Shown: positions 1 to 64,000 of the stretch, one piece after another | Position numbering within the stretch: position 1 is the first letter of the stretch | How the letters are laid out: each line of letters begins with the position of its first letter | Source: a bacterium | GTDB lineage: Bacteria; Lindowbacteria; 2-12-FULL-62-27 | Assembly (NCBI GenBank): GCA_016202645.1 | Contig: JACQOF010000003.1 | Location: 27,375-91,374, forward strand | Reading direction: 5' to 3' | Length of the DNA stretch: 64,000 nt | Position numbers and translations under genes: made by a program | Notes under the pieces: generated by a model | Database searches by the model: none | Told to the model about the DNA's origin: nothing | What the model saw: only the letters and a program-made list of their open reading frames with translations

Positions 1-116
1 TTGATTCCATGATCAATATCCGGCCCTCCCAGAAAAATCGGAGCCGCGGCGTGGACGATCCGGAACGGCGGCGCCGGATCATCGAGATCGCGCGCGCTTT
101 GGTGGTGGGTTGATCC

Positions 117-446
117 ATGACGCCGATCCATGCGGAAATGGCCGCCGGCCGGTGGGAGACCCTGAGCCTGTTTGAACAGATGGGAAACATCGGCGGCGAA
201 GTCGGCCGGGTCCGGCGCTGGCAGGGTAGAGACCCCGGCCGGGCAAACGGCGCTGTGGACCGCGCTCTGGAATTGATGGACCTCACCCTGCGGGACCCCA
301 GATGGCGGCACAGACGAAAAGAGATTGCCCGGGTCCGCGAAATTTTCTGCGATGTCCTTTTCGGCTCCGGCTCCTACCGCACGACCCTCCCCGACCTCGA
401 ACGGTATTTCAACACCTACGCCCTGACCGCCAGATCCTCCCGTTAG
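117..446 (+). CDS. small hypothetical protein (109 aa), weak resemblance to all-alpha MazG-like NTP pyrophosphohydrolases
   Basis: Intact ORF starting at ATG 117. No strong motif was recognised. The assignment is only a loose impression from the GNIGGEVGRV segment. Confidence 0.35.
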   Translation: MTPIHAEMAAGRWETLSLFEQMGNIGGEVGRVRRWQGRDPGRANGAVDRALELMDLTLRDPRWRHRRKEIARVREIFCDVLFGSGSYRTTLPDLERYFNTYALTARSSR

Positions 447-520
447 TCCGAATGATCAACTGTTAATCTGTTAGCCTCCGTCCCCTTTTGGCCCCCTTTT
501 GGCCACAAAACTGGCGCGCC

Positions 521-1642
521 CTAGACCAGATGCGAAAGAAAATCAATCGCCGGGCAGACTCGAATGCGTTCCGGCGTGACGTAGTTCTTTTTTCCCGTCG
601 CGGAAATCTGCCACGCTTCAGTATTCGGGAAACGTGCCTTCAGGTAGTGCATCCCTTTGCCGATCGGCGCGTCGGACCACTTGCACTCGATAAGCTGCAA
701 CGGCGGCCGGCCGCGCTCGGTCACGACGAAATCGACCTCCCGGCCGTCCACGTCCCGGAAATAGGTTAACTCAACATCCCGGCCTTTCGCGTCCTGTTCA
801 AAATGAACCCACTTGAGGAGGTGCGACGCCACGAGATTTTCGAACCGGAACGATTCGTCCGGAATGAGAGACCAGTCGAAATGATAATGCTTCTGCTCCT
901 TTTTCACCGCGCGGATTTTTGCGGCGCCAAACGGCGGGAGGCGGAAGATCGCGTAGAGCCTCTCCAGCGCCCGCAGCCAGTTGGCAACCGTCTTGTGCGC
1001 GACCTGCAAATCCTCCCGCAGGCCGTTGATGGACAGCGGACTGCCCACGAGCTCCGGCAGGCGCAGGACCATGAGCTCAAGACGGCCGAGGTCCAGCATG
1101 CGCTCGATATCTGTCAGGTCCTCCCGAATGAGCCGCGTTCTGTACTCGCGCGACCAGCGCCGGGCTGCGGTCTCCGAACCGCTCAGAAACGGCTCGGGAA
1201 ATCCACCCAGAGTCAGGAGGCTCATGAAGTCTTTGGCTGTCTTGATTCCCAACTCGGCGACGGAAAAGGGATGCAAGCGCAGGTAGTGGTACCGGCCCTG
1301 GAGCGAATCTCCGCCGAAACGGTAATAATCCAGACGCGCGCTTCCCGTCACCAAAATCTTCTGCCGCTTGCCCAAATTGTCAAAGAGTCCCTTGAGATAA
1401 TTTCTCCACCCACGGTACTTGTGGACCTCGTCAAACACCCACACCGAACTGGACGGCAACTCACGCTTTAAAATCCGCTCGCGGTGCTCGGCCACGTCCC
1501 AATTCAGGTACCCGACCGGGCCCGCAAACACCCGCCGCGCCAGCGTGGTCTTGCCCACCTGCCTCGGCCCGCCCACGAACACCATCTTCCGCCTCAAATC
1601 CGCCCTGACCTGTCCCGCCAGATACCGCTCCACCGGTTTCAT
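521..1642 (-). CDS. AAA+ superfamily ATPase (COG1373 / DUF4143-type)
   Basis: 373 aa with the Walker A motif GGPRQVGKTT near the N-terminus and a Walker B-like VWVFDEVH. The overall length and layout are typical of the archaeal-type ATPase family carrying a C-terminal DUF4143. Confidence 0.8.
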   Translation of the reverse strand: MKPVERYLAGQVRADLRRKMVFVGGPRQVGKTTLARRVFAGPVGYLNWDVAEHRERILKRELPSSSVWVFDEVHKYRGWRNYLKGLFDNLGKRQKILVTGSARLDYYRFGGDSLQGRYHYLRLHPFSVAELGIKTAKDFMSLLTLGGFPEPFLSGSETAARRWSREYRTRLIREDLTDIERMLDLGRLELMVLRLPELVGSPLSINGLREDLQVAHKTVANWLRALERLYAIFRLPPFGAAKIRAVKKEQKHYHFDWSLIPDESFRFENLVASHLLKWVHFEQDAKGRDVELTYFRDVDGREVDFVVTERGRPPLQLIECKWSDAPIGKGMHYLKARFPNTEAWQISATGKKNYVTPERIRVCPAIDFLSHLV

Positions 1643-1742
1643 GGGGCAAGCATACTACTATTTTCCCCCGATGTCAAAATTACTCGCGAGTATTTTTGAT
1701 ATATATCAAAATTACTAGCATCGCACCGCCGGCCCGCCGAAC
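1643..1742. promoter_or_regulatory. AT-rich intergenic palindrome plus direct repeats between the cobN-like stop and the ATPase start
   Basis: The sequence contains the near-perfect palindrome TCAAAATTACTCGCGAGTATTTTTGA. The 11-mer TCAAAATTACT occurs twice as a direct repeat. AT content is well above the surrounding DNA. Confidence 0.3.
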
Positions 1743-4700
1743 TCAGGCGGCTTTGCGGCCTCGCCAAACGCCGTAGCCGGCGAGGCCGAGGATGCCCAGG
1801 ACCACGAAGGTCGCGCCCCAGGCGCGGCCGCTGGAGCCGAAGGAGGGTTTTTTCTGCGCGGATGTTTTGATTTCCTCCTCCATCTCGTACCCCGCCACCA
1901 CCTCGGAAACCCGGCGGGCGACTTTCCGGACCGGGCGTTCGGCGGCCCAGGCGGCGGCAATTTTTTTCGACTCCTGTTCCGCTTCCCGCTGAGTTTTTCC
2001 TCGCGCCTGCTCTTGGATCTGTTGGAATTTCTGGACGATTTCCGGCGCGGGCAGGCCCGGAACGGAAAGGAGGGTATTGACCATGGCGTCGAGGAGGGGG
2101 TTGTTGCAGGTGTGCTCGCAGCAGGCGACGCCTTTTTCGATAACGCTGGCGACATATTCGCGCGCCAGGGTTTGGGCGATTTCGTCCTCGTTGGCCGGGT
2201 TCCAATAGTCCTTTCGAATGGCCTCAAGCATCCGCGCAGTGAGGGACTGGTAGGCCCATGGATTTTTTTGCGAGAAGAATTCCTTCATGTCGAGACCATA
2301 TTTGTCCTTCACATAGACCTCATAGACTTCCCGCCATTTCGCCTCGTCCACGACGTCGCGTTTCACCACCTGCCAGCCCCATAGATTTTCGACAAAATCG
2401 CCCATCCGCGCCGCGCCTTCGTAGCCTTCCGCTTTCATGGCGTCGATCCATTTGGGATTCAGATATCTGGATTTCATTTCGATTCCCATGACCCGTTCGA
2501 TCGAATCCATGCGGGGCTTGGAGGGATCCATGAGGTTCATGACGCGCAGTTCCGGCGACGTCCCGTCCAGTTCCTGGACGGCGCGGGCCAATCCGCCCGC
2601 ATACATAAAAAAGTCATCGTTATCGAGCGTTCCGTAGACGTTGGTCGAGCGGCTGTGAACCACCTGTTTGGTGCCTTTAAGCGTCATGCGGTAAACCTCG
2701 CCCATCGGCTCGCCCCAGAAACCGTGCCCGTAGCCGTGGCTCATCCGGGCCAGATATTCCTCGGCCAGCGCCGAATCCGATTCCCAGGATGCGCTTGCGC
2801 GCGCCATCCGCGCCACGTTCAGGTCATATCGGCCGGGCGGCTCATCGAAAATCCGGACGCCCGCGAACCGCGCCGCCAGTTCCGGTTCAACGCCCCGCCG
2901 GATCAGCTCAGCGCGTGTTTCAAGATAGTGTTTCCGGACGAAATTGTCCGGCTCGTCCAAGTCCTGGACCATCTCAACCGCCTTGTCGATTTTCTTCTCC
3001 AAATCCGCGAACCACTCATGGGCCGACCCGGAGATCACGATATCGATTCTCGGCCGGCCGAGCTGTTCCCGCGGAATGAGTTCCACGCCCTCGACTTTGC
3101 CCCACTCGTTCCAGATCGGTTTCGTCCCGAGTAAATACAGGATCTGCGACTGGAGGACGCCCTCATGCCGGATCGTTTCGGTACCCCAGATGACAAACGC
3201 CAGCTTGTCGGGATACTGCCCGGCATGTTTTTCGCGGTACTCGGAAATCAGCTCGTCAGTGAGGCGCTGGCCGAGGACCCAGGCGGCCTGTTTGGGAATT
3301 TTGGCGGGGTTAAAAGCATAGAAATTTTTACCGGTTGGAAGAGACTCGGGATTCCGCACCGGATCGTTTCCGGTGCCGGTCGGGATGTATTTTCCGGACA
3401 GCGCGGCCAACACGCTGGATATTTCCCGTCGCGCTCCGACACGCATGTTTCCTTCGTGGGTCTTCCCCCGCGCGGTCCGTTCGGCCGCGTTCAAGAATTT
3501 TTCAACTTCCAAAATCGCCTCGACCGTGGACGCCATCAGCGTGTCCGTGGGGGCCTGGCCGAGGGTGTGGAGTCCCGTCGGCATGTTCGTCGCTTTTAAT
3601 TCGTTCAAATATTCCTCGACTTCATGTAGAACCTCGTGGTTGAATGCCGCGGAATCCGGGGCGCCGGGGCGCGTGTCCATCCGATCCTCAATTCCCGCGT
3701 CCTTGGCGATCCCGAGATGCCGGATCTTGTCGCCGACGGCGTTCAGATACTGCCGGGCCAGTTCCGGATTTTTCTGGATCGCGACATCGTGGTCCGATAT
3801 CAGTTCCGAGAGTTCCGCGTACTCTTTGTAGAGACCGCCCTTTTGAAGCGGCGGGATCATGTGGTCCACGACGACCGCCGCGCCCCGGCGCTTGGCGACA
3901 ATGCCTTCACCCACGTCATCCACGATGTAGGGGTAAACGATGGGCAAATCCTGCGACATGACCTCCGGGTCGTCGTCCTCCTGCAGGCCCACTTCGGCGC
4001 CAGGCAGCCATTCCTGCGTGCCATGCGTTCCCGTATGGACCAAGGCGTGCGCGCCGAAGACGTGCTTGATCCAGAGATAGGCGGCGGCGTACTGGTGCGG
4101 CGGCGCAAGCTCCTTGTCGTGAACCATCTTCTCCATGTTCTGTCCCCACCCGCGGAGCGGCTGGGGCAGGAGGACCATATTGCCGTATCGCGCGGCGGGA
4201 ATCACGAAACACGGTTCGCGGGTTTCGGGATGGGCCGCCACCATGACGTTTGTCTGTTCCGCGGGTCCCCATGAGGCCAGCACTCTTTTTTGAAACGTGT
4301 CGGGAAGCTGGACGAAATATTTCTGATATTCCGCCACCGGCCAAAGAACCGCATCACCCGACCGGATCATCGCCTCCAGTTCGCCGGGGGCCCACGTCCC
4401 GACGTTGCGGCCGTAGGACAGGGCATTTTTGAGCATCAAGTCGGCGCCGGGTTTGCGGTCGCCCACGACGTAGCCGGCGGCCTTCATGGCCGAGAGGAGA
4501 TTTTCAAGGCTCTCAAAAACGTTAAGATAACTAGCGCCGATTTTTTCCTTGCCGGGCGGATAATTCCAGTACATGAAAGCGATTTTCTTTTCGGCGTTCG
4601 GCGTCGTCCGGAGCCGGTACCAGGCGTCAAACCGGTCGAGAAGCCGCCAGACCCGTTCCTGAATCGGCGTCCGGATCCGGATGCGAAACCCCGTCTCCTC

Positions 4701-5774
4701 ATCGCGGCCTTCCACCTGAACGCCCACGACGGTCGGAACGATCAAGCCCGCGATTTCCGGGACCGCCACCTGCCAGGCAACTTCGAACGGCGAGAGGCCC
4801 TTCGGCCCGCCGGGTTTCGGGACAAAATGGGCGTTGATGGCGTCAAACACAGGGACGCCGAGTTTTTCGAGCGTTTTGCCGGCTTCGAAATTGGAAAATT
4901 TAAACAGGAAAGAAATCACGCCGGCCAAGGGAGGAAAATCTTTGGCGTTCACAAACAGGCGTTCCACCGCTTCGGCCTCCGGATATCCGAATCCGGTCAC
5001 GACGTTGTACCCGCGATTTTCGAGACCCGCGATCAGGGTGTCTTCAAGCTGCGTCTGTCCGTTGTAATAGAACGACCGAAACGCAAGCAGACCGGCCCAG
5101 GGCGCGCCCTCCCGGTAATATCCGTTCTTCCGGTACCAGACTGCGTAACTGTCGAACGTCTCGAACACTTCTCCGCCACTGGGATGAGGGTGGTAGTATC
5201 CGAATTCCAGCGGCGGCCGCGGCGGCTGAACCTTCAGATCGTGATACCCGAACTGCGTTTTCAGGATCATCCGGAGCATGTTCATGCGGTTGACATGGCC
5301 GTCGAACTGCCAGTACGTCCTGACCTGATCGTCGTACCAGAGGCCGATGGAGGCATATTCGTCGTCGAGCCCGGCCGTCTGGCCGACCGCGTAAATTTTT
5401 GCGCCGCGCCGTTTAGCCGCGCGAAGCGGCGCCGACGGAAATCCGTCCTGCACGTCCGTTGCGATGCGGATGGTGTGAACGTCAAAAAAAATCAGGTCGG
5501 CCCGATCAAACTCGTTCTCGTCGTAAATTTCCAAATCAATCAAATCGGCCTTGTTCATCATGGAAATCCGGACGCTGTCCCGGAGGTCGGGGTGAGCCTG
5601 GTAAAAGGCCCTAGTCATGGAGGCGATGTCCGTGGAAACATAATTCCCGGCGACAAACAGAACATTGACGTGCCGGCCATGGTGGCCTTCGTGCGCCTCG
5701 GACAGCTGGAAAGGCAATAAGAAATAGGCGATGGGCAATAGGACGGAGAGAACCTGCCGCCGGAGCGCAGTCAT
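1743..5774 (-). CDS. CobN/Mg-chelatase H-subunit family protein with N-terminal signal peptide and C-terminal TM anchor (HmuS-like periplasmic chelatase/dechelatase)
   Basis: 1343 aa with the CobN-like core motif VHTGTHGTQEWLPG and length matching the CobN/ChlH family. The N-terminus is hydrophobic (LLPIAYFLLPF) and the C-terminus ends in a hydrophobic helix (ATFVVLGILGLAGYGVW). The last gene of a TonB/ExbBD operon. Confidence 0.85.
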   Translation of the reverse strand: MTALRRQVLSVLLPIAYFLLPFQLSEAHEGHHGRHVNVLFVAGNYVSTDIASMTRAFYQAHPDLRDSVRISMMNKADLIDLEIYDENEFDRADLIFFDVHTIRIATDVQDGFPSAPLRAAKRRGAKIYAVGQTAGLDDEYASIGLWYDDQVRTYWQFDGHVNRMNMLRMILKTQFGYHDLKVQPPRPPLEFGYYHPHPSGGEVFETFDSYAVWYRKNGYYREGAPWAGLLAFRSFYYNGQTQLEDTLIAGLENRGYNVVTGFGYPEAEAVERLFVNAKDFPPLAGVISFLFKFSNFEAGKTLEKLGVPVFDAINAHFVPKPGGPKGLSPFEVAWQVAVPEIAGLIVPTVVGVQVEGRDEETGFRIRIRTPIQERVWRLLDRFDAWYRLRTTPNAEKKIAFMYWNYPPGKEKIGASYLNVFESLENLLSAMKAAGYVVGDRKPGADLMLKNALSYGRNVGTWAPGELEAMIRSGDAVLWPVAEYQKYFVQLPDTFQKRVLASWGPAEQTNVMVAAHPETREPCFVIPAARYGNMVLLPQPLRGWGQNMEKMVHDKELAPPHQYAAAYLWIKHVFGAHALVHTGTHGTQEWLPGAEVGLQEDDDPEVMSQDLPIVYPYIVDDVGEGIVAKRRGAAVVVDHMIPPLQKGGLYKEYAELSELISDHDVAIQKNPELARQYLNAVGDKIRHLGIAKDAGIEDRMDTRPGAPDSAAFNHEVLHEVEEYLNELKATNMPTGLHTLGQAPTDTLMASTVEAILEVEKFLNAAERTARGKTHEGNMRVGARREISSVLAALSGKYIPTGTGNDPVRNPESLPTGKNFYAFNPAKIPKQAAWVLGQRLTDELISEYREKHAGQYPDKLAFVIWGTETIRHEGVLQSQILYLLGTKPIWNEWGKVEGVELIPREQLGRPRIDIVISGSAHEWFADLEKKIDKAVEMVQDLDEPDNFVRKHYLETRAELIRRGVEPELAARFAGVRIFDEPPGRYDLNVARMARASASWESDSALAEEYLARMSHGYGHGFWGEPMGEVYRMTLKGTKQVVHSRSTNVYGTLDNDDFFMYAGGLARAVQELDGTSPELRVMNLMDPSKPRMDSIERVMGIEMKSRYLNPKWIDAMKAEGYEGAARMGDFVENLWGWQVVKRDVVDEAKWREVYEVYVKDKYGLDMKEFFSQKNPWAYQSLTARMLEAIRKDYWNPANEDEIAQTLAREYVASVIEKGVACCEHTCNNPLLDAMVNTLLSVPGLPAPEIVQKFQQIQEQARGKTQREAEQESKKIAAAWAAERPVRKVARRVSEVVAGYEMEEEIKTSAQKKPSFGSSGRAWGATFVVLGILGLAGYGVWRGRKAA

Positions 5775-6121
5775 TTTTGCCCCTCCGGAACATAAATCAC
5801 ACGGCCGTCCGCCAGTTTATAGGCGACACCAAGCCGGAGGCCCTGGCCCTGAAGAGACTTGTCGGTCACCTTCTGAATTTTGACTTCCTTGCCTTTCTTC
5901 ACGATCACCTCAAGATTCCCCCGGGCGTCCTGTTTGGTGATCGTGACTTCCGTCTCGGGCGACAGAAGATCCATCAGCCGGTAGGCTGACACGAGGGCAA
6001 ACATGAGTCCGACCGCGAGGACCGTGGCCACGTCAAACAGATTGGCGACCATATCAAGCGGATTGTCATCGGCAACGTCTTCGGCGCCCGCCACGCGCCT
6101 TCGACCCAGAAATTTCATCAT
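5771..6121 (-). CDS. ExbD/TolR-like small membrane protein (DUF2149-like)
   Basis: The proposed start MMKF overlaps the upstream gene stop by ATGA. It has a single TM helix (VATVLAVGLMFALVSAY) followed by a soluble domain. It sits next to a MotA/TolQ/ExbB gene, the gene order seen in CobN-MotA-DUF2149 clusters. Confidence 0.55.
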   Translation of the reverse strand: MMKFLGRRRVAGAEDVADDNPLDMVANLFDVATVLAVGLMFALVSAYRLMDLLSPETEVTITKQDARGNLEVIVKKGKEVKIQKVTDKSLQGQGLRLGVAYKLADGRVIYVPEGQK

Positions 6122-6723
6122 CGCCCGCCGGGTTTTCCCGCCGCAGCCAGTTCGGCGAACAATTCCATGGTCCGGCGGTCCTGCGACGTCCATCGGGCCT
6201 TGTACTGGGACAACACATAGGCGACGCCCGCGATGAAGAGTCCGACGACGGTCGTGGTAAACGCGATGATCAACGCATTGGCCATCTTGTCCATTTCGCC
6301 TTCCGCCAAGGCCGCCAATGCCTGGCCCATCGGAATGAGCGTGCCCATGAGCCCGAGCATGGGACTGATCCGGACCAGGCGCCGGTGCCGGGCCAGCTCC
6401 CAGTTCAGCGCCTCTTCGCGCTCCTGCAGACGGTAGGCAATCTGAATTTCCGCCGAAACGGATGCCGGGAGATTCTGGATTGATTGCAAAAACCGCCGGA
6501 CCGCGGGAGACAACGCGGAGAGATCCGCGCCAGTTGAGAGGAACGCGGCGGCCTCGGCCGGCTCGGGGATGTTGACCGAGCGGCGTTTTAATCCTTCCGC
6601 CAATATCTCACCCATCCGAAAAATGATCACGCCAAACAGGGCGATCAGAATCGCCATGACCGGATAGAGGAGGGCCTCGGAAATCACATACAGAGCGGAC
6701 TGCAAAAGGGCCATGAGGTTCAT
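6118..6723 (-). CDS. MotA/TolQ/ExbB proton-channel family protein
   Basis: 201 aa with three TM helices and the C-terminal LIIAFTTTVVGLFIAGVAYV helix typical of ExbB/TolQ. It is paired with an ExbD-like gene. Confidence 0.75.
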   Translation of the reverse strand: MNLMALLQSALYVISEALLYPVMAILIALFGVIIFRMGEILAEGLKRRSVNIPEPAEAAAFLSTGADLSALSPAVRRFLQSIQNLPASVSAEIQIAYRLQEREEALNWELARHRRLVRISPMLGLMGTLIPMGQALAALAEGEMDKMANALIIAFTTTVVGLFIAGVAYVLSQYKARWTSQDRRTMELFAELAAAGKPGGR

Positions 6724-6735
6724 GGAATGTCCGTG

Positions 6736-7455
6736 TCAGCCGGCCGAAGCCCGACGATGTTTCCGAAATCCGGCCCAAAGACCCAGTCCAAAGAGGGCGG
6801 CGGCCGGTGCCGCCACCCGGATCAGCTCCCAACCGCTGACGCGGGATCCGGAATTGAGCAGTTCGGACAGCGCATAAATCTCTGACGCTTTGGCATACGC
6901 CGGCGCCACGGCCAGCGAAAGCAGAAAGTAGGCGGAAACCAACAGACACACAAGTCCCAGCGAATCGGCGCCCAATCGAAGCCGCGAGCTGCCGAGATAG
7001 ACCAAGCCAGACAGAACAAAAAACACAATGCCCAGGAGGCCGGCCAGCCGCACGGGTGACAGCGCCGACACAAACGCGGCCATCATGACCGACAGCAGAA
7101 GTGAGGACACGCAGACGGGGCACGGGGTCACGACCAGCCACGCCGCTCCTTTTTTCAGGCCCCCTTCGGAAGACCGGGTCCTTAGAAGGCTCCATCCCCA
7201 GACGCCCATGCCCAGCGCCATTAATATATGGAGAGAGACGCCGTTTTGAAGCAGGGGATAAACCCAGGACTGGACATGCCGGGTCTCCATCGCGCGTCCG
7301 GCGACGGCGGCGGCCACAAACACCGCCAGATACAGACCCGCGAGAGCCGTCAATTCCTTCGGCCCAAATTTCCCGGCCGCCGCGCCAACCCCGGCCTTCA
7401 CGGCGAAAAATCCAACGCTAAGACTTACGCCGATCAGAAAAAGTGTTTCATTCAT
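6736..7455 (-). CDS. polytopic membrane protein (DUF2162-like predicted transporter)
   Basis: 239 aa with about six TM helices and a conserved-looking TPCPVCV motif. It occupies the HmuT-like position in the locus. Confidence 0.5.
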   Translation of the reverse strand: MNETLFLIGVSLSVGFFAVKAGVGAAAGKFGPKELTALAGLYLAVFVAAAVAGRAMETRHVQSWVYPLLQNGVSLHILMALGMGVWGWSLLRTRSSEGGLKKGAAWLVVTPCPVCVSSLLLSVMMAAFVSALSPVRLAGLLGIVFFVLSGLVYLGSSRLRLGADSLGLVCLLVSAYFLLSLAVAPAYAKASEIYALSELLNSGSRVSGWELIRVAAPAAALFGLGLWAGFRKHRRASAG

Positions 7456-7463
7456 TGGAATCC

Positions 7464-9041
7464 CTATCCTCTGGGAACCATGCGTTGCCTGCCGCCGACC
7501 CCGGAAGGTTCAGCCGCCTCAACGCCGTTCGTTTTTTTCCGCCTGAAATAGGGGAAATACAGCAACGTGCCGGCCACAACCGCCAAAAACGTCAAAATTC
7601 CGGAAATGATGATTCCAGGATTGCCGATGCGGCTCCGATTCACATACGAGAACACGTGAACTTCGTAGAACGAATAGAACAAACTATTGTGGATGTTGCG
7701 GCGCGCCAGAATCTGCCCGGTCACAGGTGAAATATAAATTCGGGTCCGCTTCCAGTTCGTAAAATTCACCCGGTAGACCGGCAATTCCCCGAAGTAATCA
7801 TAGCCCTTCTGATACTGCCCTGTGACCCACTCAACGTCCCGAACATCTCCCGGTCCGTCGAAATCCCGTTGCGCGATGACCCGCGCGTCGTCCTCCGTCA
7901 ATCGCTGTAACCTGCGGCCCGTCTCCGCGCTGAAGATGTACGGATCCGAATCACCCCGGATGCGAACCCTATACACGGGCCGAGCTTCCAGTCCGTGGCC
8001 GTGCAAAACAACGTCCTCAATTCGTGGTGCATCCAGCGCCGCCGCTGATTGCCGCAAAAGTTCCGGCACTTGCCAGGGCATGATGCGCACCGCCGCGGTC
8101 GAGAGGGGCGGCAAGGGCGTTCGTATCCGGTGGACGATTTCATCCGGAGGCGGATCGGACTTTAGCATGCGGCTTTCGGCCACGCCACCCATGTTGCGGT
8201 TGGTGATCAGCGTAAATGCGATGCCGCCGACGATCCAGATCAGGACCTGGGCGGCCACCGCCCAGCCAAGCCAGACATGCGTTTTTCTCCAGATTGAATT
8301 CGCCTCCGCGGATTTCGAAAGATACGAACGCCAGAGAAACATGCCGGCGAGGACGGACACCAGCGACAGGACACTGAAAAACAAAACGCCCGGGTTGAAT
8401 TGGAGTTCGGGATTGACCCAGGCGAAAATATGGAGGTTCCAAATCAGCGAGAAGGCGCTCATGTAGACGTTCCGCCGGGAGATGATTTTCCCGGTGTACG
8501 GCGAAATGTACAGGCGCGTCTTTTTTGGGTTTGAAAAATTGACCCGATACACGGGCAGGTCCAGTCCGTAATCGCGCCCCTTCTGATGCCGGCGATAAAT
8601 CCACTCGACGCTGGTCACACCGCCTTCATCCGTATAATCCAGCCGGGCGATTTCGGCCGCCTCGGTTTCAGAAAACCGGGAGATCACACGTTCGGACGCG
8701 GCGTCGATCAATGCGGGCGTGTCGCTTCGCGCAAAGCGGACCAGGTAGACCGAGCGGCCGCTTAGGGGATGATTGAAAAATTGGATGTCTCGAATTTCTC
8801 CGGAAACGCCGGAGTCCGTTCCCAGGATTGAAGGGACACGGGAGGGATCCAGCCGGGCCGACTCGAACGAAACCGGCGGCGATTCAAATCCGCGGCTTTC
8901 ATACTGGCCGTTCATCTCATCCCGCGGGAGGAGCGCGAATCCCACGCCGGTGACAATCCAGATGACCACCGGGATCAACACGACCAAGCCCAGCCAATAA
9001 TGGATCTTCCGCCAATTGGCTTTGAGCGGCACCGGACTCAA
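7464..9041 (-). CDS. PepSY-associated TM-helix protein with two internal repeats
   Basis: The N-terminal RKIHYWLGL motif is seen again as WRKTHVWLGW, so the protein contains two PepSY_TM modules. Each module carries a PepSY-like periplasmic insert ending in PVYRVNF. Confidence 0.7.
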   Translation of the reverse strand: MSPVPLKANWRKIHYWLGLVVLIPVVIWIVTGVGFALLPRDEMNGQYESRGFESPPVSFESARLDPSRVPSILGTDSGVSGEIRDIQFFNHPLSGRSVYLVRFARSDTPALIDAASERVISRFSETEAAEIARLDYTDEGGVTSVEWIYRRHQKGRDYGLDLPVYRVNFSNPKKTRLYISPYTGKIISRRNVYMSAFSLIWNLHIFAWVNPELQFNPGVLFFSVLSLVSVLAGMFLWRSYLSKSAEANSIWRKTHVWLGWAVAAQVLIWIVGGIAFTLITNRNMGGVAESRMLKSDPPPDEIVHRIRTPLPPLSTAAVRIMPWQVPELLRQSAAALDAPRIEDVVLHGHGLEARPVYRVRIRGDSDPYIFSAETGRRLQRLTEDDARVIAQRDFDGPGDVRDVEWVTGQYQKGYDYFGELPVYRVNFTNWKRTRIYISPVTGQILARRNIHNSLFYSFYEVHVFSYVNRSRIGNPGIIISGILTFLAVVAGTLLYFPYFRRKKTNGVEAAEPSGVGGRQRMVPRG

Positions 9042-10468
9042 GCCTCCAGCCCCATCACCTTCAAACGGCGCATGCCCCCCAAGGCAAATCCGAGAGCGAG
9101 GATGGACAGGAGGGCCGCGCCGGGCAAGATACGTCTGCCCATGGACAAGACAGATTCTTCTCGGAACTCAAACGCCGGCAGAGCGTCCAAGTCTGACACC
9201 GTCACCAGTTCCTGTTTAAAAATCTTCGGTTCGAGAAGCTCCTTCATCCGCGCCTGATAGACCAGGGCCTGGTCTTCAAACCTGTTGTGCCTGGCGATAC
9301 CGGTTCCGGCGATGTCGTTTAATCCTTCCTGCAGAACCAGGGCCGGCGAAAGAAAGGCCATGCGGAGCTGGAGGGTTTGCCGACGGCGCAATTCGGACTC
9401 ATGGGCGTCGACCAGCGTGTTGAGCTCACGGTCGGTCAGTTTCTGCACGGCGAAATATTTATTGAAAAACTGTTTGAAGTCCGGAATGTCATGGCCTGGC
9501 TCAAGGTAGAACCGTTCCAGAACCTTGTCGCCGCCAGCGTTGATCCGATTGCCGACATCCCGTGCCGCGACGGCAAGATTCACCCGGGAGGGCGGAGGCG
9601 CCAGTATCCCCAGAAGCGTCCCCATCACCGATGGCAGAACCAAGACCAACGTCAACCAAGCTCCGGCCAGCACCGTCGCATTGTACACCGCCGACCGGCC
9701 CAGGCCGTTGACCCAAATGCTGAGCGACATCCAAAACGCCAGATAGGCCAGAAGCAGAAACAGGGTCAGTCCAAACTCGCCGGGGAATTTGGCCACGGAA
9801 ACGCCCGCGAGGAAAAGGCCGATCCCCAAAGACGACGCCGATACGCCCCAGAGGAGGAGCAATCGCGCCGCCGCTCTCGACAGCGCCAGATGCGCCAGGC
9901 CCGTTGTCTGGGACAAAACCAAGGGCAAAATTCCCCGGTCCCGGTCGCCGGCGACGATCCCAAAACCCAGCGCGAGGGCCAGGAGGGGGAGAAGGTAGAC
10001 CATCACAAAAGCGGCGTCAAACCCTCCCACCTGGAGATTCAAGGGATTTTCGATGTCCTGGGAAAAATAATTCCGGCCCTCCCAGAATTGGGCCCGGTTC
10101 AACAGGTTCAGCCGCGCCACTCCGTTCAACAAGTCGCTCTGGCCGATGGACAACGGCGCAAGGGGCGCCGGCGGAAGAACCGCCTGCCGGCTGCCCGAAT
10201 ACAACGAAAAAACTGACGTGGTGCGGGGGTCGTCCTCTCCCGGAGGCAATTTCTCCCGGCCGGTTTCCAGGGATTCAAACCGCGCGCGAGTGTTGGCAAA
10301 TTTTTCCGCGTCTTTCGCCATCAGAAACCGGCCTTGTTTGTCCAAACGTTCCGATGCGGTCTGTCCTCCAAACACGCCCACAATCAGGAGGACAGCGGCC
10401 GCGGCGAGAGCCGGAATCGTGGCGGCTTCTCGCCATGTCCGTTTCAGTTCAATCCGAAAGAGCCGCAT
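9038..10468 (-). CDS. ABC-2 type transporter permease (DUF3526-like)
   Basis: 476 aa with an N-terminal TM helix, a large periplasmic loop and a C-terminal cluster of about five TM helices. Its start overlaps the PepSY gene stop by ATGA. Confidence 0.55.
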   Translation of the reverse strand: MRLFRIELKRTWREAATIPALAAAAVLLIVGVFGGQTASERLDKQGRFLMAKDAEKFANTRARFESLETGREKLPPGEDDPRTTSVFSLYSGSRQAVLPPAPLAPLSIGQSDLLNGVARLNLLNRAQFWEGRNYFSQDIENPLNLQVGGFDAAFVMVYLLPLLALALGFGIVAGDRDRGILPLVLSQTTGLAHLALSRAAARLLLLWGVSASSLGIGLFLAGVSVAKFPGEFGLTLFLLLAYLAFWMSLSIWVNGLGRSAVYNATVLAGAWLTLVLVLPSVMGTLLGILAPPPSRVNLAVAARDVGNRINAGGDKVLERFYLEPGHDIPDFKQFFNKYFAVQKLTDRELNTLVDAHESELRRRQTLQLRMAFLSPALVLQEGLNDIAGTGIARHNRFEDQALVYQARMKELLEPKIFKQELVTVSDLDALPAFEFREESVLSMGRRILPGAALLSILALGFALGGMRRLKVMGLEA

Positions 10469-10478
10469 CGGTTGGCGA

Positions 10479-11894
10479 TCAGTCGACGTTCAAACGGCGC
10501 GCGGAGTTTCGCATGAACCAGAGGCCCGCCATCAGCCATGCCGAGAGCATCGCCAGGGACCTCCAAGCCTGGCCGATCGCATGATCGACCCCGAACGATG
10601 GATACTCAAACGCCGGCATGGACGCCCAGAGATCCGGCCCGCCGCGGTAATCCGAGTCCCATTTTTCCTGGCGTTTGGCGTTCCGGAGGACATCATCATT
10701 CAAGCGCCGAATAAAAGCGCGGCGATACTGTTCCGCCTTGAAGGCGAAATCCCGATGGACCGACAGATCCGTGCCGGCCAACGCCATGGACGCCAGGCGC
10801 AAAGGCTGGAGGGGTGATGCCAGACCCGTAACCAAGTGCAGATCCCTCTGTCTTTCGAGAATGCCGAAGAGTTCCGAAAATCTCCTGTCAAAAATCTGGT
10901 CTCCGTGCCGTTCTCCCTCGATGAGACGAATTCCGCTGAAGGACACCGGCAACTCCTCGATCGTCTTGGCCCCGTAGAGCCGGAGTGCGTTTGCCTTGTC
11001 CAATTTCATTGAATCCGGCCTCTGGGTTTCTTTTGAGATCTGATCGGAAAATTCCGCGGCGAGGGGCGTTGGGGAGACCGCCTTGGACAGCGCCACGGCG
11101 AATCGCGGCACAAGAACGCAGGCGGCGAGCCATATTCCCAGCAACGCGAGCAGGGTGTTCCGTGGTTTGGTCATCCTCGCCGAAACTCCCAAAACCACGG
11201 CAATCCAGAAAGCGATATAGAACGCGTAGGCGAGACTGAGCCACCCCAGACGCAGGAGAACGTCCATACGGGTGCCAGGCTCGGCCAGAAACAGGGACGC
11301 GGCGATGGCCGCGGTCCAGGGCAGAATCGTCCAGACCAGCAACGCGCGAAGGAATCCCATCCATTTCCCCCACGCCAGAATTTCCGGAGAGACTCCCTGA
11401 CTCAACGCCAATTTCAGCACGCGGCTCTCCCGTTCGCCAGAGAACGACGCGTAAGAAAGGAAGATAATCAGCAGCGGCGCGATGACCTGCAAAATAAACG
11501 CGGGACTCAATTCTCCGAACCTCTGCATCACGCCGGCGTCCATGGCCGGGCGGTATTTGAAGTCATTCTGTTTGTGAGCTTCGAGCCACACGGTGGCCCC
11601 GACCCAAGGCTCGATGCCGCGGTCAAAGACGGCCAGGGCCTGCGCGGGCTTGAAGGCGTAGACTCCGTAATGAGCGGCGCTGTGCGGGTTCTTGATACCC
11701 TGTTCCAGAAACTGCCGGCGATTGTCGGCCCATGCCGCGGAGCGTTCCTGGCCCAGCCGGAGGGCATACCGGCCGCCGGCGAAGGCCGACGCGAGGGTCA
11801 GGATTAGGAAGACCCACCCCAGAACGCGGGCGCGCCCGTCTCTTCTTAACGATTCGCCCTCGCGGGCGGCGATGACGCGCAGGATTACCGGCAC
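10479..11894 (-). CDS. ABC-2 type transporter permease (paralog of the preceding gene)
   Basis: 471 aa with the same architecture as the neighbouring permease. It lies directly downstream of the ABC ATPase. Confidence 0.55.
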   Translation of the reverse strand: MPVILRVIAAREGESLRRDGRARVLGWVFLILTLASAFAGGRYALRLGQERSAAWADNRRQFLEQGIKNPHSAAHYGVYAFKPAQALAVFDRGIEPWVGATVWLEAHKQNDFKYRPAMDAGVMQRFGELSPAFILQVIAPLLIIFLSYASFSGERESRVLKLALSQGVSPEILAWGKWMGFLRALLVWTILPWTAAIAASLFLAEPGTRMDVLLRLGWLSLAYAFYIAFWIAVVLGVSARMTKPRNTLLALLGIWLAACVLVPRFAVALSKAVSPTPLAAEFSDQISKETQRPDSMKLDKANALRLYGAKTIEELPVSFSGIRLIEGERHGDQIFDRRFSELFGILERQRDLHLVTGLASPLQPLRLASMALAGTDLSVHRDFAFKAEQYRRAFIRRLNDDVLRNAKRQEKWDSDYRGGPDLWASMPAFEYPSFGVDHAIGQAWRSLAMLSAWLMAGLWFMRNSARRLNVD

Positions 11895-11895
11895 T

Positions 11896-12597
11896 TCAGT
11901 TCGCCATGTGATCGAGATAGATTTTTTCCAATTCGGAATGCCCGAGTTTCTCGGTATCGAGGACGGTGTTCATCTTTCCCTCCCGCATGATTCCCACGCG
12001 GTGTCCGCTTTCCTTGGCCCTGAAGAGGTCGTGCGTGGCCATCAGGACCGCGATTCCCTGATCGCCGAGTTTCCGGAGCAGGAGGCTAAACTCGTTGCTC
12101 GCCTTGGGATCAAGGCCGGATGTGGGCTCGTCCAACATGAGCGCCCGCGCGCGCTTGCTGAGCGCCAGCGCGATCCCGACTTTCTGACGCATGCCTTTGC
12201 TGTACGTGCCGACGGGCCGCCCGTGTGCCTCGTCCTGCAGTCCCGCGTCCCGCAGAAAAGCGCTTAAGTCACCCGGGGCGTAGTCGAATCCGGCCAAGGC
12301 GCTGAAGTATCCAAGATTTTCCGTGCCGGTCATCGAGGAATAAAAATTCACCTGTTCCGGAATATAGGCGATGAGCCGCCGCGCCTCCAGAGGGTTCTTT
12401 GCCACCTCGCGCCCGTCGACGAAGGCCTGGCCGCCGGTGGGTTCGACAAAATGGAGGAACAGATGGATGGTCGTGGTTTTCCCGGCGCCGTTTGCGCCCA
12501 GGAGACAGAACACTTCCCCTTCCTTGACCTTGAGATCCAATCCATCCAACGCGAGCACGTCGCCGTACCGTTTTGTTAGGCTTTTAGCTTCGAGCAT
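11896..12597 (-). CDS. ABC transporter ATP-binding protein
   Basis: Walker A GANGAGKTT, signature motif YSKGMRQKVGIA and Walker B LMLDEPTSGLD are all present. Confidence 0.9.
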   Translation of the reverse strand: MLEAKSLTKRYGDVLALDGLDLKVKEGEVFCLLGANGAGKTTTIHLFLHFVEPTGGQAFVDGREVAKNPLEARRLIAYIPEQVNFYSSMTGTENLGYFSALAGFDYAPGDLSAFLRDAGLQDEAHGRPVGTYSKGMRQKVGIALALSKRARALMLDEPTSGLDPKASNEFSLLLRKLGDQGIAVLMATHDLFRAKESGHRVGIMREGKMNTVLDTEKLGHSELEKIYLDHMAN

Positions 12598-12606
12598 GCG
12601 AATTCC

Positions 12607-14544
12607 TCATTTCTTCCACGTGTAGGTCAGCCAATGGCTCCGCTGCTGATGGGCAGCCCCGGTGGATTCGACGTTGACTTCATCAAACAGGTTTTCCGTC
12701 CGGAAACTCCATTCGCCGGCGCGACCGCCGAAGGGCCGGTAGTTGAAAATGAGATCGGTGATCGTCGCCTGGGCCAGTTTGTCCGTCGACGTGTTCGAAT
12801 TCCAGCGTTTCCCGATGAACCGGACGACGGAAACCACGTCCAAGGCGTCGCTGATGGCGTAGCGCACCGTGGCGGTGGCTTTCTTGTCCGCGGCTTTGTC
12901 AAATTCTCCCTGAACCACCGTTCCCGTATCCTCAATGTTAGACTGCGTGAACGTCGCGGTGAGCCCGACCGAAAGGCGGCGGGTCAGATCGTAATTTCCC
13001 TCTATATCAAACCCTTGGGTCACGGCCCTGTTCGCGTTCAAATTCGGTCCTGTGGGGTTTCCCGTTGCGAACTGCCGGACGATGAGCTGGTTGTACCGGG
13101 TCTTGAAGTACGTGACGTCCCCGCGAAATTTGTTGTCCGGGGAGGAATACTCAACCCCGACGTCCCATCCCTTTGAGAATTCCGGCTTCAGGCGGGAGTT
13201 TCCGGATACGCCCGGGAAAATGAGATCAAAAATCGTGGGATCGCGGAATCCGGTTCCAAACGACCCGTGAAACCGCGTCTGCTCGTCGATTGGACGGGAA
13301 GCCGACGTCCGGAACGTCCGGGCCACCAACTTCGGCAAATAGGCGATTCCGCTGTCCGGCATAATGTGATCTGTCCGGCCTCCGAGGGTCAGCGTCCACC
13401 CTTTCCAGTCCACCAAGTCCTGCATGTACATCGACCGTTTCACGATGGTCTGGGCGTAGGGCGTGGCTCGTTTGACGTCCTTGCCCACGTCGATCTCTCC
13501 CGCCCAGCCGAAAGTCAACGTGTGATCTTTGACGCGGTAGTTATTCTGGAAATCGATCGTGGACGTATGGTTAATACGGGTGAGGTTGCTGGATCCTTTT
13601 GGGTTCCCGAAATCAGTATTTTCCAGTCTCTCCTCATAGTACCCATACATCATGGAATAATCCCAGCGGTCAGTGACCGCCCGGGAGAGCTTGATTGAGC
13701 TTGTGATCTGATCCATGTACGAAAAGATTTTCGTGGTGTCGGCGCCGCCGAAGATGTCGAGGCCCGCCACCATGTTCACATAGGAGACGGACGCGTTCAG
13801 GTCATGATCGTAGAAAGGCAGGGGGTAGGAGACCGACGCCGACATGTTCTTGGTCAGGAACAAGTCATTTTCCAGTCCCGAGCTGTCCGTATTCCCGGAA
13901 TTCCCGGAGGACGAGTAGCCATCGCTGTTTTCATAGTAAGCGCTCAAGGTATATCTGGCTTCGCCGGCCGATCCCCGGAGCCCCAAGGAAGACCTCCGTG
14001 TCCTCCAACTACCCACTTCCATCATGGCATCCATCGAAGGTTTTACGGTCCCGCGTTTGGTGATGATATTGATCACGCCGGACATTGCGTTGGATCCATA
14101 GAGCGTGCTCATGTTTCCGCGGACGATTTCAATCCGCTCGATATTCTCGACCGAAAAGGACGGTATCATGGCGTCGCCGCCAAGAGCGCGGCGCCACGGC
14201 ACGCCGTCGACGAGAGTCAGCACATGCTTTTGGTTGCCTCCCCGGAGACTAAAATTGGTCTGCGTGCCGGGACTGCCAAACCGGGTGACGTCGACGTACG
14301 CCGACCTGCGCAGGACGTCCTGAATCGACCTCGATTTTTGCATTTCAATATCCTTGGCCGTAATCACCGTCACCGCCGCGCCGACTTTGTCCCTGGACAC
14401 CGGCACGCGGGACGCTGTAACGACAACTTCAGGCAGGCCATAGGCCTCCTCTTCGGGTTCGACTGCCCGACTTGCGGCCGGGAAGAGCACCGCGCACCCC
14501 AGCGCCACGAGGGGCGCAATCCATTTTGCTCTAAAAAAGTTCAT
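12607..14544 (-). CDS. TonB-dependent outer-membrane receptor (BtuB/heme-receptor-like)
   Basis: A signal peptide is followed by a plug domain with TonB-box-like PEVVVTASR. The C-terminus ends in the aromatic residues LTYTWKK typical of the barrel. The start MNFFRAKW was chosen because it overlaps the tonB stop by ATGA. Confidence 0.85.
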   Translation of the reverse strand: MNFFRAKWIAPLVALGCAVLFPAASRAVEPEEEAYGLPEVVVTASRVPVSRDKVGAAVTVITAKDIEMQKSRSIQDVLRRSAYVDVTRFGSPGTQTNFSLRGGNQKHVLTLVDGVPWRRALGGDAMIPSFSVENIERIEIVRGNMSTLYGSNAMSGVINIITKRGTVKPSMDAMMEVGSWRTRRSSLGLRGSAGEARYTLSAYYENSDGYSSSGNSGNTDSSGLENDLFLTKNMSASVSYPLPFYDHDLNASVSYVNMVAGLDIFGGADTTKIFSYMDQITSSIKLSRAVTDRWDYSMMYGYYEERLENTDFGNPKGSSNLTRINHTSTIDFQNNYRVKDHTLTFGWAGEIDVGKDVKRATPYAQTIVKRSMYMQDLVDWKGWTLTLGGRTDHIMPDSGIAYLPKLVARTFRTSASRPIDEQTRFHGSFGTGFRDPTIFDLIFPGVSGNSRLKPEFSKGWDVGVEYSSPDNKFRGDVTYFKTRYNQLIVRQFATGNPTGPNLNANRAVTQGFDIEGNYDLTRRLSVGLTATFTQSNIEDTGTVVQGEFDKAADKKATATVRYAISDALDVVSVVRFIGKRWNSNTSTDKLAQATITDLIFNYRPFGGRAGEWSFRTENLFDEVNVESTGAAHQQRSHWLTYTWKK

Positions 14545-15323
14545 TCGACGTTCACTCCTTTGTTCAAACTGAATCGGATGGGTACCAAGCATTCGCTGGT
14601 TATCTCGACCGGCCCTCTCCGGGCCGGGATAAATTTCCATTGTTTCACGGCGCGCTGCGCCGCGAGGTCCAAAATCCGGTAACCGCTGCTGACATCGACG
14701 GTCACAGCCATCGCCTCTCCTTTTTCCGAAACCGCAACCCGCAAGATCACCCGGCCCTCGTACCATGACCGCTGGGCGGCCAGGGGGTACTCGGGTTTGG
14801 GATTGTTCAAATAGGCGGGCGCGGACGAAACGTGTATTTCTTGGGCCTCACTCAACTGCATCCCCGTTGCCGGCGCCGGATCCGATACGGCCGTCGGCGC
14901 ATCTTCGGTCATTTTTTCCTGGACGGGTTCCGTCGCCGGTTCCCGGATCGGTTCCTGCACAGGTTCCGGGGGGATTTGTTCGACTTCCATCACCAACATT
15001 GCCGGGACTTCCGGGACCGGCGGTTCGGCCGGCGGGATTTCCACCGGGTTGACGGCCTCCTCCACGACGGCCGGAAGAGGCTCCGGCCTGGGTTTGGGAA
15101 CGGGCTTTTTCCGCGGGAGCACAACCGGCGTGGCGACAAGTTGGAGGGACATGCGTCCAACGGCGCTTTCCATCGGAATTTGGACAGGTGAAAACGGCCA
15201 GAACCAGAACAACAAAAAGGCGTGGAACCCCGCGGAGATCACCGTCGCCGTCCACATGGCGCCGGGCGGCTGATACAAAGGGACGGCGCGGCCGCGTCCG
15301 TTGGCATGCAGAACTTCGATCAT
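14541..15323 (-). CDS. tonB: energy transducer TonB
   Basis: N-terminal TM helix, a Pro-rich spacer (PVPKPRPEPLP, EPPVPEVP) and a C-terminal TonB domain. It lies downstream of exbB-exbD. Confidence 0.8.
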   Translation of the reverse strand: MIEVLHANGRGRAVPLYQPPGAMWTATVISAGFHAFLLFWFWPFSPVQIPMESAVGRMSLQLVATPVVLPRKKPVPKPRPEPLPAVVEEAVNPVEIPPAEPPVPEVPAMLVMEVEQIPPEPVQEPIREPATEPVQEKMTEDAPTAVSDPAPATGMQLSEAQEIHVSSAPAYLNNPKPEYPLAAQRSWYEGRVILRVAVSEKGEAMAVTVDVSSGYRILDLAAQRAVKQWKFIPARRGPVEITSECLVPIRFSLNKGVNVE

Positions 15324-15324
15324 G

Positions 15325-15750
15325 TCAGCGTTTCACCGTCGTTTCCAGGGAAATGCGGACCAGCCCCGCCGTCCGGCAGGCGTCCAGAACTTCAATGACA
15401 ATCCCGTAGTCCGCCGCCCGGTCGGCGTCAACGTAGACTTCCTCCGTATTCGGCTCGGCCGACCGATAAGCGGTGATGCGCCGCAGGAGGTCATTTTTGT
15501 CGACCCGGACCCGGTTCATATAAATTTCCCCGGCGGACGTGACCGTAAACGTCAGGAGGTCCTTTTTTTCCTTGATGGACGTCAGAGCCTGCGGCAGTTC
15601 CACTTTGATCCCGCGGTGGACCGTCATCGTGAGCATGCTGTAGATCAGCACCGTCAGAATCAGAAAGATGGTGTCGATCATCGGGATCATGTCGATGCGC
15701 GCTTCGCGGGCCTCCAAGTGCGCTCCAAAGAACCTCCGCCGGATTTTCAC
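15325..15750 (-). CDS. exbD: biopolymer transport protein ExbD/TolR
   Basis: 141 aa with the characteristic N-terminal IDMIPMIDTIFLIL and a single TM helix. Confidence 0.85.
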   Translation of the reverse strand: MKIRRRFFGAHLEAREARIDMIPMIDTIFLILTVLIYSMLTMTVHRGIKVELPQALTSIKEKKDLLTFTVTSAGEIYMNRVRVDKNDLLRRITAYRSAEPNTEEVYVDADRAADYGIVIEVLDACRTAGLVRISLETTVKR

Positions 15751-16385
15751 GCCGCTTCCGTCTTTCCAATGCGGGTTCGATTCTCCTCCGACTCATGGAT
15801 GGCGATTTCCATGTTCGACAAGGCGGATTCCATGCGGTGCCGGGCGCGCGTAACCTGGGACTGAAAGAAGTTGTAGAAGATGAGGGTTGGCATGGCGATG
15901 GCAAGGCCGAAAACAGTCGTGATGAGGGCCTGGGAAACGCCCGACGCCACCTGGCTGACGTTGTCGACGTTGCCGCCGAGGGCGTCGAAGGCGAAAACGA
16001 TTCCGACAACGGTGCCGAATATTCCCAGGAGCGGCGAGAGGGAGATGATGGTTTCGAAGACCGTCAAATATTTTTTCATGAGGATATACCGTTCCGAGGA
16101 CGCCTGATCGAGCGCCACAAAGAGGCTCGTGTGCGGCCCGCCGGCCCGGAGGCCTTCGTGGAACATGGAAAGCACGTAGTCCCTCCCCCCGGCACAGACC
16201 TTGAGCGCCTCCTCCCGCCGGCCGTCTCCGACCAGTTGGAGCGCGCGGCTGACCGCATCGGGCTGTTCCCGGCGCCAGATGCGGATCCAGAACCAGATCC
16301 GTTCCAGGGCGAAGGCCAGCGACAGGAGCGAACACATGAGCAGGGGCCACATCACCGGCCCCCCTCTTTGGAAATACTCGATCAT
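15747..16385 (-). CDS. exbB: biopolymer transport protein ExbB/TolQ
   Basis: MotA/TolQ/ExbB family with three TM helices and the ALITTVFGLAIAMP motif. The start was set at the second ATG (MIEYFQ) because the first ATG lies inside a promoter/operator palindrome. Confidence 0.8.
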   Translation of the reverse strand: MIEYFQRGGPVMWPLLMCSLLSLAFALERIWFWIRIWRREQPDAVSRALQLVGDGRREEALKVCAGGRDYVLSMFHEGLRAGGPHTSLFVALDQASSERYILMKKYLTVFETIISLSPLLGIFGTVVGIVFAFDALGGNVDNVSQVASGVSQALITTVFGLAIAMPTLIFYNFFQSQVTRARHRMESALSNMEIAIHESEENRTRIGKTEAA

Positions 16386-16399
16386 CCTCTTCCGCCTTT

Positions 16400-16480
16400 C
16401 GTCAAACAGTAAATTGCAATATACTCGCATTTTCATCGCCCGGTGTCAACTAAAATGCGAGTTCTTTGCAAGAGCCGCAA
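16400..16480 (-). promoter_or_regulatory. candidate promoter (TTGACA -35) with two inverted copies of a 20-bp operator-like motif, TTGCAA-N5-CTCGCATTTT
   Basis: Plus 16414-16433 reads TTGCAATATACTCGCATTTT. Plus 16452-16471 reads AAAATGCGAGTTCTTTGCAA, the reverse complement of the same motif differing only in the central 5 nt. A third half-site-like repeat, GCAATCTCGCAAT, lies just beyond. A TTGACA hexamer sits on the minus strand between the two copies. Confidence 0.35.
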
Positions 16481-16580
16481 TCTCGCAATAATATCGGCGC
16501 CCGGATAGGCTTCGAATTGGGGTTGGTGGGTTATTTGCGGGTGTATTTGGAGACGTCGCCGACCATTTTGGCGGTCTGCG

Positions 16581-17384
16581 CTACACCAGCAGGGCGAGTC
16601 CCAAGGCGGCGCAGTAGAGGGCGAAGTAGTGGAATTTGGCGGACTGAAGGATTTTGAGCAGGACCCGGATGGCCAGGACGCCGACCGCGCCCGCCACCGC
16701 CGCGGAACCCGCGTAGAGCGCGAGATTCACGCCCGATCCGAGTTCCCCGGCGATGTCGCGGGCCTCCAGGAGTGTCGCTCCGAGGATGGCCGGGATGAAG
16801 AGCAGGAAAGAAAACCTTGCTGCCAAGTCCGGGCGGAGGCCGAGGATCAGCGCGGCGGAAATCGTCGCGCCCGACCGGGACACGCCTGGAAAGATTGCAG
16901 CGCCTTGTAGAAGGCCGATGAATACCGCATCCCAAATTCCCATTTGAGCGAGGGACCGGTCCCGGGTTTTCCGAAAGACCGTCGCACCCATGATGAGTCC
17001 TCCCGCTAGAAATCCGAAGGCCACCGCGCGCAGGTCGGAAAACGCCGCTTCGACCGCCGATTTCAAACCGAAGCCGATTGCCGCCGTGGGGACGCAGGCG
17101 ATCAGGATGAGCAGAAGCAATTTTCCCGGCGAGTCGGAGCGCCAGTCCGCTTTCAGCCACCGGCCGGGGTGGACCAGTTCGCCGGCCATGTCCGCAACGT
17201 CCCGCCGGTAGACCGCGAGAACCGCAACCAGCGTTCCGAGATGGAGAACGATGTCGAACGCGAGAGGCGGGTTGGAGAATCCGAGCCACACCTGCGCGAC
17301 GGCCAGGTGCCCGGATGAACTCACGGGCAGGAATTCGGTGACGCCCTGGATGACAGCCAGGACCAAGGCGATCCAGAGTGTCAT
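16581..17384 (-). CDS. uppP: undecaprenyl-diphosphate phosphatase
   Basis: 267 aa polytopic membrane protein with BacA/UppP motifs VSSSGHL and PGVSRSG. Confidence 0.9.
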   Translation of the reverse strand: MTLWIALVLAVIQGVTEFLPVSSSGHLAVAQVWLGFSNPPLAFDIVLHLGTLVAVLAVYRRDVADMAGELVHPGRWLKADWRSDSPGKLLLLILIACVPTAAIGFGLKSAVEAAFSDLRAVAFGFLAGGLIMGATVFRKTRDRSLAQMGIWDAVFIGLLQGAAIFPGVSRSGATISAALILGLRPDLAARFSFLLFIPAILGATLLEARDIAGELGSGVNLALYAGSAAVAGAVGVLAIRVLLKILQSAKFHYFALYCAALGLALLV

Positions 17385-17400
17385 GAGATTTGGATCATCC

Positions 17401-18057
17401 TCAGGATGTCTTGAGACTCACGGCAACGCCATCCCGGACCGGGACGATGGTCGTGACGAATCGCTTGTCGGCCAGAATCAGGTCGGTGTATCGTTTGACG
17501 CCCAGGGTACTCTTCTCCGTGTTCTTCATGTCGATGACCCTTCCGTCCCAGAGGAGATTGTCCACGATAACCAGCGCGCCCGGGTTGAGACGGTCTTTGA
17601 AGGCTTCATATCCCGCCGGGTATTGCTCCTTGTCGATGTCCATGAAGAGGATGTCCGGCGTCACGCCGCTTTTTTTGAAAGCCTCGACCGCATCGCCTTC
17701 GTGAAACCGGACCCGGTCGATCACGCCCGCGCACGTCAGGTACTCCCGAGCTTTGGTTCTGTTTTCTCCGGAAAGGTCGGTGTGATGGACCACGCCTTCC
17801 GGCCCCATCGCCCGCGCAAACCAGAGGGTCGAATACCCGTACCCGGATCCGAGTTCAAAGACCGTTTTGGCCCTGGACAAAAGCGTGAGCACCTGCAGGA
17901 GCCGCCCGACCTGTGGTCCGACGATCGGAAAATCCTTTTCGATCCCGACCGCCTCCATTTCAAGCAGCACCTCGTCGTCCTTCGAGACCGCAAGCTGTGT
18001 CAGGTACGCGTCAATGTAGGGGTTGATGATGTCCATCCGGATCATCCCATCGGCCAT
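17401..18057 (-). CDS. class I SAM-dependent O-methyltransferase (caffeoyl-CoA OMT family)
   Basis: SAM-binding motif VFELGSGYGYST followed by the OMT-family DMDK/FMDIDKE acidic motif. Confidence 0.8.
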   Translation of the reverse strand: MADGMIRMDIINPYIDAYLTQLAVSKDDEVLLEMEAVGIEKDFPIVGPQVGRLLQVLTLLSRAKTVFELGSGYGYSTLWFARAMGPEGVVHHTDLSGENRTKAREYLTCAGVIDRVRFHEGDAVEAFKKSGVTPDILFMDIDKEQYPAGYEAFKDRLNPGALVIVDNLLWDGRVIDMKNTEKSTLGVKRYTDLILADKRFVTTIVPVRDGVAVSLKTS

Positions 18058-18143
18058 GGGCTATTGCCTTAGCAGGAAACCGTTCAAAATTCCATCATAA
18101 CCCCGGATTTTGAAAGTTCATCAACCTTTGGTATAGTGCGGGC

Positions 18144-19673
18144 ATGCGGGTTGCAGGGGGGTTTTCGGCGCTGTGCCTCTCCATATTATATATAGGCCTT
18201 CCGGGGGCCTCGGACGCCTCCCAGTTCAGGTTGGTGAATGAGGAACTCGGGATTGTGGATCACCACATGGGGATGAGTGTGACGTGGGGCGACTACGACG
18301 GGAACGGGTACCCGGAATTCTTCATCAACGGATACCGCCGCCATCCCGAGATTCTCTACCGGAACCTTGGGCCTGACGGGTTCCGCCGCGCCGACACCGA
18401 GGCGGGGGTGTTCGGGTGGAAGGACAGAAACAGGGCGCCTGAATCGGGGTTCGGATCGGGCTGGGCCGACTACGACAACGACGGAGACTTGGATCTTCTG
18501 GTGGTCAACACGGACGGCCAGGTCAGTTTCCTGTACCGTAGTGACGGTCCGAACGAATCCGGCATGATGACGTTCAAGGACGTTGCCGCCGCTTCGGGCT
18601 TTGGCGCTCCAAGCAACGCCGTCGGCTGTGCGTGGGCCGATTACGACGGCGACGGATACTTGGACGTTTTCCTCAGCAACGGCGCGGGCCTGCCGGATCT
18701 CCTCTACCGCAATCTCGGCAACGGGACTTTTCAAAACGTTTCCAAACGTGCCGGCATCGCCGACACCGCGAGCGGCGCGGGCGTGGCCTGGGGCGACTAC
18801 GACAACGACGGCGATCTGGATCTTTTCGTGAATAATTCCTCCACCCATCCCAAATTTCTCTACCGCAACAACGGCAACGGCACGTTCACAGACGTCGCTT
18901 TCGAAGCGGGCGTTGCCCAGCCTTCCGACGGCCAGGGCTGTGCCTGGTCCGACCACGACAATGACGGCGATCTCGACCTCTACGTCTCCAACTACGGCGG
19001 GGCCCAGGATTTTTTCTACAGGAACAACGGCGACGGAATGTTCACCCAGACCGCCGAAAAGGTGGGGCTGAAAAGTTCCGCCAAAAGCCGCGGCGCCGCG
19101 TGGGGTGACATCGACAACGACGGAGATTTTGATCTTCTGGTCGGCGTCGACTGGGGCATGGCCGACATGCTCTTCGTGAATTACGACGGCGGAAAGTTCG
19201 TCGACCTCGGCGTCCCGCTCGGCATGGTCGGCGGATGGACCATCAGCACGAGTTTTGCGGACTATGATATGGATGGCCGCATGGACATTTATGTGTCGAC
19301 CCAGGTGAGTCACGTCGATTTGATCTACCACAACGAGGACACCCGGGGACTGAACTGGATCAAGGTCAATCCCCTGACGGCCGGGCCGCGGGATCTGCCG
19401 AAGGAACAGAAGACGGACCCGCCGATGCGGCTGGCGATCGGCGCGTGGGTGGAAGTGGACATGGACGGCGGCGCGGACTTCGCCAAAGGCCCCGGCCGAT
19501 ACGCCGCTCAGATCGTCGGCGCGGGCGACGGGTATGCTTCGAATGCCCTCCCGGTTCATTTCGGGGTTCGCCGCGCCAAAACGGTGGATGTGCGCGTGCG
19601 GTACCCGACGGGTCAAGTCATCACGCAAAAAAATATCCCGGTGAATCAGGTCCTGGTCGTCAAGGATCGTTAG
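18144..19673 (+). CDS. secreted FG-GAP/VCBS-repeat protein with ASPIC/UnbV-like C-terminal domain
   Basis: Signal peptide followed by seven repeats of the pattern GDYDNDGDLDL...YRN. The C-terminal domain is typical of the CRTAC1/ASPIC family. Confidence 0.75.
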   Translation: MRVAGGFSALCLSILYIGLPGASDASQFRLVNEELGIVDHHMGMSVTWGDYDGNGYPEFFINGYRRHPEILYRNLGPDGFRRADTEAGVFGWKDRNRAPESGFGSGWADYDNDGDLDLLVVNTDGQVSFLYRSDGPNESGMMTFKDVAAASGFGAPSNAVGCAWADYDGDGYLDVFLSNGAGLPDLLYRNLGNGTFQNVSKRAGIADTASGAGVAWGDYDNDGDLDLFVNNSSTHPKFLYRNNGNGTFTDVAFEAGVAQPSDGQGCAWSDHDNDGDLDLYVSNYGGAQDFFYRNNGDGMFTQTAEKVGLKSSAKSRGAAWGDIDNDGDFDLLVGVDWGMADMLFVNYDGGKFVDLGVPLGMVGGWTISTSFADYDMDGRMDIYVSTQVSHVDLIYHNEDTRGLNWIKVNPLTAGPRDLPKEQKTDPPMRLAIGAWVEVDMDGGADFAKGPGRYAAQIVGAGDGYASNALPVHFGVRRAKTVDVRVRYPTGQVITQKNIPVNQVLVVKDR

Positions 19674-19676
19674 CCC

Positions 19677-20687
19677 ATGTCAACCTTCCCCACAATGCGC
19701 CTTCGCCGACTGCGTTCCTCAGCCCCGATCCGCCGGCTTGTCCGTGAGACCCGTCTTCATGCGGCGGAACTGATCTACCCGCTCTTTGTCCGGGCCGGCC
19801 GGTCCGTCCGGGAACCGATTCCGTCCATGCCCGGGCAATTTCGATATTCCCCAGATACCATCGTCCGTGAATGCGAGCGTGCTCTAAAGGCCGGCGTGCA
19901 TGCGGTCCTCCTGTTTGGTATTCCCTCCTCCAAAGATGCCTTGGGCAAATCCGGTACGGATCCGAAGGGCGTGGTGCCGCAGGCGGTCCGGGCGATCAAG
20001 CGCGCGCTTCCGGAACTGGTCGTGATCACGGATGTGTGTCTGTGCGAGTATACGGATCATGGTCATTGCGGATTGGTGAGGGAGAAAGGGAGAAAGGGAG
20101 AGAGGGAGAAAGTCAAAACCGTGGACAATGATGCGACACTCCCGCTCCTGGCGAAAATGTCGCTCGTTCATGCCGAGTCCGGCGCGGACATCATCGCGCC
20201 GTCGGACATGATGGACGGGCGGGTGGGGGCGATTCGTTCAGCCTTGGACAAACGTGGATTCGATCAGACGCCAATTCTTTCCTACGCGGCCAAATACGCA
20301 AGCGCCTTTTACGGGCCATTCCGGGACGCGGCCGGCAGTACGCCGAAATTCGGCGACCGCGCGGGATACCAGATGGACCCGCCGAATGTTCGGGAGGCGC
20401 TTCGGGAGATCGAGATGGACCTTTCGGAAGGCGCCGACGCGGTGATGGTGAAGCCCGCGCTGGCGTATCTGGACGTCATCCGCGCCGCCCGTTCCAAATT
20501 CGACGTTCCGATCGCGGCCTACAATGTCAGCGGCGAATACAGTCTCGTGAAAGCGGCCGCCGTGAAGGGGTGGATCGACGAGCGCCGGGCGGCGCTGGAA
20601 ATTCTGACCGCCATCAAGCGCGCCGGGGCGGATTTGATCCTGACCTATTGGGCCATCGACGCCGCCCGCTGGATCGCCTCGGATTGA
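19677..20687 (+). CDS. hemB: porphobilinogen synthase (delta-aminolevulinate dehydratase)
   Basis: Zn-site motif DVCLCEYTDHGHCG, the conserved DNDATL, active-site Lys regions and the C-terminal TYWA motif are all present. An 11-aa low-complexity insertion is described in the findings. Confidence 0.95.
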   Translation: MSTFPTMRLRRLRSSAPIRRLVRETRLHAAELIYPLFVRAGRSVREPIPSMPGQFRYSPDTIVRECERALKAGVHAVLLFGIPSSKDALGKSGTDPKGVVPQAVRAIKRALPELVVITDVCLCEYTDHGHCGLVREKGRKGEREKVKTVDNDATLPLLAKMSLVHAESGADIIAPSDMMDGRVGAIRSALDKRGFDQTPILSYAAKYASAFYGPFRDAAGSTPKFGDRAGYQMDPPNVREALREIEMDLSEGADAVMVKPALAYLDVIRAARSKFDVPIAAYNVSGEYSLVKAAAVKGWIDERRAALEILTAIKRAGADLILTYWAIDAARWIASD

Positions 20688-20732
20688 CTCCCGCCGATTC
20701 GTTATAGATAATTTCCGTTGAGGTGATGAGAC

Positions 20733-20987
20733 ATGCCGATCTATGAATTCAACTGTCCGTCCTGCCGGAAACCGTTCCAGAAACTGCTGCCCAGCATGTC
20801 CTGGAAGGGCGTTGTCTGCCCGGCCTGCGGCAGTGACAAAGTCGAGAAGAAGCTTTCGCGGTTCGCGGTTGTCGGCGGAGAAGACTCGGGGGACTCTGAT
20901 TTCGGAAGCGGCGATTCCGACGCCGACGGGGACGCGGCCTGTTCCGGAGATCCGTCGGACTGTTCGCGCTGTGATCTTGACGATTAA
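20733..20987 (+). CDS. FmdB-family zinc-ribbon protein with acidic tail
   Basis: N-terminal YEFNCPSC...CPACGS zinc ribbon with a good RBS (GAGGTGATGAGAC-ATG). The C-terminal half is rich in D, S and G. Confidence 0.6.
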   Translation: MPIYEFNCPSCRKPFQKLLPSMSWKGVVCPACGSDKVEKKLSRFAVVGGEDSGDSDFGSGDSDADGDAACSGDPSDCSRCDLDD

Positions 20988-21008
20988 TCACCAGGGAAGG
21001 GGGACCGA

Positions 21009-21227
21009 ATGGCCGTCATAGACGATCTGAACAGTTCCGACGATTACATGCGCAGTACGGCGGCTTCCTACCGCTGCGAGGAATGCGGCTACAAGTGGAA
21101 GGTCAAGGAATCGGGGATGGATGATGAGGCAGACGAGTTGAGCGACACGGTCTCCTACGACGCCAACGACGACGTCGAGCCTTCCAGCTGTCCCCTGTGC
21201 GGCTGTTCGGACATTTTGACGCTCTGA
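21009..21227 (+). CDS. small acidic zinc-ribbon protein
   Basis: Contains a CEECGYKWKV...CPLCGC zinc ribbon and an acidic central region. It lies in tandem with the FmdB-like gene. Confidence 0.5.
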   Translation: MAVIDDLNSSDDYMRSTAASYRCEECGYKWKVKESGMDDEADELSDTVSYDANDDVEPSSCPLCGCSDILTL

Positions 21228-21273
21228 TCCCGCCCTTGACCGCCGCGCGCCGCGTGCCTCCCGCCAACTAACC

Positions 21274-22407
21274 ATGCGCAACGTCTACATCCGCGGCGTC
21301 GGGATGACGAAATTCGGCCCGACACAGTCCCGGCTGGAGGAAATGATGTACGAAGCCGCAGTGCAGGCGATGTCGGACGCCGCCGTGGAGGACGTCGACG
21401 CGGTCGTGGTCGGCGCCATGAGCCCGGAGTCCTTCACGGGTGAAAGCAATATTTCCGCCTTCATCACCGATTACCTGGGCCTTGTTCCCAAGCCGACCAT
21501 CCGCATCGAAACGGCCTCCTCGACCGGCGCCGCGATTTTCGACGGCGCGTTTTTTGCGCTCGCCAGCGGATTCTTCCGGAACATCCTGGTTCTCGCCGGC
21601 GAGAAGATGACGACCCTCGGCACGGCCGCCGCCACCCGGATCCTTTCCGAAGTCCTGTCCCCCCAGGAACGCCGCCAGGGCGGGACGATGCCGGCGCTTG
21701 CGGCGCTGGTTTGCCGGGCCTACATGCACGCCAGCGGCTGTCCGCGCGAGGCGTTAACGTATGTCGCGGTCAAAAATCACCGGAACGCCGTTAAAAATCC
21801 CTACGCCCATTTCCAGTTCCCGGTCGACGCCGCCCGGGTCGAGACAAGCAAAGTCATCGCCGACCCCCTGCGGCTCTATGACTGCAGTCCCATGTCGGAC
21901 GGCGCCGCCGCGATGGTGATGACCACCGACAAAACGCCGATCCGCGTGGCCGGCATCGGCCACGGCACGGATTATGTTTCTCTGGCCCAGCGGGAGAGCC
22001 TGACCAGTTTTTCCTCCACGCGGGTCGCGGCCCAGAAGGCTTTCAAACTGGCCGAGATCAAGCCCTCGAAAATCGACATCGCCGAAATCCACGACGCTTT
22101 CACGCCTTTCGAACTGATCGGCTGCGAAGACGTCGGGTTTTTCGATCCGGGAACCAGCTGGAAAGAAATTCTGAAGGGTGAAACCGCCCTTGACGGACCT
22201 CTGCCCGTGAATCCGTCCGGCGGCCTCAAGGCCCGCGGCCATCCGGTCGGGGCTTCCGGCCTGGCGCAGATCATTGAAATCGTGTGGCAGCTGCGCGGCC
22301 ATGCCGGCGCGCGCCAAGTCGGGAAACCTTTGAGGTACGGCCTCACGCAGAGCGTCGGCGGCATGGCGACCAGCAACATCGTGACCATTCTGGAGAAAAC
22401 CGGATGA
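21274..22407 (+). CDS. thiolase-domain protein (archaeal-type / SCP-x-like acetyl-CoA acyltransferase)
   Basis: Thiolase-like fold, with the catalytic Cys region near IETASSTGAA and a C-terminal GHPVGASGLAQ motif. It is followed by a DUF35 partner gene overlapping by ATGA. Confidence 0.8.
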   Translation: MRNVYIRGVGMTKFGPTQSRLEEMMYEAAVQAMSDAAVEDVDAVVVGAMSPESFTGESNISAFITDYLGLVPKPTIRIETASSTGAAIFDGAFFALASGFFRNILVLAGEKMTTLGTAAATRILSEVLSPQERRQGGTMPALAALVCRAYMHASGCPREALTYVAVKNHRNAVKNPYAHFQFPVDAARVETSKVIADPLRLYDCSPMSDGAAAMVMTTDKTPIRVAGIGHGTDYVSLAQRESLTSFSSTRVAAQKAFKLAEIKPSKIDIAEIHDAFTPFELIGCEDVGFFDPGTSWKEILKGETALDGPLPVNPSGGLKARGHPVGASGLAQIIEIVWQLRGHAGARQVGKPLRYGLTQSVGGMATSNIVTILEKTG

Positions 22408-22778
22408 GTCCCGAACTGACCCCGGGTCCGGGCGCGGGCGGCTCCCTCGAAACGCGCCTTGAGGCTTCCATCTGCGGAAAATGCCACAAGCAATATGTCC
22501 CGGTCCGGGCCTACTGCTCGGCCTGCCGTGGCCGGACGGAGCGGATCTACGTGGAGGGCCGCGGAAAACTGAAAACCTTCACCACGCTTTTCGTCACGCC
22601 CGACGGATTCACGCCACCGCTCGTGCTGGGCATTTGTGAGCTGGACAGCGGCACGCGAGTCCTCGGGGAGATCCTGGATTACCGCCTGAAGGAAAGTCTC
22701 GAGATCGACGAAGGGGTGATCGTGTCGGAAAAAGACGGCAAGTATCTCTTCCGCTTGGAGCGGGGTCTTTCCGCGTGA
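22404..22778 (+). CDS. DUF35 OB-fold/zinc-ribbon acyl-CoA-associated protein (thiolase partner)
   Basis: Has a CGKCH...CSAC rubredoxin-like zinc ribbon followed by an OB-fold-like segment. The thiolase/DUF35 pairing is a conserved gene pair. Confidence 0.7.
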   Translation: MSPELTPGPGAGGSLETRLEASICGKCHKQYVPVRAYCSACRGRTERIYVEGRGKLKTFTTLFVTPDGFTPPLVLGICELDSGTRVLGEILDYRLKESLEIDEGVIVSEKDGKYLFRLERGLSA

Positions 22779-23188
22779 CGTTCCGGGCAGGCCTTGCCGC
22801 GCTGATGATGTTCGCCGTTGCCTGCGGCCCGGCCGTGGAAACGCCGGAGCCGCGCGAGCTGGTTCTGCACGCGCGCACCGTGGACGGCCTGAAGATCGGC
22901 GCGCCGGTGTATCGGATCGTCAGTCAAGGAGACGATGCGCCTGTGGAAATCGGCCAAGTTGTTCGGCTCAGTTCCCGGCTCGATCAGGTCGAAGTGACAA
23001 TTCGAATCGTGTCTCCCATACAGGTGTTCCGGGCGACCCGATTTGAACTCGCGCGGGATGAGGATTCCCGCCGCATCGTCCTCCTGCGTGAAACGGACCC
23101 GCCCGGACTTCCCGTCAACGCCGGTGAAAAAATCCCGCTCGAAGTCCCGCCGGAAACCTTGGAGGACCGTCTTTGGGTCGCGCGCTGA
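22775..23188 (+). CDS. hypothetical lipoprotein
   Basis: GTG start overlapping the upstream stop. Lipobox-like signal AVAC-G. No recognised domain. Confidence 0.4.
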   Translation: MTFRAGLAALMMFAVACGPAVETPEPRELVLHARTVDGLKIGAPVYRIVSQGDDAPVEIGQVVRLSSRLDQVEVTIRIVSPIQVFRATRFELARDEDSRRIVLLRETDPPGLPVNAGEKIPLEVPPETLEDRLWVAR

Positions 23189-26019
23189 CGATCCTCGCCG
23201 CCGGCGCGGTTTCTCTCATCCTGTTTGTATTTCCAGCGTCCGGGGTTTCATCCCCCGGCGACGCCGCCCGCCCGCTTTCCCGGCTGGTCCGCGAGCTGAT
23301 CGCGGCGCCGGATTCTCCGGTTCTGCATTTTGAGCTGGGGGAAGCATATTTCCGCGGCGGCGTTCTACCCCAGGCGGAAAAAGAATATCTGGCGGCTCTG
23401 CGGCTCGGTGGCGCATCTCTCGGACCTGGTCCGCTGAAATCCTATCTCCGCGCCGTGCGGTCCCAGAGGTCGTTGTCCGCCGAGGAGGCCCGCCTGATGG
23501 ACCTGCACCGGATGACCCCGCAAGATCCGGAGGCCGCGCTCTGGCTGATCGACGTGCATTTGGAAAAAGGCGATGCCGCCGCCGCGCGGGCGCTGCTCAA
23601 CGCTTTTCCCCAGTTCCGCCGCAACGAGGACATTCTCTCCAAATGGGTTGGTGTTTCGGGCGCAAGGCCTCCGCCCGGCGCGTCCGACCAGCCGGCCATC
23701 GATGAGCGCTTCACGGACCTGACAACCCTTCTTCAAGTGGGCAGTCCGGCCCATCAGACCGGAGCGGCCCGGCAGATCATGGGTCTTGCGGCGACGAGCG
23801 CGCCGGCGGTCCTTGCCCCGGCGCACCGCCGCGCTGTGCAGACATCCTTCGACATTCTCAAAACCGTCCTGGCCGAGACCGAGCAGTATCAACTTCACCA
23901 GGATTATCTGGATGTCCTCGAACTCTGGAAGTCCTCCTCGCAAGCTCTTGATGTCATGTCGGTCATGCGCCGGAAATTTCCGGCGCTCGCGTCCGATCCG
24001 GAATTTCTATATCGGCTGGCCCGGATGCAATCCGCGGCCGGCAAGCCCGTTGATGCGCTGACTTCCGTTCAGGAATCTTTCCGGCGCGGCCTCGATCTCG
24101 CGACGGCGCGTCTGTTTCTGGCTGATCTTTTGGACCGGAAGGGATCCGTCGCCGAAGCCATTGAAGAATACGTGAAATCTCTGGAGGGATTGATGCCGGC
24201 CCCCGACCGCATCCACGCAATGACCCGGATCGAAAAATGGCTTCCATCCGCCGCGGCGGCTTCCGTGACTCTCCTTGAACGGATCGCCCGCGTGATGCCG
24301 CAATCGGTCTCGGCGCAAGTTCTGCTGGCATCGCGGCTGGAGTCCTCCGGCAAAATCGAGGAATCTTACGGCCTGTATCTGGCGGCATTCAAGCTCGACC
24401 CGCAATCTCCGACCGTCCTGGCCGGTCTGGCGCGGACGCTGATTCGGATGGAACGGTGGTACGAGGCGGATGAGACTCTTCGGAAAATGGGCGCGGACCC
24501 GATTCTCGCTCTCTGGGGCCGCGCGCCCGTCTACGTCGTCGGCAGGCGGCTTTTCGAACTCGGAGAAACCGCGACGGTCCGTCGAACCATCGACGCCGCC
24601 CAGGCGGGAAGGGGATCTCCCGGAGGAGAAATGACCGCAGATCAGATTGCGCTGGCCGCGGACCTGGCTTTGTCGGACCGCCGGATGTCCGATGTGATCC
24701 GGCTGTATTTGCGATTGAAGCGGTTCCGGCCGCTCCATCAGGAGGAAACTCACAAACTCATTTTCGCACAGCGGAAATTTTCCGCTTCTCTTAAAAAGGA
24801 GGACCGCATTCCGGAGGAAGTCCCTCCCGTGCCCGCGCCTCCGCCGGGCGCCGTCGAAGAACAGCTGTCATGGATCCGGGCGAATATTGCTTCCGGCGAT
24901 TTTTCATCCGCCGCGCGAATGTTGGAAATCCTGGAATCCGTTCTGTCCGCCGGCCCCGGCCCGGTCGTTCCGGAGGCGAATTCGCTCCTGGGCCGGATAG
25001 AACTGGCTCTGGGCAACAAATCCGCCGCGCGGGCCGCCTTCGGCCGCGCTCTCGCCCAAAATCCGCGGGATGCGGCGGCCGCGCTTGGTCTTGCCGGATT
25101 GCTCCGGGACGAAAAGGATCCCGCCGGCGCCGTTCAGATCCTGTCGGATCTCGAACCGAAACCTTCAAACGTCATGCGAGCGCTCTCAGACCTGTATGCG
25201 TCGCTTGGCCAGTGGGGGATGGCGGCGGCCTGGCAGGAAAAATCGGCCGGCGACCGTTCCGACAAGATCCGTGCGGCGTGGTACTGGTTCCGGGCGGGCC
25301 AGTACGAGGAAGCATCCCGGTTTGTCCCGCCGGGCGGTCTCTTTGAGGCCGTTCTCGAAGCGGAATCCGGACGGCCGGAAAAACTGGAGCGGCGAAGCGA
25401 AACCCTTCTGAAAAAAATCGTGGGAGAGCCTCTTCGTCCGGAAGGCGGTAAGGACCGCCCGATGGACCGCTGGACTCGCTCAGTTCTTGACGCCGCGAGA
25501 TCGCGTCTGGAATCCGGGGACCTGGAGGCCGCGGTGGGACTCTGCGATTCCATTCTACGCCGAATTGCGCACCCGGAGGGATTGTATCTCAAGGCAGTCG
25601 CGTTCCTGCGTCTTGGATTTTATGACGAAGCCGAGATCGCGCTCGATCGGGTGACGGCGGACACCGCATGGAGTGTGTCGGCGCATCTCCGGCTTGGCCA
25701 GCTGGAACTCATCCGCGGCCGGCCGGCCGAGGCGCTCCGGCATCTGGACCGCGCGGGTCCCGGCACGGACCCGGGCGAACTCATCCTGGCCTGGGGGATG
25801 GCCCTCGCGCGGACGAAATCTCCCGAGCAGGGGGAACAAATACTCCGGCAGGCCGCCCGCCGGGGCGACCGCGGAAAATTTTTCCTCGCGCGTTTTCTGG
25901 AGGAACAGGGCCGCTCACAGGAATCCCGGGACCTCTACGCCGCAATCGTTACCCCGCCCTACCGGGATTTCTCCCGGGAGCGCCGGGAAAAACTTGACAA
26001 GCCTCCGGGGCTTCGTTAG
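23173..26019 (+). CDS. large TPR-repeat protein (948 aa), secreted or membrane-anchored
   Basis: N-terminal hydrophobic segment followed by many TPR-like helical repeats with the recurring pattern A..Y..A...P. Confidence 0.55.
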   Translation: MGRALTILAAGAVSLILFVFPASGVSSPGDAARPLSRLVRELIAAPDSPVLHFELGEAYFRGGVLPQAEKEYLAALRLGGASLGPGPLKSYLRAVRSQRSLSAEEARLMDLHRMTPQDPEAALWLIDVHLEKGDAAAARALLNAFPQFRRNEDILSKWVGVSGARPPPGASDQPAIDERFTDLTTLLQVGSPAHQTGAARQIMGLAATSAPAVLAPAHRRAVQTSFDILKTVLAETEQYQLHQDYLDVLELWKSSSQALDVMSVMRRKFPALASDPEFLYRLARMQSAAGKPVDALTSVQESFRRGLDLATARLFLADLLDRKGSVAEAIEEYVKSLEGLMPAPDRIHAMTRIEKWLPSAAAASVTLLERIARVMPQSVSAQVLLASRLESSGKIEESYGLYLAAFKLDPQSPTVLAGLARTLIRMERWYEADETLRKMGADPILALWGRAPVYVVGRRLFELGETATVRRTIDAAQAGRGSPGGEMTADQIALAADLALSDRRMSDVIRLYLRLKRFRPLHQEETHKLIFAQRKFSASLKKEDRIPEEVPPVPAPPPGAVEEQLSWIRANIASGDFSSAARMLEILESVLSAGPGPVVPEANSLLGRIELALGNKSAARAAFGRALAQNPRDAAAALGLAGLLRDEKDPAGAVQILSDLEPKPSNVMRALSDLYASLGQWGMAAAWQEKSAGDRSDKIRAAWYWFRAGQYEEASRFVPPGGLFEAVLEAESGRPEKLERRSETLLKKIVGEPLRPEGGKDRPMDRWTRSVLDAARSRLESGDLEAAVGLCDSILRRIAHPEGLYLKAVAFLRLGFYDEAEIALDRVTADTAWSVSAHLRLGQLELIRGRPAEALRHLDRAGPGTDPGELILAWGMALARTKSPEQGEQILRQAARRGDRGKFFLARFLEEQGRSQESRDLYAAIVTPPYRDFSRERREKLDKPPGLR

Positions 26020-26030
26020 AATGCCCGCGC

Positions 26031-27023
26031 ATGGTGAGTAATGTTCGTGCTGGACCTATGTCGAGGCTCCTGACCGGGATCATTCCGATTCTGTTTTTCA
26101 GCGGATCAGCCTATGCGGAAATGTTCGTGGCCGATTTCAACGGCGACGGCAAACCCGACGTCATCATGACGTCGGCCGCCTCTCCGGAAGGTTTCGTTGT
26201 GTTGCTCAATCAGGGCGAATGGGACGGTAAAGTGACGTTCCGCAAGACCTGGCCTGAGGTGAAATCCTCCGACGCCAGCCCGGCCTTTTCCGGCCACATG
26301 CCTGCTCCCGCCGCCATGCCAACCGCTTCATGGCCGTCGGCCTCGACGCCGACTTCCGCGCCGGCTTGGACTCCGCCGCCCGCGCCGACTTCCGCGCCGG
26401 CCTGGACGCCGCCGCCCGCGCCGACTTCCGCGCCGGCTTGGACTCCGCCGCCGGCGGCGCCGCCACCCGCCAAGCCGTCCATCGCGCCGCCTCCGTCGCC
26501 GACATTGGCCGGCTCGTCGCCGAAGCTGAAGTCCCCCGGCCTGATGTCCCGATCCGGTTCGGCCTCAAAAGCCGAGTGGACGCCTCCGGCCCAGACTCCG
26601 CCGGCCACTCCGGCCGCTACGGCCGCTCCGCCTGCTTCAAACTGGGTTCCCGGCGGGCGCCGGGTGGCACTGTTCAATTACAAGGACAAGACCGCCGGCG
26701 GGCAATTTGCGTGGCTGGAGCGCGGCATCGCGAACATTCTAAAATTCGACGTCATTGAAGTCAAAAGTATTCAGCTCGTCGACCGGGAACAGACCGACGT
26801 CACGTTCGATCCGGCCTGGTACCGGGACCGGGGCCTGACCGCCGATCTTATCATCACGGGCGAATTCAGCGAGGCCGGGCCTCAGCTCAAAGTCACCACT
26901 TGGTTTCTTTCCCCGACGATGGCGTCGGTCGGCCAATTCGAGATCGAGGGCGACCGCGCCGATATTTTTTCGTTGATCGAAAAAGTCGGGTTGCGGCTCA
27001 AGCAGGAATTATCCTCCCTCTAA
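26031..27023 (+). CDS. secreted protein with FG-GAP-like N-terminal motif, Pro/Thr/Ala-rich tandem-repeat linker and C-terminal globular domain
   Basis: The real start is probably the second Met (MSRLLTGIIPILFFSGSAYA signal peptide). The FG-GAP-like motif is DFNGDGKPDV. Three tandem TSAPAWTPPPAP repeats form the linker. Confidence 0.55.
   Translation: MVSNVRAGPMSRLLTGIIPILFFSGSAYAEMFVADFNGDGKPDVIMTSAASPEGFVVLLNQGEWDGKVTFRKTWPEVKSSDASPAFSGHMPAPAAMPTASWPSASTPTSAPAWTPPPAPTSAPAWTPPPAPTSAPAWTPPPAAPPPAKPSIAPPPSPTLAGSSPKLKSPGLMSRSGSASKAEWTPPAQTPPATPAATAAPPASNWVPGGRRVALFNYKDKTAGGQFAWLERGIANILKFDVIEVKSIQLVDREQTDVTFDPAWYRDRGLTADLIITGEFSEAGPQLKVTTWFLSPTMASVGQFEIEGDRADIFSLIEKVGLRLKQELSSL
26351..26458 (+). 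repeat. 36-bp tandem repeat x3 (coding, PT-rich linker)
   Basis: Unit GACTTCCGCGCCGGCTTGGACTCCGCCGCCCGCGCC repeats three times with 2-4 substitutions per copy. Confidence 0.9.
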
Positions 27024-27048
27024 GTCAGTGTTGCCATACAGCCTTCTT

Positions 27049-27079
27049 CGTCATTCCCGCGAAAGCGGGAATCCAGTCT
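27049..27079. repeat. REP-like palindromic element, copy 1 (CGTCATTCCCGCGAAAGCGGGAATCCAGTCT)
   Basis: Identical 31-mer to 31139-31169. Contains the hairpin TTCCCGC-GAAA-GCGGGAA. A second hairpin, ATGCCCGCATTCGCGGGCAT, follows at 27098-27117. Confidence 0.8.
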
Positions 27080-27163
27080 TTTGCCGATGGGTCTGGATGC
27101 CCGCATTCGCGGGCATGACGGCCTGAACAGCTGCAAGTCTCCGATACAGCCGGAAATCCTGTT

Positions 27164-28333
27164 ATGAAGTTCTCCCGGGTTTTTCTGATTGTTCTGGACG
27201 GCGTCGGCTGCGGCGAGGCCCCGGACACCGCCGCGTTTGGCGATTCGGGATCGGATACGCTCGGCAACATCGCACGGGCGGTCGGCGGGGTGTCGCTTCC
27301 GACGCTGGAAGCCATGGGACTTGGACGGGTCGGATCCATTCAGGGCGTGAACCCGGCCCGGGCGCGAGCCGGGGCCTACGGCGTGATGATCGAAAAATCC
27401 TCCAACAAGGACACCACGAGCGGCCACTGGGAGATGGCGGGGGTGGTGGTCAAGGATGCCTTTCCGACGTATCCGCGCGGGTTTCCGCCGGAGATCATCG
27501 ACGCATTCGAGAAGGAGATCGACCGGAAGGTCCTGGGGAACAAGGCCGCGTCCGGAACGGACATCATCAAGGAACTCGGCGGGGAACACGTGCGGACGGG
27601 CCGGCCGATCGTGTACACGTCCGCCGACAGCGTATTCCAGATTGCCGCGCATGAGGATGTCATTCCATTGGAGGAATTGTACTCGATCTGCAAAACCGCC
27701 CGGCGCATTCTCCAGGGCAGGCACCGGGTGGGCCGTGTCATTGCCCGGCCATTCACCGGCCCGGCCGGACAGTTCAAGAGGACGCCGCACCGGCATGATT
27801 ATTCCATTGAACCGCCAGAGCCCACTCTGCTGGACCGCCTGAAGGCCGCGCGGATCGACTCGCTGAGCATCGGAAAAATCAGCGACATTTTCGCCGGGCG
27901 GGGAATTACCGGCCACTATGGGATGGAGACCAACGCGGAAGGAATGAAGCAGCTGGCCGATCTGGCCGACGGAAAATTCCGGGGGCTCGCATTTCTCAAC
28001 CTCGTCGATTTCGACATGCTCTACGGCCATCGGAACGATGTTCAGGGGTTTGCGGCGTCGCTGAAGGAGTTCGACACGGCCCTCGGCGGCTTTCTCAAAA
28101 AAATGAAACCAACCGACCTCGCGATCCTGACCGCCGACCACGGAAACGATCCGACCACGCCTTCCACCGACCACTCCCGGGAACTGGTCCCGCTGCTCGC
28201 CTGGCATTCGGGCATGACGCGTCTCGTCGATCTGGGCCGCCGCCAGGGATTCTGGGACATCGGGCAGACCGTTGCGGAGAATTTCGGAGTGGAAGGCTGG
28301 AGCGGCGCGGCGAGTTTTCTGGCCGAACTCTAA
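27164..28333 (+). CDS. deoB: phosphopentomutase
   Basis: 389 aa with the N-terminal VFLIVLDGVGCGE motif and metal-binding DHGND typical of DeoB. Confidence 0.9.
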   Translation: MKFSRVFLIVLDGVGCGEAPDTAAFGDSGSDTLGNIARAVGGVSLPTLEAMGLGRVGSIQGVNPARARAGAYGVMIEKSSNKDTTSGHWEMAGVVVKDAFPTYPRGFPPEIIDAFEKEIDRKVLGNKAASGTDIIKELGGEHVRTGRPIVYTSADSVFQIAAHEDVIPLEELYSICKTARRILQGRHRVGRVIARPFTGPAGQFKRTPHRHDYSIEPPEPTLLDRLKAARIDSLSIGKISDIFAGRGITGHYGMETNAEGMKQLADLADGKFRGLAFLNLVDFDMLYGHRNDVQGFAASLKEFDTALGGFLKKMKPTDLAILTADHGNDPTTPSTDHSRELVPLLAWHSGMTRLVDLGRRQGFWDIGQTVAENFGVEGWSGAASFLAEL

Positions 28334-28339
28334 AAAAAA

Positions 28340-28420
28340 AGTTGCAGGTTTTAGTTTCGCCTGGGATTCGTTTTCGCGTTCCCGGCGGAACCTGAAAACC
28401 TGCAACTCGACTTAGCAAGG
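28340..28420 (+). terminator. long stem-loop following deoB (GTTGCAGGTTTT ... AAAACCTGCAAC)
   Basis: A perfect 12-bp inverted repeat flanks a ~47-nt loop. It begins 7 nt after the deoB stop, right after an A9 run. Confidence 0.3.
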
Positions 28421-28480
28421 GAGCCCGGATCAAAGGGCGCGCCCTTTAAGACGATGGTGCGTGGGGATAAAAGTCCTACA

Positions 28481-28631
28481 CGTACGTGTCTACGAGGGTG
28501 CCGCTCCCACTGTCCTGGCTCGGCTCAACCTTGATCGACCCGGGGTCCGGCAACGCGCTTGGATTCATCTGCTGCGCGAATGCGTAGTACCTCTGGCTGA
28601 TGTCGGAGAGCGTCACGTTTTGGATATTCAT
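28481..28631 (-). CDS. putative small protein (50 aa)
   Basis: ORF MNIQNVTLSDISQRYYAFAQQMNPSALPDPGSIKVEPSQDSGSGTLVDTYV, with an AGGTGG Shine-Dalgarno 8 nt upstream. It is below the ORF-track length cut-off and has no homolog I recognise. Confidence 0.25.
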
Positions 28632-28641
28632 GGGACGCCAC

Positions 28642-29088
28642 CTATATCACTAGGGACACCGAAACTGGTGCCTTCGTAGATGCGGATCCCGAAACCGGGA
28701 TCGCGCCTGTCGGGGAAAACGAATAAGATGAAGATGAGTAATGGGCGCCCGCGCTTCCCCCGGGTTGGTTACCGGAGGAAGCGACGGGCGACGCTATGGA
28801 ATAATGCCCCGACAGGGGATAAGCAGTAATAAGGCCTGCTTCTTGATCTGTTGAGTTTCCGCGCGCCGGTGGCGCAGGCGGGGCGTACGAATCGGCCGTG
28901 GCCTTCAAGCGTCGGGCGTGATCGTCAATATAGTCCAGGACGACATCCGCGGAGTTTGGAGCCAGGCGGCGAAGCATGTCCACCGTCGGCTGGGCGCCGT
29001 GTCCCAGGGGCATGTCAGACGGGGTTCCCGGGTGGACGATCGACGGAGATTGTGTTTGAATGGGGTCTGTGATGACTGAAACGTCCAT
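28642..29088 (-). CDS. hypothetical protein (about 148 aa, Ser/Pro/Ala-rich C-terminus)
   Basis: ORF with a GGAAAGGA RBS upstream of MDVSVITDP. No recognised domain. It lies in a stretch of locally lower GC. Confidence 0.3.
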   Translation of the reverse strand: MDVSVITDPIQTQSPSIVHPGTPSDMPLGHGAQPTVDMLRRLAPNSADVVLDYIDDHARRLKATADSYAPPAPPARGNSTDQEAGLITAYPLSGHYSIASPVASSGNQPGGSAGAHYSSSSYSFSPTGAIPVSGSASTKAPVSVSLVI

Positions 29089-29234
29089 GTCTTTGATCCT
29101 TTCCCTGATCACTTTCCGCCTCCATGGCTTGTCGGAATCCCTTCCTTACTCAACAGGTCGGTATGCGGCGATGGAAAGGTTAGTCAAAGCTGGGGGTTTT
29201 TTGAAAATATCCTTCTCAAGCGCAGGTTGACATA

Positions 29235-31118
29235 ATGTGCGGGATCGCCGGCTGGCTGTGGAATCAACCTCCTTCCGACCCCAAATTGACTCTCTCCCGG
29301 ATGGCCGACCGGATCGTCCACCGCGGTCCCGACGCCGGCGGATTTTATGTGGATGCCAAAGCGGGCCTGGCTCACCGGCGGCTCTCCATCATCGACCTCA
29401 ACACCGGCGATCAGCCGATGGCCAACGCCGACAAGACCATCCATGTTGTCTTCAACGGGGAGATCTACAATTTCCTGGATATCCGAAAAGACCTTCAAGC
29501 ACGCGGCCACCGGCTGGCGACACGCTCGGACACGGAAGTCCTCCTCTACCTCTGGCAGGATTACGGTCCCCGGATGCTGGAGCATCTCCGGGGGATGTTC
29601 GCCTTCGCGATCTGGGACACCCGGTCGGAGACGTTGTTTCTGGCCCGGGACCGGTTGGGCGTCAAGCCCCTGCTCTACGCCGAAACGCCGTCCGGTCTTT
29701 TCTTCGCGTCGGAACTCCAGGCTCTCCTCGCCGCGCCGGATGTCTCTCCCGTTCTGGATATCGAATCTCTCGACCTCTACCTGAGTCTTCAGTATGTTCC
29801 CGCGCCCCGCACCATCTACACGTCCATTCGGAAACTTCCGCCCGGACACTTCCTCATCGCCCGGAAAGGCCGCGTCGAGAGGATCGAGCGATACTGGGAC
29901 GTAACGCCTGCGCCGCGGAAGTGGGACCGGCGCGAGGCGGTGGAGACCCTGCGGGAGAAAGTTCAGGAGGCGGTGCGGATCCGGATGATTTCGGATGTTC
30001 CGCTCGGCGCGTTTCTCTCCGGCGGAATCGATTCGTCAATCACGGTGGGCCTGATGTCCCGCTGTGCGGACCAGCCGGTCAAAACATTTTCAATCGGGTT
30101 TGAAGAATCCGATTATTCGGAACTTGCCCACGCCCGGCGCGTCGCGGAATTTCACGCCACCGATCACCGGGAATTCGTCGTCCGGCCAGACGCGATCGAG
30201 CTTCTTCCCACCCTCGTCCGGCACTACGGCGAACCCTACGCCGACAGTTCCGCCATCCCGACGTATTACCTGTGCCGGGAGACCCGGCGGCACGTCACGG
30301 TGGCGCTGTCCGGTGACGGCGGAGACGAAGGGTTTCTCGGATACAACCGGTACCTCGCGATGCGCGTGGCGCCGGCATTGGGGAAAATCCCGGCGTCTCT
30401 GCGAAATCTGTCCATGGCGCTCCTGCGCCCTCTTCGAAAAAATAAAATCGCCAGGCAGGCCGCGCGCCTCCTCGACATGAGCGGACGCGGCACAGATCTG
30501 GCGATGTACCTCGACGCGGTTTCTCATTTCTCGGAAGCCGACAAGGCCGGCCTCTACACGGCCAATCACCGGCGGCGGATGACGGAGCGGGAGGGAGGTT
30601 TGGCCGAGTCGTACCTTCGGTCGGCATTCCGGACGGACGTGCCGCTCGTTCAGGCCCTTTCATATTTGGATCTTCAGACCTACCTGCCGGAGGACATTTT
30701 GGTGAAAGTCGACATCGCGTCGATGGCAAATTCACTGGAGACCCGGTCGGCGTTTCTTGATCAGGACGTGATCCAATTCGCGATGTCCCTGCCGCCGGAA
30801 CTGAAAATGCCGGGGTGGAGAAAAAAAGATCTTTTGAAAAACGCGTTCTCGGACCTTTTCCCGCCAGGCCTCCTGCGCCGCGGCAAAATGGGATTCGGCG
30901 TGCCGCTCGAACACTGGTTCAGAAAGGAACTCAAGTCATTCGCAGAGGAAGCCCTGGACCGGCCCCCGGAACCTCTCCGCACGCTCTTTCAGCCGGACGC
31001 CGCACGGAACCTCCTGCGGGACCACATCGAAGGCCGAAGAAAAAACGACCAGCGCCTCTGGAACCTGCTGTTTCTTTATACGTGGGCAAGACTTTTTCCG
31101 ATCTCCGATATTCGTTAG
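29235..31118 (+). CDS. asnB: asparagine synthase (glutamine-hydrolysing)
   Basis: The N-terminal MCGIAGW presents the Cys nucleophile. The PP-loop SGGIDSS and the overall 627-aa length match AsnB. Confidence 0.9.
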   Translation: MCGIAGWLWNQPPSDPKLTLSRMADRIVHRGPDAGGFYVDAKAGLAHRRLSIIDLNTGDQPMANADKTIHVVFNGEIYNFLDIRKDLQARGHRLATRSDTEVLLYLWQDYGPRMLEHLRGMFAFAIWDTRSETLFLARDRLGVKPLLYAETPSGLFFASELQALLAAPDVSPVLDIESLDLYLSLQYVPAPRTIYTSIRKLPPGHFLIARKGRVERIERYWDVTPAPRKWDRREAVETLREKVQEAVRIRMISDVPLGAFLSGGIDSSITVGLMSRCADQPVKTFSIGFEESDYSELAHARRVAEFHATDHREFVVRPDAIELLPTLVRHYGEPYADSSAIPTYYLCRETRRHVTVALSGDGGDEGFLGYNRYLAMRVAPALGKIPASLRNLSMALLRPLRKNKIARQAARLLDMSGRGTDLAMYLDAVSHFSEADKAGLYTANHRRRMTEREGGLAESYLRSAFRTDVPLVQALSYLDLQTYLPEDILVKVDIASMANSLETRSAFLDQDVIQFAMSLPPELKMPGWRKKDLLKNAFSDLFPPGLLRRGKMGFGVPLEHWFRKELKSFAEEALDRPPEPLRTLFQPDAARNLLRDHIEGRRKNDQRLWNLLFLYTWARLFPISDIR

Positions 31119-31138
31119 CTGATAGCTGCAGTCCTCGC

Positions 31139-31169
31139 CGTCATTCCCGCGAAAGCGGGAATCCAGTCT
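31139..31169. repeat. REP-like palindromic element, copy 2
   Basis: Identical 31-mer to 27049-27079. It sits between the convergent asnB and MMPL genes. Confidence 0.8.
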
Positions 31170-31180
31170 GAAGGCCTTCC

Positions 31181-33898
31181 CTACCGAAGTAATTCCGTCG
31201 TCGCCGCCAGCCGCCGGCTGAGGATGGCCGAGAGGTTGTGCAGAACGCGCGTGGCCAGGCGCGGATACCGGCGCTCCATCCGCTCGAGGGCTTCGTAGCC
31301 GAACGCGAAAACCGTCGTCTCCTCGTTCACGAGAACGTCCGCGCTACGGGGATGCTCACTGATCAGGCCCATTTCGCCGACGGTCTCGCCCCGGCCGAGG
31401 CGGGTGACGACGCGGCCGGATTTGAGGATGGAAACCGACCCGTCAAGAATCACGAACATTTCGTCGCCGAGAGAGCCTTCCTGCATGAGGGGCCAGTTTT
31501 CGGGTATAGTCATCATCCGACCGAGGGACACGATCTTTTTGATCTGGGATTCTGAAAGATTTAAAAATAGCGGGATGCCGCGCGTGACGTCGGATTTGAA
31601 CTTGATCTGCCACCATTCCCAGATGCCGACCAGGGGGATCCAGCCGAGGAGGCCGGGCATCATGACGAAGTCGTCGAAGCAGGCCATGATCATGGCGATG
31701 ACCATGAAAAACCCGAAGAGCCGCACCGGCTCGAATTCGGAAAACAAAAGGACCGAAAATCCGACCGCCAGCGCCGCGTTCGTGTAAAGCATCGCCCGGC
31801 CCACCCCGCTGACGACTTCCCGCACCGCCAGCCGCCCCTGCGGCCGCGCGCGGATGTTCCGCATATAGTGAACGATGAAATGGACGGTGTCGTCGACGGC
31901 GATGCCGAGCGCGACAGACGCCAAGAGCGCCGTGGCGATGTCGATGCGGATGCCGAGATAACCCATGACGCCCAGCACCGCGGTGATCGGCGCGATGTTC
32001 GGGATCATCGCCAGGAAACCGACTTTGGCCGCGCCGAAACAGACCCACATCACCAGAAAAATGCCGAGCGCGGTCCCGAGAAATCCCTGGATCTGGCCCT
32101 TCAGAATCGCCTGATTGGCCCGGCAGGCCATGTAGAGGTCCCCGGTGACGTAGCCCTTGAGGTCCTCGGGCCAGTTTTCCCGGATGTAGGCGTTGAGACG
32201 GTCGGCCAGCGCGAGGATCTCCGGCGAGCTGACGTTTTCCACGCGGATCTCGATCCGTGAGCGGTCGTAATCGTAGTTGACGAAACGGTCAAAATGCGAC
32301 GGGTCGTCTCCGACCGTGGCCACCAGGAGAAGCTGTGAAATCTCAAGATGGTCGTCCGGAATTTTTTCGAGGGCCGGGTCGCCCGAATGCACCGCGCGGT
32401 TCAGGCGCTTGACGGTGTCGACGAAGGAGAAGGTTTTCAGGACGTACGGCTGGTCCGCAGCGAAGGCCTGCAGGGATTCGATGGCTCTGAGGGTTTCCGG
32501 ATTTTTCATCGACGCGGGCGAGCCGCCCTCCGCCACCACCGACAGGGACAGCGCCCCGCCGAGGTGTTTTTCGAGCATCTGAAATCCGAGACGCACCGGC
32601 GCGTCTTCCTTGAAAAATTGTTTGGGGTCATTTTCCACACGCAAGGACAGGAGCCCCAGAGAAAGAATCAGGGTCAGGCCGAATGTGAACACGAGGGTCC
32701 GGCCTTTGTTCCTGTAAAACATCTGGGAATACTCGGCGATGGACTTCATCCAGCCGCTCGTCCGCGACGGCGTGACGGTTCCCACGCGGACCCGGAACGC
32801 CAGGAGCGGGAGCGATGTGAACAGGCAGACCGAGGTGCAGAAAAGTCCCAGGGAGGAAAAAAATCCGAACTGGCGGATGGCCGGGATGTCGGTCAGACAG
32901 AGAGACGCCATCCCGATCATCGTCGTGAACTGCGCCAGGACCAGCGGGAAAAACGTGTCGGCGGCGGCGTTTTCACAGATCGTCACCGGGTCCTCCTCGC
33001 AGTCCCCATAGAACGACAACCGGGTCAGAAATTGCAGGGAGTAAGTGGTGCTGAGCGTCATGAGGACGGTCGGCAAAATGACGTCGATGGGCGTCAGGGA
33101 CCGGCCAAGCCATCCGATCACGCCGAACATCCAGACCAGGGACATGAGCATGAGTCCGAGCGGGAGCAGAACGCCGGCGGCAGTCCGGAATATCCAGAAC
33201 AGAAAAATTCCAATGACAAGGGCGGTGAGGGGAAGAAGACGTTTCATTTCCCGAAGCATGGCCTGGTGGAGCTCGACGGTCTGGAGGTGCCCGCCGGCGA
33301 AGTGGACCGGGACCTTCGGCGCTTCCAGTTTGAAGACGTCCTTGAACCGCTTCGTCAGATAGTCGAGCTGGACCGCGCGGATGTGCGGCCAGGTCCGGAC
33401 GATCACCGCCGCGTAGCGGCCGTCGGCGGAAATCAGATGGTTGACGAAATGGCGGTCGTCCAAAACAGCCTGCCGCAGACGCGACGCCTCCTCATCTGTT
33501 CCAGGCGGCCGCGAGCCGATCCGGTAGGCCTCGAGTGTCCTGCCCGAACCCCTGTACATCGGTTCGTGGGTCAGGCTGGTGACCCGTTTGGTTCCCGGCA
33601 GGCGCTCGACGGCGGTGGAAACTTTCGACAAGATTGCGAGGTTCTCGGGGGTGAAGACGTCGTCAAACTCGAGCAGAGCGATGAGAAACCGGTCGTCCCC
33701 GAATTCCTGGACATTCTGCCGGTACTTCAGAAGTTCCGGGTTCTGGGTCTCGATGAAGAGGTCGTCCGAGGTGTCGACTTGAAGGTTCGGATACGTCAGA
33801 TGCCAGAGGCCGCCACCGAGCGCGGCCGTGATCAGGACCATCAGGAAAGAGACCTTGCCGCGGTTTCTATGCAGGAACTGGATGTATTTTCGCGTCAT
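31181..33898 (-). CDS. MMPL/RND-superfamily transporter fused to a C-terminal cyclic-nucleotide-binding (cNMP) domain
   Basis: Two 6-TM bundles, each preceded by a large periplasmic domain (HpnN/MMPL architecture). The C-terminal ~120 aa carries the CRP-type cNMP-binding signature LGRGETVGEMGLI...RSADV. The start was set at MTRKY because it overlaps the upstream stop by ATGA. Confidence 0.8.
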   Translation of the reverse strand: MTRKYIQFLHRNRGKVSFLMVLITAALGGGLWHLTYPNLQVDTSDDLFIETQNPELLKYRQNVQEFGDDRFLIALLEFDDVFTPENLAILSKVSTAVERLPGTKRVTSLTHEPMYRGSGRTLEAYRIGSRPPGTDEEASRLRQAVLDDRHFVNHLISADGRYAAVIVRTWPHIRAVQLDYLTKRFKDVFKLEAPKVPVHFAGGHLQTVELHQAMLREMKRLLPLTALVIGIFLFWIFRTAAGVLLPLGLMLMSLVWMFGVIGWLGRSLTPIDVILPTVLMTLSTTYSLQFLTRLSFYGDCEEDPVTICENAAADTFFPLVLAQFTTMIGMASLCLTDIPAIRQFGFFSSLGLFCTSVCLFTSLPLLAFRVRVGTVTPSRTSGWMKSIAEYSQMFYRNKGRTLVFTFGLTLILSLGLLSLRVENDPKQFFKEDAPVRLGFQMLEKHLGGALSLSVVAEGGSPASMKNPETLRAIESLQAFAADQPYVLKTFSFVDTVKRLNRAVHSGDPALEKIPDDHLEISQLLLVATVGDDPSHFDRFVNYDYDRSRIEIRVENVSSPEILALADRLNAYIRENWPEDLKGYVTGDLYMACRANQAILKGQIQGFLGTALGIFLVMWVCFGAAKVGFLAMIPNIAPITAVLGVMGYLGIRIDIATALLASVALGIAVDDTVHFIVHYMRNIRARPQGRLAVREVVSGVGRAMLYTNAALAVGFSVLLFSEFEPVRLFGFFMVIAMIMACFDDFVMMPGLLGWIPLVGIWEWWQIKFKSDVTRGIPLFLNLSESQIKKIVSLGRMMTIPENWPLMQEGSLGDEMFVILDGSVSILKSGRVVTRLGRGETVGEMGLISEHPRSADVLVNEETTVFAFGYEALERMERRYPRLATRVLHNLSAILSRRLAATTELLR

Positions 33899-34698
33899 CG
33901 CAGAGAGGTCACGTTTTCTTCGGTGAAGAAGTCCACAGGCAGGTTGCGGTTGATTTGAACATCCTCGAAAGTCATTTCCGTCCAATGGGGACGCAGGGGG
34001 CTGAAGACGGCCCGGCGGCGCGCGCGCCAGTGCCGTCCGTCCGGCCGATAAAAATCGGACCAGGTCGACGTTTTGAAGAGCCGGCCGAGCGTGTCGAAAT
34101 AATCGGCGCGCAGGAGCACCAGCCGTTCCGTGTCGACCCACAGAAGCTGGTGGTCGTAGGCCGCGCGGGACTTGATCGTCTCCGCCGTCGGCGTCACCCG
34201 GATGACCTGCGCCGGGCGGCCCTCCAGATTTTCTTCCCGGATGGTTTCAAATGCGTAGTCGTCGAGGACAAACGGCACGAAATCCTCATAGGTCAGGTCA
34301 CTGCCGAAAACGTAATCGCTTTTGCCGCTCTCGGAAAGAATCTTGGGGTTCCGGAACGCCGGCAGATAAAGCCATTGGTAATTTTCTCCGGCCGGCTGGT
34401 TGATGCTCACCAGAGTCATGCCATTGAGATCATTCGGCTCGAGAAACCTGAGAAGCACCGCGCCCATGTTGTTCTCGGGCGCGCGCTGATAGAAGGTTTT
34501 GATCCGCCACCGCTTCTGCTGGCCGTTGGGATGAATAAGCAGAAGGGACGCCACGCTCACTTCATCGGCCGGCCCCAGATTCGCGTCCACCAGCGCCATC
34601 ACATTCCGCGCGTTCGGCGCCCCGGGCAGAGTCTCCGCAGGGAGCGTTCCACACATCAGCAGGCACAGGAGTACTCCCCCCGCAAGTCGCCGGAACAT
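33895..34698 (-). CDS. LolA-like outer-membrane lipoprotein-sorting family protein
   Basis: Signal peptide and ~245-aa LolA-like fold size. Gene-order partner of MMPL/HpnN transporters. Confidence 0.65.
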   Translation of the reverse strand: MFRRLAGGVLLCLLMCGTLPAETLPGAPNARNVMALVDANLGPADEVSVASLLLIHPNGQQKRWRIKTFYQRAPENNMGAVLLRFLEPNDLNGMTLVSINQPAGENYQWLYLPAFRNPKILSESGKSDYVFGSDLTYEDFVPFVLDDYAFETIREENLEGRPAQVIRVTPTAETIKSRAAYDHQLLWVDTERLVLLRADYFDTLGRLFKTSTWSDFYRPDGRHWRARRRAVFSPLRPHWTEMTFEDVQINRNLPVDFFTEENVTSLR

Positions 34699-35575
34699 GG
34701 CAGCACCCTACCACAAATCCCGCTCCATAGACCATCCCATCTCCCCCTGAAGGGGGGAGAGGCCATCCGCCCAAGGCGGACGGGTGAGGGGGGAAAGAAT
34801 CATCTTGTTTCCATCTTCCCCTCACAATATTTTTTGACTCGCCTTTCATTCCATGCCCCGCCTTTGAATTTTTCACGAAAACGCCGGTAAAAGAATAGGC
34901 GTAGTGGATGTTGACGGTGTGAGTCTCCCCGCCTTTGACAATCTCCTGTGTTTCCTTTTGTTTATTCTTCTTTCGAACATCGTCGCAGGCGATTTTTGAG
35001 AAGAGTTCTTCGGCCAACGCCTTGCACGCGGGGTCCGGGTGTCGCCGGGCATGATCGTGGCCCAGGATGTATTTATCAATAAATCGGAGACCGCCGGAAA
35101 ACCAAAAGATGACAATGCCCGCGATTACAAAGACCGGCGCCAGCCCTGCTTTACCGAAAAGCCTGGCCCGCGAAAAAGGATGGAAATACAGGATTGAAGA
35201 GACAGCGACAATGGCCCTGACAATCAGGAGCACAAAAACGTACGGTCCGAGCAATCTGTACACGTATCGACCAGGGCTGAGGCCGATCATGTATCCGAGC
35301 GCGACGATTGTGAAAAGGAGCGATACCAAGGTCAGGCAGGAATCAAATGTGATGAGTCGCGACGTCCATTTTGTGTCCTTCATTAATACGGCGAGAATCA
35401 GAGCGTGATAGACGGCGTAGGCCGCTGTGAAAAGATGCCATTTCGGAAAAGGAAACGCCGGATCCAGCACGGATTGGTAGACGCTCCACAGGGCGCTCGC
35501 CAGAAACCCCAGGGCAAGAAATCCGTTGAGTCCATAGATCAACCCCCTGGATGCACGGCTTTTTGGATCCATCAT
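34562..35575 (-). CDS. polytopic membrane protein (5 TM) with cytoplasmic tail; 3' end uncertain
   Basis: The first ~250 aa are convincing: TM helices followed by a charged tail. The ORF then reads through a hairpin-rich, intergenic-looking stretch and overlaps the LolA-like start by 137 nt. A frameshift or a shorter true product is possible. Confidence 0.45.
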   Translation of the reverse strand: MMDPKSRASRGLIYGLNGFLALGFLASALWSVYQSVLDPAFPFPKWHLFTAAYAVYHALILAVLMKDTKWTSRLITFDSCLTLVSLLFTIVALGYMIGLSPGRYVYRLLGPYVFVLLIVRAIVAVSSILYFHPFSRARLFGKAGLAPVFVIAGIVIFWFSGGLRFIDKYILGHDHARRHPDPACKALAEELFSKIACDDVRKKNKQKETQEIVKGGETHTVNIHYAYSFTGVFVKNSKAGHGMKGESKNIVRGRWKQDDSFPPHPSALGGWPLPPSGGDGMVYGAGFVVGCCHVPATCGGSTPVPADVWNAPCGDSARGAERAECDGAGGRESGAGR

Positions 35576-37203
35576 TTTGGCGAGGGCGTTTCCTCGGTCA
35601 CATCCATCTTCCGCACGGGCGTTCTCGTGGGATCGGAGTCGATCGATCCCTGCCAGGATAAATCATGATCTTCGGGATCAATCTTATGAATATCGGTTCG
35701 GCCGGTGAAGGCCACTGCGAACGTCGCTGTTCCATCGAGTCGATAACTTCCAGGGTACAAAAACCCTCGCCCTCTTTCGCTTCCGGACCACCAAACATGA
35801 AAATCGCCGACAAGGATGTGAATATTTTTGGGGTCTAAACGGCCCTGCCCGCGCACAATCCCCGTATCTTTGAGGGAGAGGAATTTTTTGCCGGACGGTC
35901 GCTCACTCCAGTAGAACCATTCGTATTTACCGCGTTCAGGTTCGGTGCGTTGTTCGTCGAGAATCAGAACGCCAAGCGCCGACCCGTGTTTGAGCAAAAT
36001 GACTTCTTTATCTTTGGTTCGTCCCCGAAACGCCTGTCGGCGGCCCCTCTCACCCGTCCAATAGTGCTCGCACTTTTTAAAATCGTGGCTTCGGATATCA
36101 AGGCGGATGGCCTTCCCGGGAACTTTAAAGTCCGACCGGCACAGCGAACATTGGATTCGAAAAAATGCAAACTTTCTGGGATCGCCGTGATCGTAACGGC
36201 TCCACTTTCTAAGTTCGGCAAAGCCCGGCTGCTTACGCGTCTGCCATTGCAGATTTGGGGCGGTCGGATCAACTTTGGCAAGATCGGCTTCCTGTGTAAA
36301 ACAAACGGAAACGGGCGGAGCTTTGGAATTCATATCTCTGGCCGGCAAGAGATTGCCGGAAAGAGTGTCCCGGCCCGGTTCCCATCCCAAACGGATCGGT
36401 CCGAGGATAATTTCCTTTTCTCGGACGTATTCTTCGGAGTTTCGGGTCAGCCGGCCTTTTTTGACATCGGGATCATCCGGCCGGAATGGTCCCTGCCCAT
36501 CCTCGCGGAGATACCAACGAAGGTCGAAGTCGGCATCGCGCCCGCGCGCAGAGGTGGTTTGCGAGTCAAAGATCACCGCGGCCAAAGTTTTTCCCATACG
36601 CGCCAATACAATCTCGCCGTTCCATGCCCGGCCGACATAGGCCCGGTACCATCCCGGCGGCATCGCCCAACTGTGCGAGCACCTGTCAAAATCATGGCCC
36701 AACGTGCCCGGCTCGATTTTCGTGCCTGGAAACGATATTTCCGAACCACATTGACCGCAGGTCAGGTACACGGTATCTGCCTTGCGTGGGTCCGTGTTGA
36801 GTTTTGGGGATGTCGGCGCCCGGTTACCTTGTGGCAACCGGCGGCGTTTCGCCGGAGCGCGTTTCGGAGATGGCTTCCCGAGCCGACTCATTGTCCGAGT
36901 GTCAACGTAGATGCGGTGTTTGATTTGCTGAAAGATTTCGTCGGAAATATCCGGAACGTGCTGGATATCTTCCACCGATTTGAACGCCCCATACGTATAT
37001 CGATATGCGTCGATCATCTTGGCGCGGTATTCATCGATGCCCGGCAGTGTCTTAAGCTCCCCAACACCGGCGCTGTTGATATCCACACTCCGCGAACCCG
37101 GCGGATTTTTGCCGACGGAACGCCCGTCGGCGGCCGTGGCACACATCAGAATGAGGCCGATCCAGACCAGTACGGATTTCAGGCCCCCTTTCCTCTTATT
37201 CAT
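35572..37203 (-). CDS. secreted ComEA-like helix-hairpin-helix protein with duplicated Cys-motif domain
   Basis: Start MNKRKGG overlaps the upstream stop by ATGA. Signal peptide is followed by a ComEA HhH domain (VDINSAGVGELKTLPGIDEYRAKMI...FKSVEDI). Two ~100-aa internal repeats each contain C-x2-C ... HDF(D/K)(R/K)C(S/E)H(S/Y)W. Confidence 0.6.
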   Translation of the reverse strand: MNKRKGGLKSVLVWIGLILMCATAADGRSVGKNPPGSRSVDINSAGVGELKTLPGIDEYRAKMIDAYRYTYGAFKSVEDIQHVPDISDEIFQQIKHRIYVDTRTMSRLGKPSPKRAPAKRRRLPQGNRAPTSPKLNTDPRKADTVYLTCGQCGSEISFPGTKIEPGTLGHDFDRCSHSWAMPPGWYRAYVGRAWNGEIVLARMGKTLAAVIFDSQTTSARGRDADFDLRWYLREDGQGPFRPDDPDVKKGRLTRNSEEYVREKEIILGPIRLGWEPGRDTLSGNLLPARDMNSKAPPVSVCFTQEADLAKVDPTAPNLQWQTRKQPGFAELRKWSRYDHGDPRKFAFFRIQCSLCRSDFKVPGKAIRLDIRSHDFKKCEHYWTGERGRRQAFRGRTKDKEVILLKHGSALGVLILDEQRTEPERGKYEWFYWSERPSGKKFLSLKDTGIVRGQGRLDPKNIHILVGDFHVWWSGSERGRGFLYPGSYRLDGTATFAVAFTGRTDIHKIDPEDHDLSWQGSIDSDPTRTPVRKMDVTEETPSPK

Positions 37204-39194
37204 CTTCGACCCCTCCCTTCGCGGTGGTTCAATGCGTACATCGCCCACAGTCCCCAGACATTGAAAAGCAGGAGCGTCAGGTAGGGGAAGGACGTCTGTA
37301 TCAGCATGGGCCGGACATAAAATCTGAACAAAAGCGCGCAGGCCGCAAACGCTATGAAACAGACGATCCCGCCGCGACGGTATGACGCCGGGTCCATCCC
37401 TTCGAAGAAGGCCGACGGCGGGTCGTTCGAGATGAACCGGTCGACCACGAATCCGATCACGCACCAGGCCGGAAACGGCAGCCACTTTAAGTCGTCGAGA
37501 ACAGGATGGGAAGGGGCGTCATAGGGAACTTCAACCCGCCTGGCGAGCTGTCCCCTGTTGTCAAAATAGAGGATCTGCTGGGGTCCGTGTTGAATCATTC
37601 TCTGAAACAGCGCAAACCCCCCGGCGTCCAAGATGCCGACGGAGAGAGGGTCGGATGCGGACATGCCCCCGATGGGAAATCTTGTCCGGCGCAGGGCCGA
37701 AGGATCCATGACGAAGCGTTCGTCATCATCGGCGGGATTCTCCTGGAGAGGGAAGGCCGTCAGTTCGCTATCGGTCAGCAGGGCGACCCAGAATCCGCGC
37801 GCGGACAGCCGGTCGAACCGCAGAAGGCCGGCGCCCATGCGCCGGATGTTCCCGTCAAATTCAGCAATCTTCCGGGCTGAACTGTGCGTCCGGGCGAACG
37901 TCACGTGATAGAGGACGCGGCCCGCAGCCAGAAGACGTTCGTTCGGCCTGTCCGGCAGGGCGATCAGGTAATCCGCCTGATCGTCTATCTCCTCGAATTC
38001 ACCCGCCGGCGTTTCGTAATGAAATCCATCCGGAACAAGCCATCCGATGCGTTCGCGGCTCACGGGATCGTAGGCGACGATTCGATTTGCTCCGGGATCG
38101 AGAAACCAGTTCCAATCGTCTGTCAGATGCCCATAGGAGACGTTTTCCTCGTATGGGACGTAGAGACGCGTCGTGCCTTTGGCGTTGAGTGAGAATCGTT
38201 CGACGGCGTCTTCCATCGGATGATCCAGACGAATGGTTGAGGACGCCGCTTCATAGGGCCACGGCCCGGCGACCTCCGGAAGCGGACGCCCCTCCAAATC
38301 GAATACCCTCGCCAGACGGCCTTCGCCCGGGCTGACCAGCCAGGCGGCGCCGTCGGACTTCACGGAAATTTCGCGGTTCGGCCCGGGATTCAACAAATCC
38401 GGCAAAATACCCACAACGGCGCCGGGAAAAATAGTCAACGCGGTTGAGACGAATGCCGTGATCCACCACGGGAGGGGCTTTGAGCCTGGAGGCGAAACGC
38501 TCCATTGCAAAAAAGTTCTTCGAGCAAACAGGATCATCGAAACACACAACAGAACCGCGGCGAGAAAGAGAGGGAAGCCCATTTTGAATCCATCCCCCAG
38601 CGGGGGCTGGGTTGTGCCGCCGGCCATGAGCAAGACTATTCCGAAGGCCAACAAGGTACAGAGCACCACCCCCGAATTCCGTTGGGGGGAGAATGAGTAA
38701 TAGAAGACAAGCAGATAGACGCAGATCCCCCGGACGATGGATGCAGTTGCGGGGACCAGCAAGATCCATGAGAATGGCGACGCGAACGAACTCCGGACGA
38801 GCGACACCCACGTACAGACCATCAGGGGTGCGCCGAGAGTGACCAGCAAAATCAGAATCCCGGCGGCGGCTTTGCCGGCGCCGACGGATCCGCGTCCAAC
38901 CGGCCGTGTGAGCAGGACGGGCCACATTCCGTGGGCGGTTTCGGGACGAATCTGCAGGACCCCCAGGACCAATCCCGCGCAACACGCATAGACGTTCAGG
39001 GCGACCAGAAACGAAAGCTGGAGATGGGGAAGGATCATGTTTTCCGACAGGATGAGGACGCTGAACCGGAACGCGCCGATCCGGGCGAATCCGAGCGCGT
39101 CCAAGAAAAACGCGCAGATCAGAAATTGGCCGGCGAAGACAACCAGCATCGCACGCCGAAGGGACTGAAATTCTCTTTTCAGAACGAACGTCAT
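37200..39194 (-). CDS. ABC-2 type permease with large extracytoplasmic (propeller-like) domain
   Basis: Six N-terminal TM helices, a ~350-aa soluble insert and C-terminal TM helices. Translationally coupled to the ABC ATPase upstream. Confidence 0.6.
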   Translation of the reverse strand: MTFVLKREFQSLRRAMLVVFAGQFLICAFFLDALGFARIGAFRFSVLILSENMILPHLQLSFLVALNVYACCAGLVLGVLQIRPETAHGMWPVLLTRPVGRGSVGAGKAAAGILILLVTLGAPLMVCTWVSLVRSSFASPFSWILLVPATASIVRGICVYLLVFYYSFSPQRNSGVVLCTLLAFGIVLLMAGGTTQPPLGDGFKMGFPLFLAAVLLCVSMILFARRTFLQWSVSPPGSKPLPWWITAFVSTALTIFPGAVVGILPDLLNPGPNREISVKSDGAAWLVSPGEGRLARVFDLEGRPLPEVAGPWPYEAASSTIRLDHPMEDAVERFSLNAKGTTRLYVPYEENVSYGHLTDDWNWFLDPGANRIVAYDPVSRERIGWLVPDGFHYETPAGEFEEIDDQADYLIALPDRPNERLLAAGRVLYHVTFARTHSSARKIAEFDGNIRRMGAGLLRFDRLSARGFWVALLTDSELTAFPLQENPADDDERFVMDPSALRRTRFPIGGMSASDPLSVGILDAGGFALFQRMIQHGPQQILYFDNRGQLARRVEVPYDAPSHPVLDDLKWLPFPAWCVIGFVVDRFISNDPPSAFFEGMDPASYRRGGIVCFIAFAACALLFRFYVRPMLIQTSFPYLTLLLFNVWGLWAMYALNHREGRGRR

Positions 39195-40120
39195 CCGGGT
39201 TCAACCATCGCAATGAACAATTCCTCGAGGTTCATCTTGTGGACGGAGACGCCCGGATACTCCATGAGACGCCGTTCGGCCCGGTCACAGTACGCCACCA
39301 CGCGCCACTCGTTCTCGGACTGTATCGCCCGAAGGACGCCGGGAATCCGGGGAATGTCCGCAGCGCGGGCCGGGAAGGGAATGACATACTTTCGGACGGC
39401 GCCGAGAATGTCCGACAGCGGTTCATCGAGAATGACGCTGCCGTCCCGCAGAACACCGACTCGGTCTGCGAGTTTGGCGACGCTGAAGATGTCGTGGGTC
39501 GTGAGGAGGATCGAACAGCCGCGGTCAGCAAGCTCCCTCAGAACGACGCCGAAAACTAGGTTACGCGCGATCTGGTCGAGACCCAGGGTGGGATCGTCGA
39601 GGATCAGAAAATCCGGGCGGGCGCTGACACAAAGAGCCAGCGCGGCCAGCGCGCGTTCGCCCCGGGACAACTGCGCCGGACGGGCGTCTTCCCGCAGGGA
39701 AAAAGATTTCAGGCAGTCGGAAAAAAAAGCGTCATCCCACGACGGGTACAGCGGCCGATGGAGCCTGGCCGCGTGGCGGATGCTGAACGCCGGGTCCATC
39801 GGATGGCCTTCAGGCATATACCCAATCCGTCGGAACGCATCCCGGCCCAATTCGGATGAAGCCCGGCCAAAAGCAAAAGACTGGCCGGAGGTTGGGTTAA
39901 GCAGGCCCAGAAGGACATGGATGGCGGTCGTTTTGCCGGCGCCGTTCCGGCCCAGCAAGGCGTAGATCGTGCCCGGCTCGATCGAAAAGGAGACTTCAGT
40001 CAATATATTTTTGGGATGACCCTTGTTGGGGACCGTGACGGTGACTTGTTCCAGCGCCGCGACAGGACCGGGAGGATTATCCGGCAAGTTTGCGTTTCTC
40101 CAGGCGCTGGGTCTGGGCAA
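39191..40120 (-). CDS. ABC transporter ATP-binding protein
   Basis: Walker A GRNGAGKTT, signature LSRGERALAAL and Walker B LILDDPTLGLD. The annotated start overlaps gntR by 44 nt, so the true start may be a downstream TTG. Confidence 0.85.
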   Translation of the reverse strand: MPRPSAWRNANLPDNPPGPVAALEQVTVTVPNKGHPKNILTEVSFSIEPGTIYALLGRNGAGKTTAIHVLLGLLNPTSGQSFAFGRASSELGRDAFRRIGYMPEGHPMDPAFSIRHAARLHRPLYPSWDDAFFSDCLKSFSLREDARPAQLSRGERALAALALCVSARPDFLILDDPTLGLDQIARNLVFGVVLRELADRGCSILLTTHDIFSVAKLADRVGVLRDGSVILDEPLSDILGAVRKYVIPFPARAADIPRIPGVLRAIQSENEWRVVAYCDRAERRLMEYPGVSVHKMNLEELFIAMVEPG

Positions 40121-40484
40121 AGGATTTGCGCGCCAGACCCGCGAACTGCCGGCCGTCCAGCCCCGCCAGCCTCGCCTCCACGGCCGGCGACTGCAAGAGT
40201 CCTTCGACGCGCCGGACGGTCCGGGCGGAGGGTTTCGATCCGAACGAAATAAAACTGCCGGATCCCTGGATGAGCGTCAGCACGCCGTCCTTTTCAAGCT
40301 CGCGGTAGGCCCGGGCGATCGTGTTGGGATTGACCGCGCAAGCCTCGGCCAGCTCCCGGACGGTCATCAGGGAGTCGCCCGGTTTCAGCTCTCCGGTCGC
40401 GACCCGGAGTTTGACCTGGTCGACAATCTGCAGAAAAATCGGTGTCGGCGACGTCGGATCGGCCTTGAAGGGCGCTCTTGACAT
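40077..40484 (-). CDS. GntR-family transcriptional regulator (YtrA-like short C-terminus)
   Basis: Winged HTH with MTVRELAEACAVNPNTIARAYRELEKDGVL. The GntR-ABC ATPase-permease triad is typical of the YtrA subfamily. Confidence 0.85.
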   Translation of the reverse strand: MSRAPFKADPTSPTPIFLQIVDQVKLRVATGELKPGDSLMTVRELAEACAVNPNTIARAYRELEKDGVLTLIQGSGSFISFGSKPSARTVRRVEGLLQSPAVEARLAGLDGRQFAGLARKSFAQTQRLEKRKLAG

Positions 40485-40505
40485 TGTATTAGTAGAACTA
40501 ATACA
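40485..40505. promoter_or_regulatory. perfect palindrome TGTATTAGT-AGA-ACTAATACA (candidate GntR operator)
   Basis: 9-3-9 perfect inverted repeat directly abutting the gntR ATG. It lies inside a 44-bp divergent intergenic region. Confidence 0.5.
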
Positions 40506-40528
40506 TTAAGGCCGTGCCGTCAATAGAA

Positions 40529-43099
40529 ATGTCGAAAAAGGCCGGTCCGCTCCTTGTTCTGTGCGCGGCCCTCGCGGCGTGCGGGGAATCCCCCGTGACA
40601 AATCCCGCCGTCTGGGAGCCGGAATCAAACCACCCGGCGACGCGCGCCATGATTGCCGCGGCGCGGCACCTCGGGAAATCCGGCCTGTCAGACGCGCTTC
40701 GGACCCATTCCGAAAACATGCCGTTCTCGGGGTATTATCTGAAATTCGTGAGAGAAGGAAATTTCGCGGCCCGGCGACGCATCGTGAATGATTCCGGTCC
40801 CGTCATCACGGAATCCGATGAACAGACGCTCGGTCTGAACCTCACGGACTTCGATCGGCAATTCGAAGCGGCGGGGGATACGCCCATTCCTCTTTCCGTT
40901 GTGCAGACAACCCTCTTTTCCCTGTGCCAGCTTGCCACCTATGCGGTTCATCTCGATTTGGCGGTGGCGGATGAACTCGCCGGTTCCGCCGCGGCCCTGC
41001 TGGCCTGGCTGGAATCATCGATGCAGGAGGAACCGTCCATCCGCCTTTTCCGGGGCTGGATTTTTTATCTTGCCGGTGACGCACCGGGCGGCCGGCGGGA
41101 ATTGTCCGAATGCGGCGGCGAACCCTGGAAAAGCCGGGCGGAGGCGTTGGATTTTTACATCCAGTCAAAACCAAAAGAGTTGAGAAGCAGGTTGGACAAA
41201 TCGGAACCGTGGCTGGGAATGCTGTATGCAATGTCCCTGGAATCCGAGGACGTGGATGAGGCCGTCAAGGCATACAAACGACAGGTTGATCGGGGGCACG
41301 ATAATCTGCTGCCGATGCTGACTGTCGGTGGTCTGATTGAACTCGGCAACCCACAGGCGTCCAAGCATGAGGTGACCGAAGCCGGCGCGTGGATGGTGTT
41401 GGACGCCGCCGTCCCGGGTGACGCGAGCTTGCCGGAAAAATACAAGAAACTTCTGAATCTGGGGAACACGCGGGCCATTCTCACGCCGCTGATGACGAAT
41501 TTGTACCTCGGCTATTTTCGCCGGGGCGTTTTCACACGCCACGAGTTTGTCGAAAACGTCCTTGCGGCCAACGCGATGAAAAAACAATTTCTTGAGGAAT
41601 TGGCCGAAATCGGAGATCCCATCCTCGATTATCTGGCGGCGTTGACCGACATCCGGGAGAGCCGGCTGTCGGCGGGCGCTGACCGGTTTCGGAAAATCGC
41701 CGCCAATGTCAGGGATCCCTATCTGCTCGAACGGCTCAACTTGGGCCTTCCGGAGGAATGGGGCGCGCCGTTTGTGAACGAGGTCCAGGACCATCCTTAC
41801 GAAAGCTGGAGATACTACCGCCATGCCGGACTCCTCTGTGCCCGGTACGGCTGGTTTCGGAAAGCGACCAGATTTTTGAACAATTCCCTCGCTCTGAATC
41901 CTTACCAGGAAGATTTAAAAAAGATCGTCGCGACCTACAAGGAAATGTCCGCGGGACCGGATGCCTCTTTTAACCCGCAGAACGATCCGGCGCTCGGAAC
42001 TCAGTTCGCCTTTTCGATCTGGAGTCCCGAAGTCGACCGCGCGATCGAGCACATCCGCCGGAATCCCGAATTCGTCCCGAAAGAGGAGGGCATGGCGTTC
42101 GACCTGACGACCTGGATGGAATTCCGGGGAGAATACAAAGAAGCGATCGAGTTTGCGGAGCGCTGCCTGGACGCATGGCCTGAAAACATATTCGCGGCCA
42201 ATCTTTCCGCAAAGATCGGATGGATCCACCTCAAACGGCTGAAAGACGTGGAAACCGCCCGGAAACAATTCGAAAAAATGGAATGGTTTAACAACGGAAG
42301 CAACCTCCTCGGGCTGGCCGAATGTTATGAAAAATTGGGAGACGCGGAGGAGGCCGAACGGCGCTATCTGGACGATGATGAAAGGTATGGCCAAGCCGAC
42401 AAGCATTTCCCGCTGGCGGCGTACTACATCCGCCGGGGGGAATATGAGAAGGCCCTGGACGCCATCAACGACCCGGACCTGTTTTCCGGGCCGAACCCGC
42501 GCAGGGAATTTGTGACGTACGCCCTGACCTTTTATGTCGACGAGTCCTATCCGACCCTGGTGCAGATGCTCTACGAAAAAGTCATCCCCGACCGCAAGAG
42601 CTGGATTTCCTATGACTACAGCCAGTGGGCGCTGTCGTATATGCTGATGCAGAATTACGCCAAAGTGGAGGAGATCGTGGCAGCAGCCAAAAAATCGCGT
42701 GAAACGAATCCATTTCTGGATTATTTCCGGTACGTCATCGCCTGCAAACAAAAGAACTGGCCCCAAGCGGCGCAGGCCATTCAGGCCACAACGGGGAAAT
42801 ATTATCACCGGTACTTGCCGGGTGCGCTGGTCGAGGGAAAAGAACAGGCCGAGCTGGAAGAATACTCCCGCGGCAAGCCGCAGTATCAAAGCTACCTTTC
42901 GACGATGTATGGCCTCCTCGCATACCGTCACATCGCCAAAGGCTCTCTCAAGGAGGCGGAAAAATTCTTCAAACTGGACGCCGGCAGCATTCGCTACTCA
43001 ACCTGGCACATCCCCATTCTGGCCTCGTACGAAATTGGCGAGCGAATCCCGGTCACGGGGCCTTCGAGGACGCCGGGAGGTTCTGATGCAACGCGATAG
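40529..43099 (+). CDS. TPR/alpha-solenoid lipoprotein (about 857 aa)
   Basis: Start MSKKAGPLLVLCAALAACG has an LAAC lipobox. The remainder is predicted helical-repeat. Confidence 0.55.
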   Translation: MSKKAGPLLVLCAALAACGESPVTNPAVWEPESNHPATRAMIAAARHLGKSGLSDALRTHSENMPFSGYYLKFVREGNFAARRRIVNDSGPVITESDEQTLGLNLTDFDRQFEAAGDTPIPLSVVQTTLFSLCQLATYAVHLDLAVADELAGSAAALLAWLESSMQEEPSIRLFRGWIFYLAGDAPGGRRELSECGGEPWKSRAEALDFYIQSKPKELRSRLDKSEPWLGMLYAMSLESEDVDEAVKAYKRQVDRGHDNLLPMLTVGGLIELGNPQASKHEVTEAGAWMVLDAAVPGDASLPEKYKKLLNLGNTRAILTPLMTNLYLGYFRRGVFTRHEFVENVLAANAMKKQFLEELAEIGDPILDYLAALTDIRESRLSAGADRFRKIAANVRDPYLLERLNLGLPEEWGAPFVNEVQDHPYESWRYYRHAGLLCARYGWFRKATRFLNNSLALNPYQEDLKKIVATYKEMSAGPDASFNPQNDPALGTQFAFSIWSPEVDRAIEHIRRNPEFVPKEEGMAFDLTTWMEFRGEYKEAIEFAERCLDAWPENIFAANLSAKIGWIHLKRLKDVETARKQFEKMEWFNNGSNLLGLAECYEKLGDAEEAERRYLDDDERYGQADKHFPLAAYYIRRGEYEKALDAINDPDLFSGPNPRREFVTYALTFYVDESYPTLVQMLYEKVIPDRKSWISYDYSQWALSYMLMQNYAKVEEIVAAAKKSRETNPFLDYFRYVIACKQKNWPQAAQAIQATTGKYYHRYLPGALVEGKEQAELEEYSRGKPQYQSYLSTMYGLLAYRHIAKGSLKEAEKFFKLDAGSIRYSTWHIPILASYEIGERIPVTGPSRTPGGSDATR

Positions 43100-44147
43100 T
43101 TTTTCGAGGCGTAATTTTTTACGCTCGATGACACTCGCCGGAGCGGCCTGCCTGTTCCGGCCTCAAATAATGATGAATCGAGTCTGGGCAGATGAGAAAA
43201 AACTCAGGAAAGCAAGCTTTGTCAGCGATCTGTTTAATGAATCCCTGGTCATCGACGGGATTGTGAATTGGCGCGCGAAGAGTCTTGAAGCTGTTCCAAA
43301 ATCACCCGGAGAAATTAAAAGGTTGACAGGGATTAACGTGGGCGCCCAGACCGTTTTGGTGGAGCAGCTCGCCAAATTCAACCGCTGGATCCGGGCGCAT
43401 CGAAACGCATTCACTGTGATACGGACATCCAAGGACATCACCGATGCAAGGACGTCGGGCCGGTATGGCGTCATTTACTACGTCCAAAAACCTCCGGCGG
43501 GGACGATCAACATGGAAAGCCTGGAGCAGTGGAAAAGAGAAGGTCTCCGAATATTTCAAATGACCTACAGTGAAAGCAACGCATTGGGCGGCGGGTGCGA
43601 CGATGGGGATGACGATGGCCTGACGCCATTAGGGGAAGAAGTGGTTCAGAACCTGAACCGGCTGGGAATGGTTGTTGATGTATCGCATTGCGGTCGCCAA
43701 ACGACTTTGGATGTGTGTGAACTGTCGAAATACCCGGTGACCGCCAACCATGCCAACGCGGAAGCCGTTACAGAACACCAAAGAAACAAGTCCGATGAGG
43801 AATTAAAGGCTGTTGCGGCCACGGGCGGCGTTGTCGGTGCCGTGACAGTCGGCCGTTTTCTGCGCCGGGGCGAGGACCTGATGGTGGGCGGCGGAATCGA
43901 TGATCTGATCGCCCATATCGATTACATGGTCGACTTGATCGGCATCGACCACGTCGGCTTGGCGAGCGACTGTTGGCTCGACGGCATTCAGGTCTATGAA
44001 TATGATACGACCGACAAGTATTTAAACAGCTATGCTCGCTGGAAACATGTTGTTCGCCGGCTGCGCGAAATGGGATACTCGAAGGAGAATCTTAAGAAAT
44101 TGCTGGGCCTGAATTTTTTACGGGTCTATCAAAAGGTGTGGGGGTAA
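43086..44147 (+). CDS. membrane dipeptidase (peptidase family M19) with Tat signal
   Basis: Twin-arginine motif SRRNFLRSM. M19 motifs include DVSHCG and HVGLASD. Confidence 0.8.
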   Translation: MQRDSFSRRNFLRSMTLAGAACLFRPQIMMNRVWADEKKLRKASFVSDLFNESLVIDGIVNWRAKSLEAVPKSPGEIKRLTGINVGAQTVLVEQLAKFNRWIRAHRNAFTVIRTSKDITDARTSGRYGVIYYVQKPPAGTINMESLEQWKREGLRIFQMTYSESNALGGGCDDGDDDGLTPLGEEVVQNLNRLGMVVDVSHCGRQTTLDVCELSKYPVTANHANAEAVTEHQRNKSDEELKAVAATGGVVGAVTVGRFLRRGEDLMVGGGIDDLIAHIDYMVDLIGIDHVGLASDCWLDGIQVYEYDTTDKYLNSYARWKHVVRRLREMGYSKENLKKLLGLNFLRVYQKVWG

Positions 44148-44204
44148 GATGACTTTTATGCTTATCATGGCGGTCGTGGCATCTGATCCTATGGGGAAAA
44201 ACAA

Positions 44205-45479
44205 GTGAACAAATTCACACTCATCTCCACATTCCTCATTTTAACAATGTTATTCATCCGAACCCAGGCCCACGCCGAAAAGGCGATCAACGATGATAAG
44301 ATATACAAACTGATAGACAGCCTGCGTGGGCAAAGCTCACAGATAAAAGTTGACGGTAGTTCTACCGACTGGAAAGGCATTCCCGCTTTCAAAGCCTCGC
44401 GGGAAGCTTTCGTAAATGACGGTTCTCGAGATATCGTGAATATTTCAATAGCGCCGCGAGAAGATGAACTCCTGATTCTGATTAAAACACGGGGAAGGCC
44501 GTCTCAAGATCCCTTGACGTTTTATACTCGTCTCGATTTTATCGGCCAACACGAAAGCGATTGTCAAATAGGGTTCGGCCAGGACGGGGTTCATAGATTG
44601 AAGGTATATGACGAAAGAAATAATTCAGAAACCATTCTGGAGACAGTCATCCGAGGGCCCGAAATCGTCGTTGGGGATGCCGTCGAAATTCGTATTCCAT
44701 TTCAGTCTCTGAAGGAATTGCTTCCCGAAAAAATGGCGAAGCAAATCGACGGCCCTCGGGGACGGCCCTGGATTCGGGTCTACACTTTTGCTTGGAACCC
44801 AAAGACTCAAAAAATTGCAGATTACGGACCGGCAGTCGCGAGTTTTCGTCTTATCAAAACGCCATATCCGCTCGACCCACCCGCACCGCATAAAATTCGC
44901 CCGGAATTCGGCATCCGTGTGCCCTTCAAAAACAAGTGGTTTCTTGGAAATGGAGCGTTCGGCCTTAGAGCGCATGTGAATGTACATGGATATGACTTTT
45001 ATATCATGGACGACCATCTCAACCCCGCACAAAACCGGGGAAGCAAGAATAACGAAGACTATTACACATGGGGATTGCAATTTCTATCGCCTGTTGACGG
45101 AGAAATTACAAAGGTTACGAACAATATGCCGGACAGGAAGCCATTGAACAAAGTTGAAGCGGCAGGAAACAATGTATGGATCGCTCTTGATTCAGATCCA
45201 GACCTATCCATAAATCTAAATCATTTCCAAATGGGGACGATCAAAGTCCAAACAGGGGACAGTATTCGTGCGGGTGAAGAGATCGGGTTGGTCGGAAACT
45301 CGGGCCAATCGGGATGGCCTCATATCCACATGGGATTGGTTCAGAAAGACCTGTCGACTCTGCCGATCAGTTTTTCAAATGTCATCGTAAGTTTGAATCC
45401 ACAGGCCGACGACCCGTGGTCGCGGGATCTGTCTATATGGGAACTCAGAGCGGGAGTCTTCATTCAGAATAAAAATTAA
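44205..45479 (+). CDS. secreted M23/LytM-family metallopeptidase with N-terminal accessory domain
   Basis: Signal peptide. The C-terminal catalytic motif is GLVGNSGQSGWPHIHMGL (HxH) preceded by YDFYIMDDH. GC content of this gene is markedly lower than its surroundings. Confidence 0.7.
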   Translation: MNKFTLISTFLILTMLFIRTQAHAEKAINDDKIYKLIDSLRGQSSQIKVDGSSTDWKGIPAFKASREAFVNDGSRDIVNISIAPREDELLILIKTRGRPSQDPLTFYTRLDFIGQHESDCQIGFGQDGVHRLKVYDERNNSETILETVIRGPEIVVGDAVEIRIPFQSLKELLPEKMAKQIDGPRGRPWIRVYTFAWNPKTQKIADYGPAVASFRLIKTPYPLDPPAPHKIRPEFGIRVPFKNKWFLGNGAFGLRAHVNVHGYDFYIMDDHLNPAQNRGSKNNEDYYTWGLQFLSPVDGEITKVTNNMPDRKPLNKVEAAGNNVWIALDSDPDLSINLNHFQMGTIKVQTGDSIRAGEEIGLVGNSGQSGWPHIHMGLVQKDLSTLPISFSNVIVSLNPQADDPWSRDLSIWELRAGVFIQNKN

Positions 45480-45529
45480 CCTATTGTCAGGCAGACGGAA
45501 TAGAACGAGAAAAAAATGAAGGAAAAAAT

Positions 45530-47065
45530 ATGACTCCTGATACAACCATATTTCGAGACAGCTTTTTGCCGCTCTTTTGGAAACCGCTCAGGACGGCCTA
45601 TATCCTGGGCATACTTCTCGTCATTATTATGGAGTCTACTCTCATGGCAGCCGGCCTGCAAACCCGCTGGCCCCATCTACTATTCGTGTTTGCCGGTGCT
45701 ATATTGAGCATGGCAGTGTTGGCCCTGATTATCACACCGGTTTTCATTTTGTTATTCCCAACCAAGCAGACTCCGGCCGGTGTCTCGACCGCTACCTGTT
45801 TGGGCAAAAATTATTTTTTGCGGTGGGACGAAATCAAAAATGCAAAATTGTGGATACTGCCCTTCGTAAGGCTCGAGTATATTCAAATATCATCCGATCG
45901 AACAAAAAGACCTCTGTATATTGGTTGGTTTATCAGGAGGAATAGGGAATTCGTGGAATTAGTGAGGAAAAACTCTCCAGTGGAAAATCCGCTTAGAAAA
46001 TGCCTTGAGCAACTGATGGGAGACGTCGGATCGGATCGACCTGTTGATGCCGAACGCCGGTCCATGATGAGTCGATTGGCGGACGCCGTCGCGCTGATCC
46101 TGATCGTTGGGGCGTTGCTCGTCCTCGCCAGATATGCCATCAACTCCTTTCGCGCAGCCCGCTTCCGAGCAACACACACGGTTTCCTTCGGTCATCTCAA
46201 CGCGGGCCGGTACGGCATGCCCGCTGTCACGATCGCAGACGAAATGTTCGTCATCGGAGGGGACGGGTCTGATGGATATCTTGGCGACGTGGAGAGATTC
46301 ACTCCGGCCACAGGCCGCGTCCATAGGACGTTTCCGGGACTAATCAAGCGCCGTTACCACACGGCGGAGGCGTTCGAAGGGAAAATCTACATCCTGGGTG
46401 GCTGCGGATCTTGGGCCAGCTTTCCGGATGAATTGGAGATATACGATCCTTCGGACGGTTCGATCCGGCACGGGTCTCCGATCCCGACGACACGGTATCT
46501 TATTTCGTCCGTCGTTCATGACGGCAAGATTTATGTCGTCGGCGGGACTCCTGCCGTGGGATTCTTCAGCGGCTCCACGGCCTCGCCCGACACCCCAGGC
46601 TCCCAACTTGACATCTATACCATTCAAACCAACCGATGGACGCGGGGAGCGCCAATGCCCACTGCGCGCCAGTGCGATGTGGTCGCGCGCGGCCGCAAGA
46701 TATACGCGATCGGCGGATACAATGGCGCCCAGGCCATCCGGTCATTCGAGTCGTACGACATAGATTCAAATCAATGGGAACGGTTGCCGGATATGCCGTT
46801 CGCCGTAAGCGCCCATCGTTGCGTACTCGTTGAAGACCGGATTGTCTGTTTTGGCGACCACGCAAAGATGGATCGGGTCAGCGCATACGACTTCCGTACC
46901 TCACGGTGGGAAACGCTCGAAATCGGATATCACCCCCGCCGTCATGTCGCCGTGACCTCTGTCGAGGACACCGTGTATGTGGTCGGCGGCAACGCCGCAT
47001 CTCCAGGGCTCGACGACATCCAAGCCTTCCCAATCAAGGCGTTTCTTCAGAGTTCGCGCAATTGA
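45530..47065 (+). CDS. membrane-anchored Kelch-repeat beta-propeller protein
   Basis: N-terminal TM segments followed by about six Kelch-like blades (IYILGG, IYVVGG, IYAIGGY, VYVVGG). Confidence 0.65.
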   Translation: MTPDTTIFRDSFLPLFWKPLRTAYILGILLVIIMESTLMAAGLQTRWPHLLFVFAGAILSMAVLALIITPVFILLFPTKQTPAGVSTATCLGKNYFLRWDEIKNAKLWILPFVRLEYIQISSDRTKRPLYIGWFIRRNREFVELVRKNSPVENPLRKCLEQLMGDVGSDRPVDAERRSMMSRLADAVALILIVGALLVLARYAINSFRAARFRATHTVSFGHLNAGRYGMPAVTIADEMFVIGGDGSDGYLGDVERFTPATGRVHRTFPGLIKRRYHTAEAFEGKIYILGGCGSWASFPDELEIYDPSDGSIRHGSPIPTTRYLISSVVHDGKIYVVGGTPAVGFFSGSTASPDTPGSQLDIYTIQTNRWTRGAPMPTARQCDVVARGRKIYAIGGYNGAQAIRSFESYDIDSNQWERLPDMPFAVSAHRCVLVEDRIVCFGDHAKMDRVSAYDFRTSRWETLEIGYHPRRHVAVTSVEDTVYVVGGNAASPGLDDIQAFPIKAFLQSSRN

Positions 47066-47103
47066 AGTCTGACAGGTCGACGTTATTTTTTTGCATTGTC
47101 GGA

Positions 47104-47877
47104 GTGACGGCCTTGGGGTCGGTCGGGTTTGCGTGCGGTTTCTTCGGGCCGATTTTCCTTAACCCCGGCGCCAATCAAGGGCCGTTGTTTGGAATTTTTT
47201 TTACTGGCCCAACCGGTGTTTTGTTGGGATTGGTATTCGGGCTTGCCTCTGCCGCGCTTCGCCTTCGACTCAAGATATTTGCCGCCACACTTGGCGGGAT
47301 TACCTTTGTTTACGCGATGTCGATCCTCTACATGAGTCTTCCGGAGGCCCGGTTGAAGGGATTCGTCATCGACGCAGAGGTTCGCAGCTGTGAATCACCC
47401 GAATTGTCGGTAGCGGACGCCACATCACGTGTATCACGATGGGAGGCCCGCAGATCGAAGAAATCGAGGTGGCGACCGGATTGGAGAGAGGATATCAACC
47501 GGATGCTCGATGCCGACAGCGGCGTTGTTCTCAAACTATTTGTGCATCGCAGAATGGATATATATGAGCAGAGAAAACCGTGGAACAAAGGTCAACTAAA
47601 ACCGACGGCATGGATCGAACAGGACAGTATTCAAATGTTTTTTTCACGTCGTATCGGCCCGTCGTGCAACAATTACCCGCCGGGGTATCGAGCCTATTTT
47701 TCTCCCCAGTGGGAACCAGCCGGTGTTTCCCCGCCCGACATCCTGCCAACTTTTCTGGGGATGCATGTTCTTGAGGCAGTTCTGCCGGAATTCCAGCCGT
47801 TCATCGACGGTTATGGGACAATGACGGATGAAAAATTGGGCGGCCGCATCAAAACGGAGATCCCCGAAAACAAATAA
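47104..47877 (+). CDS. hypothetical membrane protein
   Basis: Three N-terminal TM helices and a soluble C-terminal domain. The start is uncertain: GTG at 47104 or TTG at 47113, downstream of the Kelch gene stop. Confidence 0.4.
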   Translation: MTALGSVGFACGFFGPIFLNPGANQGPLFGIFFTGPTGVLLGLVFGLASAALRLRLKIFAATLGGITFVYAMSILYMSLPEARLKGFVIDAEVRSCESPELSVADATSRVSRWEARRSKKSRWRPDWREDINRMLDADSGVVLKLFVHRRMDIYEQRKPWNKGQLKPTAWIEQDSIQMFFSRRIGPSCNNYPPGYRAYFSPQWEPAGVSPPDILPTFLGMHVLEAVLPEFQPFIDGYGTMTDEKLGGRIKTEIPENK

Positions 47878-47933
47878 ACCTAAGTCTGACCCCATGACCC
47901 CATGCTGACTCCCACGAATCCCCAAATTATTCC

Positions 47934-47962
47934 TTGACATACCTCATAGTTAAAGGTATAAG
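47934..47962 (+). promoter_or_regulatory. sigma70-type promoter TTGACA-N17-TATAAG with embedded inverted repeat ATACC-N11-GGTAT; predicted leaderless start for padR
   Basis: The -10 hexamer ends 6 nt before the ATG at 47969. The inverted repeat lies in the spacer. Confidence 0.5.
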
Positions 47963-47968
47963 CAGGTC

Positions 47969-48319
47969 ATGGTCAAGACGAACCCCAATTTCATGAACGG
48001 TGTGCCCGAGCTTCTGGTGTTGCGGTTGCTTTCCGAGAGGGAGATGTACGGGTACGAGCTGGTCAAGGAGATCCGGGCTGTGACGAAAGAGAGCCTGGGG
48101 TTCGGAGAGGGGTGCATCTACCCCATCCTGCATTCCCTGGAGGAAGACGGTGTCCTAGCCAGTCGGCGCAGGCAGGTGAATGGCAGATCCCGGTATTACT
48201 ATCGTTTGACCGCCGCGGGCGCCCCGCGTCTCGAGAAATTGGCCGCGGAATGGGAACGAGTGAGGCGGGGGATCGTTCTCGCCATGGGAGGCATGCGTGA
48301 GCGATTCGCGGGCGTTTGA
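47969..48319 (+). CDS. PadR-family transcriptional regulator
   Basis: 116 aa with the PadR winged-helix signature LLVLRLLSEREMYGYELVKEI...GCIYPILHSLEEDG. Confidence 0.85.
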   Translation: MVKTNPNFMNGVPELLVLRLLSEREMYGYELVKEIRAVTKESLGFGEGCIYPILHSLEEDGVLASRRRQVNGRSRYYYRLTAAGAPRLEKLAAEWERVRRGIVLAMGGMRERFAGV

Positions 48320-49052
48320 CCGACTGCGGCATCTTTTGATCCACCGGGGTTTGCCGCTCGGATATGTGGACCGGGCGATCACGGAATTATCGGAGCATCG
48401 CGAAAACGGAAAGCACGATGCCATGGCCGACGGCATGGATCCCAACCTCGCCGATCAGATCTCCCTTGAGAACTTGGGTGACATCGACAAACTTGCGGCC
48501 GTCATCTCCGAACGGATGCGCCGCCGGACGATACTGGGCCGCCATCCCGTGCTATTTTTTGTGATCGCCCCGGTTGTGCTTCTTTTCCTGACGGGCGTGT
48601 TGGCCATCCTGGCGACGCCGATCATCTGCAATCTGATCCATACGATGTCCGGTGGAGCCGTCAAATATGAAGGCCCGCCACCATATCTGTATCCCCATAT
48701 CCGGGGATTTTTTCATTTTCTGAATTTTGGCCTTCTGCCGATCCTGGCCCTGGCCATGTGCCTGACGGCCCGCAAGTTTTTTTGTGGGTTCCGCTGGGCC
48801 TTCTGCGCGTCTCTGATTCTGGGGTTGGCCGGCTATTTCTTTTTCTACCACGTGCATATCCCGCCGGCCTGGGCCGACCCGGGTGAATTTGGAATTGGGT
48901 ATGGGTTCGGAAATTGGTTGAGCCCCGAAATATTCCACCGAAGGGAATGCACTCTCCGGTTTCTTGCCGCTGTGACGCGGCTTCTCCTGCCTTTGGCCGC
49001 GTTTGGGCTTTTTTATTATCTCCATTCTTCCCGGCGGCTCTTGAAGTCCTGA
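48297..49052 (+). CDS. PadR-associated polytopic membrane protein
   Basis: GTG start overlapping the padR 3' end. A soluble N-terminal helical domain is followed by about five TM helices. Confidence 0.5.
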   Translation: MSDSRAFDRLRHLLIHRGLPLGYVDRAITELSEHRENGKHDAMADGMDPNLADQISLENLGDIDKLAAVISERMRRRTILGRHPVLFFVIAPVVLLFLTGVLAILATPIICNLIHTMSGGAVKYEGPPPYLYPHIRGFFHFLNFGLLPILALAMCLTARKFFCGFRWAFCASLILGLAGYFFFYHVHIPPAWADPGEFGIGYGFGNWLSPEIFHRRECTLRFLAAVTRLLLPLAAFGLFYYLHSSRRLLKS

Positions 49053-49229
49053 CGTTTGTTCCAAATCGCGCCAAGCGTCGGGCTTCACCTGGGCCGTTTC
49101 GAATACAAGCTCGGATACCGCCGGCTCAAGATCTCCGGTGACCGCCTGACCGGCCCCGAATTTTCCGTGCGGGTGTGGTTTTAGGCCAGTTCTTGAGCTT
49201 CCGGCCCGGATGGGCTAGGATGCGCTTCG

Positions 49230-51935
49230 ATGGCTGAATCCAAATTGTCGGGTACGGTGCTTCTTCCCAAAACGTCGTTTGCGATGCGCGGACAGATGGC
49301 GCGCCAGGAACCTCTGCGGCTGGAGGCTTGGGCGCGGCGCGATGTCTATGCGAAGCTCCGCGCGGCCCGGAAAAACGCGCCCGCGTTTTATCTGCACGAC
49401 GGGCCGCCCTACGCGAACGGGAACATCCACATCGGGCACGCGCTGAACAAGATTCTCAAGGACATTGTCGTCCGATACAAATTTTCGCGCGGGTTCGACG
49501 CGCCCTATCTGCCCGGCTGGGACTGTCACGGACTGCCGATCGAGCTCAAGGCTCTCGAAGGCAGGCCCGGCGGGGACAAGCTGTCGATCCGGAAGGCTTG
49601 CCGGGCCTACGCCGAAAAATATCTGTCGATCCAGCGGGAGGAATTCAAGCGGCTCGGGATTCTGGGGGAATTTGAGAATCCCTACGTCACGATGAATCCC
49701 GCCTATCAGGCAGGCATCCTCGAGGGGCTGGCGAACCTGGTCGAGCGTGGATTCATCGCGCGCGCCGAAAAGCCCGTCCTCTGGTGCGCACGGTGCCGGA
49801 CGGCGCTGGCGGACGCGGAAGTCGAGTACGAGGAGGACGAGACCCCGGCGATCACCGTGAAGTTTCCGGTTGATGGCGAATCAAAAACATTTCTACTGAT
49901 CTGGACGACGACGCCCTGGACATTACCGGCCAACCTTGCCGTCGCCGTGAACCCGGAAGCCCGTTATGTGCGCGCGAAAGTCGGCGGCGAGACGTGGATC
50001 GTCGCCGAATCCCGCGCGGGCGTGTCCGGAGTTCCGGCCGGCGCGGAGGCGGAGACCCTGAAGGGATCGGACCTCACGTCTCTGACCTACCGGCATCCCT
50101 TCGCCGCCAGGACCGGCCGCGTTTTTCCCGCCGGGTTTGTAACGCTTGACGCCGGCACCGGCCTCGTCCACATCGCGCCGGGCCACGGCGACGAGGATTT
50201 CCAGCTCGGCCGGAAAGTCGGTCTTCCGACGTTCTGTCCGGTCGACGCCGCCGGAAAATTGACGGCCGACGCCGGCGAATTTGCCGGGCGGTCGGTTTTC
50301 GACGCCAACCCCGCCATCATTGACAAACTTGAGTCCAGCGGCTCGCTCGTGAAACACGAAAAGATGACCCACAGTTACCCGCACTGCTGGCGATGCAAAA
50401 AACCGGTGATCTTCCGCGCCACTCCCCAGTGGTTTCTGAAAGTCGACCATGAGGATCTCCGCAAAAAAATGCTGGCGGCGATATCCCGGATCCGGTGGGT
50501 CCCGGCCGCCGGCGAAAAGCGGATCGCCGGGATGGTCGAATCGCGGCCGGACTGGTGCATTTCGCGCCAGCGGGCCTGGGGCGTCCCGATCCCGGCGGTG
50601 CACTGCGAATCGTGCGGCAAGGCGCATCTCCGGCCGGACGTGATCCGTAATCTTGCCGGCCGCTGCTCGGCCGATCCCGCCGGCGCGGATGTCTGGTTTT
50701 CGGATTCTCCGTCCGCGTTTCTGCCCGCGGGCTGGACGTGTCCCGACTGTGGCGGGGCGAAGTTCCGGCGCGAGGAGGACATTCTCGATGTCTGGTTTGA
50801 CTCCGGCATGTCTCATGTGGCGGCTCTGGAAAAAAGATATGGCGTCTGGCCGGCGGATTTATATCTCGAAGGATCCGACCAGCACCGCGGCTGGTTTCAG
50901 CTGTCTCTCCTGGTGGCCATCGCGCTCAAGGGTCACGCGCCGTTCCGGCAGGTGCTCACGCACGGATTTGTGATGGACGGCGAAGGCCGGAAGATGTCGA
51001 AATCGATCGGCAACGTCGTCACGCCCCAGGAGATCGTCCAACAGCACGGCGCCGACGTTCTTCGTTTGTGGGCGGCCTCCTGCGATTATTCGGGCGACGT
51101 GCGTCTGGGTCCCGCGATCCTGGCCGAGACCGTGGACACGTACCGCCGGATCCGGAATACCATCCGCTTTCTTCTGGGTGTGCTGTTTGATTTCGAGCCG
51201 CGCATGGCCATTCCGGCGCCGGACCTCGACCCAATTGACCGCTACCTACTTGGGCGGCTGGTGGTTCTGACGCGGGAGTGCCTCGCCGGTTACGACGATT
51301 ATGATTTCTCGGCGGTAAGCCGCCGTCTCCGGAATTTCTGCGCGGAAGACCTGTCGGGATTTTATCTCGACGTTCTCAAGGACCGCCTCTACTGTGACGC
51401 GGCGGACTCCAAACGCCGCCGTTCTTCACAGACCGTCCTCTGGACCGCTTGCGAACAGATCCTGCAGTTGATCACGCCGATCCTGCCCTTCACGGCCGAC
51501 GAGGCGATGGAAAGCTGGAACCGCCCGGACCTGGCGACCGCGGAAATCCGGCCGCCCCAGGTCGCGCCGGACGAAGAACTGGAGCAGGTGTTTGGGCACC
51601 TCCTGCGTGTCCGAAAGGACGTCAACCTAAAGATTGAAGAATGCCGGAAGTCCGGACAGATCGGCGGTTCGCTTGATGCGCGCGTCTCGATCCGGACGGC
51701 CGGGGACGAAGGATCCGCGCTCCGGATGTTCGAATCCTCTCTGCCGGAAATCCTCATCGTCTCCTCGGTGGAACTTTCAAACTCCGCGGGAGACCGGGAC
51801 ATCCGGGTCGGGCGAGTTTCGGGCGAAAAATGCGAGCGTTGCTGGAAATATGTTCCGGCCCGAATCGCCGCGCCGCCGGGACTCATCTGCGCCCGTTGCG
51901 CGGGGGTTCTGGACAGCGCTCCCGGCCAAGCCTAG
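49230..51935 (+). CDS. ileS: isoleucine--tRNA ligase
   Basis: HIGH motif (NGNIHIGH), KMSKS motif, and a C-terminal CxxC...CxxC zinc finger. Confidence 0.95.
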   Translation: MAESKLSGTVLLPKTSFAMRGQMARQEPLRLEAWARRDVYAKLRAARKNAPAFYLHDGPPYANGNIHIGHALNKILKDIVVRYKFSRGFDAPYLPGWDCHGLPIELKALEGRPGGDKLSIRKACRAYAEKYLSIQREEFKRLGILGEFENPYVTMNPAYQAGILEGLANLVERGFIARAEKPVLWCARCRTALADAEVEYEEDETPAITVKFPVDGESKTFLLIWTTTPWTLPANLAVAVNPEARYVRAKVGGETWIVAESRAGVSGVPAGAEAETLKGSDLTSLTYRHPFAARTGRVFPAGFVTLDAGTGLVHIAPGHGDEDFQLGRKVGLPTFCPVDAAGKLTADAGEFAGRSVFDANPAIIDKLESSGSLVKHEKMTHSYPHCWRCKKPVIFRATPQWFLKVDHEDLRKKMLAAISRIRWVPAAGEKRIAGMVESRPDWCISRQRAWGVPIPAVHCESCGKAHLRPDVIRNLAGRCSADPAGADVWFSDSPSAFLPAGWTCPDCGGAKFRREEDILDVWFDSGMSHVAALEKRYGVWPADLYLEGSDQHRGWFQLSLLVAIALKGHAPFRQVLTHGFVMDGEGRKMSKSIGNVVTPQEIVQQHGADVLRLWAASCDYSGDVRLGPAILAETVDTYRRIRNTIRFLLGVLFDFEPRMAIPAPDLDPIDRYLLGRLVVLTRECLAGYDDYDFSAVSRRLRNFCAEDLSGFYLDVLKDRLYCDAADSKRRRSSQTVLWTACEQILQLITPILPFTADEAMESWNRPDLATAEIRPPQVAPDEELEQVFGHLLRVRKDVNLKIEECRKSGQIGGSLDARVSIRTAGDEGSALRMFESSLPEILIVSSVELSNSAGDRDIRVGRVSGEKCERCWKYVPARIAAPPGLICARCAGVLDSAPGQA

Positions 51936-51942
51936 GCGAACC

Positions 51943-52410
51943 GTGTCACCCTATCTTGGAATTGTGGTCGCGGTGGTATTGGTGCTTGACCAGGCCACGA
52001 AGTGGCTCATCCGCGCGAATTTTCATCCCTACGAAACGCGCCAGATCCTCGGCGACGTTTTTCACCTGACCTTCTACCAGAACACCGGCATGGCATTCGG
52101 TCTACTGGAAGGCTATTCCGGCGTCATCGCGGTATTTTCGGTGTTTGCCATCGGATTTCTCATTTATTTTTCTCGAAGATTTCGCAAGGAAAAAATCATC
52201 CTCGCCAGTCTCGGCCTCGTCATCGGCGGCGCCCTCGGCAACCTCGTCGATCGGATCGTCCTCACGGGTGTCGTCGATTTTCTCGATTTTGGATTCGGCA
52301 AGTACCGCTGGCCGGCGTTTAACGTCGCCGACATCTGCATTTCCGTCGGCATTGGTCTGCTGGTCCTCTACTCAGCCCGCCCGCCGGAACCTGGCGATGA
52401 CCGCCCGTGA
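51943..52410 (+). CDS. lspA: lipoprotein signal peptidase II
   Basis: GTG start. Motifs NTGMAFG and FNVADICI are present. The ileS-lspA arrangement is classic synteny. Confidence 0.85.
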   Translation: MSPYLGIVVAVVLVLDQATKWLIRANFHPYETRQILGDVFHLTFYQNTGMAFGLLEGYSGVIAVFSVFAIGFLIYFSRRFRKEKIILASLGLVIGGALGNLVDRIVLTGVVDFLDFGFGKYRWPAFNVADICISVGIGLLVLYSARPPEPGDDRP

Positions 52411-53105
52411 CGGATTTCAAGATCGACGTGGTTTTCGAGGACTCGTTCATGATGGCTGTCAACAAGCCCGAGGGTCTTCCGGTTCACCCCGGCGCCGGGC
52501 ATGAACGCGACACGCTCGTGGATCTGCTCCATGCCCGCGGAGTCCCCCTTGCCAATCTGCCGGACGCCGCCCGGGAGGGATTGGTCCACCGGCTCGACAA
52601 GGACACCAGCGGCATCCTGCTCATCGCCAAGGACGCGGCGGTCGGGGAGGCGCTCATGCGGCAGTTTGCCGAGCGAAAAGTCGAAAAAGAGTACCGGGCC
52701 GTGGTGATGGGCCGATTCCCCGCGCGGCCTCTCCGAATCGTCGGCGCGATCGGCCGGGACATCCGAAACCGGAAGAAATTGACGGTGCGGCGCGGCGGCC
52801 GGCCGGCCGTGACCGTTGCGGAGCTTCTGGAAGTGAGCGGCGGCGCCAGTCTCATCCGCATTCTTCCGGAAACCGGCCGGACCCACCAGATCCGGGTGCA
52901 TCTGTCTCACGCCGGGTTTCCCATTCTCGGCGATCCGATCTACGGCCGCACCCAGTCCGCGCGGAGCCCGGCCCGGCGCATGCTTCTCCACGCCTACCGT
53001 CTGAAATTCCAGCATCCCCAAACCCAAAAATGGCTCGATCTGACCGCGCCCCCGCCCGAATCGTTTGCGAGCGCCCTCCGGGCCATGGGGTTTTCGACGG
53101 CGTAA
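52407..53105 (+). CDS. RluA-family pseudouridine synthase
   Basis: Catalytic motif HRLDKDTSG is present, and the C-terminal Y-rich motif as well. Confidence 0.85.
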   Translation: MTDFKIDVVFEDSFMMAVNKPEGLPVHPGAGHERDTLVDLLHARGVPLANLPDAAREGLVHRLDKDTSGILLIAKDAAVGEALMRQFAERKVEKEYRAVVMGRFPARPLRIVGAIGRDIRNRKKLTVRRGGRPAVTVAELLEVSGGASLIRILPETGRTHQIRVHLSHAGFPILGDPIYGRTQSARSPARRMLLHAYRLKFQHPQTQKWLDLTAPPPESFASALRAMGFSTA

Positions 53106-53150
53106 ATTCCCGCTTTTCACTTCCGTGATTTCATAGTAGCCTCTCCCGTC

Positions 53151-53939
53151 ATGGCGAAGTCACCGAAGACGACTTCCGGAGAAACGCGGCCGGACGGCCG
53201 GGCGTATGACCAGCTCAGGCCCATTCAGATTCAGATCGGGTATCAGACGGCGGCTGAAGGATCGGCGCTCATCGAGCAGGGCCAAACGCGCGTCCTCTGC
53301 ACGGCGTCCGTCGAACACTCCCAGCCGCCTCACCTCAGGGGGACCCCCCGCGGATGGGTCACGGCGGAGTACGGGATGCTGCCGCGCGCGAATCCCAAAC
53401 GCCGAGCTCTGCGCGAGTCGGTCACGGGCCGCCGCAAGGGCCGGACGTTTGAAATTGAGCGGATGATCGGCCGTGCGCTTCGGTCCGTGACGGATCTCAC
53501 GGCCATCGGGCCGCGAACTCTCTATGTCGACTGCGACGTTCTGCAGGCCGACGGCGGCACGCGGACGGCGTCGGTGATTGGCGGATTTCTGGCGCTGGCC
53601 GACGCGTTTCAGAAAGGCGTTCAGAAAGGTCAGTTCGCGTCTATGCCGATCCACGCCTATGTGGCGGGGATTTCCGTCGGCCTCATCAGGCGGCGGGGGG
53701 TTCGCGCGCCACACCTCGACATGACGTTCGAAGAGGACACGGCCGCGCTCGTCGACATGAACGTGGTCTGGACGTCGAACGGCCGGCTGGCCGAAGTGGG
53801 CGTGGCGGGCGAGGAAGAGACGTTTGCAGAGGAAGAATTGTCGGAACTTTTGGCCTTGTCGAAATCCGGCGCGGAGACGATTTTCGAAATTCAGCGGCGC
53901 CTTTTGCCCCTCGATTTTCCATCGAGTCAGCCGGCATGA
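53151..53939 (+). CDS. rph: ribonuclease PH
   Basis: RNase PH motifs are present, and it forms the conserved rph-rdgB gene pair. Confidence 0.9.
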   Translation: MAKSPKTTSGETRPDGRAYDQLRPIQIQIGYQTAAEGSALIEQGQTRVLCTASVEHSQPPHLRGTPRGWVTAEYGMLPRANPKRRALRESVTGRRKGRTFEIERMIGRALRSVTDLTAIGPRTLYVDCDVLQADGGTRTASVIGGFLALADAFQKGVQKGQFASMPIHAYVAGISVGLIRRRGVRAPHLDMTFEEDTAALVDMNVVWTSNGRLAEVGVAGEEETFAEEELSELLALSKSGAETIFEIQRRLLPLDFPSSQPA

Positions 53940-54520
53940 AACTCGTTCTCGCGACGAAAAACCGCGGAAAACAACTTGAACTCCAGGCCCTCCTCGCGCC
54001 CTTTCAGGTCGATGTCCACACCATGCCGGCGGACCTGAGCGTCGAGGAGGACGGCGACAGTTATCTTGAAAACGCGGTGAAAAAGGCCTCGGCGGTGGCG
54101 CGGTCGGCCGGCGCGTTTTCCCTCGCCGACGATTCGGGAATCGAAGTTGACGCCATGGACGGCGCGCCGGGAGTCCATTCCGCGCGGTTCTTGAACGGGG
54201 CAACGGATGAGGAAAAATGCCAAAAGATTCTGGATCTCCTTCGGGGCCGGTCCCGCCGCGGCGCGAAATTCCGGATTGCATTGGCGCTGGCCGACCCCGC
54301 GCGGATTCATTTCGCGGCGCATGCGGAACTCCCCGGCCGGATCGCCGACCAGGTCCGGGGCACTTCGGGATTTGGCTACGATCCGATCTTCATCCCGGAC
54401 GGCCACAGCCGGACTCTTGCCGAAATGAACTCGACGGAAAAGAACGCGCTCTCCCACCGGGGCCGCGCGGTCCGGGCGCTGATCCGGTTTTTAAAATATG
54501 CGAAAGTAGCGCACGCATGA
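53936..54520 (+). CDS. rdgB: dITP/XTP pyrophosphatase (Ham1/RdgB)
   Basis: LVLATKNRGK at the N-terminus and FGYDPIF. ATGA overlap with rph. Confidence 0.9.
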   Translation: MKLVLATKNRGKQLELQALLAPFQVDVHTMPADLSVEEDGDSYLENAVKKASAVARSAGAFSLADDSGIEVDAMDGAPGVHSARFLNGATDEEKCQKILDLLRGRSRRGAKFRIALALADPARIHFAAHAELPGRIADQVRGTSGFGYDPIFIPDGHSRTLAEMNSTEKNALSHRGRAVRALIRFLKYAKVAHA

Positions 54521-55881
54521 GCCGCATCGCCGTCATCGGCACGGGCTATGTGGGACTGGTGACCGGCGTGTGCTTCGCCGACCTCGGCAACCGGGTCCTC
54601 TGCGTTGACTCGGACCGGAAAAAAATCGAAACGCTTTTGCGCGGCGAATCTCCGATCTTCGAGCCGGGCCTTTCGGAACTCCTGACGGCGAACATCCAGC
54701 GGGGCCGGATCGATTTTACGTCGTCCCTGCAATCGGCGGTCGACCAATCCGAAATTCTCTTCATCGCGGTCGGCACACCCCAGAACCCCCGCACCGGCGA
54801 GGCCGACCTGAGTTTCGTGTGGCAGGTCGCCCGACAGCTCGGGCGGGTCATCCGGTCCGGGCAAAACCGGACGGTGGTCGTGAAGAGCACGGTGCCGGTC
54901 GGAACGACGGTGTCTCTCGAGAAGCGGATCCGGGCGGAACTTGCGCGCCGCAAAGTCCGCGCGGCCGTGACGGCGGTGTCGAATCCGGAATTTTTGCGGG
55001 AGGGCAGCGCCGTCCGGGATTTCATGGAGCCGGACCGGGTCGTGGTCGGATCGCGGGACGCCAAATCCCGCCGGAAAATTTCCGCCCTCTACAAACCCCT
55101 GGGCGCGCCCGTCCTCGAGACGGAGCCGGAAAGCTCCGAGATGATCAAGTACGCCTCGAACGCGCTCCTGGCCGCGAAGATTTCCTTCATCAACGAAATC
55201 GCCAACGTCTGCGAGGGCGTCGGAGCCGACATCATGGACGTCGCGCGGGGGGTCGGGATGGACAAGCGCATCGGCGCGCATTTTCTGTCGGCCGGGATCG
55301 GTTACGGCGGCTCGTGTTTTCCCAAGGATACCGAGGCCCTGGTGTACATCGCCGGCAAGGGCGGCGTGCGGTCGCATATCCTCGAGTCGGTCGTCGCCGT
55401 CAACCGCGCCCAGCGCCGCCGGTTTCTCGACAAGATCGTCCGCTTCTACGGAGGGCGGCTCAAGGGCCGTCGCTTCGCGGTTCTCGGGCTGGCCTTCAAA
55501 CCCAACACGGACGACATGCGGGAGGCGCCGGCGATTGACATCATCCGTGGCCTGGTAAAGCGCGGCGCCCAGGTTTCGGCCTACGACCCGGTGGCGATGT
55601 CGGCGGCGCAGGCAAGTCTTCCCCGCATCACCTACGCGCCGGACCCGTATGCGGCGGCCCAAGGCGCCGATGCGGCGGTGATTCTGACGGAATGGAACGA
55701 ATTCAAGGAACTGGATCTTCGGAAACTAAGGCGCCTCCTCAAACATCCGGTCCTCTTCGACGGCCGGAACATCTTCCCGCCCCGCCAGCTCTCGGAACTC
55801 GGGTTCCAGTACATCAGCGTCGGCCGTGCAGCGGTTCCCGTTCTGCGAAGCCCCCAGAAGCGTCAGCGCAGTCGGGCGTAG
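54517..55881 (+). CDS. ugd: UDP-glucose 6-dehydrogenase
   Basis: N-terminal Rossmann motif [11 protein letters not shown] and the catalytic Cys in GGSCFPKD. Start ATGA-overlaps rdgB. Confidence 0.9.
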
Positions 55882-55885
55882 CAGA

Positions 55886-56821
55886 ATGCGGATTCTCGTC
55901 ACCGGCGGCGCGGGGTTTTTGGGCTCGCATCTCTGCGGCCGGTTTCTGGCGGAAGGCGAACAGGTCATCTGCATGGACAATCTTCTGACCGGAGACAAAA
56001 AAAACATCGCGGGATTTTTGAAAAATAAACGGTTCAAATTCGTCAAGCACGACGTCTCCCAGCACATCAAACTGCCCGGAGCCCTCGACTGGATCCTGCA
56101 CTTCGCGTCCCCGGCCAGCCCCGTCGACTACGCCAAATATCCGATCCCGACCCTCAAGGTCGGTTCTCTCGGGACGCACAACGCGCTGGGACTTGCGCGC
56201 GCCAAGTCCGCCAAGTTTCTGCTTGCGTCGACGTCGGAAATTTACGGCGATCCGGCCGTGTCGCCCCAGCCGGAATCCTACTGGGGGAACGTCAATTGCA
56301 TCGGCCCGCGTGGGGTGTACGACGAGGCGAAGCGCTTCGCGGAAGCCATCACCATGGCCTATCACCGCATCCACGGCCTCGACACCCGCATCGTCCGGAT
56401 CTTCAACACCTACGGCCCCCGCATGAAACTATCGGACGGCAGGCTCATCCCGAACATGCTCGTCCAGACCGTCCGGGGCGAGCCTCTCACCGTCTACGGC
56501 GACGGCAAACAGACGCGGTCATTTTGTTATGTGGACGATCTGGTCGAAGGCATCGTTCGGCTCATGAACTCGAACATCCACGACCCGGTCAACATCGGCA
56601 ACCCGGAGGAACGGACGATCCTCGATTTCGTGAAAGCTCTCGAAGGCCTCGCCGGAAAACGCCTCGCCGTGAAACACCTCCCCCTCCCGCAGGACGACCC
56701 GAAAGTCCGCTGTCCCAACATCACAATCGCGCAAAAAAAACTCGGCTGGACCCCGAGCGTCGAACTCAAGGACGGCCTCGCGCGCACCTTGACGGATTTT
56801 CGATCTAGGATAACCTCCTGA
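55886..56821 (+). CDS. UDP-glucuronate decarboxylase (UDP-xylose synthase, SDR family)
   Basis: N-terminal [14 protein letters not shown] and the YDEAK catalytic motif. The sequence shows high similarity to the UXS family, and it is adjacent to ugd. Confidence 0.85.
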
Positions 56822-56822
56822 C

Positions 56823-56906
56823 CGTGCGTCCCCGATGCTTGGATCGGAGAGTTTTGCCATCCTTGGCAAAACTGGGTTGAGGCATCGGGGACAATACATC
56901 CCTGTA
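56823..56906 (+). other. nested-hairpin structured element upstream of tRNA-Glu
   Basis: The outer 11-bp stem is GTCCCCGATGC ... GCATCGGGGAC. It encloses a perfect 10-bp inner hairpin, AGTTTTGCCA-TCCT-TGGCAAAACT. Confidence 0.3.
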
Positions 56907-56907
56907 C

Positions 56908-56983
56908 GGCGCCATCGTCTAGGGGCCCAGGACACCGCCCTCTCAAGGCGGGAACACGGGTTCAAATCCCGTTGGCGCTACCA
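56908..56983 (+). tRNA. tRNA-Glu (anticodon CUC), CCA encoded
   Basis: A hand-folded cloverleaf was checked for acceptor stem, U8 and D, anticodon and T arms. The anticodon loop reads CTCTCAA. The sequence is closely similar to E. coli tRNA-Glu, and the T-arm reads GGTTCAAATCC. Confidence 0.85.
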
Positions 56984-57024
56984 AATTATTGACAGGTCTT
57001 CGGAACACATGTGATACTCTGATC

Positions 57025-57615
57025 ATGATCACGGTTATCAGCATTGAGCCGACGCCGAATCCCAACGCGCTGAAATTTATTGTGAGCGAATCGTTTGTGC
57101 CGAATGGCGCGACCGTCACCTATAACAGTAGCCGGGACGCCGGGGTTGATCCGCTGGGGGCGGGGCTGTTTCGGATTCAGGGTGTGACGTCGGTATTTTA
57201 TATGGATGATTTCATCACGGTCACAAAATCCGGGGATGTTCCCTGGGAGGACATCGTCGAGGAGGCGGAAGGTCTCATCGGTTCGACGGCGCCCGTGCTG
57301 GTCGACCTCGGACCCATGAGCGATCCTTCCGCGGCGGCTTCGGCCGCCCCAGCCGCGGATGGCATCGCGTTCGATGCAATGTCTGCGGAAGAGCGGCTGG
57401 GACGCATCAATCAAATTCTCGATGATGAAATCCGGCCCGCGCTCGCCGGGGACGGCGGCGGCCTTCAAGTCCTCGGCATTGCCGGCGATCGGGTCCGGGT
57501 CCACTACCAGGGCGCGTGCGGCAGTTGTCCCACCTCCACCGCGGGCACGCTCATGTATATCGAAACCCGCCTGAGGGAACTGCTCAGCGGCAAGTTGACC
57601 CTCTCGCCGGAATAG
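57025..57615 (+). CDS. Nfu/NifU-type Fe-S cluster scaffold protein (Nfu_N + NifU_C)
   Basis: The C-terminal GACGSCPTS CxxC motif is typical of the NifU C-terminal domain. The N-terminal domain resembles Nfu_N. Confidence 0.75.
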   Translation: MITVISIEPTPNPNALKFIVSESFVPNGATVTYNSSRDAGVDPLGAGLFRIQGVTSVFYMDDFITVTKSGDVPWEDIVEEAEGLIGSTAPVLVDLGPMSDPSAAASAAPAADGIAFDAMSAEERLGRINQILDDEIRPALAGDGGGLQVLGIAGDRVRVHYQGACGSCPTSTAGTLMYIETRLRELLSGKLTLSPE

Positions 57616-57633
57616 ATCCAACGCTCCGATCCG

Positions 57634-57966
57634 TTGACAGCGGCGCCGACACCCGTGGAGATCACCCGGGCGAATGTTCACGATGTGCGGATTCTCTGGA
57701 ACGACGGGCACGAAAGCGTTTTCCCGGCCCGTGACCTGCGGCTCGCCTGCTCCTGCGCGGTCTGCGTCCACGAGATGACAGGCCAGTCCCTGCTCGATCC
57801 GAAAGCGGTCCCGCGGGATGTCCGCCCTCTCAAAATCCTTCCGGTGGGACGATACGCCATCCAGATTTTCTGGAGCGACAACCACAATACCGGCCTCTAC
57901 GCTTTCGACAGTCTCCGGCGGCTGTGTCCCTGCGCCGCGTGCGTGAGCAGCGCGTCCGCCAACTAG
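57634..57966 (+). CDS. DUF971 (GBBH-like N-terminal domain) protein
   Basis: TTG start. Two copies of the W-x-D-x-H ... Cys-containing half-domain (ILWNDGHES...LACSCAVC and IFWSDNHNT...LCPCAAC). Confidence 0.65.
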   Translation: MTAAPTPVEITRANVHDVRILWNDGHESVFPARDLRLACSCAVCVHEMTGQSLLDPKAVPRDVRPLKILPVGRYAIQIFWSDNHNTGLYAFDSLRRLCPCAACVSSASAN

Positions 57967-57967
57967 A

Positions 57968-58618
57968 ATGCACCACCTCTTCCTCAATCTCGCCTACCTC
58001 TTCATGGCCGCGGCCCTCACGGTCCGGCACATGTTCCGTCTGCGTCTCCTGCTCCTGGCGTCGCAGGCCTCCTTCATCACCTACGCCTGCCTGGTCTCCA
58101 ATCTCGAAATGACGGTTTGGAACACGGTCTTCATCGCCGTCAACGTCTCGCAAGTCGTGCGGCTCTGGCGCGAGTCCCGGCCGATCGAACTGCCGGAGGA
58201 ACTCGAAAGAATGCACCAATTGGTTTTTTCGATCATGTCCCGCCGGGAATTCCTCTATTTCTGGGAGACGGGAATCATCCGCGAAGTCAATAACACGGAC
58301 CTGATCCGGGAGGGCGAGCCGCAGAAGGAACTGTCGCTGATCATCGACGGCGACGTGCGCGTGATCAAGTCCGGCCACGAAGTCGCGCATCTCACCGCCG
58401 GGCACTTCATCGCCGAAATCAGTTTCCTGACCGACGAGCCGGCCTCCGCGGACGTCAAAGCCGCCGGCCCTGTCCGATACATCGGCTGGGACCAGGAGAA
58501 ACTCTCGGCCCTGCACCAGGTCAACCGGGACCTCATGATCAAACTTCAGGCGATTTTGGGGAAGGATCTCTCCAACAAACTCAAAGTGTTGACGGCGGCG
58601 AAGGCGGGGAAATTCTGA
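57968..58618 (+). CDS. membrane-anchored cyclic-nucleotide-binding domain protein (3 TM + cNMP domain)
   Basis: Three N-terminal TM helices. The C-terminal cNMP-binding domain carries the ...GHFIAEISFLTDEPASADV phosphate-binding cassette. Confidence 0.65.
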   Translation: MHHLFLNLAYLFMAAALTVRHMFRLRLLLLASQASFITYACLVSNLEMTVWNTVFIAVNVSQVVRLWRESRPIELPEELERMHQLVFSIMSRREFLYFWETGIIREVNNTDLIREGEPQKELSLIIDGDVRVIKSGHEVAHLTAGHFIAEISFLTDEPASADVKAAGPVRYIGWDQEKLSALHQVNRDLMIKLQAILGKDLSNKLKVLTAAKAGKF

Positions 58619-58623
58619 GCCGC

Positions 58624-58696
58624 AGCCGGCGGGCGGAATCGAACCGCCGACCTGCTCATTACAAGTGAGCTGCTCTGCCGTCTGAGCTACGCCGGC
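58624..58696 (-). tRNA. tRNA-Thr (anticodon UGU), CCA not encoded
   Basis: The reverse complement folds as GCCGGCG-TA-GCTCAGACGGCAGAGC-A-GCTCA-CTTGTAA-TGAGC-AGGTC-GGCGGTTCGATTCCGCC-CGCCGGC-T. Confidence 0.85.
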
Positions 58697-58742
58697 ACGA
58701 GTTGAGTATCACAAAGTGCGGGGATGAAGAAAAGAGAAAAAA

Positions 58743-61700
58743 TCAGGCGACGCTGACGGGTTCTTCCTCCGGGGTGGGTGCGTCGGAGGGCGCTTCGCCC
58801 TGTTTGACGCTTAGGAGCGCCAGGATCTTCTCGGCATCCATCGGGCGGCCGTCCAGTTGCGACCTGTAGGGTTTCAGGCCTGTGCCGGCCGGGATGAGGT
58901 GGCCGATGATGACGTTTTCCTTCAGGCCCCGCAGCATGTCTTTCGATCCGCTGATGGCGGCGTCGGTGAGGACGCGGCGGGTTTCCTGGAAGGACGCGGC
59001 GGAGATGAAGCTTTCCGTCTCAAGCGAGACTTTCGTGATGCCGAGCAGGACCGGCGTGAAGGAGGCCGGCTTCTTGCCCTGCCGGATCAGAGCCTCGTTG
59101 GCTTCCTTCAGGACAAAGCGGTCGACAAGGCTTCCGATTGAAAATTCCGAATCGCCCTGGTCCTTGATCTCGACCTTCCGCAGCATCTGCCGCACGATGA
59201 TCTCGATGTGCTTGTCGTTGAGATCGACGCCCTGCCGCCGGTAGACTTCCTGGACCTCATTCACGAGATACAACATCAGGCCCTTGATCTCCTTCACGTT
59301 TAAAATATCGTGCGGATTGACGGGGCCGTCGGTCAGCGGCTCGCCCTGCTTGACTGTGTCTCCCTCGCGGACCTTGAGATACCGGCCGAGCGGGATGTCG
59401 TATTCCTTTTTGACGCCAGTTTCGGTGTTGGTGACGACGACCTTGCGGTGCCCGGCTTTGACCTTCTTGGCGTCAAACCCGATCACGCCGTCGATGTGGG
59501 AGATAAAGGCATCCTTCGGGGTCTTGCCGCGCGCCTCGAACAGTTCCTCCACGCGCGGGAGGCCGCCGGTGATGTCTTTCGTTTTGGACAGTTCGCGCGG
59601 GATCTTGGCGATGACGTCCCCGACGCGGATCTTTTTCATGTCGTCAGTCTCCAGAATACACCCGTAGGGCAGGTCATAGGTTACCGGCACCTTGCGGCTG
59701 GGCGATTCCATCGTCACGCGCGGCAGCAGCTTCTTTTCGCGGTCTTCGACAATTTCCTTGCGAATGAGGCCGGTCGACTCGTCCACGATTTCCTTGAATG
59801 TCCGGCTCTCGATGACGTCCTGAAAGAGTGTCGTGCCGTCGACTTCGGAAAGGATGGTGTCGTTGTAGGGATCGAATTCGGCGATGATGTTTCCCGCCGG
59901 CACCAACGCATCCGGATCGACATGGATGCGCGTGCCGATTTTGACATCATAGAACTGTTCGGCGCCCATCACGAGGATACTGCCCTCGCGCAGGTAAACC
60001 ACGCCGTCTTCCGGCGATTTGAACTCCTCGCCCTTGCCGCCGCCCGAAACGCCAATGACGTCGCCGCGTTTGACCCAGAGTCCGTCGAAGACCTTCGGCT
60101 TGATTTCCTTCGTCTCAAATCTCACCTTCACCTTGCGCACGGCCAGCTTGCCGTCCCGGATCACGATCCGGAAGTCCAGTTTCCCCTCCGAGCGCTCGAT
60201 GGTCCGCTCCGGGAACTCGGTGACGAGGACGTCGTAGGTGAGCTGAAGTTCGCGGGTGGCGCCGCCGACCGCAATTCCGCCGATGTGAAACGTCCGCATC
60301 GTGAGCTGTGTGCCGGGCTCGCCGATCGACTGCGCCGCGATGACCCCGACCGCCTCGCCGATGTCGGCGAGTTGGCCGGTGGCGAGGTTCCGCCCGTAAC
60401 AGAGCTGGCAGATCCCGCGACGGGACTCGCAGGAAAGCACCGACCGGATGAACACTTTCTCAACGCCCGAATCCTCGATCTTGGACGCCAGCTGTTCGCC
60501 GACCAGCGTATTGGCCTTGGCGAGAACCTCGCCGGTATCCTGATGCACGACGTCCTCCTGAAGCACGCGGCCGAGAATCCGGTCGGCGAGGGACTCGATG
60601 AGTTCCTCGCCCTCGCGAATGGCTGCGACGTAAATGCCGTCGAGGGTGCCGCAGTCGTGGCCTTCGATCACAAGTTCCTGCGCGACGTCGACCAGCCGGC
60701 GGGTGAGATATCCGGCGTCGGCGGTCTTGAGGGCGGTATCGGCGAGACCCTTGCGGGCGCCGTGGGTGGAGATGAAGTACTCGAGGACGGTAAGGCCCTC
60801 TTTGAAATTGGATTTAATCGGAAGTTCGATGATCTCGCCCGAAGGTTTGGCCATGAGGCCGCGGATGCCGGCGAGCTGACGGGCCTGGTCGATGTTTCCG
60901 CGGGCGCCGCTGAAGGTCATCATGTAAACGGGATTGAATCCGTCCTTGTCCTTGACCATCTCCTCCACCATGGCGGCCGTGATGTCCTTGGTGACTTTCG
61001 ACCAGATGTCGATCGACCGGTTGTGGAGTTCCTCCTGGGTCAATTTGCCGGCGAGGTACAGGTCCTGGTACCGCTGGACCTCGGCCTCGGCGCTCTGGAG
61101 GATGGGCTTCTTTTTTTGCGGCACGATGAGGTCGTCGAAATATCCGATGGAGCACCCCATGCGGGTGGCGTAGGTGTATCCAAGCCGTTTGATGCTGTCG
61201 AGGATCGAAATGGTGGTGTAGGCGCCGCGGCGGGTCAGGATGTCGGAAACGACGTTCGAGAGAAATTTTTTGGTCATGGTCTCGTTGACGTAGGCCTCGT
61301 CGGCCGGCAGAACGTCGTTGAAAATCGCGCGTCCGGCGGTCGTGATGTACCGGCTGCCCTTGGCGCGGAGGAAGATCCACTGGTGGAAACTGATCAGGCC
61401 GGCGTCAATGGCATGCAGGATCTCGTCCGTATCCCGGAACATGGAAAGTCCCTTCGGCGATTCGGGCTTCTGCCCCTTGGGCCGCGTGAGATAATGGATT
61501 CCCAGCACGATGTCCTGGGTCGGAGCGGCGATGCACTTGCCGTTGGCCGGCGAAAAAAGGTTGTTGGTCGAGAGCATCAGGATGCGGGCCTCGATCCGGG
61601 CGAGTTTGGACAGCGGGACGTGGACGGCCATCTGGTCGCCGTCGAAATCGGCGTTGAAGGCGCTGCAAACGAGCGGATGGAGCCGCATGGCTTTGCCCTC

Positions 61701-63056
61701 GATCATGACGGGCTCGAATCCCTGAATGCCGAGCCGGTGAAGGGTCGGCGCGCGGTTGAGCAGGACGGTGTGGCCTTCGATGACTTCCTCGAGCGCGTCC
61801 CAGACTTCGGGCGACTCGGCCTCGATTTTTTTCTTCGCTCCCTTGATGTTGTGCACCAGGCCCTTGTCGAGGAGTTTGCCCATGACGAAGGGTTTGAAGA
61901 GTTCGAGGGCCATGCGTTTGGGCAGGCCACACTGGTTGATCTTGAGTTCGGGTCCGATGACGATGACGGCGCGGCCGGAGTAGTCGACGCGCTTGCCGAG
62001 GAGGTTCTGCCGGAAGCGGCCCTGCTTGCCTTTCAGAAGATCTGTGAGGGACTTGAGGGGGCGGTTGCCGACGCCGCGGACGAGGCGGCCGTGCTGGCCG
62101 TTGTCGAAGAGCGCGTCGACGGCCTCCTGGAGCATCCGCTTTTCATTCTTGATGATGATGTCCGGCGCCTTGTGCTCGATCAGCCGCTTCAGCCGGTTGT
62201 TCCGGTTGATGAGGCGGCGGTAGAGGTCGTTGATGTCCGACGTAGCGAACCGGCCGCCCTCGAGCTGGACCATCGGCCGGAGGTCCGGCGGGATGACGGG
62301 CACGGCGCTCAGGATCATCCAGTCGGGGCTGTTGCTGGACCGCTGGAGAGCGACGCACATTTCGTAAAGCTTGGACAATTTTTTCTTCTTCTGGACGGAC
62401 CGCGATCGCTTGAGCTGTTTCCACGTGTCCTCCGCCAGGGCCTTGAGGTCGATTTCGTCCAGAAGTTTCTTGACGGCCTCGGCGCCGATGCCGACTTCGA
62501 AATTCTTGCCGTACCGGGCCTTGAGCTTCCGGATTTCCTGATCGCTTGTGACGGTAATCAGCTGTTTTTTCTTGTACTCCTTGGATGTCCCGGGATGGAG
62601 AACGACATAGTTTTCATAGTAGACAACGCTTTCGAGTTCCTTGGGGCGCATGTCGAGGAGCATCCCGATCCGGGACGGGGTGCCCTTGAGAAACCAGATG
62701 TGCGTGACGGGCACGACGAGCTTGATGTGCCCCATGCGGACGCGCCGAACCTTCGAGGTGGTCACTTCGACTTTACAGCGGTCGCAGACAATCCCCTTGA
62801 ATCGGATGTTCTTGTACTTGCCGCAGTAGCACTCCCAGTCTTTGGACGGCCCGAAAATCCGCTCGCAAAAAAGCCCTCCGGGCTCGGGTTTCGACGTACG
62901 GTAGTTGATGGTCTCGGGCTTCTTCACTTCGCCGTAGGACCACTTCATGATTTTTTCCGGCGATGCGATCCGAATCGCGATGCTGCCGAATTCCTGGATG
63001 GTCGGTTCGAACTGGGGCCGGTTTGAGGCCGGCGGGGTAAAGGGACTGCCGTTCAA
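58743..63056 (-). CDS. rpoC: DNA-directed RNA polymerase subunit beta'
   Basis: 1437 aa. The zinc-binding Cys cluster is near the N-terminus. The catalytic NADFDGD motif and the universally conserved beta' domains are present. Confidence 0.95.
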
Positions 63057-63069
63057 CGGGGTTCCTCCT

Positions 63070-64000
<931 letters not shown>

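Follow-up and report, generated by a model that had tools for sequence, protein, structure and literature searches.

What might an operon accomplish that joins a TonB-dependent receptor (TBDR) and a CobN-like chelatase homologue to two proton-channel pairs, an ABC module and a PepSY protein? We addressed this question in a 64,000-nucleotide stretch of bacterial DNA, referred to here as the window. The operon consists of 12 genes on the minus strand (1743-16385). The first-pass annotation had counted 13 genes, and its own list also sums to 12; 13 genes are found in the related locus L087, where the PepSY gene is split in two. The claim of a single operon was borne out, as each of the 11 junctions is either a 4-nt overlap (GTGA, ATGA, TTGA, ATGA and ATGA) or a gap of at most 12 nt (1, 9, 1, 10, 8 and 12 nt). 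Neither terminator-like matches (23 against 20.8 expected) nor promoter-like matches (7 against 4.8 expected) were enriched, and none lay inside a junction. The nearness of hemB (ALAD, 3.3e-147; 19677-20687) had been cited as support. This carries no evident weight, since hemB is on the opposite strand and uppP and an FG-GAP gene intervene.

The first gene is a canonical exbB (15747-16385; Pfam MotA_ExbB, 2.7e-28). Its start is most likely 16385 rather than 16436, because the MIEYFQRGG start is also kept in locus L086. It is followed, after the GTGA overlap, by exbD (15325-15750; Pfam ExbD, 4.5e-27), then by tonB (14541-15323; Pfam TonB_C, 1.8e-18; TIGR01352) and a BtuB-like TBDR (12607-14544; Pfam Plug and barrel). 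A variable cassette encodes an ABC-2-type ATPase (11896-12597; ABC_tran, 2.5e-26; DrrA subfamily, 5.3e-53) and ABC-2 permeases A (10479-11894) and B (9038-10468), both with ABC2_membrane_2 and DUF3526. The FoxB-type PepSY_TM protein (7464-9041) matched PepSY_TM (6.4e-21) and PepSY (1.3e-17), with a sub-threshold match to cytochrome b561. The remaining genes encode a DUF2162 membrane protein (6736-7455; Pfam DUF2162, 7.5e-36), an HmuU-like MotA/ExbB-like proton-channel subunit (6118-6723; MotA_ExbB, 2.3e-13), an HmuV-like DUF2149 protein (5771-6121; Pfam DUF2149, 3.2e-28) and a class I chelatase homologue of the CobN/HmuS-like type, exported and anchored at its C-terminus (1743-5774; CobN-Mg_chel, 2.4e-302). 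All Pfam calls made earlier held in the profile search.

The topology of the CobN-like protein was called from hydropathy and the -3/-1 rule. The N-terminus reads MTALRRQ-VLSVLLPIAYFLLPF-QLSEA, followed by HEG, with an n-region, a 15-residue h-region and small residues at -3 and -1; the predicted mature N-terminus is HEGHHGRH. The C-terminus consists of WGATFVVLGILGLAGYGVW and then RGRKAA. Both the signal sequence and the C-terminal TM anchor proposed earlier were therefore present by these measures. Contrary to the earlier description, this topology is not unusual: of 116 full-length homologues, about 90% share it, and HmuS has been published as exported with a signal peptide and a C-terminal membrane anchor. 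As in the class I chelatases CobNST and ChlHID, PF02514 spans the whole length and a CobN-type LDxDD stands at the site-2 position; the window protein differs from them in its export, its membrane tether and the absence of AAA+ partner genes. It did not reach any of the NCBIfam equivalog cutoffs for CobN or BchH. The best PDB match was the HmuS dechelatase (1.4e-135), with which it shares the catalytic-site residues H538, E577 and D1208, strictly conserved across relatives, and a Cx4C motif of the exported type near the C-terminus (1218-1223). However, the Met-rich insertion and His-254 of HmuS are absent, the latter not being conserved, and His-1209 is replaced by Asp in 82 of 82 relatives, as in CobN. 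Because of these differences, the lack of HmuY and the BtuB-like receptor, the protein does not qualify as an HmuS under the markers of the HmuS family itself.

In the TBDR, a signal peptide and a TonB box (PEVVVTA) were recognised. Its best NCBIfam match was TonB-B12 (208 bits, full length, under the cutoff) and its best PDB match was BtuB (3.7e-30), whereas the heme receptor PhuR matched in the plug only (6.7e-14). No His was found between FRDP and GNSRLKPE, the FRAP-NPNL-type segment. The PepSY protein, described earlier as tandem or duplicated, simply follows the standard FoxB architecture, in which 4 TM helices are combined with a pair of PepSY domains, with His14 and His204 invariant per half in a half-repeat alignment. 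The FoxB and FpvG reductases of ferric-siderophore pathways share this architecture, with periplasmic PepSY domains and 4 conserved TM His. Their gene is also co-encoded with a TBDR, and the common logic would be reductive metal release in the periplasm. The window protein differs in length (525 aa versus 382), shows no detectable pairwise match to solved structures, and has a CobN-like enzyme rather than siderophore-handling proteins as its partner. In the pyoverdine pathway, the apo-ligand is recycled by the ABC-type pump PvdRT-OpmQ.

In DUF2162, the PCPVC motif, Lys20 and His76 are invariant in the alignment (AF2 model pLDDT, 77.7). The MotA-like protein is 31% identical to the ExbB of the operon over 75 aa and conserves the motifs GP.LGL.GT.IPMG and AFTTTVVG. 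The DUF2149 protein has no significant similarity to ExbD; it has one TM helix, opened by the conserved Asp of ANLFD (47 sequences) as in ExbD, TolR and MotB. These results support the earlier proposal of a second, distinct proton-channel pair besides ExbBD-TonB, and published annotations describe HmuU as MotA/TolQ/ExbB and HmuV as DUF2149.

A TTGACA at 16444-16449 on the minus strand is the putative -35 element of the operon promoter, and the same TTGACA...TATAAT layout is found in L086. Operator-like site B (AATGCGA-GTTCT-TTGCAAG, 16454-16472), of the 6-5-6 TTGCAA type, directly precedes the -35 element, and site A (ATTGCAA-TATAC-TCGCATT, 16413-16431) overlaps the -10/+1 region. Both copies depart from the pattern (2 and 3 mismatches; 1.7 such matches expected by chance per 64 kb), while L086 and L002 have an exact TTGCAA-N5-TTGCAA at the corresponding position. 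Sites of this class numbered 18, where 4.5 were expected; in three phyla they precede the first gene of the cluster by 28-62 nt. The pattern is that of the Nur-box consensus, which comes from Streptomyces (tTGCaa-N5-ttGCAA), and differs from the n-1-n Fur box. Nur, a nickel-responsive Fur homologue, is not known outside Actinobacteria. The search for a regulator gene was negative, and no Fur-family gene was found in the window. The best reading of these motifs is that the operon would be repressed through a Fur-family-type (Nur-box-like) candidate operator.

The core of the module is conserved in relatives: across 80 loci drawn from many phyla, MotA, DUF2149 and CobN almost always occur together; ExbBD-TonB also accompanies them in L002, L005, L012, L029, L034, L086 and L087. 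In the hmuYRSTUV loci of Bacteroidota (B. thetaiotaomicron, P. gingivalis), a single operon likewise encodes a TBDR, an exported anchored CobN-like protein, DUF2149 and a MotA/ExbB-like protein. In contrast to hmu, the window operon has no HmuY hemophore, and its genes run T-U-V-S, not S-T-U-V. DUF2162 with PCPVC occupies the position of the HmuT gene, where the Dyadobacter Bacteroidota-type proteins lack the motif. The operon also has its own ExbBD-TonB, a FoxB-type reductase, an ABC-2 exporter and a different operator; absence of the ABC and PepSY genes from described hmu loci was confirmed. P. aeruginosa PA1922-PA1925, a Zur-regulated locus induced by metal starvation under zinc control via a Zur box, shares the TBDR, CobN-like, MotA/ExbB-like and DUF2149 genes when compared by gene content, but has no DUF2162, PepSY or ABC genes and no dedicated TonB. 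One further relative carries NikR inside the operon, plus NikM.

The gene content and operon structure, together with homologies, synteny, conserved residues and regulatory motifs, lead us to infer, with a probability of roughly 0.5, that the operon specifies the whole path by which a metal-macrocycle chelate would be imported and its metal pirated, under a Nur-box-like operator. ExbB-ExbD-TonB would energise the BtuB-like receptor to bring the chelate into the periplasm. The FoxB-type protein, predicted to be di-heme, would move electrons over the inner membrane and reduce the bound metal. The tethered, periplasm-facing CobN/HmuS-like enzyme would then bind the macrocycle and free the metal as a reverse class I chelatase, as HmuS does. 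Conformational energy may be given by the dedicated, stator-like MotA/DUF2149 proton channel of this enzyme, as by the AAA+ partners of cytoplasmic CobN and ChlH. DUF2162, which has the invariant intramembrane PCPVC, would carry the freed ion through the inner membrane, and the optional ABC-2/DUF3526 pump may expel the metal-free ligand.

The locus had been described as an expanded hmuYRSTUV-type system. Its core is indeed homologous to hmu R/S/U/V, but the heme sense of this description was not supported. A heme system, in which heme is imported, reduced by PepSY_TM and de-chelated by an HmuS orthologue, after which Fe(II) would enter the cell and the ABC pump would expel protoporphyrin IX, is possible but doubtful. 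HmuS is the top solved-structure match with the same topology, and Met or His is found family-wide at the position of its axial Met-79. HmuS is periplasmic and requires reduced (ferrous) heme and a membrane electron donor; PepSY_TM proteins are iron-associated reductases, and P. gingivalis has been suggested to export protoporphyrin IX. Against this stand the failed HmuS markers, the missing HmuY, a receptor resembling heme receptors in the plug only, an operator unlike the Fur box, and closest clades under vitamin B12 regulation. The sister clade is Brocadiales. Cobalamin riboswitches precede homologous clusters in Brocadiales (Brocadia, Jettenia), Nitrospirota, Desulfobacterota (Desulfonema magnum) and Trichlorobacter. 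These clusters, at 48-53% CobN identity, have the same core, often DUF2162, BtuB-like receptors and, in some, ExbBD-TonB nearby, and they carry DUF4430, Peripla_BP_2-CbiZ fusions, CobQ and CbiK, with CbiM in some relatives. The riboswitches and such genes, together with the receptor, could favour import of an intact cofactor, with the exported CobN-like protein as only a high-affinity periplasmic tetrapyrrole (corrinoid) binding or hand-off protein, DUF2162 and MotA/DUF2149 as a proton-motive-force-driven inner-membrane importer replacing BtuFCD, and the metal left in place. The literature has likewise proposed HmuTUV as an inner-membrane heme transporter and HmuS as a shuttle. However, the window clade has no riboswitch and no B12 genes, nor DUF4430, CbiZ, CbiK or CbiM; a putative protein-operator site and a PepSY_TM reductase are present instead. 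Strict conservation of the chelatase active site is unexpected for a mere binding protein, the Zur- and NikR-linked homologues point to metal as the commodity, and a reductase with an exporter better suits metal release with ligand disposal. Intact import is therefore unlikely.

We also considered whether the ABC-2/DUF3526 trio might be an unrelated, functionally uncoupled passenger, perhaps along with the PepSY gene. The trio is missing in the closest relative, L086 (84% CobN identity), and for this reason the ABC module is a facultative cassette; treating it as a built-in part of the operon was overstated. A DUF4198-Peripla_BP_2 gene takes its place in L002, and other genomes carry the same trio by itself in unrelated settings. 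Nevertheless, it is translationally coupled on both sides (9-nt gap and 4-nt overlap) and is kept in L087 at 77% identity in the same order. PepSY is present in 4/4 members of the window clade and recurs independently beside the module in Sphingomonadales and Steroidobacteraceae; divergent PepSY_TM genes adjoin it in L018, L026 and L053 and are nearby in L028 and L030. A mosaic of this kind is thus improbable.

Several points count against the metal-release route itself. Ni(II) would need no reductase, the cassette is missing in the closest relative, the operator copies are degenerate and a regulator gene was not found. Purified soluble HmuS is active without HmuTUV, so catalysis does not strictly depend on the proton channel. 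As for the cargo, a cobalt corrinoid and iron heme are estimated to be equally likely, a nickel chelate somewhat less so, and any other chelate the least likely; non-heme cargo is therefore likelier than heme. Since relatives are under vitamin B12, nickel or zinc control, the cargo of this operon is probably not simply heme.

The operon consists of 12 ORFs on the minus strand (1743-16436). Pfam assigned ExbB, ExbD, TonB, a receptor with plug and barrel, an ABC ATPase and two ABC2_membrane_2 plus DUF3526 permeases, followed by PepSY_TM/PepSY, DUF2162, MotA_ExbB, DUF2149 and CobN-Mg_chel (1343 aa, 2.4e-302), in one-for-one agreement with the domain list of the first-pass annotation. With the best-supported starts, the junctions were five 4-nt overlaps and gaps of 1, 9, 1, 10, 8 and 12 nt. 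Consensus promoter and terminator matches within the array were at background level only, and the gene order was kept in one identical contig and three related contigs. Because the junctions do not exceed 12 nt, internal signals are not enriched and the order is kept in relatives, the array is best described as a single operon, as had been proposed. Thirteen genes had been counted, a number that fits only the related locus L087, in which the PepSY gene is split. hemB lies where it had been placed, but on the opposite strand and with two unrelated genes between it and the operon. The observation in the window is confirmed, and the interpretation attached to it is partly supported.

Other features of the window were also recorded. 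The gene immediately before the operon, in the same orientation, is uppP (BacA; 16581-17384). An FG-GAP/ASPIC repeat gene (18144-20687 region, other strand) ends 3 nt before hemB, and the two may be co-transcribed. Downstream of the cobN-like gene is an AAA_14/DUF4143 ATPase gene (521-1642). It was considered as a conserved cluster neighbour in the window and in the related locus L002, and the adjacency was treated as coincidence because the two proteins share just 24% identity and a separate promoter precedes the window copy. Two perfect palindromes, TTTTGATATATATCAAAA (1694-1711) and TACTCGCGAGTA (1681-1692), follow the cobN-like stop and precede, at a short distance, the promoter-like TTGACA-17-TATGCT site (1677-1649) of the next gene; the ATPase gene may use them as its operator. 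The window further contains an MMPL transporter of 986 aa with a C-terminal cyclic-nucleotide-binding domain, an uncommon fusion (31181-34141), tRNA genes at 56908-56980 and 58624-58696, and rpoC (58743-63056).

The closest solved structure for the CobN-like protein was the HmuS de-chelatase 9d26 (1.4e-135), with CobN (1.6e-125) close behind and then ChlH. Hydropathy and the -3/-1 rule predicted a signal-peptide-like N-terminus with cleavage after SEA, and hydropathy predicted a C-terminal membrane helix followed by RGRKAA. The N-terminal hydrophobic segment was present in 107 of 116 full-length homologues and the C-terminal one in 101. On this hydropathy evidence, the claim of an exported and anchored protein was upheld. 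These traits had also been called unusual, which they are not, because HmuS has been published as a periplasm-facing protein with a signal peptide and terminal TM helices. The cytoplasmic CobN of the aerobic B12 pathway differs from the window protein, which has an export signal and an anchor and a best NCBIfam score of 919 bits against a cutoff of 1619. No AAA+ chelatase partner gene of the CobS/CobT type was found in the locus.

A Tat signal, suggested by RR in the n-region, was rejected, as RR is not kept in the CobN-like proteins of close relatives (P0001-P0003). The predicted mature N-terminus is His-rich in the window (residues 28-35, HEGHHGRH) and in the same relatives (HEGHADRH, HEGHQDRH and HEGHEEPH); the corresponding stretch of the homologue P0009 is HESHSHNHAHSHS. 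The pattern in the window clade is HEGHxxxH. It looks like a metal-binding tail, and none was observed among the homologues examined from Brocadia and Desulfobacterota.

Residues were compared using HMMER alignments and an 82-sequence alignment of relatives, with the HmuS markers of Nath et al. 2025. Of the site-2 dyads of HmuS (His-538/Glu-577 and Asp-1208/His-1209), H538, E577 and D1208 were conserved, as H584, E623 and D1053 in the window. His-1209 of HmuS is replaced by Asp1054, and Asp was found at this position in 82/82 relatives, within an LDxDD motif of the CobN type (LDSDD in CobN). The site-1 heme axial ligand Met-79 has His100 as its counterpart in the window; most relatives have Met there. 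The other site-1 axial ligand, His-254 of the HGR motif, aligned to Phe291 or Leu290, with His at this position in no clade. The Met-rich insertion of HmuS (~120 residues) was absent and HmuS residues 697-891 had no counterpart; the window protein has 1343 aa and HmuS 1469 aa. A C-terminal Cx4C is common to the two proteins and missing from cytoplasmic chelatases. Also kept family-wide are GVACC(E/D)HTCNNP (CobN-like residues 1215-1226), whose Cys pair is common to HmuS, and an acidic motif of the GYEMEE type (residues ~1290-1300), ~25 residues before the C-terminal anchor.

The hmuYRSTUV operon of Bacteroidota encodes HmuY, a TonB-dependent receptor (TBDR), the CobN-like HmuS, the hypothetical membrane protein HmuT, the MotA/TolQ/ExbB-like HmuU and the DUF2149 protein HmuV. 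As in that operon, a TBDR and CobN-like, MotA/ExbB-like and DUF2149 proteins are all encoded in the window operon. No ORF for HmuY was found beside the receptor, and the junctions are too tight to hold one. The receptor aligned full-length with BtuB (NCBIfam TonB-B12, 208 bits; PDB BtuB, 3.7e-30), and heme receptors matched it in the plug only. Heme receptors carry a heme-ligand His, and no His was found in the corresponding segment of the window receptor. The failed residue and insertion markers, the absent HmuY and the BtuB-like receptor therefore place the protein outside HmuS in the strict sense. It is nevertheless homologous to HmuS and shares its architecture.

ExbB, ExbD and TonB family genes adjoin the TBDR, whose TonB box is PEVVVTA. 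By sequence, the MotA and DUF2149 proteins are a stator-type pair distinct from ExbBD. The pair has a conserved TM Asp and resembles ExbB and ExbD only weakly. A canonical ExbBD-TonB set co-occurs with this pair, in the same operon in the window and nearby in several other lineages. This co-occurrence argues that MotA/DUF2149 works for the chelatase module and not for the receptor. In DUF2162, the alignment showed an invariant intramembrane PCPVC together with Lys20 and His76; the PCPVC lies at a helix break in a confident predicted model, whose fold matches were non-specific.

A PepSY_TM gene was present in 4/4 members of the window clade. The protein has TM segments at 12-40, 213-239, 256-281 and 471-497 and two PepSY domains by Pfam, and each half has invariant H14 and H204 at TM ends. 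FoxB has been reported as a di-heme inner-membrane reductase with four TM helices and two PepSY domains. The window protein had been described as duplicated; because its layout is that of FoxB, it has an ordinary FoxB architecture instead. By analogy, it is a putative FoxB-type di-heme reductase of a periplasmic chelate. Divergent PepSY_TM genes adjoin the module in Sphingomonadales and Steroidobacteraceae too. A PDB sequence search gave no match for the PepSY protein or the DUF3526 permease, and no papers on DUF3526 or DUF2162 were found in the literature. The ABC-2/DUF3526 trio was present in the window and L087 and absent from L086, the closest relative; a DUF4198-Peripla_BP_2 gene fills its place in L002, and the trio is free-standing elsewhere. 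The trio is a cassette. In Aquisphaera giovannonii (L088, 12434-12551), a weak cobalamin-riboswitch-like nhmmer match (3.2e-05) lies just downstream of a free-standing DUF3526 ABC trio and upstream of a DUF4465 gene.

Relatives were scanned using one genome per species, and at least 596 candidate stretches encode them. Neighbourhoods were compared in the best 80 of these loci. MotA, DUF2149 and CobN genes stood together almost everywhere in this set, DUF2162 joined them in several clades, and a TBDR usually adjoined the module. The phyla in the 80 loci include Planctomycetota, Acidobacteriota, Pseudomonadota, Desulfobacterota, Nitrospirota, Bacteroidota and Verrucomicrobiota. A neighbour-joining tree placed the window and L002 as sister to a Brocadiales clade. 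The window lineage is poorly represented, because no species representative exceeded 53% CobN identity to it, and the window clade is rare, because the L002 contig was the sole one retrieved when metagenomes were scanned with the MotA-like protein.

In Brocadia, Nitrospirota, Desulfonema and Trichlorobacter, Rfam identified a cobalamin riboswitch immediately ahead of the cluster. A profile from these hits extended them to ~24 loci, including 7/10 in the Brocadiales clade; the other three lacked upstream sequence (L011), lacked an adjacent receptor (L004) or gave no match (L013). This survey used an nhmmer core profile and a regex checked against Rfam hits and non-hits, in place of a covariance model, for which the 5' end of the MAFFT alignment was of too low quality. 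Riboswitch-linked loci encoded DUF4430 (7 loci), CbiK (9), CbiM (5) and CobQ (5), and Peripla_BP_2-CbiZ fusions or related periplasmic binding proteins were matched in 18 loci. Fusions of a BtuF-like binding domain to CbiZ, an adenosylcobinamide amidohydrolase, were observed in P0064, where the CobN-like domain is part of the same fusion, in L051 (7530-9683) and in 17 further loci. In Desulfobacterota their place is between the DUF2149 and CobN-like genes, which hints at extracytoplasmic corrinoid remodelling.

In a Verrucomicrobiota MAG (L065, 4630-14090), NikM/PDGLE, DUF1559, TBDR, MotA, DUF2149, CobN-like and NikR genes stand in a row; this locus is a nickel-linked version of the module. 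P. aeruginosa PA1922-25, with the same four gene types, has been reported as a member of the Zur regulon, and the P. gingivalis hmu operon has been reported with B12-box elements. Judging from the riboswitch, NikR, Zur and hmu contexts of relatives, the module is used under at least four metal regimes, of which heme is the sole one with biochemistry behind it.

The window gave no RF00174 aptamer match at either the gathering or the E<=1 threshold, and none was found in L002, L086 or L087. An exact ATTGCAACTTATTTGCAAT was found at the promoter in both L086 and L002. The window promoter has two copies, each with one perfect TTGCAA hexamer and 2-3 mismatches, which lie beside or across the -35 and -10 elements. 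This TTGCAA-N5-TTGCAA pattern is the same as that of the Nur box in the literature, tTGCaa-N5-ttGCAA. A relaxed pattern occurred 18 times in 1.66 Mb of loci, compared to 4.5 expected, and in the window clade, Altererythrobacter and two Dyadobacter genomes its sites preceded the first cluster gene by 28-62 nt. A sigma-54 reading of TTGCAA-N5-TTGCA was rejected, as the essential GG is missing. In Dyadobacter, D. crusticola among them, TTGCAA-N5-TTGCA(A/T) sites (L042, 3030-3633 and 5757; L074, 5160 and 5893) lie upstream of the module TBDR and also of a MerC-family membrane protein gene, which suggests a small metal regulon with a common operator type.

E. coli Fur, B. subtilis PerR and E. coli NikR, used as tblastn queries, detected no regulator in the window or close relatives; the only finds were a Fur-like gene in L031 and NikR in L065. 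No classical Fur box was found in the Altererythrobacter locus L018. A palindrome-like GTTACGTTACATAACCGTAA is located in L018 (7130-7160) directly upstream of the PepSY_TM gene, and we take it to resemble the GTTAT...ATAAC type of Zur box.

The mechanism drawn for the window operon rests on HmuS biochemistry, on FoxB and on the pyoverdine pathway as an analogy. The PepSY protein, like FoxB, would reduce the cargo metal, and the CobN-like protein would run reverse chelation as suggested by HmuS. Proton-motive force would be coupled to the chelatase module, DUF2162 would take up the freed ion, and the ABC pump would export the ligand.

Heme is a candidate cargo in view of the HmuS precedent and the need for a reductase, but the HmuS markers fail, the receptor is BtuB-like, the operator is of a non-Fur type and the sister clades are B12-linked. 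A corrinoid or cobalt cargo is consistent with the phylogeny, the receptor type and the CobN-type site, although the window clade has neither the riboswitch nor B12 genes. The Nur-type box, the His-rich N-terminus, DUF4198 in L002 and the NikR-linked homologue would fit nickel, but Ni(II) needs no reductase.

A wider reading, which we consider unlikely, is that the exported CobN-like/MotA/DUF2149 module is a general, proton-motive-force-driven periplasmic 'reverse chelatase' and that the window operon strips cobalt or nickel, not heme iron. The module would then have a stator-type proton channel where cytoplasmic class I chelatases have an AAA+ motor. Lineages would retune the metal by regulon swap (B12 riboswitch, NikR, Zur, Nur-like box, iron/heme), and the substrates would be environmental tetrapyrroles, namely corrinoids and possibly F430. 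If this were true, the window operon, which would include a transmembrane heme reductase and a ligand exporter of its own, would be more complete than any other known form.

To our knowledge, no enzyme other than HmuS takes the iron out of intact heme without oxygen. The operon bears on questions in the 2025-2026 literature, namely the electron donor to periplasmic HmuS and the roles of HmuT, HmuU and HmuV. A FoxB-type reductase gene translationally coupled with the enzyme provides a concrete candidate electron conduit for HmuS-type enzymes. The full ExbB-ExbD-TonB set beside MotA/DUF2149 argues that the pair is not simply the energiser of the receptor, the role in which present schemes show it. 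The comparison of loci shows that HmuS-like exported chelatases extend beyond Bacteroidota and beyond heme (B12, nickel, zinc and Nur-box-type control), and the current annotation of relatives as 'cobaltochelatase CobN' is misleading. Within a widespread, barely studied family, the window operon is a rare and elaborated variant, and it gives testable candidates for the HmuS-type electron donor and for the role of an HmuUV-like channel.

Follow-up and report, generated by a model that had tools for sequence, protein, structure and literature searches.

Several described systems resemble parts of the gene cluster considered here. YtrA-type cassettes, such as ytrABCDEF of Bacillus subtilis and pmtR-pmtABCD of Staphylococcus aureus, begin with the gene of a small YtrA-subfamily repressor that overlaps an ATPase gene, carry a long palindromic operator on their own promoter and encode an ABC-2-type permease (PMC5080381, PMC6746942). 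In these cassettes the regulator gene heads the operon, with a long palindromic operator over the start site (PMC6746942); for PmtR/pmtABCD, the repressor is released by cargo (PMC5080381). RND transporters, in turn, have been linked to LolA-fold proteins. The HAE3 RND transporter AmeD of Castellaniella defragrans works with the LolA-superfamily protein AmeB (PMC6394551), TOL_3187 of Thalassolituus is an MMPL–LolA-like fusion, and AmeABCD and TOL_3187 have been implicated in the handling of hydrophobic molecules (PMC6394551, PMC6304351). HpnN, an RND-superfamily member of the HAE3 branch, reportedly works with no partner in the periplasm (PMC6394551).

Organization of the cluster

Genes of both kinds lie side by side in a 9.3-kb cluster within the 64-kb window (the whole stretch of bacterial DNA that was analysed). 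Seven ORFs, each on the minus strand, fill positions 31181–40484. A first-pass annotation of this DNA had described this gene content, shared strand and tight packing correctly, and its domain labels agree with our Pfam calls on the seven ORFs. It also read the cluster as one fused seven-gene export system, and here we reach a different conclusion. The cluster is probably a mosaic of three evolutionary units rather than one machine: Module A (40523–37200, minus strand), with gntR, an ABC ATPase and a permease; Module B (37203–34562, minus strand), with a secreted helix-hairpin-helix (HhH) protein and a five-transmembrane-helix (5-TM) protein; and Module C (34698–31181, minus strand), with a LolA-like protein and an MMPL transporter fused to a cyclic-nucleotide-binding (cNMP) domain. 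That they read as one seven-gene system most likely reflects chance adjacency.

When the junctions are read directly, ATGA overlaps are present at four of the six (ATPase/permease, permease/HhH, HhH/5-TM and LolA-like/MMPL) and not at five, as had been claimed. The gntR and ATPase genes overlap by 11 nt, with a TTG start for the ATPase, and the tail of the 5-TM ORF extends 137 nt into the LolA-like gene. A single GntR-controlled operon, serving one trans-envelope export pathway in which all components act on the same cargo, would account for the common strand, the lack of intergenic gaps, these four ATGA overlaps, the continuation of the 5-TM ORF into the LolA-like gene and the lack of a strong terminator between modules. 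We nevertheless regard such an operon as very unlikely. The seven-gene order was seen solely in near-identical contigs from the same population, the LolA-like/MMPL pair stands alone in six of six MMPL-cNMP relatives whose context could be read, and the gntR–ATPase–permease triad is found without the other four genes in 41 of 41 of its relatives. The first pass had itself named a gene order shared with no relative as grounds for refutation, and this is what the relatives show. Moreover, the window holds one operator, and the pair has kept an ancestral -10-like element of its own.

A YtrA-type regulator and its predicted operator

[quoted passage not shown] Its closest solved relatives are YtrA-type regulators of 121–134 aa, including 6sbs, the YtrA of Sulfolobus (PMC6746942). 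Several features support the subfamily assignment. First, YtrA regulators have a C-terminal domain of ~50 aa and a total length of ~120–135 aa, a range that includes the protein encoded here. Second, gntR heads an ABC-transporter operon in the window, as it does in 41 related loci. Finally, a long palindromic operator with distant half-sites appears to lie over its own promoter.

This predicted operator is a 21-bp palindrome, TGTATTAGT-N3-ACTAATACA (40485–40505), that abuts the gntR ATG. Its two 9-nt arms form an exact (100%) inverted repeat, in keeping with the perfect palindrome reported earlier at this position. A -35-like box, TTGACG (40518–40523, minus strand), can be read 12 nt upstream of it, and a TTGACA-N12-operator geometry is also found in related loci (for example, L016, L024 and L057). 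Across the cassette family, the 21-bp motif takes the form TGTAyTA-N7-TAnTACA. Exactly one copy of the pattern TGT[AT][CT]TA-N7-TA-N-[TA]ACA is present in each of 32 related loci, adjoining gntR in 30 of them, and the 64-kb window has a single match, where 0.02 would be expected by chance. The same scan of the window found no second operator near the LolA-like/MMPL pair.

We propose that a YtrA-type GntR dimer binds the 21-bp palindrome, which overlaps the putative -10 region and the start site of the gntR promoter, and that a signal or cargo could release this repressor, much as phenol-soluble modulin (PSM) peptides release PmtR. Release would allow expression of the ABC ATPase and the ABC-2-like permease, making Module A an autoregulated cassette. 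Models for the PmtR/PmtA (PSM exporter) equivalogs score well below their cut-offs on the window proteins (NF047563, 55 versus 200 bits; NF047565, 123 versus 350 bits).

The gntR–ATPase–permease cassette

The order gntR–ATPase–permease is identical in all 41 loci with enough upstream DNA (of 48 genome loci), and the overlaps and the 21-bp operator are kept as well as the order. The first-pass description of these genes as a YtrA-like GntR/ABC/ABC-2 triad is supported. Homologues of the HhH, 5-TM, LolA-like and MMPL genes are absent within 10 kb of the triad in 41 of 41 related loci. The gene that follows the permease never overlaps it in these loci, among which the cassette has no conserved downstream partner. 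Judged by this pattern of conservation, Module A is autonomous. It differs from ytrABCDEF and pmtABCD in encoding a single ATPase and a single permease of about 665 aa with a ~340-aa ectodomain after TM7, in having Asp instead of the catalytic Glu throughout the family, and in being found mainly in Verrucomicrobiota and Planctomycetota. A C-terminal zinc ribbon is also found in most relatives but not in the window cassette.

The ATPase (298 aa; 39191–40087, minus strand; ABC_tran E 1e-22, 81.7 bits) has the same start in the independent contig L001. Walker A (GRNGAGKT), signature (LSRGE), Walker B (FLILDD) and H-loop (TTHD) motifs are all present. The Walker B motif, however, reads ILDDP, placing Asp where the catalytic Glu is expected and in alignment with the catalytic Glu of ABCA3 (ILDEP), and the DDP sequence is found in 43 of 43 family ATPases examined. 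Because Asp is conserved at the catalytic-base position across the family, the sequences suggest an ABC system that works slowly, in mechanotransmission or sensing, and not a pump with high flux.

The permease (664 aa; 37200–39194, minus strand) is predicted from hydropathy to have seven N-terminal TM helices with an ABC-2-like arrangement, an ectodomain spanning approximately residues 270–600 and one C-terminal TM helix. Its family motif, E..RRD.WAFL.HRP..R..IF.GK, resembles the ABC-2 signature. The score with ABC2_membrane_2 (PF12679) is 16.6 bits (cut-off 27.2). Remote representatives of the permease number 267, at ~670 aa each. The ectodomain had been called propeller-like. An AF2 model (pLDDT 66, pTM 0.70) predicts that its ~340 aa are all-beta. 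No match to a beta-propeller fold reached significance (best E 0.013). This large beta-rich domain would face the periplasm. The nearest solved ATPases (ABCA3, ABCA4, NosF and LptB) and a weak fold match of the membrane part to NosY (TM-score 0.46 on target, E 0.18) give Module A some likeness to NosDFY and ABCA-type (type V/ABC-2) systems. In contrast to NosDFY, Module A has no NosD-like partner and carries its ectodomain within the permease, and the fold matches are not significant.

Two orphan genes downstream of the permease

The secreted HhH protein (543 aa; 35572–37203, minus strand) consists of a signal peptide, an HHH_3 domain (residues 38–98, E 1.8e-14), a basic linker and two repeats of ~185 aa that are 29% identical (E 4e-22), each bearing the motif C-x2-C...H-D-F-x2-C-x-H-x-W. 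Searches with the repeat region gave no homologue. The HHH_3 module is well conserved and occurs on other secreted proteins too. An earlier comparison with ComEA holds for the single HHH_3 domain behind a signal peptide but not for the subfamily (TIGR01259, 45.6 bits versus a cut-off of 152). Unlike ComEA, the protein has 543 aa, 400 of which are unrelated Cys/His repeats, and no competence genes lie near its gene.

The second orphan, a membrane protein with a 337-aa ORF (34562–35575, minus strand; NCBI annotation HY522_00385), has five TM helices within residues 11–163 by hydropathy, followed by a ~150-aa tail of atypical composition. Profile searches gave no family matches for this protein, and metagenome contigs held no close relatives. 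GC3 in Module B is 0.60–0.62 versus a window mean of 0.71. We propose that Module B comprises two lineage-specific orphans that, in this genome alone, became coupled translationally to the last gene of Module A.

Alternatively, Modules A and B could form a five-gene unit, in which the HhH/Cys-repeat and 5-TM proteins were newly recruited as cargo or accessories of the YtrA-controlled ABC system and the LolA-like/MMPL pair is simply the next operon. One role for the ABC system might be the export or anchoring of a secreted protein that binds DNA or a polymer. ATGA coupling at both the permease/HhH and HhH/5-TM junctions fits this arrangement, as does an HhH protein with a signal peptide and a conserved HHH_3 module; because the internal duplication retains its Cys and His residues, this protein also appears to be real and constrained. 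Such partners are found on no other triad, however, both genes are orphans of lower GC3, and analyses of the HhH and 5-TM proteins yielded no structural or functional clue. We therefore hold the five-gene unit to be possible but doubtful, and favor the mosaic of three units.

The LolA-like/MMPL-cNMP pair

The first gene of Module C (33895–34698, minus strand) encodes a 267-aa periplasmic LolA-superfamily protein with a signal peptide (PF17131, TP_0789-like; 130 bits versus a cut-off of 30) that matches the solved LolA-superfamily structures PDB 3bk5 (E 8e-24) and 9tp6 (E 1e-17). LolA proper, of the Lol pathway, was considered and set aside: no NCBIfam model matched at E ≤ 0.01, and the adjacent ABC system is not of the FtsX/MacB-type LolCE kind. 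The second gene (31181–33898, minus strand) encodes a 905-aa MMPL/HAE3-like RND transporter with a C-terminal cytoplasmic cNMP-binding domain. PF03176 matches the transporter in two stretches (87 bits versus a cut-off of 20.5), and hydropathy reveals two TM clusters with soluble loops between them, an RND-type duplication. The HAE3 model TIGR00921 is the best RND subfamily match, at 172.5 bits yet below its cut-off of 351.9. The cNMP-binding domain (residues ~770–900, nt ~31184–31591; PF00027, 52.5 bits versus a cut-off of 27.5) is homologous to the cyclic-nucleotide-binding domains of PKG and CRP, and its phosphate-binding cassette is intact (GEMGL...PRSA, with VGEMGLISEHPRSA present).

The pairing of these genes, which the first pass had noted, is confirmed, as is the cNMP domain, which is intact. 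LolA-like and MMPL-cNMP genes form an adjacent, translationally coupled pair in six relatives, overlapping by 1–4 nt in L003–L007 and separated by a 25-nt gap in L009. The LolA-like orthologues are 57–69% identical to the window protein, and the MMPL-cNMP orthologues are 59–75% identical and carry the identical fusion. Downstream synteny is conserved in the relatives (asnB, metalloenzyme, FG-GAP and TPR genes), whereas the upstream neighbors change from one relative to the next (genes for Smr, UvrA, a TPR/transglutaminase protein and an HTH regulator). The genes before the pair differ from those in the window in five of five relatives that have more than ~150 nt of upstream DNA (five of the six). 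Homologues of the five upstream window genes were absent from L003–L007 and L009; these relatives are known from contigs only, and the absence of the triad holds for those contigs. By this comparative evidence, Module C is an independent two-gene unit. Directly upstream of the pair, L009 has a gene for a class III cyclase.

In our model, the HAE3-like RND transporter, driven by protons, would draw a hydrophobic or amphiphilic molecule from the inner membrane and hand it to the LolA-fold periplasmic carrier, and cAMP or cGMP could gate the transporter through its C-terminal cNMP-binding domain. Module C shares with AmeABCD the genetic coupling of an RND transporter to a LolA-fold protein, a pairing that TOL_3187 accomplishes by fusion. 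It differs from AmeABCD in having neither the outer-membrane partner AmeA nor the second periplasmic partner AmeC, in using a PF17131 rather than a DUF1329 protein as its LolA-fold component, and in bearing a cNMP-binding domain on the transporter. The earlier label ‘HpnN-type’ is not supported. The transporter is likewise HAE3-like but matches HpnN models weakly, far under their cut-offs (TIGR03480, 59 versus 752 bits; NF052374, 24 versus 1100 bits), and HpnN itself reportedly acts without periplasmic partners (PMC6394551). No hopanoid biosynthesis genes were found among the window ORFs scanned.

Boundaries of the modules

Comparison with relatives reveals an extended -10-like element, TGTGGTAGGGT (34705–34715, minus strand), located 6 nt ahead of the LolA-like ATG, within the 5-TM ORF tail. 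In the relatives, where this DNA is truly intergenic, TTGTCC-N17-TAG(G/A)GT (L003, L005 and L007) or TGTGGTATGGT (L006) lies 6–10 nt ahead of the orthologous ATG, and a 29-nt stretch at the window element is 79% identical to L006. Alignment of the orthologous LolA-like proteins starts at residue 1 (L005, L006 and L007), 2 (L004) or 9 (L003). The putative internal promoter has a poor -35 position in the window, GGTCTA versus TTGTCC in relatives. Most likely, the LolA-like/MMPL pair keeps its own promoter. The proposal that all seven genes are ‘almost certainly co-translated’ fails here, at the junction of the 5-TM and LolA-like genes, which retains the ancestral -10-like element.

RNA folding predicts two tandem GC-rich hairpins with 9-bp and 8-bp stems in the same ORF tail (34738–34783, minus strand). 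These hairpins, which may be left over from intergenic DNA or act as a weak terminator, are suggestive only, because their z-score of just -1.1 is not significant against shuffles. The boundary between Modules B and C has no canonical intrinsic terminator, nor was any terminator-like site called there. Because, in addition, all seven genes point the same way without a gap, read-through from the gntR promoter could possibly produce a single long transcript.

The codon-position GC signal of the 5-TM ORF weakens past ~34900, and the independent assembly L001, which matches the window exactly over ~9.6 kb, diverges from 34814 to its contig end. Together with the hairpins, these features could indicate that the ORF tail and its 137-nt overlap are an assembly or strain artefact and that the true genome has intergenic DNA or a different junction there. 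We think an artefact unlikely: the ORF is uninterrupted in the window and annotated as such in the NCBI record, and the divergence of L001 is confined to the last 35 nt of the contig, a common end effect of assembly graphs.

At the other end of Module C, a 41-nt hairpin element (31129–31169) lies between the convergent stop codons of the MMPL and asnB genes, forming the stem-loop GGAUUCCCGC-UUUC-GCGGGAAU. This element probably marks the 3' end of the transcription unit, and a second copy, 90% identical, is present at 27039–27079.

Gene layout and conservation of gene order

The interval 31181-40484 holds seven ORFs, all on the minus strand, which encode a GntR-family regulator (gntR, 40484-40077, 135 aa), an ABC ATPase (40087-39191, with a TTG start that was called identically on an independent contig), a permease (39194-37200, 664 aa), an HhH protein (37203-35572, 543 aa), a 5-TM protein (35575-34562, a 337-aa ORF), a LolA-like protein (34698-33895, 267 aa) and an MMPL-cNMP transporter (33898-31181, 905 aa). 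This observation and the palindrome at the gntR start had essentially been read correctly in the first-pass annotation, apart from the number of overlaps: ATGA overlaps do occur, but at four of the six junctions by direct reading (ATPase/permease, permease/HhH, HhH/5-TM and LolA-like/MMPL) and not at the five claimed. The gntR and ATPase genes share an 11-nt overlap, and the 5-TM ORF overlaps 137 nt of the LolA-like gene, whose start at 34698 is supported because orthologues align from residue 1.

The same annotation took these genes to be one GntR-controlled envelope export operon. That order is kept in no relative, and outside the window the HhH and permease genes turned up only on contigs from the same study, all of them fragments with 100% identity to it. 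The evidence does not support treating the seven genes as one fused biological system. Instead, the gntR-ATPase-permease triad and the LolA-like/MMPL pair are each strongly conserved as sub-modules. Both are uncharacterised variants: the triad is a YtrA/ABC cassette whose permease and active site are unusual, and the pair combines a LolA-fold protein with an RND transporter that has a cNMP domain.

Conservation of the pair is evident from orthologues of the MMPL-cNMP transporter (59-75% identity). In all six readable contexts (loci L003-L007 and L009), the LolA-like gene alone lies directly upstream of the transporter gene, overlapping it by 1-4 nt in L003-L007 and separated from it by 25 nt in L009, a distant Verrucomicrobiae locus. 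Downstream, the relatives share synteny with the window across a convergent asnB and genes for a metalloenzyme, an FG-GAP protein and a TPR protein; upstream, the pair's neighbour varies by relative (Smr, UvrA, a TPR/transglutaminase protein or an HTH regulator), and the five upstream genes of the window have no homologue in these loci. The pairing is present in reverse order in a Blastocatellia genome, one deltaproteobacterial MMPL homologue has no LolA-like partner adjacent to it, and only 8 of 96 transporter homologues carry the cNMP domain.

For the triad, a word-indexed search for close permease homologues returned the protein itself only; after this orphan-like result, a full HMMER search yielded 267 remote representatives of ~670 aa. 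Scanning genomes with a 7-sequence subset of a 28-sequence alignment gave 48 loci, mostly from Verrucomicrobiota and Planctomycetota with a few from Capsulimonadaceae and others. Wherever enough upstream DNA was present (41/41 loci), gntR and then the ABC ATPase gene precede the permease gene in the same order, and the locus of another homologue (P0104) likewise holds these three genes as a unit, overlapping by 8 nt and 4 nt. Homologues of the HhH, 5-TM, LolA-like and MMPL proteins are absent within 10 kb of the triad loci, the downstream neighbour overlaps the permease gene in none of them, and no conserved downstream partner was found. A Capsulimonas MAG has four tandem permease paralogues after one gntR-ATPase pair (L046, 2222-11890). 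Two Phycisphaerae loci have an asnB-like gene directly 3' of the triad permease gene (L034, 11849-13708; L050, ~11900-13700), and in the window lineage the MMPL gene has asnB (29235-31118) as a conserved neighbour in convergent orientation; the presence of asnB near both modules may be accidental or may point to a common envelope/polysaccharide context.

The boundary upstream of the LolA-like gene

In the relatives, a promoter-like motif is common 6-10 nt before the LolA-like ATG, reading TTGTCC-N17-TAG(G/A)GT in L003, L005 and L007 and TGTGGTATGGT in L006. The window retains TGTGGTAGGGT at 34705-34715, six nt before the LolA-like ATG, with a poor -35 position, and a 29-nt stretch around the start is 79% identical to L006; nucleotide similarity between the 5-TM tail and the relatives' intergenic DNA is limited to these 29 nt. 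The promoter-like element sits within the tail of the 5-TM ORF, where the codon-position GC signal fades. Two GC hairpins also lie in this tail (34738-34783), with folding that is not significant relative to shuffled sequence. Finally, L001, a near-identical contig from an independent assembly of another run, matches the window exactly over 9.6 kb and then diverges from 34814, within the 5-TM tail; the divergence is complete across the final 35 nt of the contig (9647-9681; window 34780-34814) and may reflect a strain variant or an assembly-graph branch. L001 and a further contig, L002, come from the groundwater runs SRR12113385 and SRR12113390. Together, the motif, the 29-nt similarity, the fading codon signal, the hairpins and the L001 divergence suggest that the LolA-like/MMPL pair has probably retained a promoter of its own and that the 5-TM tail probably arose when the ORF extended into what was once intergenic DNA. 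The hairpins at 34738-34783 and another at 31129-31169, which also folds not significantly better than shuffled sequence, are possible terminators. A pattern search of the window found no second operator site near the LolA-like gene, and thus GntR control of the pair could occur only via read-through.

Another reading is that, in this lineage, the triad and the pair have been welded into one transcription unit. A single envelope pathway would then be under the joint control of a YtrA-type repressor and a cyclic-nucleotide-gated RND pump, and the HhH/Cys-repeat and 5-TM proteins would be its new components. If true, this unit would represent a recently formed, composite trans-envelope system that is still being assembled; we regard it as very improbable. 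Most likely, the proposed fused export system is an accident of gene order, and the useful leads are the definition of the operator and cassette and the hypothesis of a cNMP-gated RND transporter.

A 41-nt hairpin-forming repeat, CGTCATTCCCGCGAAAGCGGGAATCCAGTCT, occurs at 31129-31169 and 27039-27079 in copies that are 90% identical. Each copy lies where two convergent genes meet at their 3' ends, and the repeat looks like a REP-like element or a bidirectional terminator.

Domain assignments

Searches with Pfam and NCBIfam profiles confirmed the GntR, ABC_tran, HHH_3, LolA_like and MMPL assignments and placed a cNMP-binding domain above threshold in the MMPL protein. The sole profile match of the permease is a sub-threshold one to ABC2_membrane_2, and the 5-TM protein has no Pfam or NCBIfam match. 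Curated equivalog models were all missed by wide margins: PmtR scored 55 bits (cut-off 200), PmtA 123 (cut-off 350) and HAE3 172 (cut-off 352). Two labels in the first-pass annotation fail by the same measure, HpnN-type for the LolA-like/MMPL pair (the transporter scores 59 bits versus a cut-off of 752 for TIGR03480, and 24 versus 1100 for NF052374) and ComEA-like for the HhH protein (46 versus 152 bits). A reading of the cluster as a defence system was rejected, as PADLOC models gave generic ATPase and cNMP-domain matches only. Rfam models matched only two tRNAs in the window, both distant from the cluster; riboswitches and leader RNAs were not detected.

The GntR-ABC cassette and its operator

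The triad forms a clearly delimited but uncharacterised cassette, whose examples come mainly from Verrucomicrobiota and Planctomycetota. It has a predicted operator, an Asp that is invariant at the catalytic-base position and a permease of unusual architecture. The predicted operator is a perfect 9+9 palindrome with a 3-nt spacer (40485-40505) that touches the gntR ATG, and its motif is conserved across related loci. Upstream of gntR, nearly all triad loci contain TTGACA-12 nt-TGTAyTA-N7-TAnTACA, ending a few nt before the start codon. The strict pattern occurs once per ~22-kb locus in 32 loci, adjoining gntR in 30 and lying ~0.85 kb upstream in L028 and L040, and most of the other loci show recognisable degenerate forms. 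The window contains a single match, at 40485-40505 (chance expectation 0.02), and a TTGACG box (40518-40523) stands at the family's 12-nt distance from it.

YtrA-type regulators bind long palindromes over the start site, are encoded by the first gene of their operon and repress their own expression (PMC6746942; PmtR, PMC5080381), and the operator layout in the window fits this behaviour. The best NCBIfam matches of the GntR protein are PmtR and Rv1152, both sub-threshold, and its best solved relatives are YtrA-type regulators of 121-134 aa.

A divergent TPR-lipoprotein gene (40529-43099, plus strand), whose product has a signal peptide with lipobox LAAC, begins with an ATG at 40529, 44 nt from the gntR ATG. 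On the plus strand, a promoter-like site brackets the palindrome (TTGACA at 40478-40483, an 18-nt spacer and TACATT at 40502-40507; 10/12 matches), and the GntR protein might therefore repress the TPR-lipoprotein unit as well as its own operon.

Hydropathy predicts seven N-terminal TM helices and one C-terminal TM helix in the permease. Of the propeller-like ectodomain proposed earlier, the all-beta character holds in an AF2 model built from the 28-sequence alignment (pLDDT 66, pTM 0.70), which places an all-beta domain between the TM parts; a propeller fold is plausible only, as the top Foldseek matches (the beta-propellers AztD, Atg18 and Drp35, plus NosY) are not significant. Most family permeases in alignments A1 and A2 end in a cytoplasmic zinc-ribbon tail (CxxC-x10-CxxC), which the window permease lacks, ending right after its last TM helix (37200-37260).

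In the ATPase (39191-40087), the Walker B Asp is followed by a second Asp and not by the catalytic Glu, as in 43/43 family members examined. Walker B reads L[DM]DDP across the cassette family (L012-L059), this Asp position aligning with ILDEP of ABCA3, and the signature is LSRGE(R) versus LSGGQ. The family-wide Asp and altered signature suggest changed ATP hydrolysis. We propose that a YtrA-type dimer represses its own gene at the promoter-overlapping palindrome and that an envelope-derived signal or cargo could release it, by analogy with PmtR. The ABC-2-type system under its control would combine a periplasmic beta-domain with a conserved slow-hydrolysis-type active site, features that would favour a mechanotransmitting or sensing role over bulk export.

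The LolA-like/MMPL pair and cyclic nucleotides

The LolA-like protein matches PF17131 (LolA_like, 130 bits) and is homologous to 3bk5, a solved LolA-superfamily structure (E 8e-24). The cNMP domain of the MMPL protein, which matches the cyclic-nucleotide-binding domains of PKG, CRP and channels, retains the phosphate-binding cassette GEMGL...PRSA. In a plausible mechanism, a PMF-driven, HAE3-like RND transporter would extract a hydrophobic or amphiphilic molecule and pass it to the LolA-fold carrier, a hand-over for which AmeB/AmeD provides the precedent (PMC6394551), and the C-terminal cNMP domain would gate transport.

Directly upstream of the Verrucomicrobiae pair, on the same strand, lies a gene for a 1076-aa Guanylate_cyc + AAA_16 protein (L009, 5895-9125); the position of this class III cyclase gene supports a second-messenger link. 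Such RND/MMPL transporters with an intact cNMP-binding domain make up a small clade; a LolA-fold protein accompanies every one of them, and one has a cyclase gene next to it. The literature searched contained no paper mentioning both MMPL and a cyclic-nucleotide-binding domain, and the gating of an RND pump directly by a second messenger would therefore be a new and testable regulatory mode. Even if the fused-unit reading fails, these proteins may be the first second-messenger-gated RND transporters.

The HhH and 5-TM proteins

The HhH protein comprises a signal peptide, an HHH_3 domain, a basic linker and two ~185-aa repeats that are 29% identical (E 4e-22) and share the pattern C-x2-C...H-D-F-x2-C-x-H-x-W. 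A heme-c reading of its CxxC motifs was discarded, as no CxxCH motif is present. Word-indexed searching for close homologues returned the protein itself and matches to the HhH domain only, a Cys/His repeat profile found nothing below E 0.1 among PDB sequences, and a metagenome scan found no relatives of the repeat region or of the 5-TM body. Single-sequence AF2 prediction of the HhH protein gave a pLDDT of 32, too low for use. GC3 of both orphan genes is ~0.60-0.62 versus a window mean of 0.71 +/- 0.08.

The HhH module (LPGIDEYRAKMIDAYRYTYG.F.SVE; window 36910-37090) recurs nearly invariant in four proteins from the homology searches (P0002-P0005). These secreted or anti-sigma-like proteins (TPR, Ig-like, zf-HC2) are unrelated outside the module, which occupies their N- or C-terminus and looks like a lineage-specific shuffled anchoring domain. 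The signal peptides of the LolA-like (34650-34698) and HhH (37130-37203) proteins both contain L-(L/I)-M-C, which would be a non-canonical lipobox with Met at -1, consistent with either a lipoprotein or signal peptidase I cleavage.

Other features of the window

A second ABC-2 system (9038-14766) consists of an ATPase and two ABC2_membrane_2/DUF3526 permeases and adjoins a PepSY_TM protein and a TonB-dependent receptor; the receptor points to a diderm host. Inside the FG-GAP protein gene, a GC-rich stretch (26331-26501) shows 12-nt periodicity, with seven overlapping 57-nt copies, and encodes a low-complexity segment.

What the first reader, a model, noticed from the sequence alone, without database searches (positions are those of the whole stretch)
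35572..37203. ComEA-like HhH protein carrying a tandemly duplicated ~100-aa Cys/His-motif domain of unrecognised family
Seen in sequence: after a signal peptide and a clear ComEA-type helix-hairpin-helix module, the protein contains two copies of a domain with the conserved skeleton C-x2-C-x(18-20)-HDF-x2-C-x-H-x-W-x(15-20)-G-x-I/V-hydrophobic block-D. Examples are TCGQCGSEISF...GHDFDRCSHSWAMPPGWY...IVLARMGKTLAAVIFD and QCSLCRSDFKV...SHDFKKCEHYWTGERG...VILLKHGSALGVLILD. Three Cys plus one or two His per repeat suggests a zinc-binding module. I cannot place it in a known family. A periplasmic DNA-binding HhH fused to a putative metal-binding repeat inside an exporter operon is unusual.
Basis: seen in the sequence. 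Interest (0 to 1): 0.55.

Follow-up and report, generated by a model that had tools for sequence, protein, structure and literature searches.

The report
Secreted HhH protein with unnamed zinc-capped repeats
This is a real gene for an exported protein that joins a ComEA-type helix-hairpin-helix module to two copies of a ~180-residue, probably zinc-capped all-beta domain from an uncatalogued family; its function is unknown and it is of moderate interest.

Summary
Window 35572-37203 (minus strand) encodes a 543-aa protein with a Sec signal peptide and one Pfam HHH_3 (ComEA-type) module. A very basic 44-aa linker follows, then two diverged copies of one module (28% identity, BLASTP E 6e-21).

Corrections and extensions:
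- The module is about 180 aa, not about 100. It is a ~45-aa C-x2-C...C-x-H-x-W cap plus a ~130-aa all-beta core.
- It belongs to a real family: 145 50%-identity clusters reached E<=0.001. These are mostly small lipoproteins or membrane-anchored proteins from uncultured Verrucomicrobiae, Planctomycetota and Acidobacteriota.
- The family has no match in Pfam, NCBIfam, PDB sequences, PDB folds or BFVD.
- AlphaFold models are confident (pLDDT 84 and 88).
- Zinc binding is supported comparatively. Where the cap is present the Cys/His positions are 81-100% conserved, and the third Cys is replaced by His in several members. It could not be checked in 3D.
- The HhH module is atypical: acidic, with both Gly-x-Gly hairpins degenerate. 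DNA binding is therefore plausible but not assured.
- The HhH fusion is unique among the family representatives.
- The gene is translationally coupled inside a YtrA/PmtR-type GntR plus ABC exporter operon whose membrane proteins are orphans.

Most likely it is a non-enzymatic periplasmic adaptor. Its function remains inferred.

The parts
35572..37203 (-). CDS of the 543-aa HhH plus 2x repeat protein (NCBI: 'helix-hairpin-helix domain-containing protein [bacterium]')
   Evidence: SD and ATGA overlaps
37132..37203 (-). Sec-type signal peptide, aa 1-24 (MNKRKGGLKSVLVWIGLILMCATA|AD)
   Evidence: read from the sequence; one hydrophobic segment at aa 7-25
36910..37092 (-). HHH_3 (ComEA-type) double helix-hairpin-helix module, aa 38-98. 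Hairpins read G55-I56-D57 and D85-I86-S87. R60 and K95 align with ComEA-Bs K164 and K199.
36775..36906 (-). Lys/Arg/Pro-rich linker, aa 100-143, pI 12, net charge about +10
36226..36774 (-). Repeat 1 of the unnamed module, aa 144-326
36661..36771 (-). Repeat 1 Cys/His cap (C149, C152, C175, H177, W179; lineage-specific H170)
35629..36171 (-). Repeat 2 of the unnamed module, aa 345-525
36052..36162 (-). Repeat 2 Cys/His cap (C352, C355, C378, H380, W382; lineage-specific H373)
40077..40484 (-). First gene of the operon: 135-aa GntR-family regulator of the short YtrA/PmtR type
   Evidence: Pfam GntR, E 1.4e-14; best NCBIfam hits PmtR and Rv1152, below cut-offs
39191..40120 (-). ABC transporter ATPase (closest to PmtA/DrrA)
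   Evidence: Pfam ABC_tran, E 1.1e-22; NCBIfam
37200..39194 (-). 664-aa orphan polytopic membrane protein, presumed permease. It has 7 N-terminal TM segments, a ~340-aa soluble region and a C-terminal TM. Its stop overlaps the start of the HhH gene.
   Evidence: weak ABC2_membrane_2 hit, 16.6 bits against a cut-off of 27.2; TM heuristic; no homologue but itself; no PDB relative
34562..35575 (-). 337-aa orphan membrane protein (5 TM segments). Its start overlaps the stop of the HhH gene.
33895..34698 (-). LolA_like periplasmic protein with a signal peptide
   Evidence: Pfam LolA_like, E 1e-37
31181..33901 (-). MMPL/HAE3-type RND transporter with a C-terminal cyclic-nucleotide-binding domain

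Best explanation
This is a genuine gene for a Sec-exported, soluble periplasmic protein of an uncultured diderm bacterium.

Anatomy (shown):
- a signal peptide;
- one ComEA-type (HHH_3) double helix-hairpin-helix module;
- a 44-residue Lys/Arg/Pro-rich linker, presumably flexible (disorder was not modelled);
- two old, diverged copies of a ~180-residue module.

Each module is a ~45-residue beta-hairpin cap carrying C-x2-C...C-x-H-x-W, packed on a ~130-residue all-beta core of about eight long antiparallel strands. The module belongs to an uncatalogued family of extracytoplasmic proteins. Most members are small lipoproteins or membrane-anchored proteins. A few carry it as the C-terminal outward-facing domain of polytopic or BlaR1-type membrane proteins.

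How it probably works (inferred):
- The cap binds one structural Zn2+ through Cys2-Cys-His.
- The beta cores are non-catalytic binding modules.
- The HhH module plus the basic linker hold a polyanion, most likely double-stranded DNA.
- The protein therefore acts as a multivalent periplasmic adaptor or tether. It is made stoichiometrically with, and probably docks onto, the ABC-type exporter encoded by the translationally coupled neighbouring genes. All of these are under a YtrA/PmtR-type GntR repressor.
For: - Gene reality and coupling: SD and ATGA overlaps on both sides; identical operon on two independent metagenome contigs.
- HhH module: HHH_3 E 1.8e-14; ComEA structures 8dfk and 8dss at E about 1e-6. 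The two ComEA residues whose loss costs more than 2 logs of transformation (Bs K164, K199; PMC9747964) align with R60 and K95.
- Linker: pI 12, charge about +10.
- Repeats: E 6e-21 to each other.
- Family: 145 clusters at E<=1e-3; the independent family HMM gives 202 bits.
- Extracytoplasmic location: 118 of 145 representatives have an N-terminal signal, lipobox or at least 4 TM segments. One member is a BlaR1 (M56) protein paired with BlaI and carries LysM. The window encodes a TonB-dependent receptor, so the organism is diderm.
- Metal site: where the cap is present, C 100%, C 100%, C 81%, H 97%, W 91%. In at least eight members the third Cys is replaced by His, reading H-G-x-H-x-W or H-x-H-x-W.
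- Structure: both models put C-x2-C in a beta-hairpin turn and C-x-H just before a strand. Models are confident: pLDDT 84.3 and 88.5, pTM 0.79 and 0.78.
- Non-enzymatic: each window repeat has lost a different subset of the family's near-invariant polar residues. R1 has S->E. R2 has D->S and core C->A.
- Exporter context: ABC_tran ATPase closest to PmtA/DrrA, regulator closest to PmtR/Rv1152.
Against: - No experiment and no characterised homologue supports any function of the beta module.
- Contexts of about 25 related loci are heterogeneous, so there is no guilt by association.
- The HhH module is acidic (pI 5.5) and both G-h-G hairpins are degenerate. It scores below the NCBIfam ComEA cut-offs. 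DNA binding may therefore be weak or lost.
- The 'permease' call rests on gene position and TM count. Its Pfam hit is below threshold.
- Physical interaction with the transporter is pure inference from translational coupling.
- Convergence of the Cys/His side chains was not measured.
Confidence: 0.4

Rival explanations
1. The HhH module no longer binds DNA. Like PsbU in photosystem II, it is a protein-protein docking module. On this reading the whole protein is a periplasmic subunit or sensor of the neighbouring transporter and has nothing to do with nucleic acids.
For: - The HhH module has pI 5.5 and net charge -2.
- Both G-h-G hairpins are replaced, reading G-I-D and D-I-S.
- It scores below the ComEA NCBIfam cut-offs: 45.6 against 152, and 39.4 against 53.
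- PsbU chains appear among the PDB hits at E 0.014-0.7.
- No competence genes were found among the window ORFs scanned.
Against: - Similarity to ComEA (E about 1e-6) and to EEPD1 HhH modules (E 1.7e-14) is much stronger than to PsbU.
- The two functionally most important ComEA basic residues are kept as R60 and K95.
- The adjoining +10 linker is what one expects next to a nucleic-acid binder.
Confidence: 0.3
2. It is the organism's ComEA orthologue: the periplasmic DNA receptor or ratchet of natural transformation, with extra C-terminal domains.
For: Signal peptide plus HHH_3 module. ComEA structures are among the best PDB hits.
Against: - It is far below the TIGR01259 cut-off.
- The hairpins are degenerate and the module is acidic.
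- HhH is N-terminal and followed by 440 further residues, unlike known ComEA architectures (PMC9747964).
- It is embedded by 4-nt overlaps in an ABC exporter operon.
- There is no comEC or pilus gene among the larger ORFs scanned in the 64-kb window.
Confidence: 0.07
3. The Cys/His module is catalytic, for example a zinc-dependent periplasmic nuclease or hydrolase targeted to DNA by the HhH module. EEPD1 similarly combines HhH modules with a nuclease domain.
For: - The best PDB hit of the HhH part is EEPD1, an HhH plus nuclease-fold protein.
- The family core has a conserved Cys (80%), Ser, Asp and Gln.
- One outlier member is fused to a PIN-like nuclease domain.
Against: - The EEPD1 match covers only the HhH modules.
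- There is no match to any enzyme family by sequence or fold.
- The cap has four ligands, which is typical of a structural zinc site rather than a catalytic one.
- About two thirds of family members lack the cap altogether.
- The window repeats have lost different near-invariant core residues.
Confidence: 0.08
4. The cysteines are not metal ligands. In the oxidising periplasm they would form disulfides (C-x2-C redox pair or structural staples) or a haem-attachment site.
For: The location is extracytoplasmic. C-x2-C is also the thiol-oxidoreductase and haem c motif.
Against: - No C-x2-C-H is present in either repeat.
- There is no thioredoxin-like helix content in the models.
- The conserved Cys count in the cap is odd (three), with an invariant His two residues after the third Cys.
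- The third Cys is replaced by His, not lost in pairs, in at least eight relatives. That is the signature of a metal site.
Confidence: 0.05

Closest known systems
ComEA (competence protein; Pfam HHH_3 PF12836, TIGR01259/TIGR00426)
   Same: It is an exported or anchored protein with a compact pair of HhH motifs lacking a connector helix. The best bacterial PDB relatives are ComEA 8dfk and 8dss. Basic residues equivalent to Bs K164 and K199 are kept.
   Different: It scores below both NCBIfam cut-offs. G-h-G is replaced in both hairpins and the module is acidic. HhH sits at the N-terminus instead of the C-terminus. There is no oligomerisation or SLBB domain. About 440 extra residues follow. The gene lies in an ABC exporter operon rather than near com genes.
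PsbU (12-kDa extrinsic protein of photosystem II)
   Same: It is an extracytoplasmic HhH-fold protein and a precedent for HhH used as a protein-docking module without DNA.
   Different: Similarity is weak (E 0.014-0.7). PsbU is a small single-domain protein. There is no photosystem context here.
EEPD1 (PDB 9yi2), tandem HhH modules fused to an EEP nuclease fold
   Same: It is the best PDB hit of the HhH part (E 1.7e-14). Its first hairpin also lacks the second Gly.
   Different: It is eukaryotic. The similarity stops at the HhH modules and there is no EEP domain here.
Zinc ribbons / zinc knuckles (C-x2-C in a beta-hairpin turn plus a second half-site)
   Same: The family consensus T-C-x2-C-G-S-T sits in a predicted hairpin turn. 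A second half-site lies 20-45 residues later. Cys/His are interchangeable at the third ligand. Sporadic sub-threshold Pfam hits to zinc-ribbon models occur.
   Different: The second half-site is C-x-H-x-W rather than C-x2-C. The cap is extracytoplasmic and is always fused to the same beta core. No significant match to any zinc-ribbon family was found.
YtrA/PmtR-type GntR plus ABC-2 (DrrA/PmtA-like) exporter operons
   Same: A short 135-aa GntR gene comes first, followed by an ABC ATPase and then membrane protein(s). The best NCBIfam hits are PmtR/Rv1152 and PmtA/DrrA.
   Different: All hits are below cut-offs. The membrane proteins are orphans. No known operon of this type encodes an HhH protein. 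The B. subtilis ytr operon affects competence only indirectly, through wall thickness (PMC8060467).
Extracytoplasmic sensor domains of BlaR1/MecR1-type (Peptidase_M56) transducers
   Same: In relative P0067 the family domain sits at the extreme C-terminus of a BlaR1-type protein encoded next to a BlaI repressor. That C-terminal, outward-facing end is where BlaR1/MecR1 carry their sensor domain.
   Different: This is a single example. There is no sequence or fold similarity to the penicillin-binding sensor domain. The window protein has no M56 domain.

Membership tests
ComEA (TIGR01259 comE / TIGR00426 ComEA HhH region) | Score at or above the curated NCBIfam cut-off | tested here: not met
   TIGR01259 45.6 bits against 152.35; TIGR00426 39.4 bits against 53.1
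ComEA | Pfam HHH_3 domain present | tested here: met
   54 bits against a cut-off of 27, aa 38-98
ComEA | Canonical G-h-G hairpins in both HhH motifs (main-chain contacts to DNA phosphates) | tested here: not met
   G55-I56-D57 and D85-I86-S87 align with G-V-G and G-I-G of ComEA 8dfk
ComEA | Conserved DNA-contacting Lys (Bs K164 / Vc K63) and K199 | tested here: inconclusive
   They align with R60 (conservative change) and K95. K193 and K197 are replaced by E and Q.
ComEA | Export signal or membrane anchor placing HhH outside the cytoplasm | tested here: met
   N-terminal signal peptide with an A-x-A site
ComEA | DNA binding and a requirement for transformation | not testable with these tools
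   Needs EMSA and genetics. The organism is uncultured.
Unnamed C-x2-C...C-x-H cap plus beta-core family (defined here) | Significant match to a family profile built without the query | tested here: met
Unnamed C-x2-C...C-x-H cap plus beta-core family (defined here) | Core signature: L58, Q73, W84, R87, G90, G104, G118, W124, T154 | tested here: met
   All of these are kept in both repeats. Several other near-invariant positions are lost in one repeat: F117, S125, G132, D89, C152.
Unnamed C-x2-C...C-x-H cap plus beta-core family (defined here) | Cap ligands C, C, C/H, H and the following W | tested here: met
   C149/C152/C175/H177/W179 and C352/C355/C378/H380/W382
Unnamed C-x2-C...C-x-H cap plus beta-core family (defined here) | Extracytoplasmic location | tested here: met
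   Signal peptide here. 118 of 145 relatives have a signal, lipobox or polytopic anchor by a hydropathy heuristic.
Zinc ribbon | Four Cys/His ligands from two beta-hairpin knuckles converging on one Zn | tested here: inconclusive
   Secondary structure and Cys-to-His substitutions fit.
YtrA/PmtR-type GntR-ABC exporter operon | Short GntR regulator followed by an ABC ATPase and an ABC-2 permease in one operon | tested here: inconclusive
   GntR (135 aa) and ABC_tran are clear. The permease hit to ABC2_membrane_2 is 16.6 bits against 27.2. NCBIfam PmtR/PmtA are the best hits but far below cut-offs.

The most novel reading that the evidence does not exclude
The repeat defines a previously undescribed extracytoplasmic domain with a fold that has no relative among solved structures: a zinc-ribbon-capped beta module. 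Verrucomicrobia-, Planctomycetes- and Acidobacteria-like bacteria would use it as a ligand-sensing or envelope-binding unit. In this protein it is uniquely coupled to a DNA-binding HhH module. That would create a periplasmic or extracellular DNA receptor working with an ABC exporter, for example to tether or handle extracellular DNA at the envelope. This would be a DNA-handling route unrelated to the type IV pilus/ComEC pathway.
Probability: 0.1. Interest if true: 0.7.

Novelty: new variant of a known kind. Interest (0 to 1): 0.4.

Why it matters
If the reading is right, two things follow.

First, a compact domain family can be named and modelled. It has at least 145 clusters at 50% identity, confident AlphaFold models and no PDB neighbour. 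It would annotate many 'hypothetical lipoproteins' in poorly studied soil and groundwater phyla. It would also give a rare example of a structural zinc site in exported bacterial proteins.

Second, the one-off fusion to a ComEA-type module inside an ABC exporter operon is a concrete, testable lead. It may show how such bacteria hold or sense DNA, or another polyanion, in the periplasm.

If the HhH module proves inert, the finding reduces to a new domain of unknown function. That is useful for annotation but not surprising.

Tried and rejected
- Word-indexed homologue search with the 403-aa repeat region found only the protein itself.
- The same tool with the 38-sequence profile A2 returned nothing, not even the query. 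I treat this as a limitation of the prefilter.
- The 664-aa neighbour also found only itself.
With the tighter alignment A3 it gave 4 genome loci, 17 mostly short metagenome loci and no viral loci.
- Context analysis of these loci, plus eight further look-ups of family members, gave no recurrent neighbour. The shared synteny of L004, L011, L014 and L015 reflects relatedness only.
- PADLOC shows no defence-system signal apart from generic ATPase hits for the ABC protein.
- PDB sequence searches of the two membrane neighbours found nothing.
- The 664-aa protein is unrelated to the window's other ABC-2/DUF3526 permeases.
- Foldseek hits (CyRPA, SsgB, streptavidin, lipocalin-like histamine-binding protein, nanobodies) all have TM at or below 0.29 and E at or above 0.04. 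I rejected them as noise.
- The best BFVD hit has E 8.5e-3 and TMq 0.32, is unnamed and covers 96 columns. It is not informative.
- A haem c site is rejected because there is no C-x2-C-H.
- A recent tandem duplication is rejected. R1 and R2 are only marginally each other's best hits (73.9 bits against 72 bits to outsiders).
- I looked for model coordinates in the sandbox to measure Cys/His distances. None are exposed.
Full report
**1. The observation**

The region 35572-37203 lies within an ORF on the minus strand.
- A GGGAGGGG Shine-Dalgarno lies 7 nt upstream of the ATG.
- The ATG overlaps the TGA of the preceding 664-aa ORF as ATGA. The gene's own TGA overlaps the ATG of the following 337-aa ORF in the same way.
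- The same protein and gene order occur on two independent Logan metagenome contigs. NCBI lists it as 'helix-hairpin-helix domain-containing protein [bacterium]'.
- Residues 1-24 form a typical Sec signal: a KRK n-region, a 13-residue hydrophobic core and A-T-A before the cleavage site.
- Pfam finds one domain only: HHH_3 at aa 38-98, E 1.8e-14, 54 bits against a cut-off of 27.

**2. The repeats**

BLASTP gives 28% identity and E 6e-21.
- R1 is aa 144-326 and R2 is aa 345-525.
- The motif is C-x2-C-x17-H-D-F-x2-C-x-H-x-W in both copies.

**3. A family exists**

The word-indexed homologue search found only the protein itself. A profile of the two repeats was then run with full HMMER against 1.84 billion cluster representatives.
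- It found 145 proteins at E<=1e-3 and 23 at E<=1e-10.
- A family HMM built without the window sequences scores the window protein at 202 bits. That is E 4.6e-55 at that database size, with R1 at 93 bits and R2 at 107 bits. Membership is therefore not circular.
- Most relatives are 130-250 aa and consist of little more than one copy of the module.
- By a hydropathy and lipobox heuristic, 106 have an N-terminal signal, anchor or lipobox and 12 are polytopic membrane proteins with the module at the C-terminus. Only 6 complete proteins lack an obvious signal.
- A few relatives have two copies.
- Fusion partners seen: PDZ, WD40, a PIN-like domain, and a BlaR1-type Peptidase_M56 with LysM and SecDF_P1_head.
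- The BlaR1-type member is encoded next to a BlaI (Penicillinase_R) repressor and carries the module at its extreme C-terminus.
- Named source organisms are uncultured Verrucomicrobiae, Planctomycetota and Acidobacteriota. No viral contigs were found.
- No other representative contains an HhH module. The window has no second copy of either element.

**4. The family is uncatalogued**
- Pfam: no hit for the window protein, for 10 full-length relatives, or for 38 domain sequences. Only scattered sub-threshold zinc-finger and zinc-ribbon hits appear at E 0.016-0.3.
- NCBIfam: nothing.
- PADLOC: nothing.
- PDB by sequence and by profile: nothing better than E 0.37.

**5. Structure**

AlphaFold2 of R1 with 38 relatives gave pLDDT 84.3 and pTM 0.79. 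R2 with 98 sequences gave pLDDT 88.5 and pTM 0.78.
- Both models show an N-terminal mini-domain of short strands. C-x2-C lies in the turn between strands 1 and 2. C-x-H lies immediately before a later strand.
- About eight long antiparallel strands follow.
- Foldseek against 350,542 PDB chains returned no hit at E<=1e-3 for either model. Best values were E 0.04 with TM 0.24, and E 0.24 with TM at or below 0.29.
- The best BFVD hit was E 8.5e-3 with TMq 0.32, to an unnamed protein.
- AFDB was not available, so 'no known fold' applies only to solved structures at Foldseek sensitivity.

**6. Is the Cys/His motif a metal site?**

I could not retrieve coordinates. The comparative evidence is nevertheless consistent.
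- The ~45-aa cap is optional. It is present in about 34-41% of domains: 41 of 145 proteins match C-x2-C-x(10-45)-C-x-H-x-W directly upstream of the core.
- Where the cap is present, the two Cys of C-x2-C are 100% conserved. The third Cys is 81% conserved, the His 97% and the Trp 91%.
- These figures carry some selection bias, because the alignment HMM was seeded from motif-containing members.
- In the members that lack the third Cys, it is replaced by His. They read H-G-x-H-x-W or H-x-H-x-W. The members are P0044, P0093, P0145, P0085, P0118, P0096, P0087 and P0084.
- Cys-to-His exchange at a constant four-ligand count is what metal sites do and what disulfides do not.
- There is no C-x2-C-H haem motif.
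- The His of 'HDF' is peculiar to this protein.
- A separate core Cys (consensus C-V-T) is 80% conserved, independently of the cap. R1 keeps it (C300) and R2 has Ala.

**7. The HhH module**

Its best PDB relatives are the HhH modules of EEPD1 (E 1.7e-14) and ComEA 8dfk and 8dss (E about 1e-6). PsbU appears at E 0.014-0.7.

Points against a canonical ComEA:
- The scores are below both NCBIfam cut-offs.
- The module is acidic, with pI 5.5 and net charge -2.
- Both G-h-G hairpins are degenerate, reading G-I-D and D-I-S.

Points in favour of DNA binding:
- In the ComEA structure-function paper (PMC9747964), HhH domains are described as contacting DNA mainly through backbone amides. K164 and K199 of B. 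subtilis ComEA each cost more than 2 logs of transformation when mutated.
- By my alignment these correspond to R60 and K95 here, while K193 and K197 are E and Q.
- The following linker (aa 100-143) has pI 12 and about +10 charge.

DNA binding is plausible but unproven.

**8. Context**

The gene is the fourth of seven same-strand genes that abut or overlap one another, most of them by a few bases:
- a 135-aa GntR regulator whose best NCBIfam hits are PmtR and Rv1152;
- an ABC ATPase whose best hits are PmtA and DrrA;
- a 664-aa polytopic protein with 7 TM segments, a ~340-aa soluble region and 1 further TM. Its ABC2_membrane_2 hit is only 16.6 bits against a cut-off of 27.2;
- the HhH protein;
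- a 337-aa protein with 5 TM segments;
- a LolA_like protein;
- an MMPL/HAE3 RND transporter with a C-terminal cNMP-binding domain.

The 664-aa protein was searched and is an orphan. Neither it nor the 337-aa protein has a PDB relative. The rest of the window is ordinary chromosome. It encodes rpoC, a class I tRNA synthetase, asparagine synthase, CobN and ALAD, plus a TonB-dependent receptor that marks a diderm. No competence gene was seen among the ORFs scanned. Consensus promoter and terminator scans were uninformative.

**9. Genomic contexts of relatives**

Contexts are heterogeneous. They include fumarase and Nuo/Mrp, TPR proteins, MoxR with DUF58/VWA, a transposase, a P-type ATPase, POR and ECF sigma, and BlaI/BlaR1. 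None resembles the window operon. There is thus no guilt-by-association clue for the module.

**10. Interpretation**

Shown:
- a real, exported, multi-domain protein;
- one HHH_3 module;
- two copies of an uncatalogued module of a mainly exported or membrane-anchored family (by heuristic), with a conserved Cys2-Cys/His-His cap;
- a unique fusion;
- translational coupling to an ABC-type system.

Inferred:
- The cap binds structural zinc.
- The beta cores are non-catalytic binding units. Each window repeat has lost different near-invariant polar residues.
- HhH plus the basic linker hold DNA or another polyanion.
- The protein docks on the neighbouring transporter.

I rate this adaptor model at about 0.4. 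The main rival, at about 0.3, is the same protein with an inert, PsbU-like HhH. A true ComEA orthologue, an enzyme, and a disulfide or haem reading are each below 0.1.

The B. subtilis ytr operon is a YtrA-regulated ABC system whose overexpression abolishes competence through wall thickening (PMC8060467). It is a curiosity worth noting, not evidence.

**11. Novelty and score**

The protein is a new variant of a known kind: an exported HhH protein. It carries a domain family that no library names and that has no solved-structure neighbour. Uncharacterised families are common in metagenomic data, and no function is established, so overall interest is moderate (0.4). The most novel reading still open has roughly 10% probability. 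It is a new fold serving as an envelope sensor or binding unit, here converted into a periplasmic DNA receptor coupled to an ABC exporter.

Noticed in passing
window 34562-34698 (3' end of the 337-aa ORF against the start of the LolA_like gene): The 337-aa membrane ORF runs 137 nt into the LolA_like gene, which has a convincing signal peptide at its first ATG. Its last ~70 residues are Gly/Cys/Pro-rich and do not look protein-like. The copy on contig L001 is only 97.7% identical over this gene, while the neighbours are 100% identical. This suggests a possible frameshift, assembly variant or over-extended ORF.
   Followed up: partly
window 31181-33901 (minus strand): An MMPL/HAE3-type RND transporter carries a C-terminal cyclic-nucleotide-binding domain (cNMP_binding E 5e-14). 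It directly follows a LolA_like gene. This looks like a nucleotide-gated lipid or lipoprotein export pair.
   Followed up: partly
window about 44000-46000: GC content drops to 0.46 against about 0.60 elsewhere. The stretch encodes a weak Peptidase_M23 protein (44205-45479) and a Kelch-repeat beta-propeller protein (45530-47065). It may be an acquired island.
   Followed up: partly
window 7464-14766 (minus strand): A second, unrelated ABC-2 system is present. It has two paralogous ABC2_membrane_2 plus DUF3526 permeases, next to a PepSY_TM protein and a TonB-dependent receptor.
   Followed up: no
L010:1814-4100: A family member (L010 2812-3516) sits between a MoxR-type AAA_3 ATPase gene and a DUF58/VWA gene, with its ORF boundaries abutting both.
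   Followed up: no
L027:5621-10686 (protein P0067): This is a BlaI (Penicillinase_R) plus BlaR1-type (Peptidase_M56) pair. The 1561-aa transducer carries LysM and SecDF_P1_head domains and has the family module at its extreme C-terminus. The next gene also has SecDF_P1_head.
   Followed up: partly
protein P0112 (L031:715-1992): This is an outlier family hit (E 6.9e-5). A PIN_8 nuclease-like domain is fused N-terminally to the beta core, with no obvious signal peptide. It would be a cytoplasmic exception to the otherwise exported family.
   Followed up: no
window 40514-43099 (plus strand), divergent from the operon: An 861-aa TPR-containing protein with an N-terminal lipoprotein-like signal is transcribed divergently from the GntR gene. 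A Peptidase_M19 dipeptidase gene follows it. The best sigma-70-like promoter match of the region (10/12) lies in the short divergent gap at 40478-40507.
   Followed up: no
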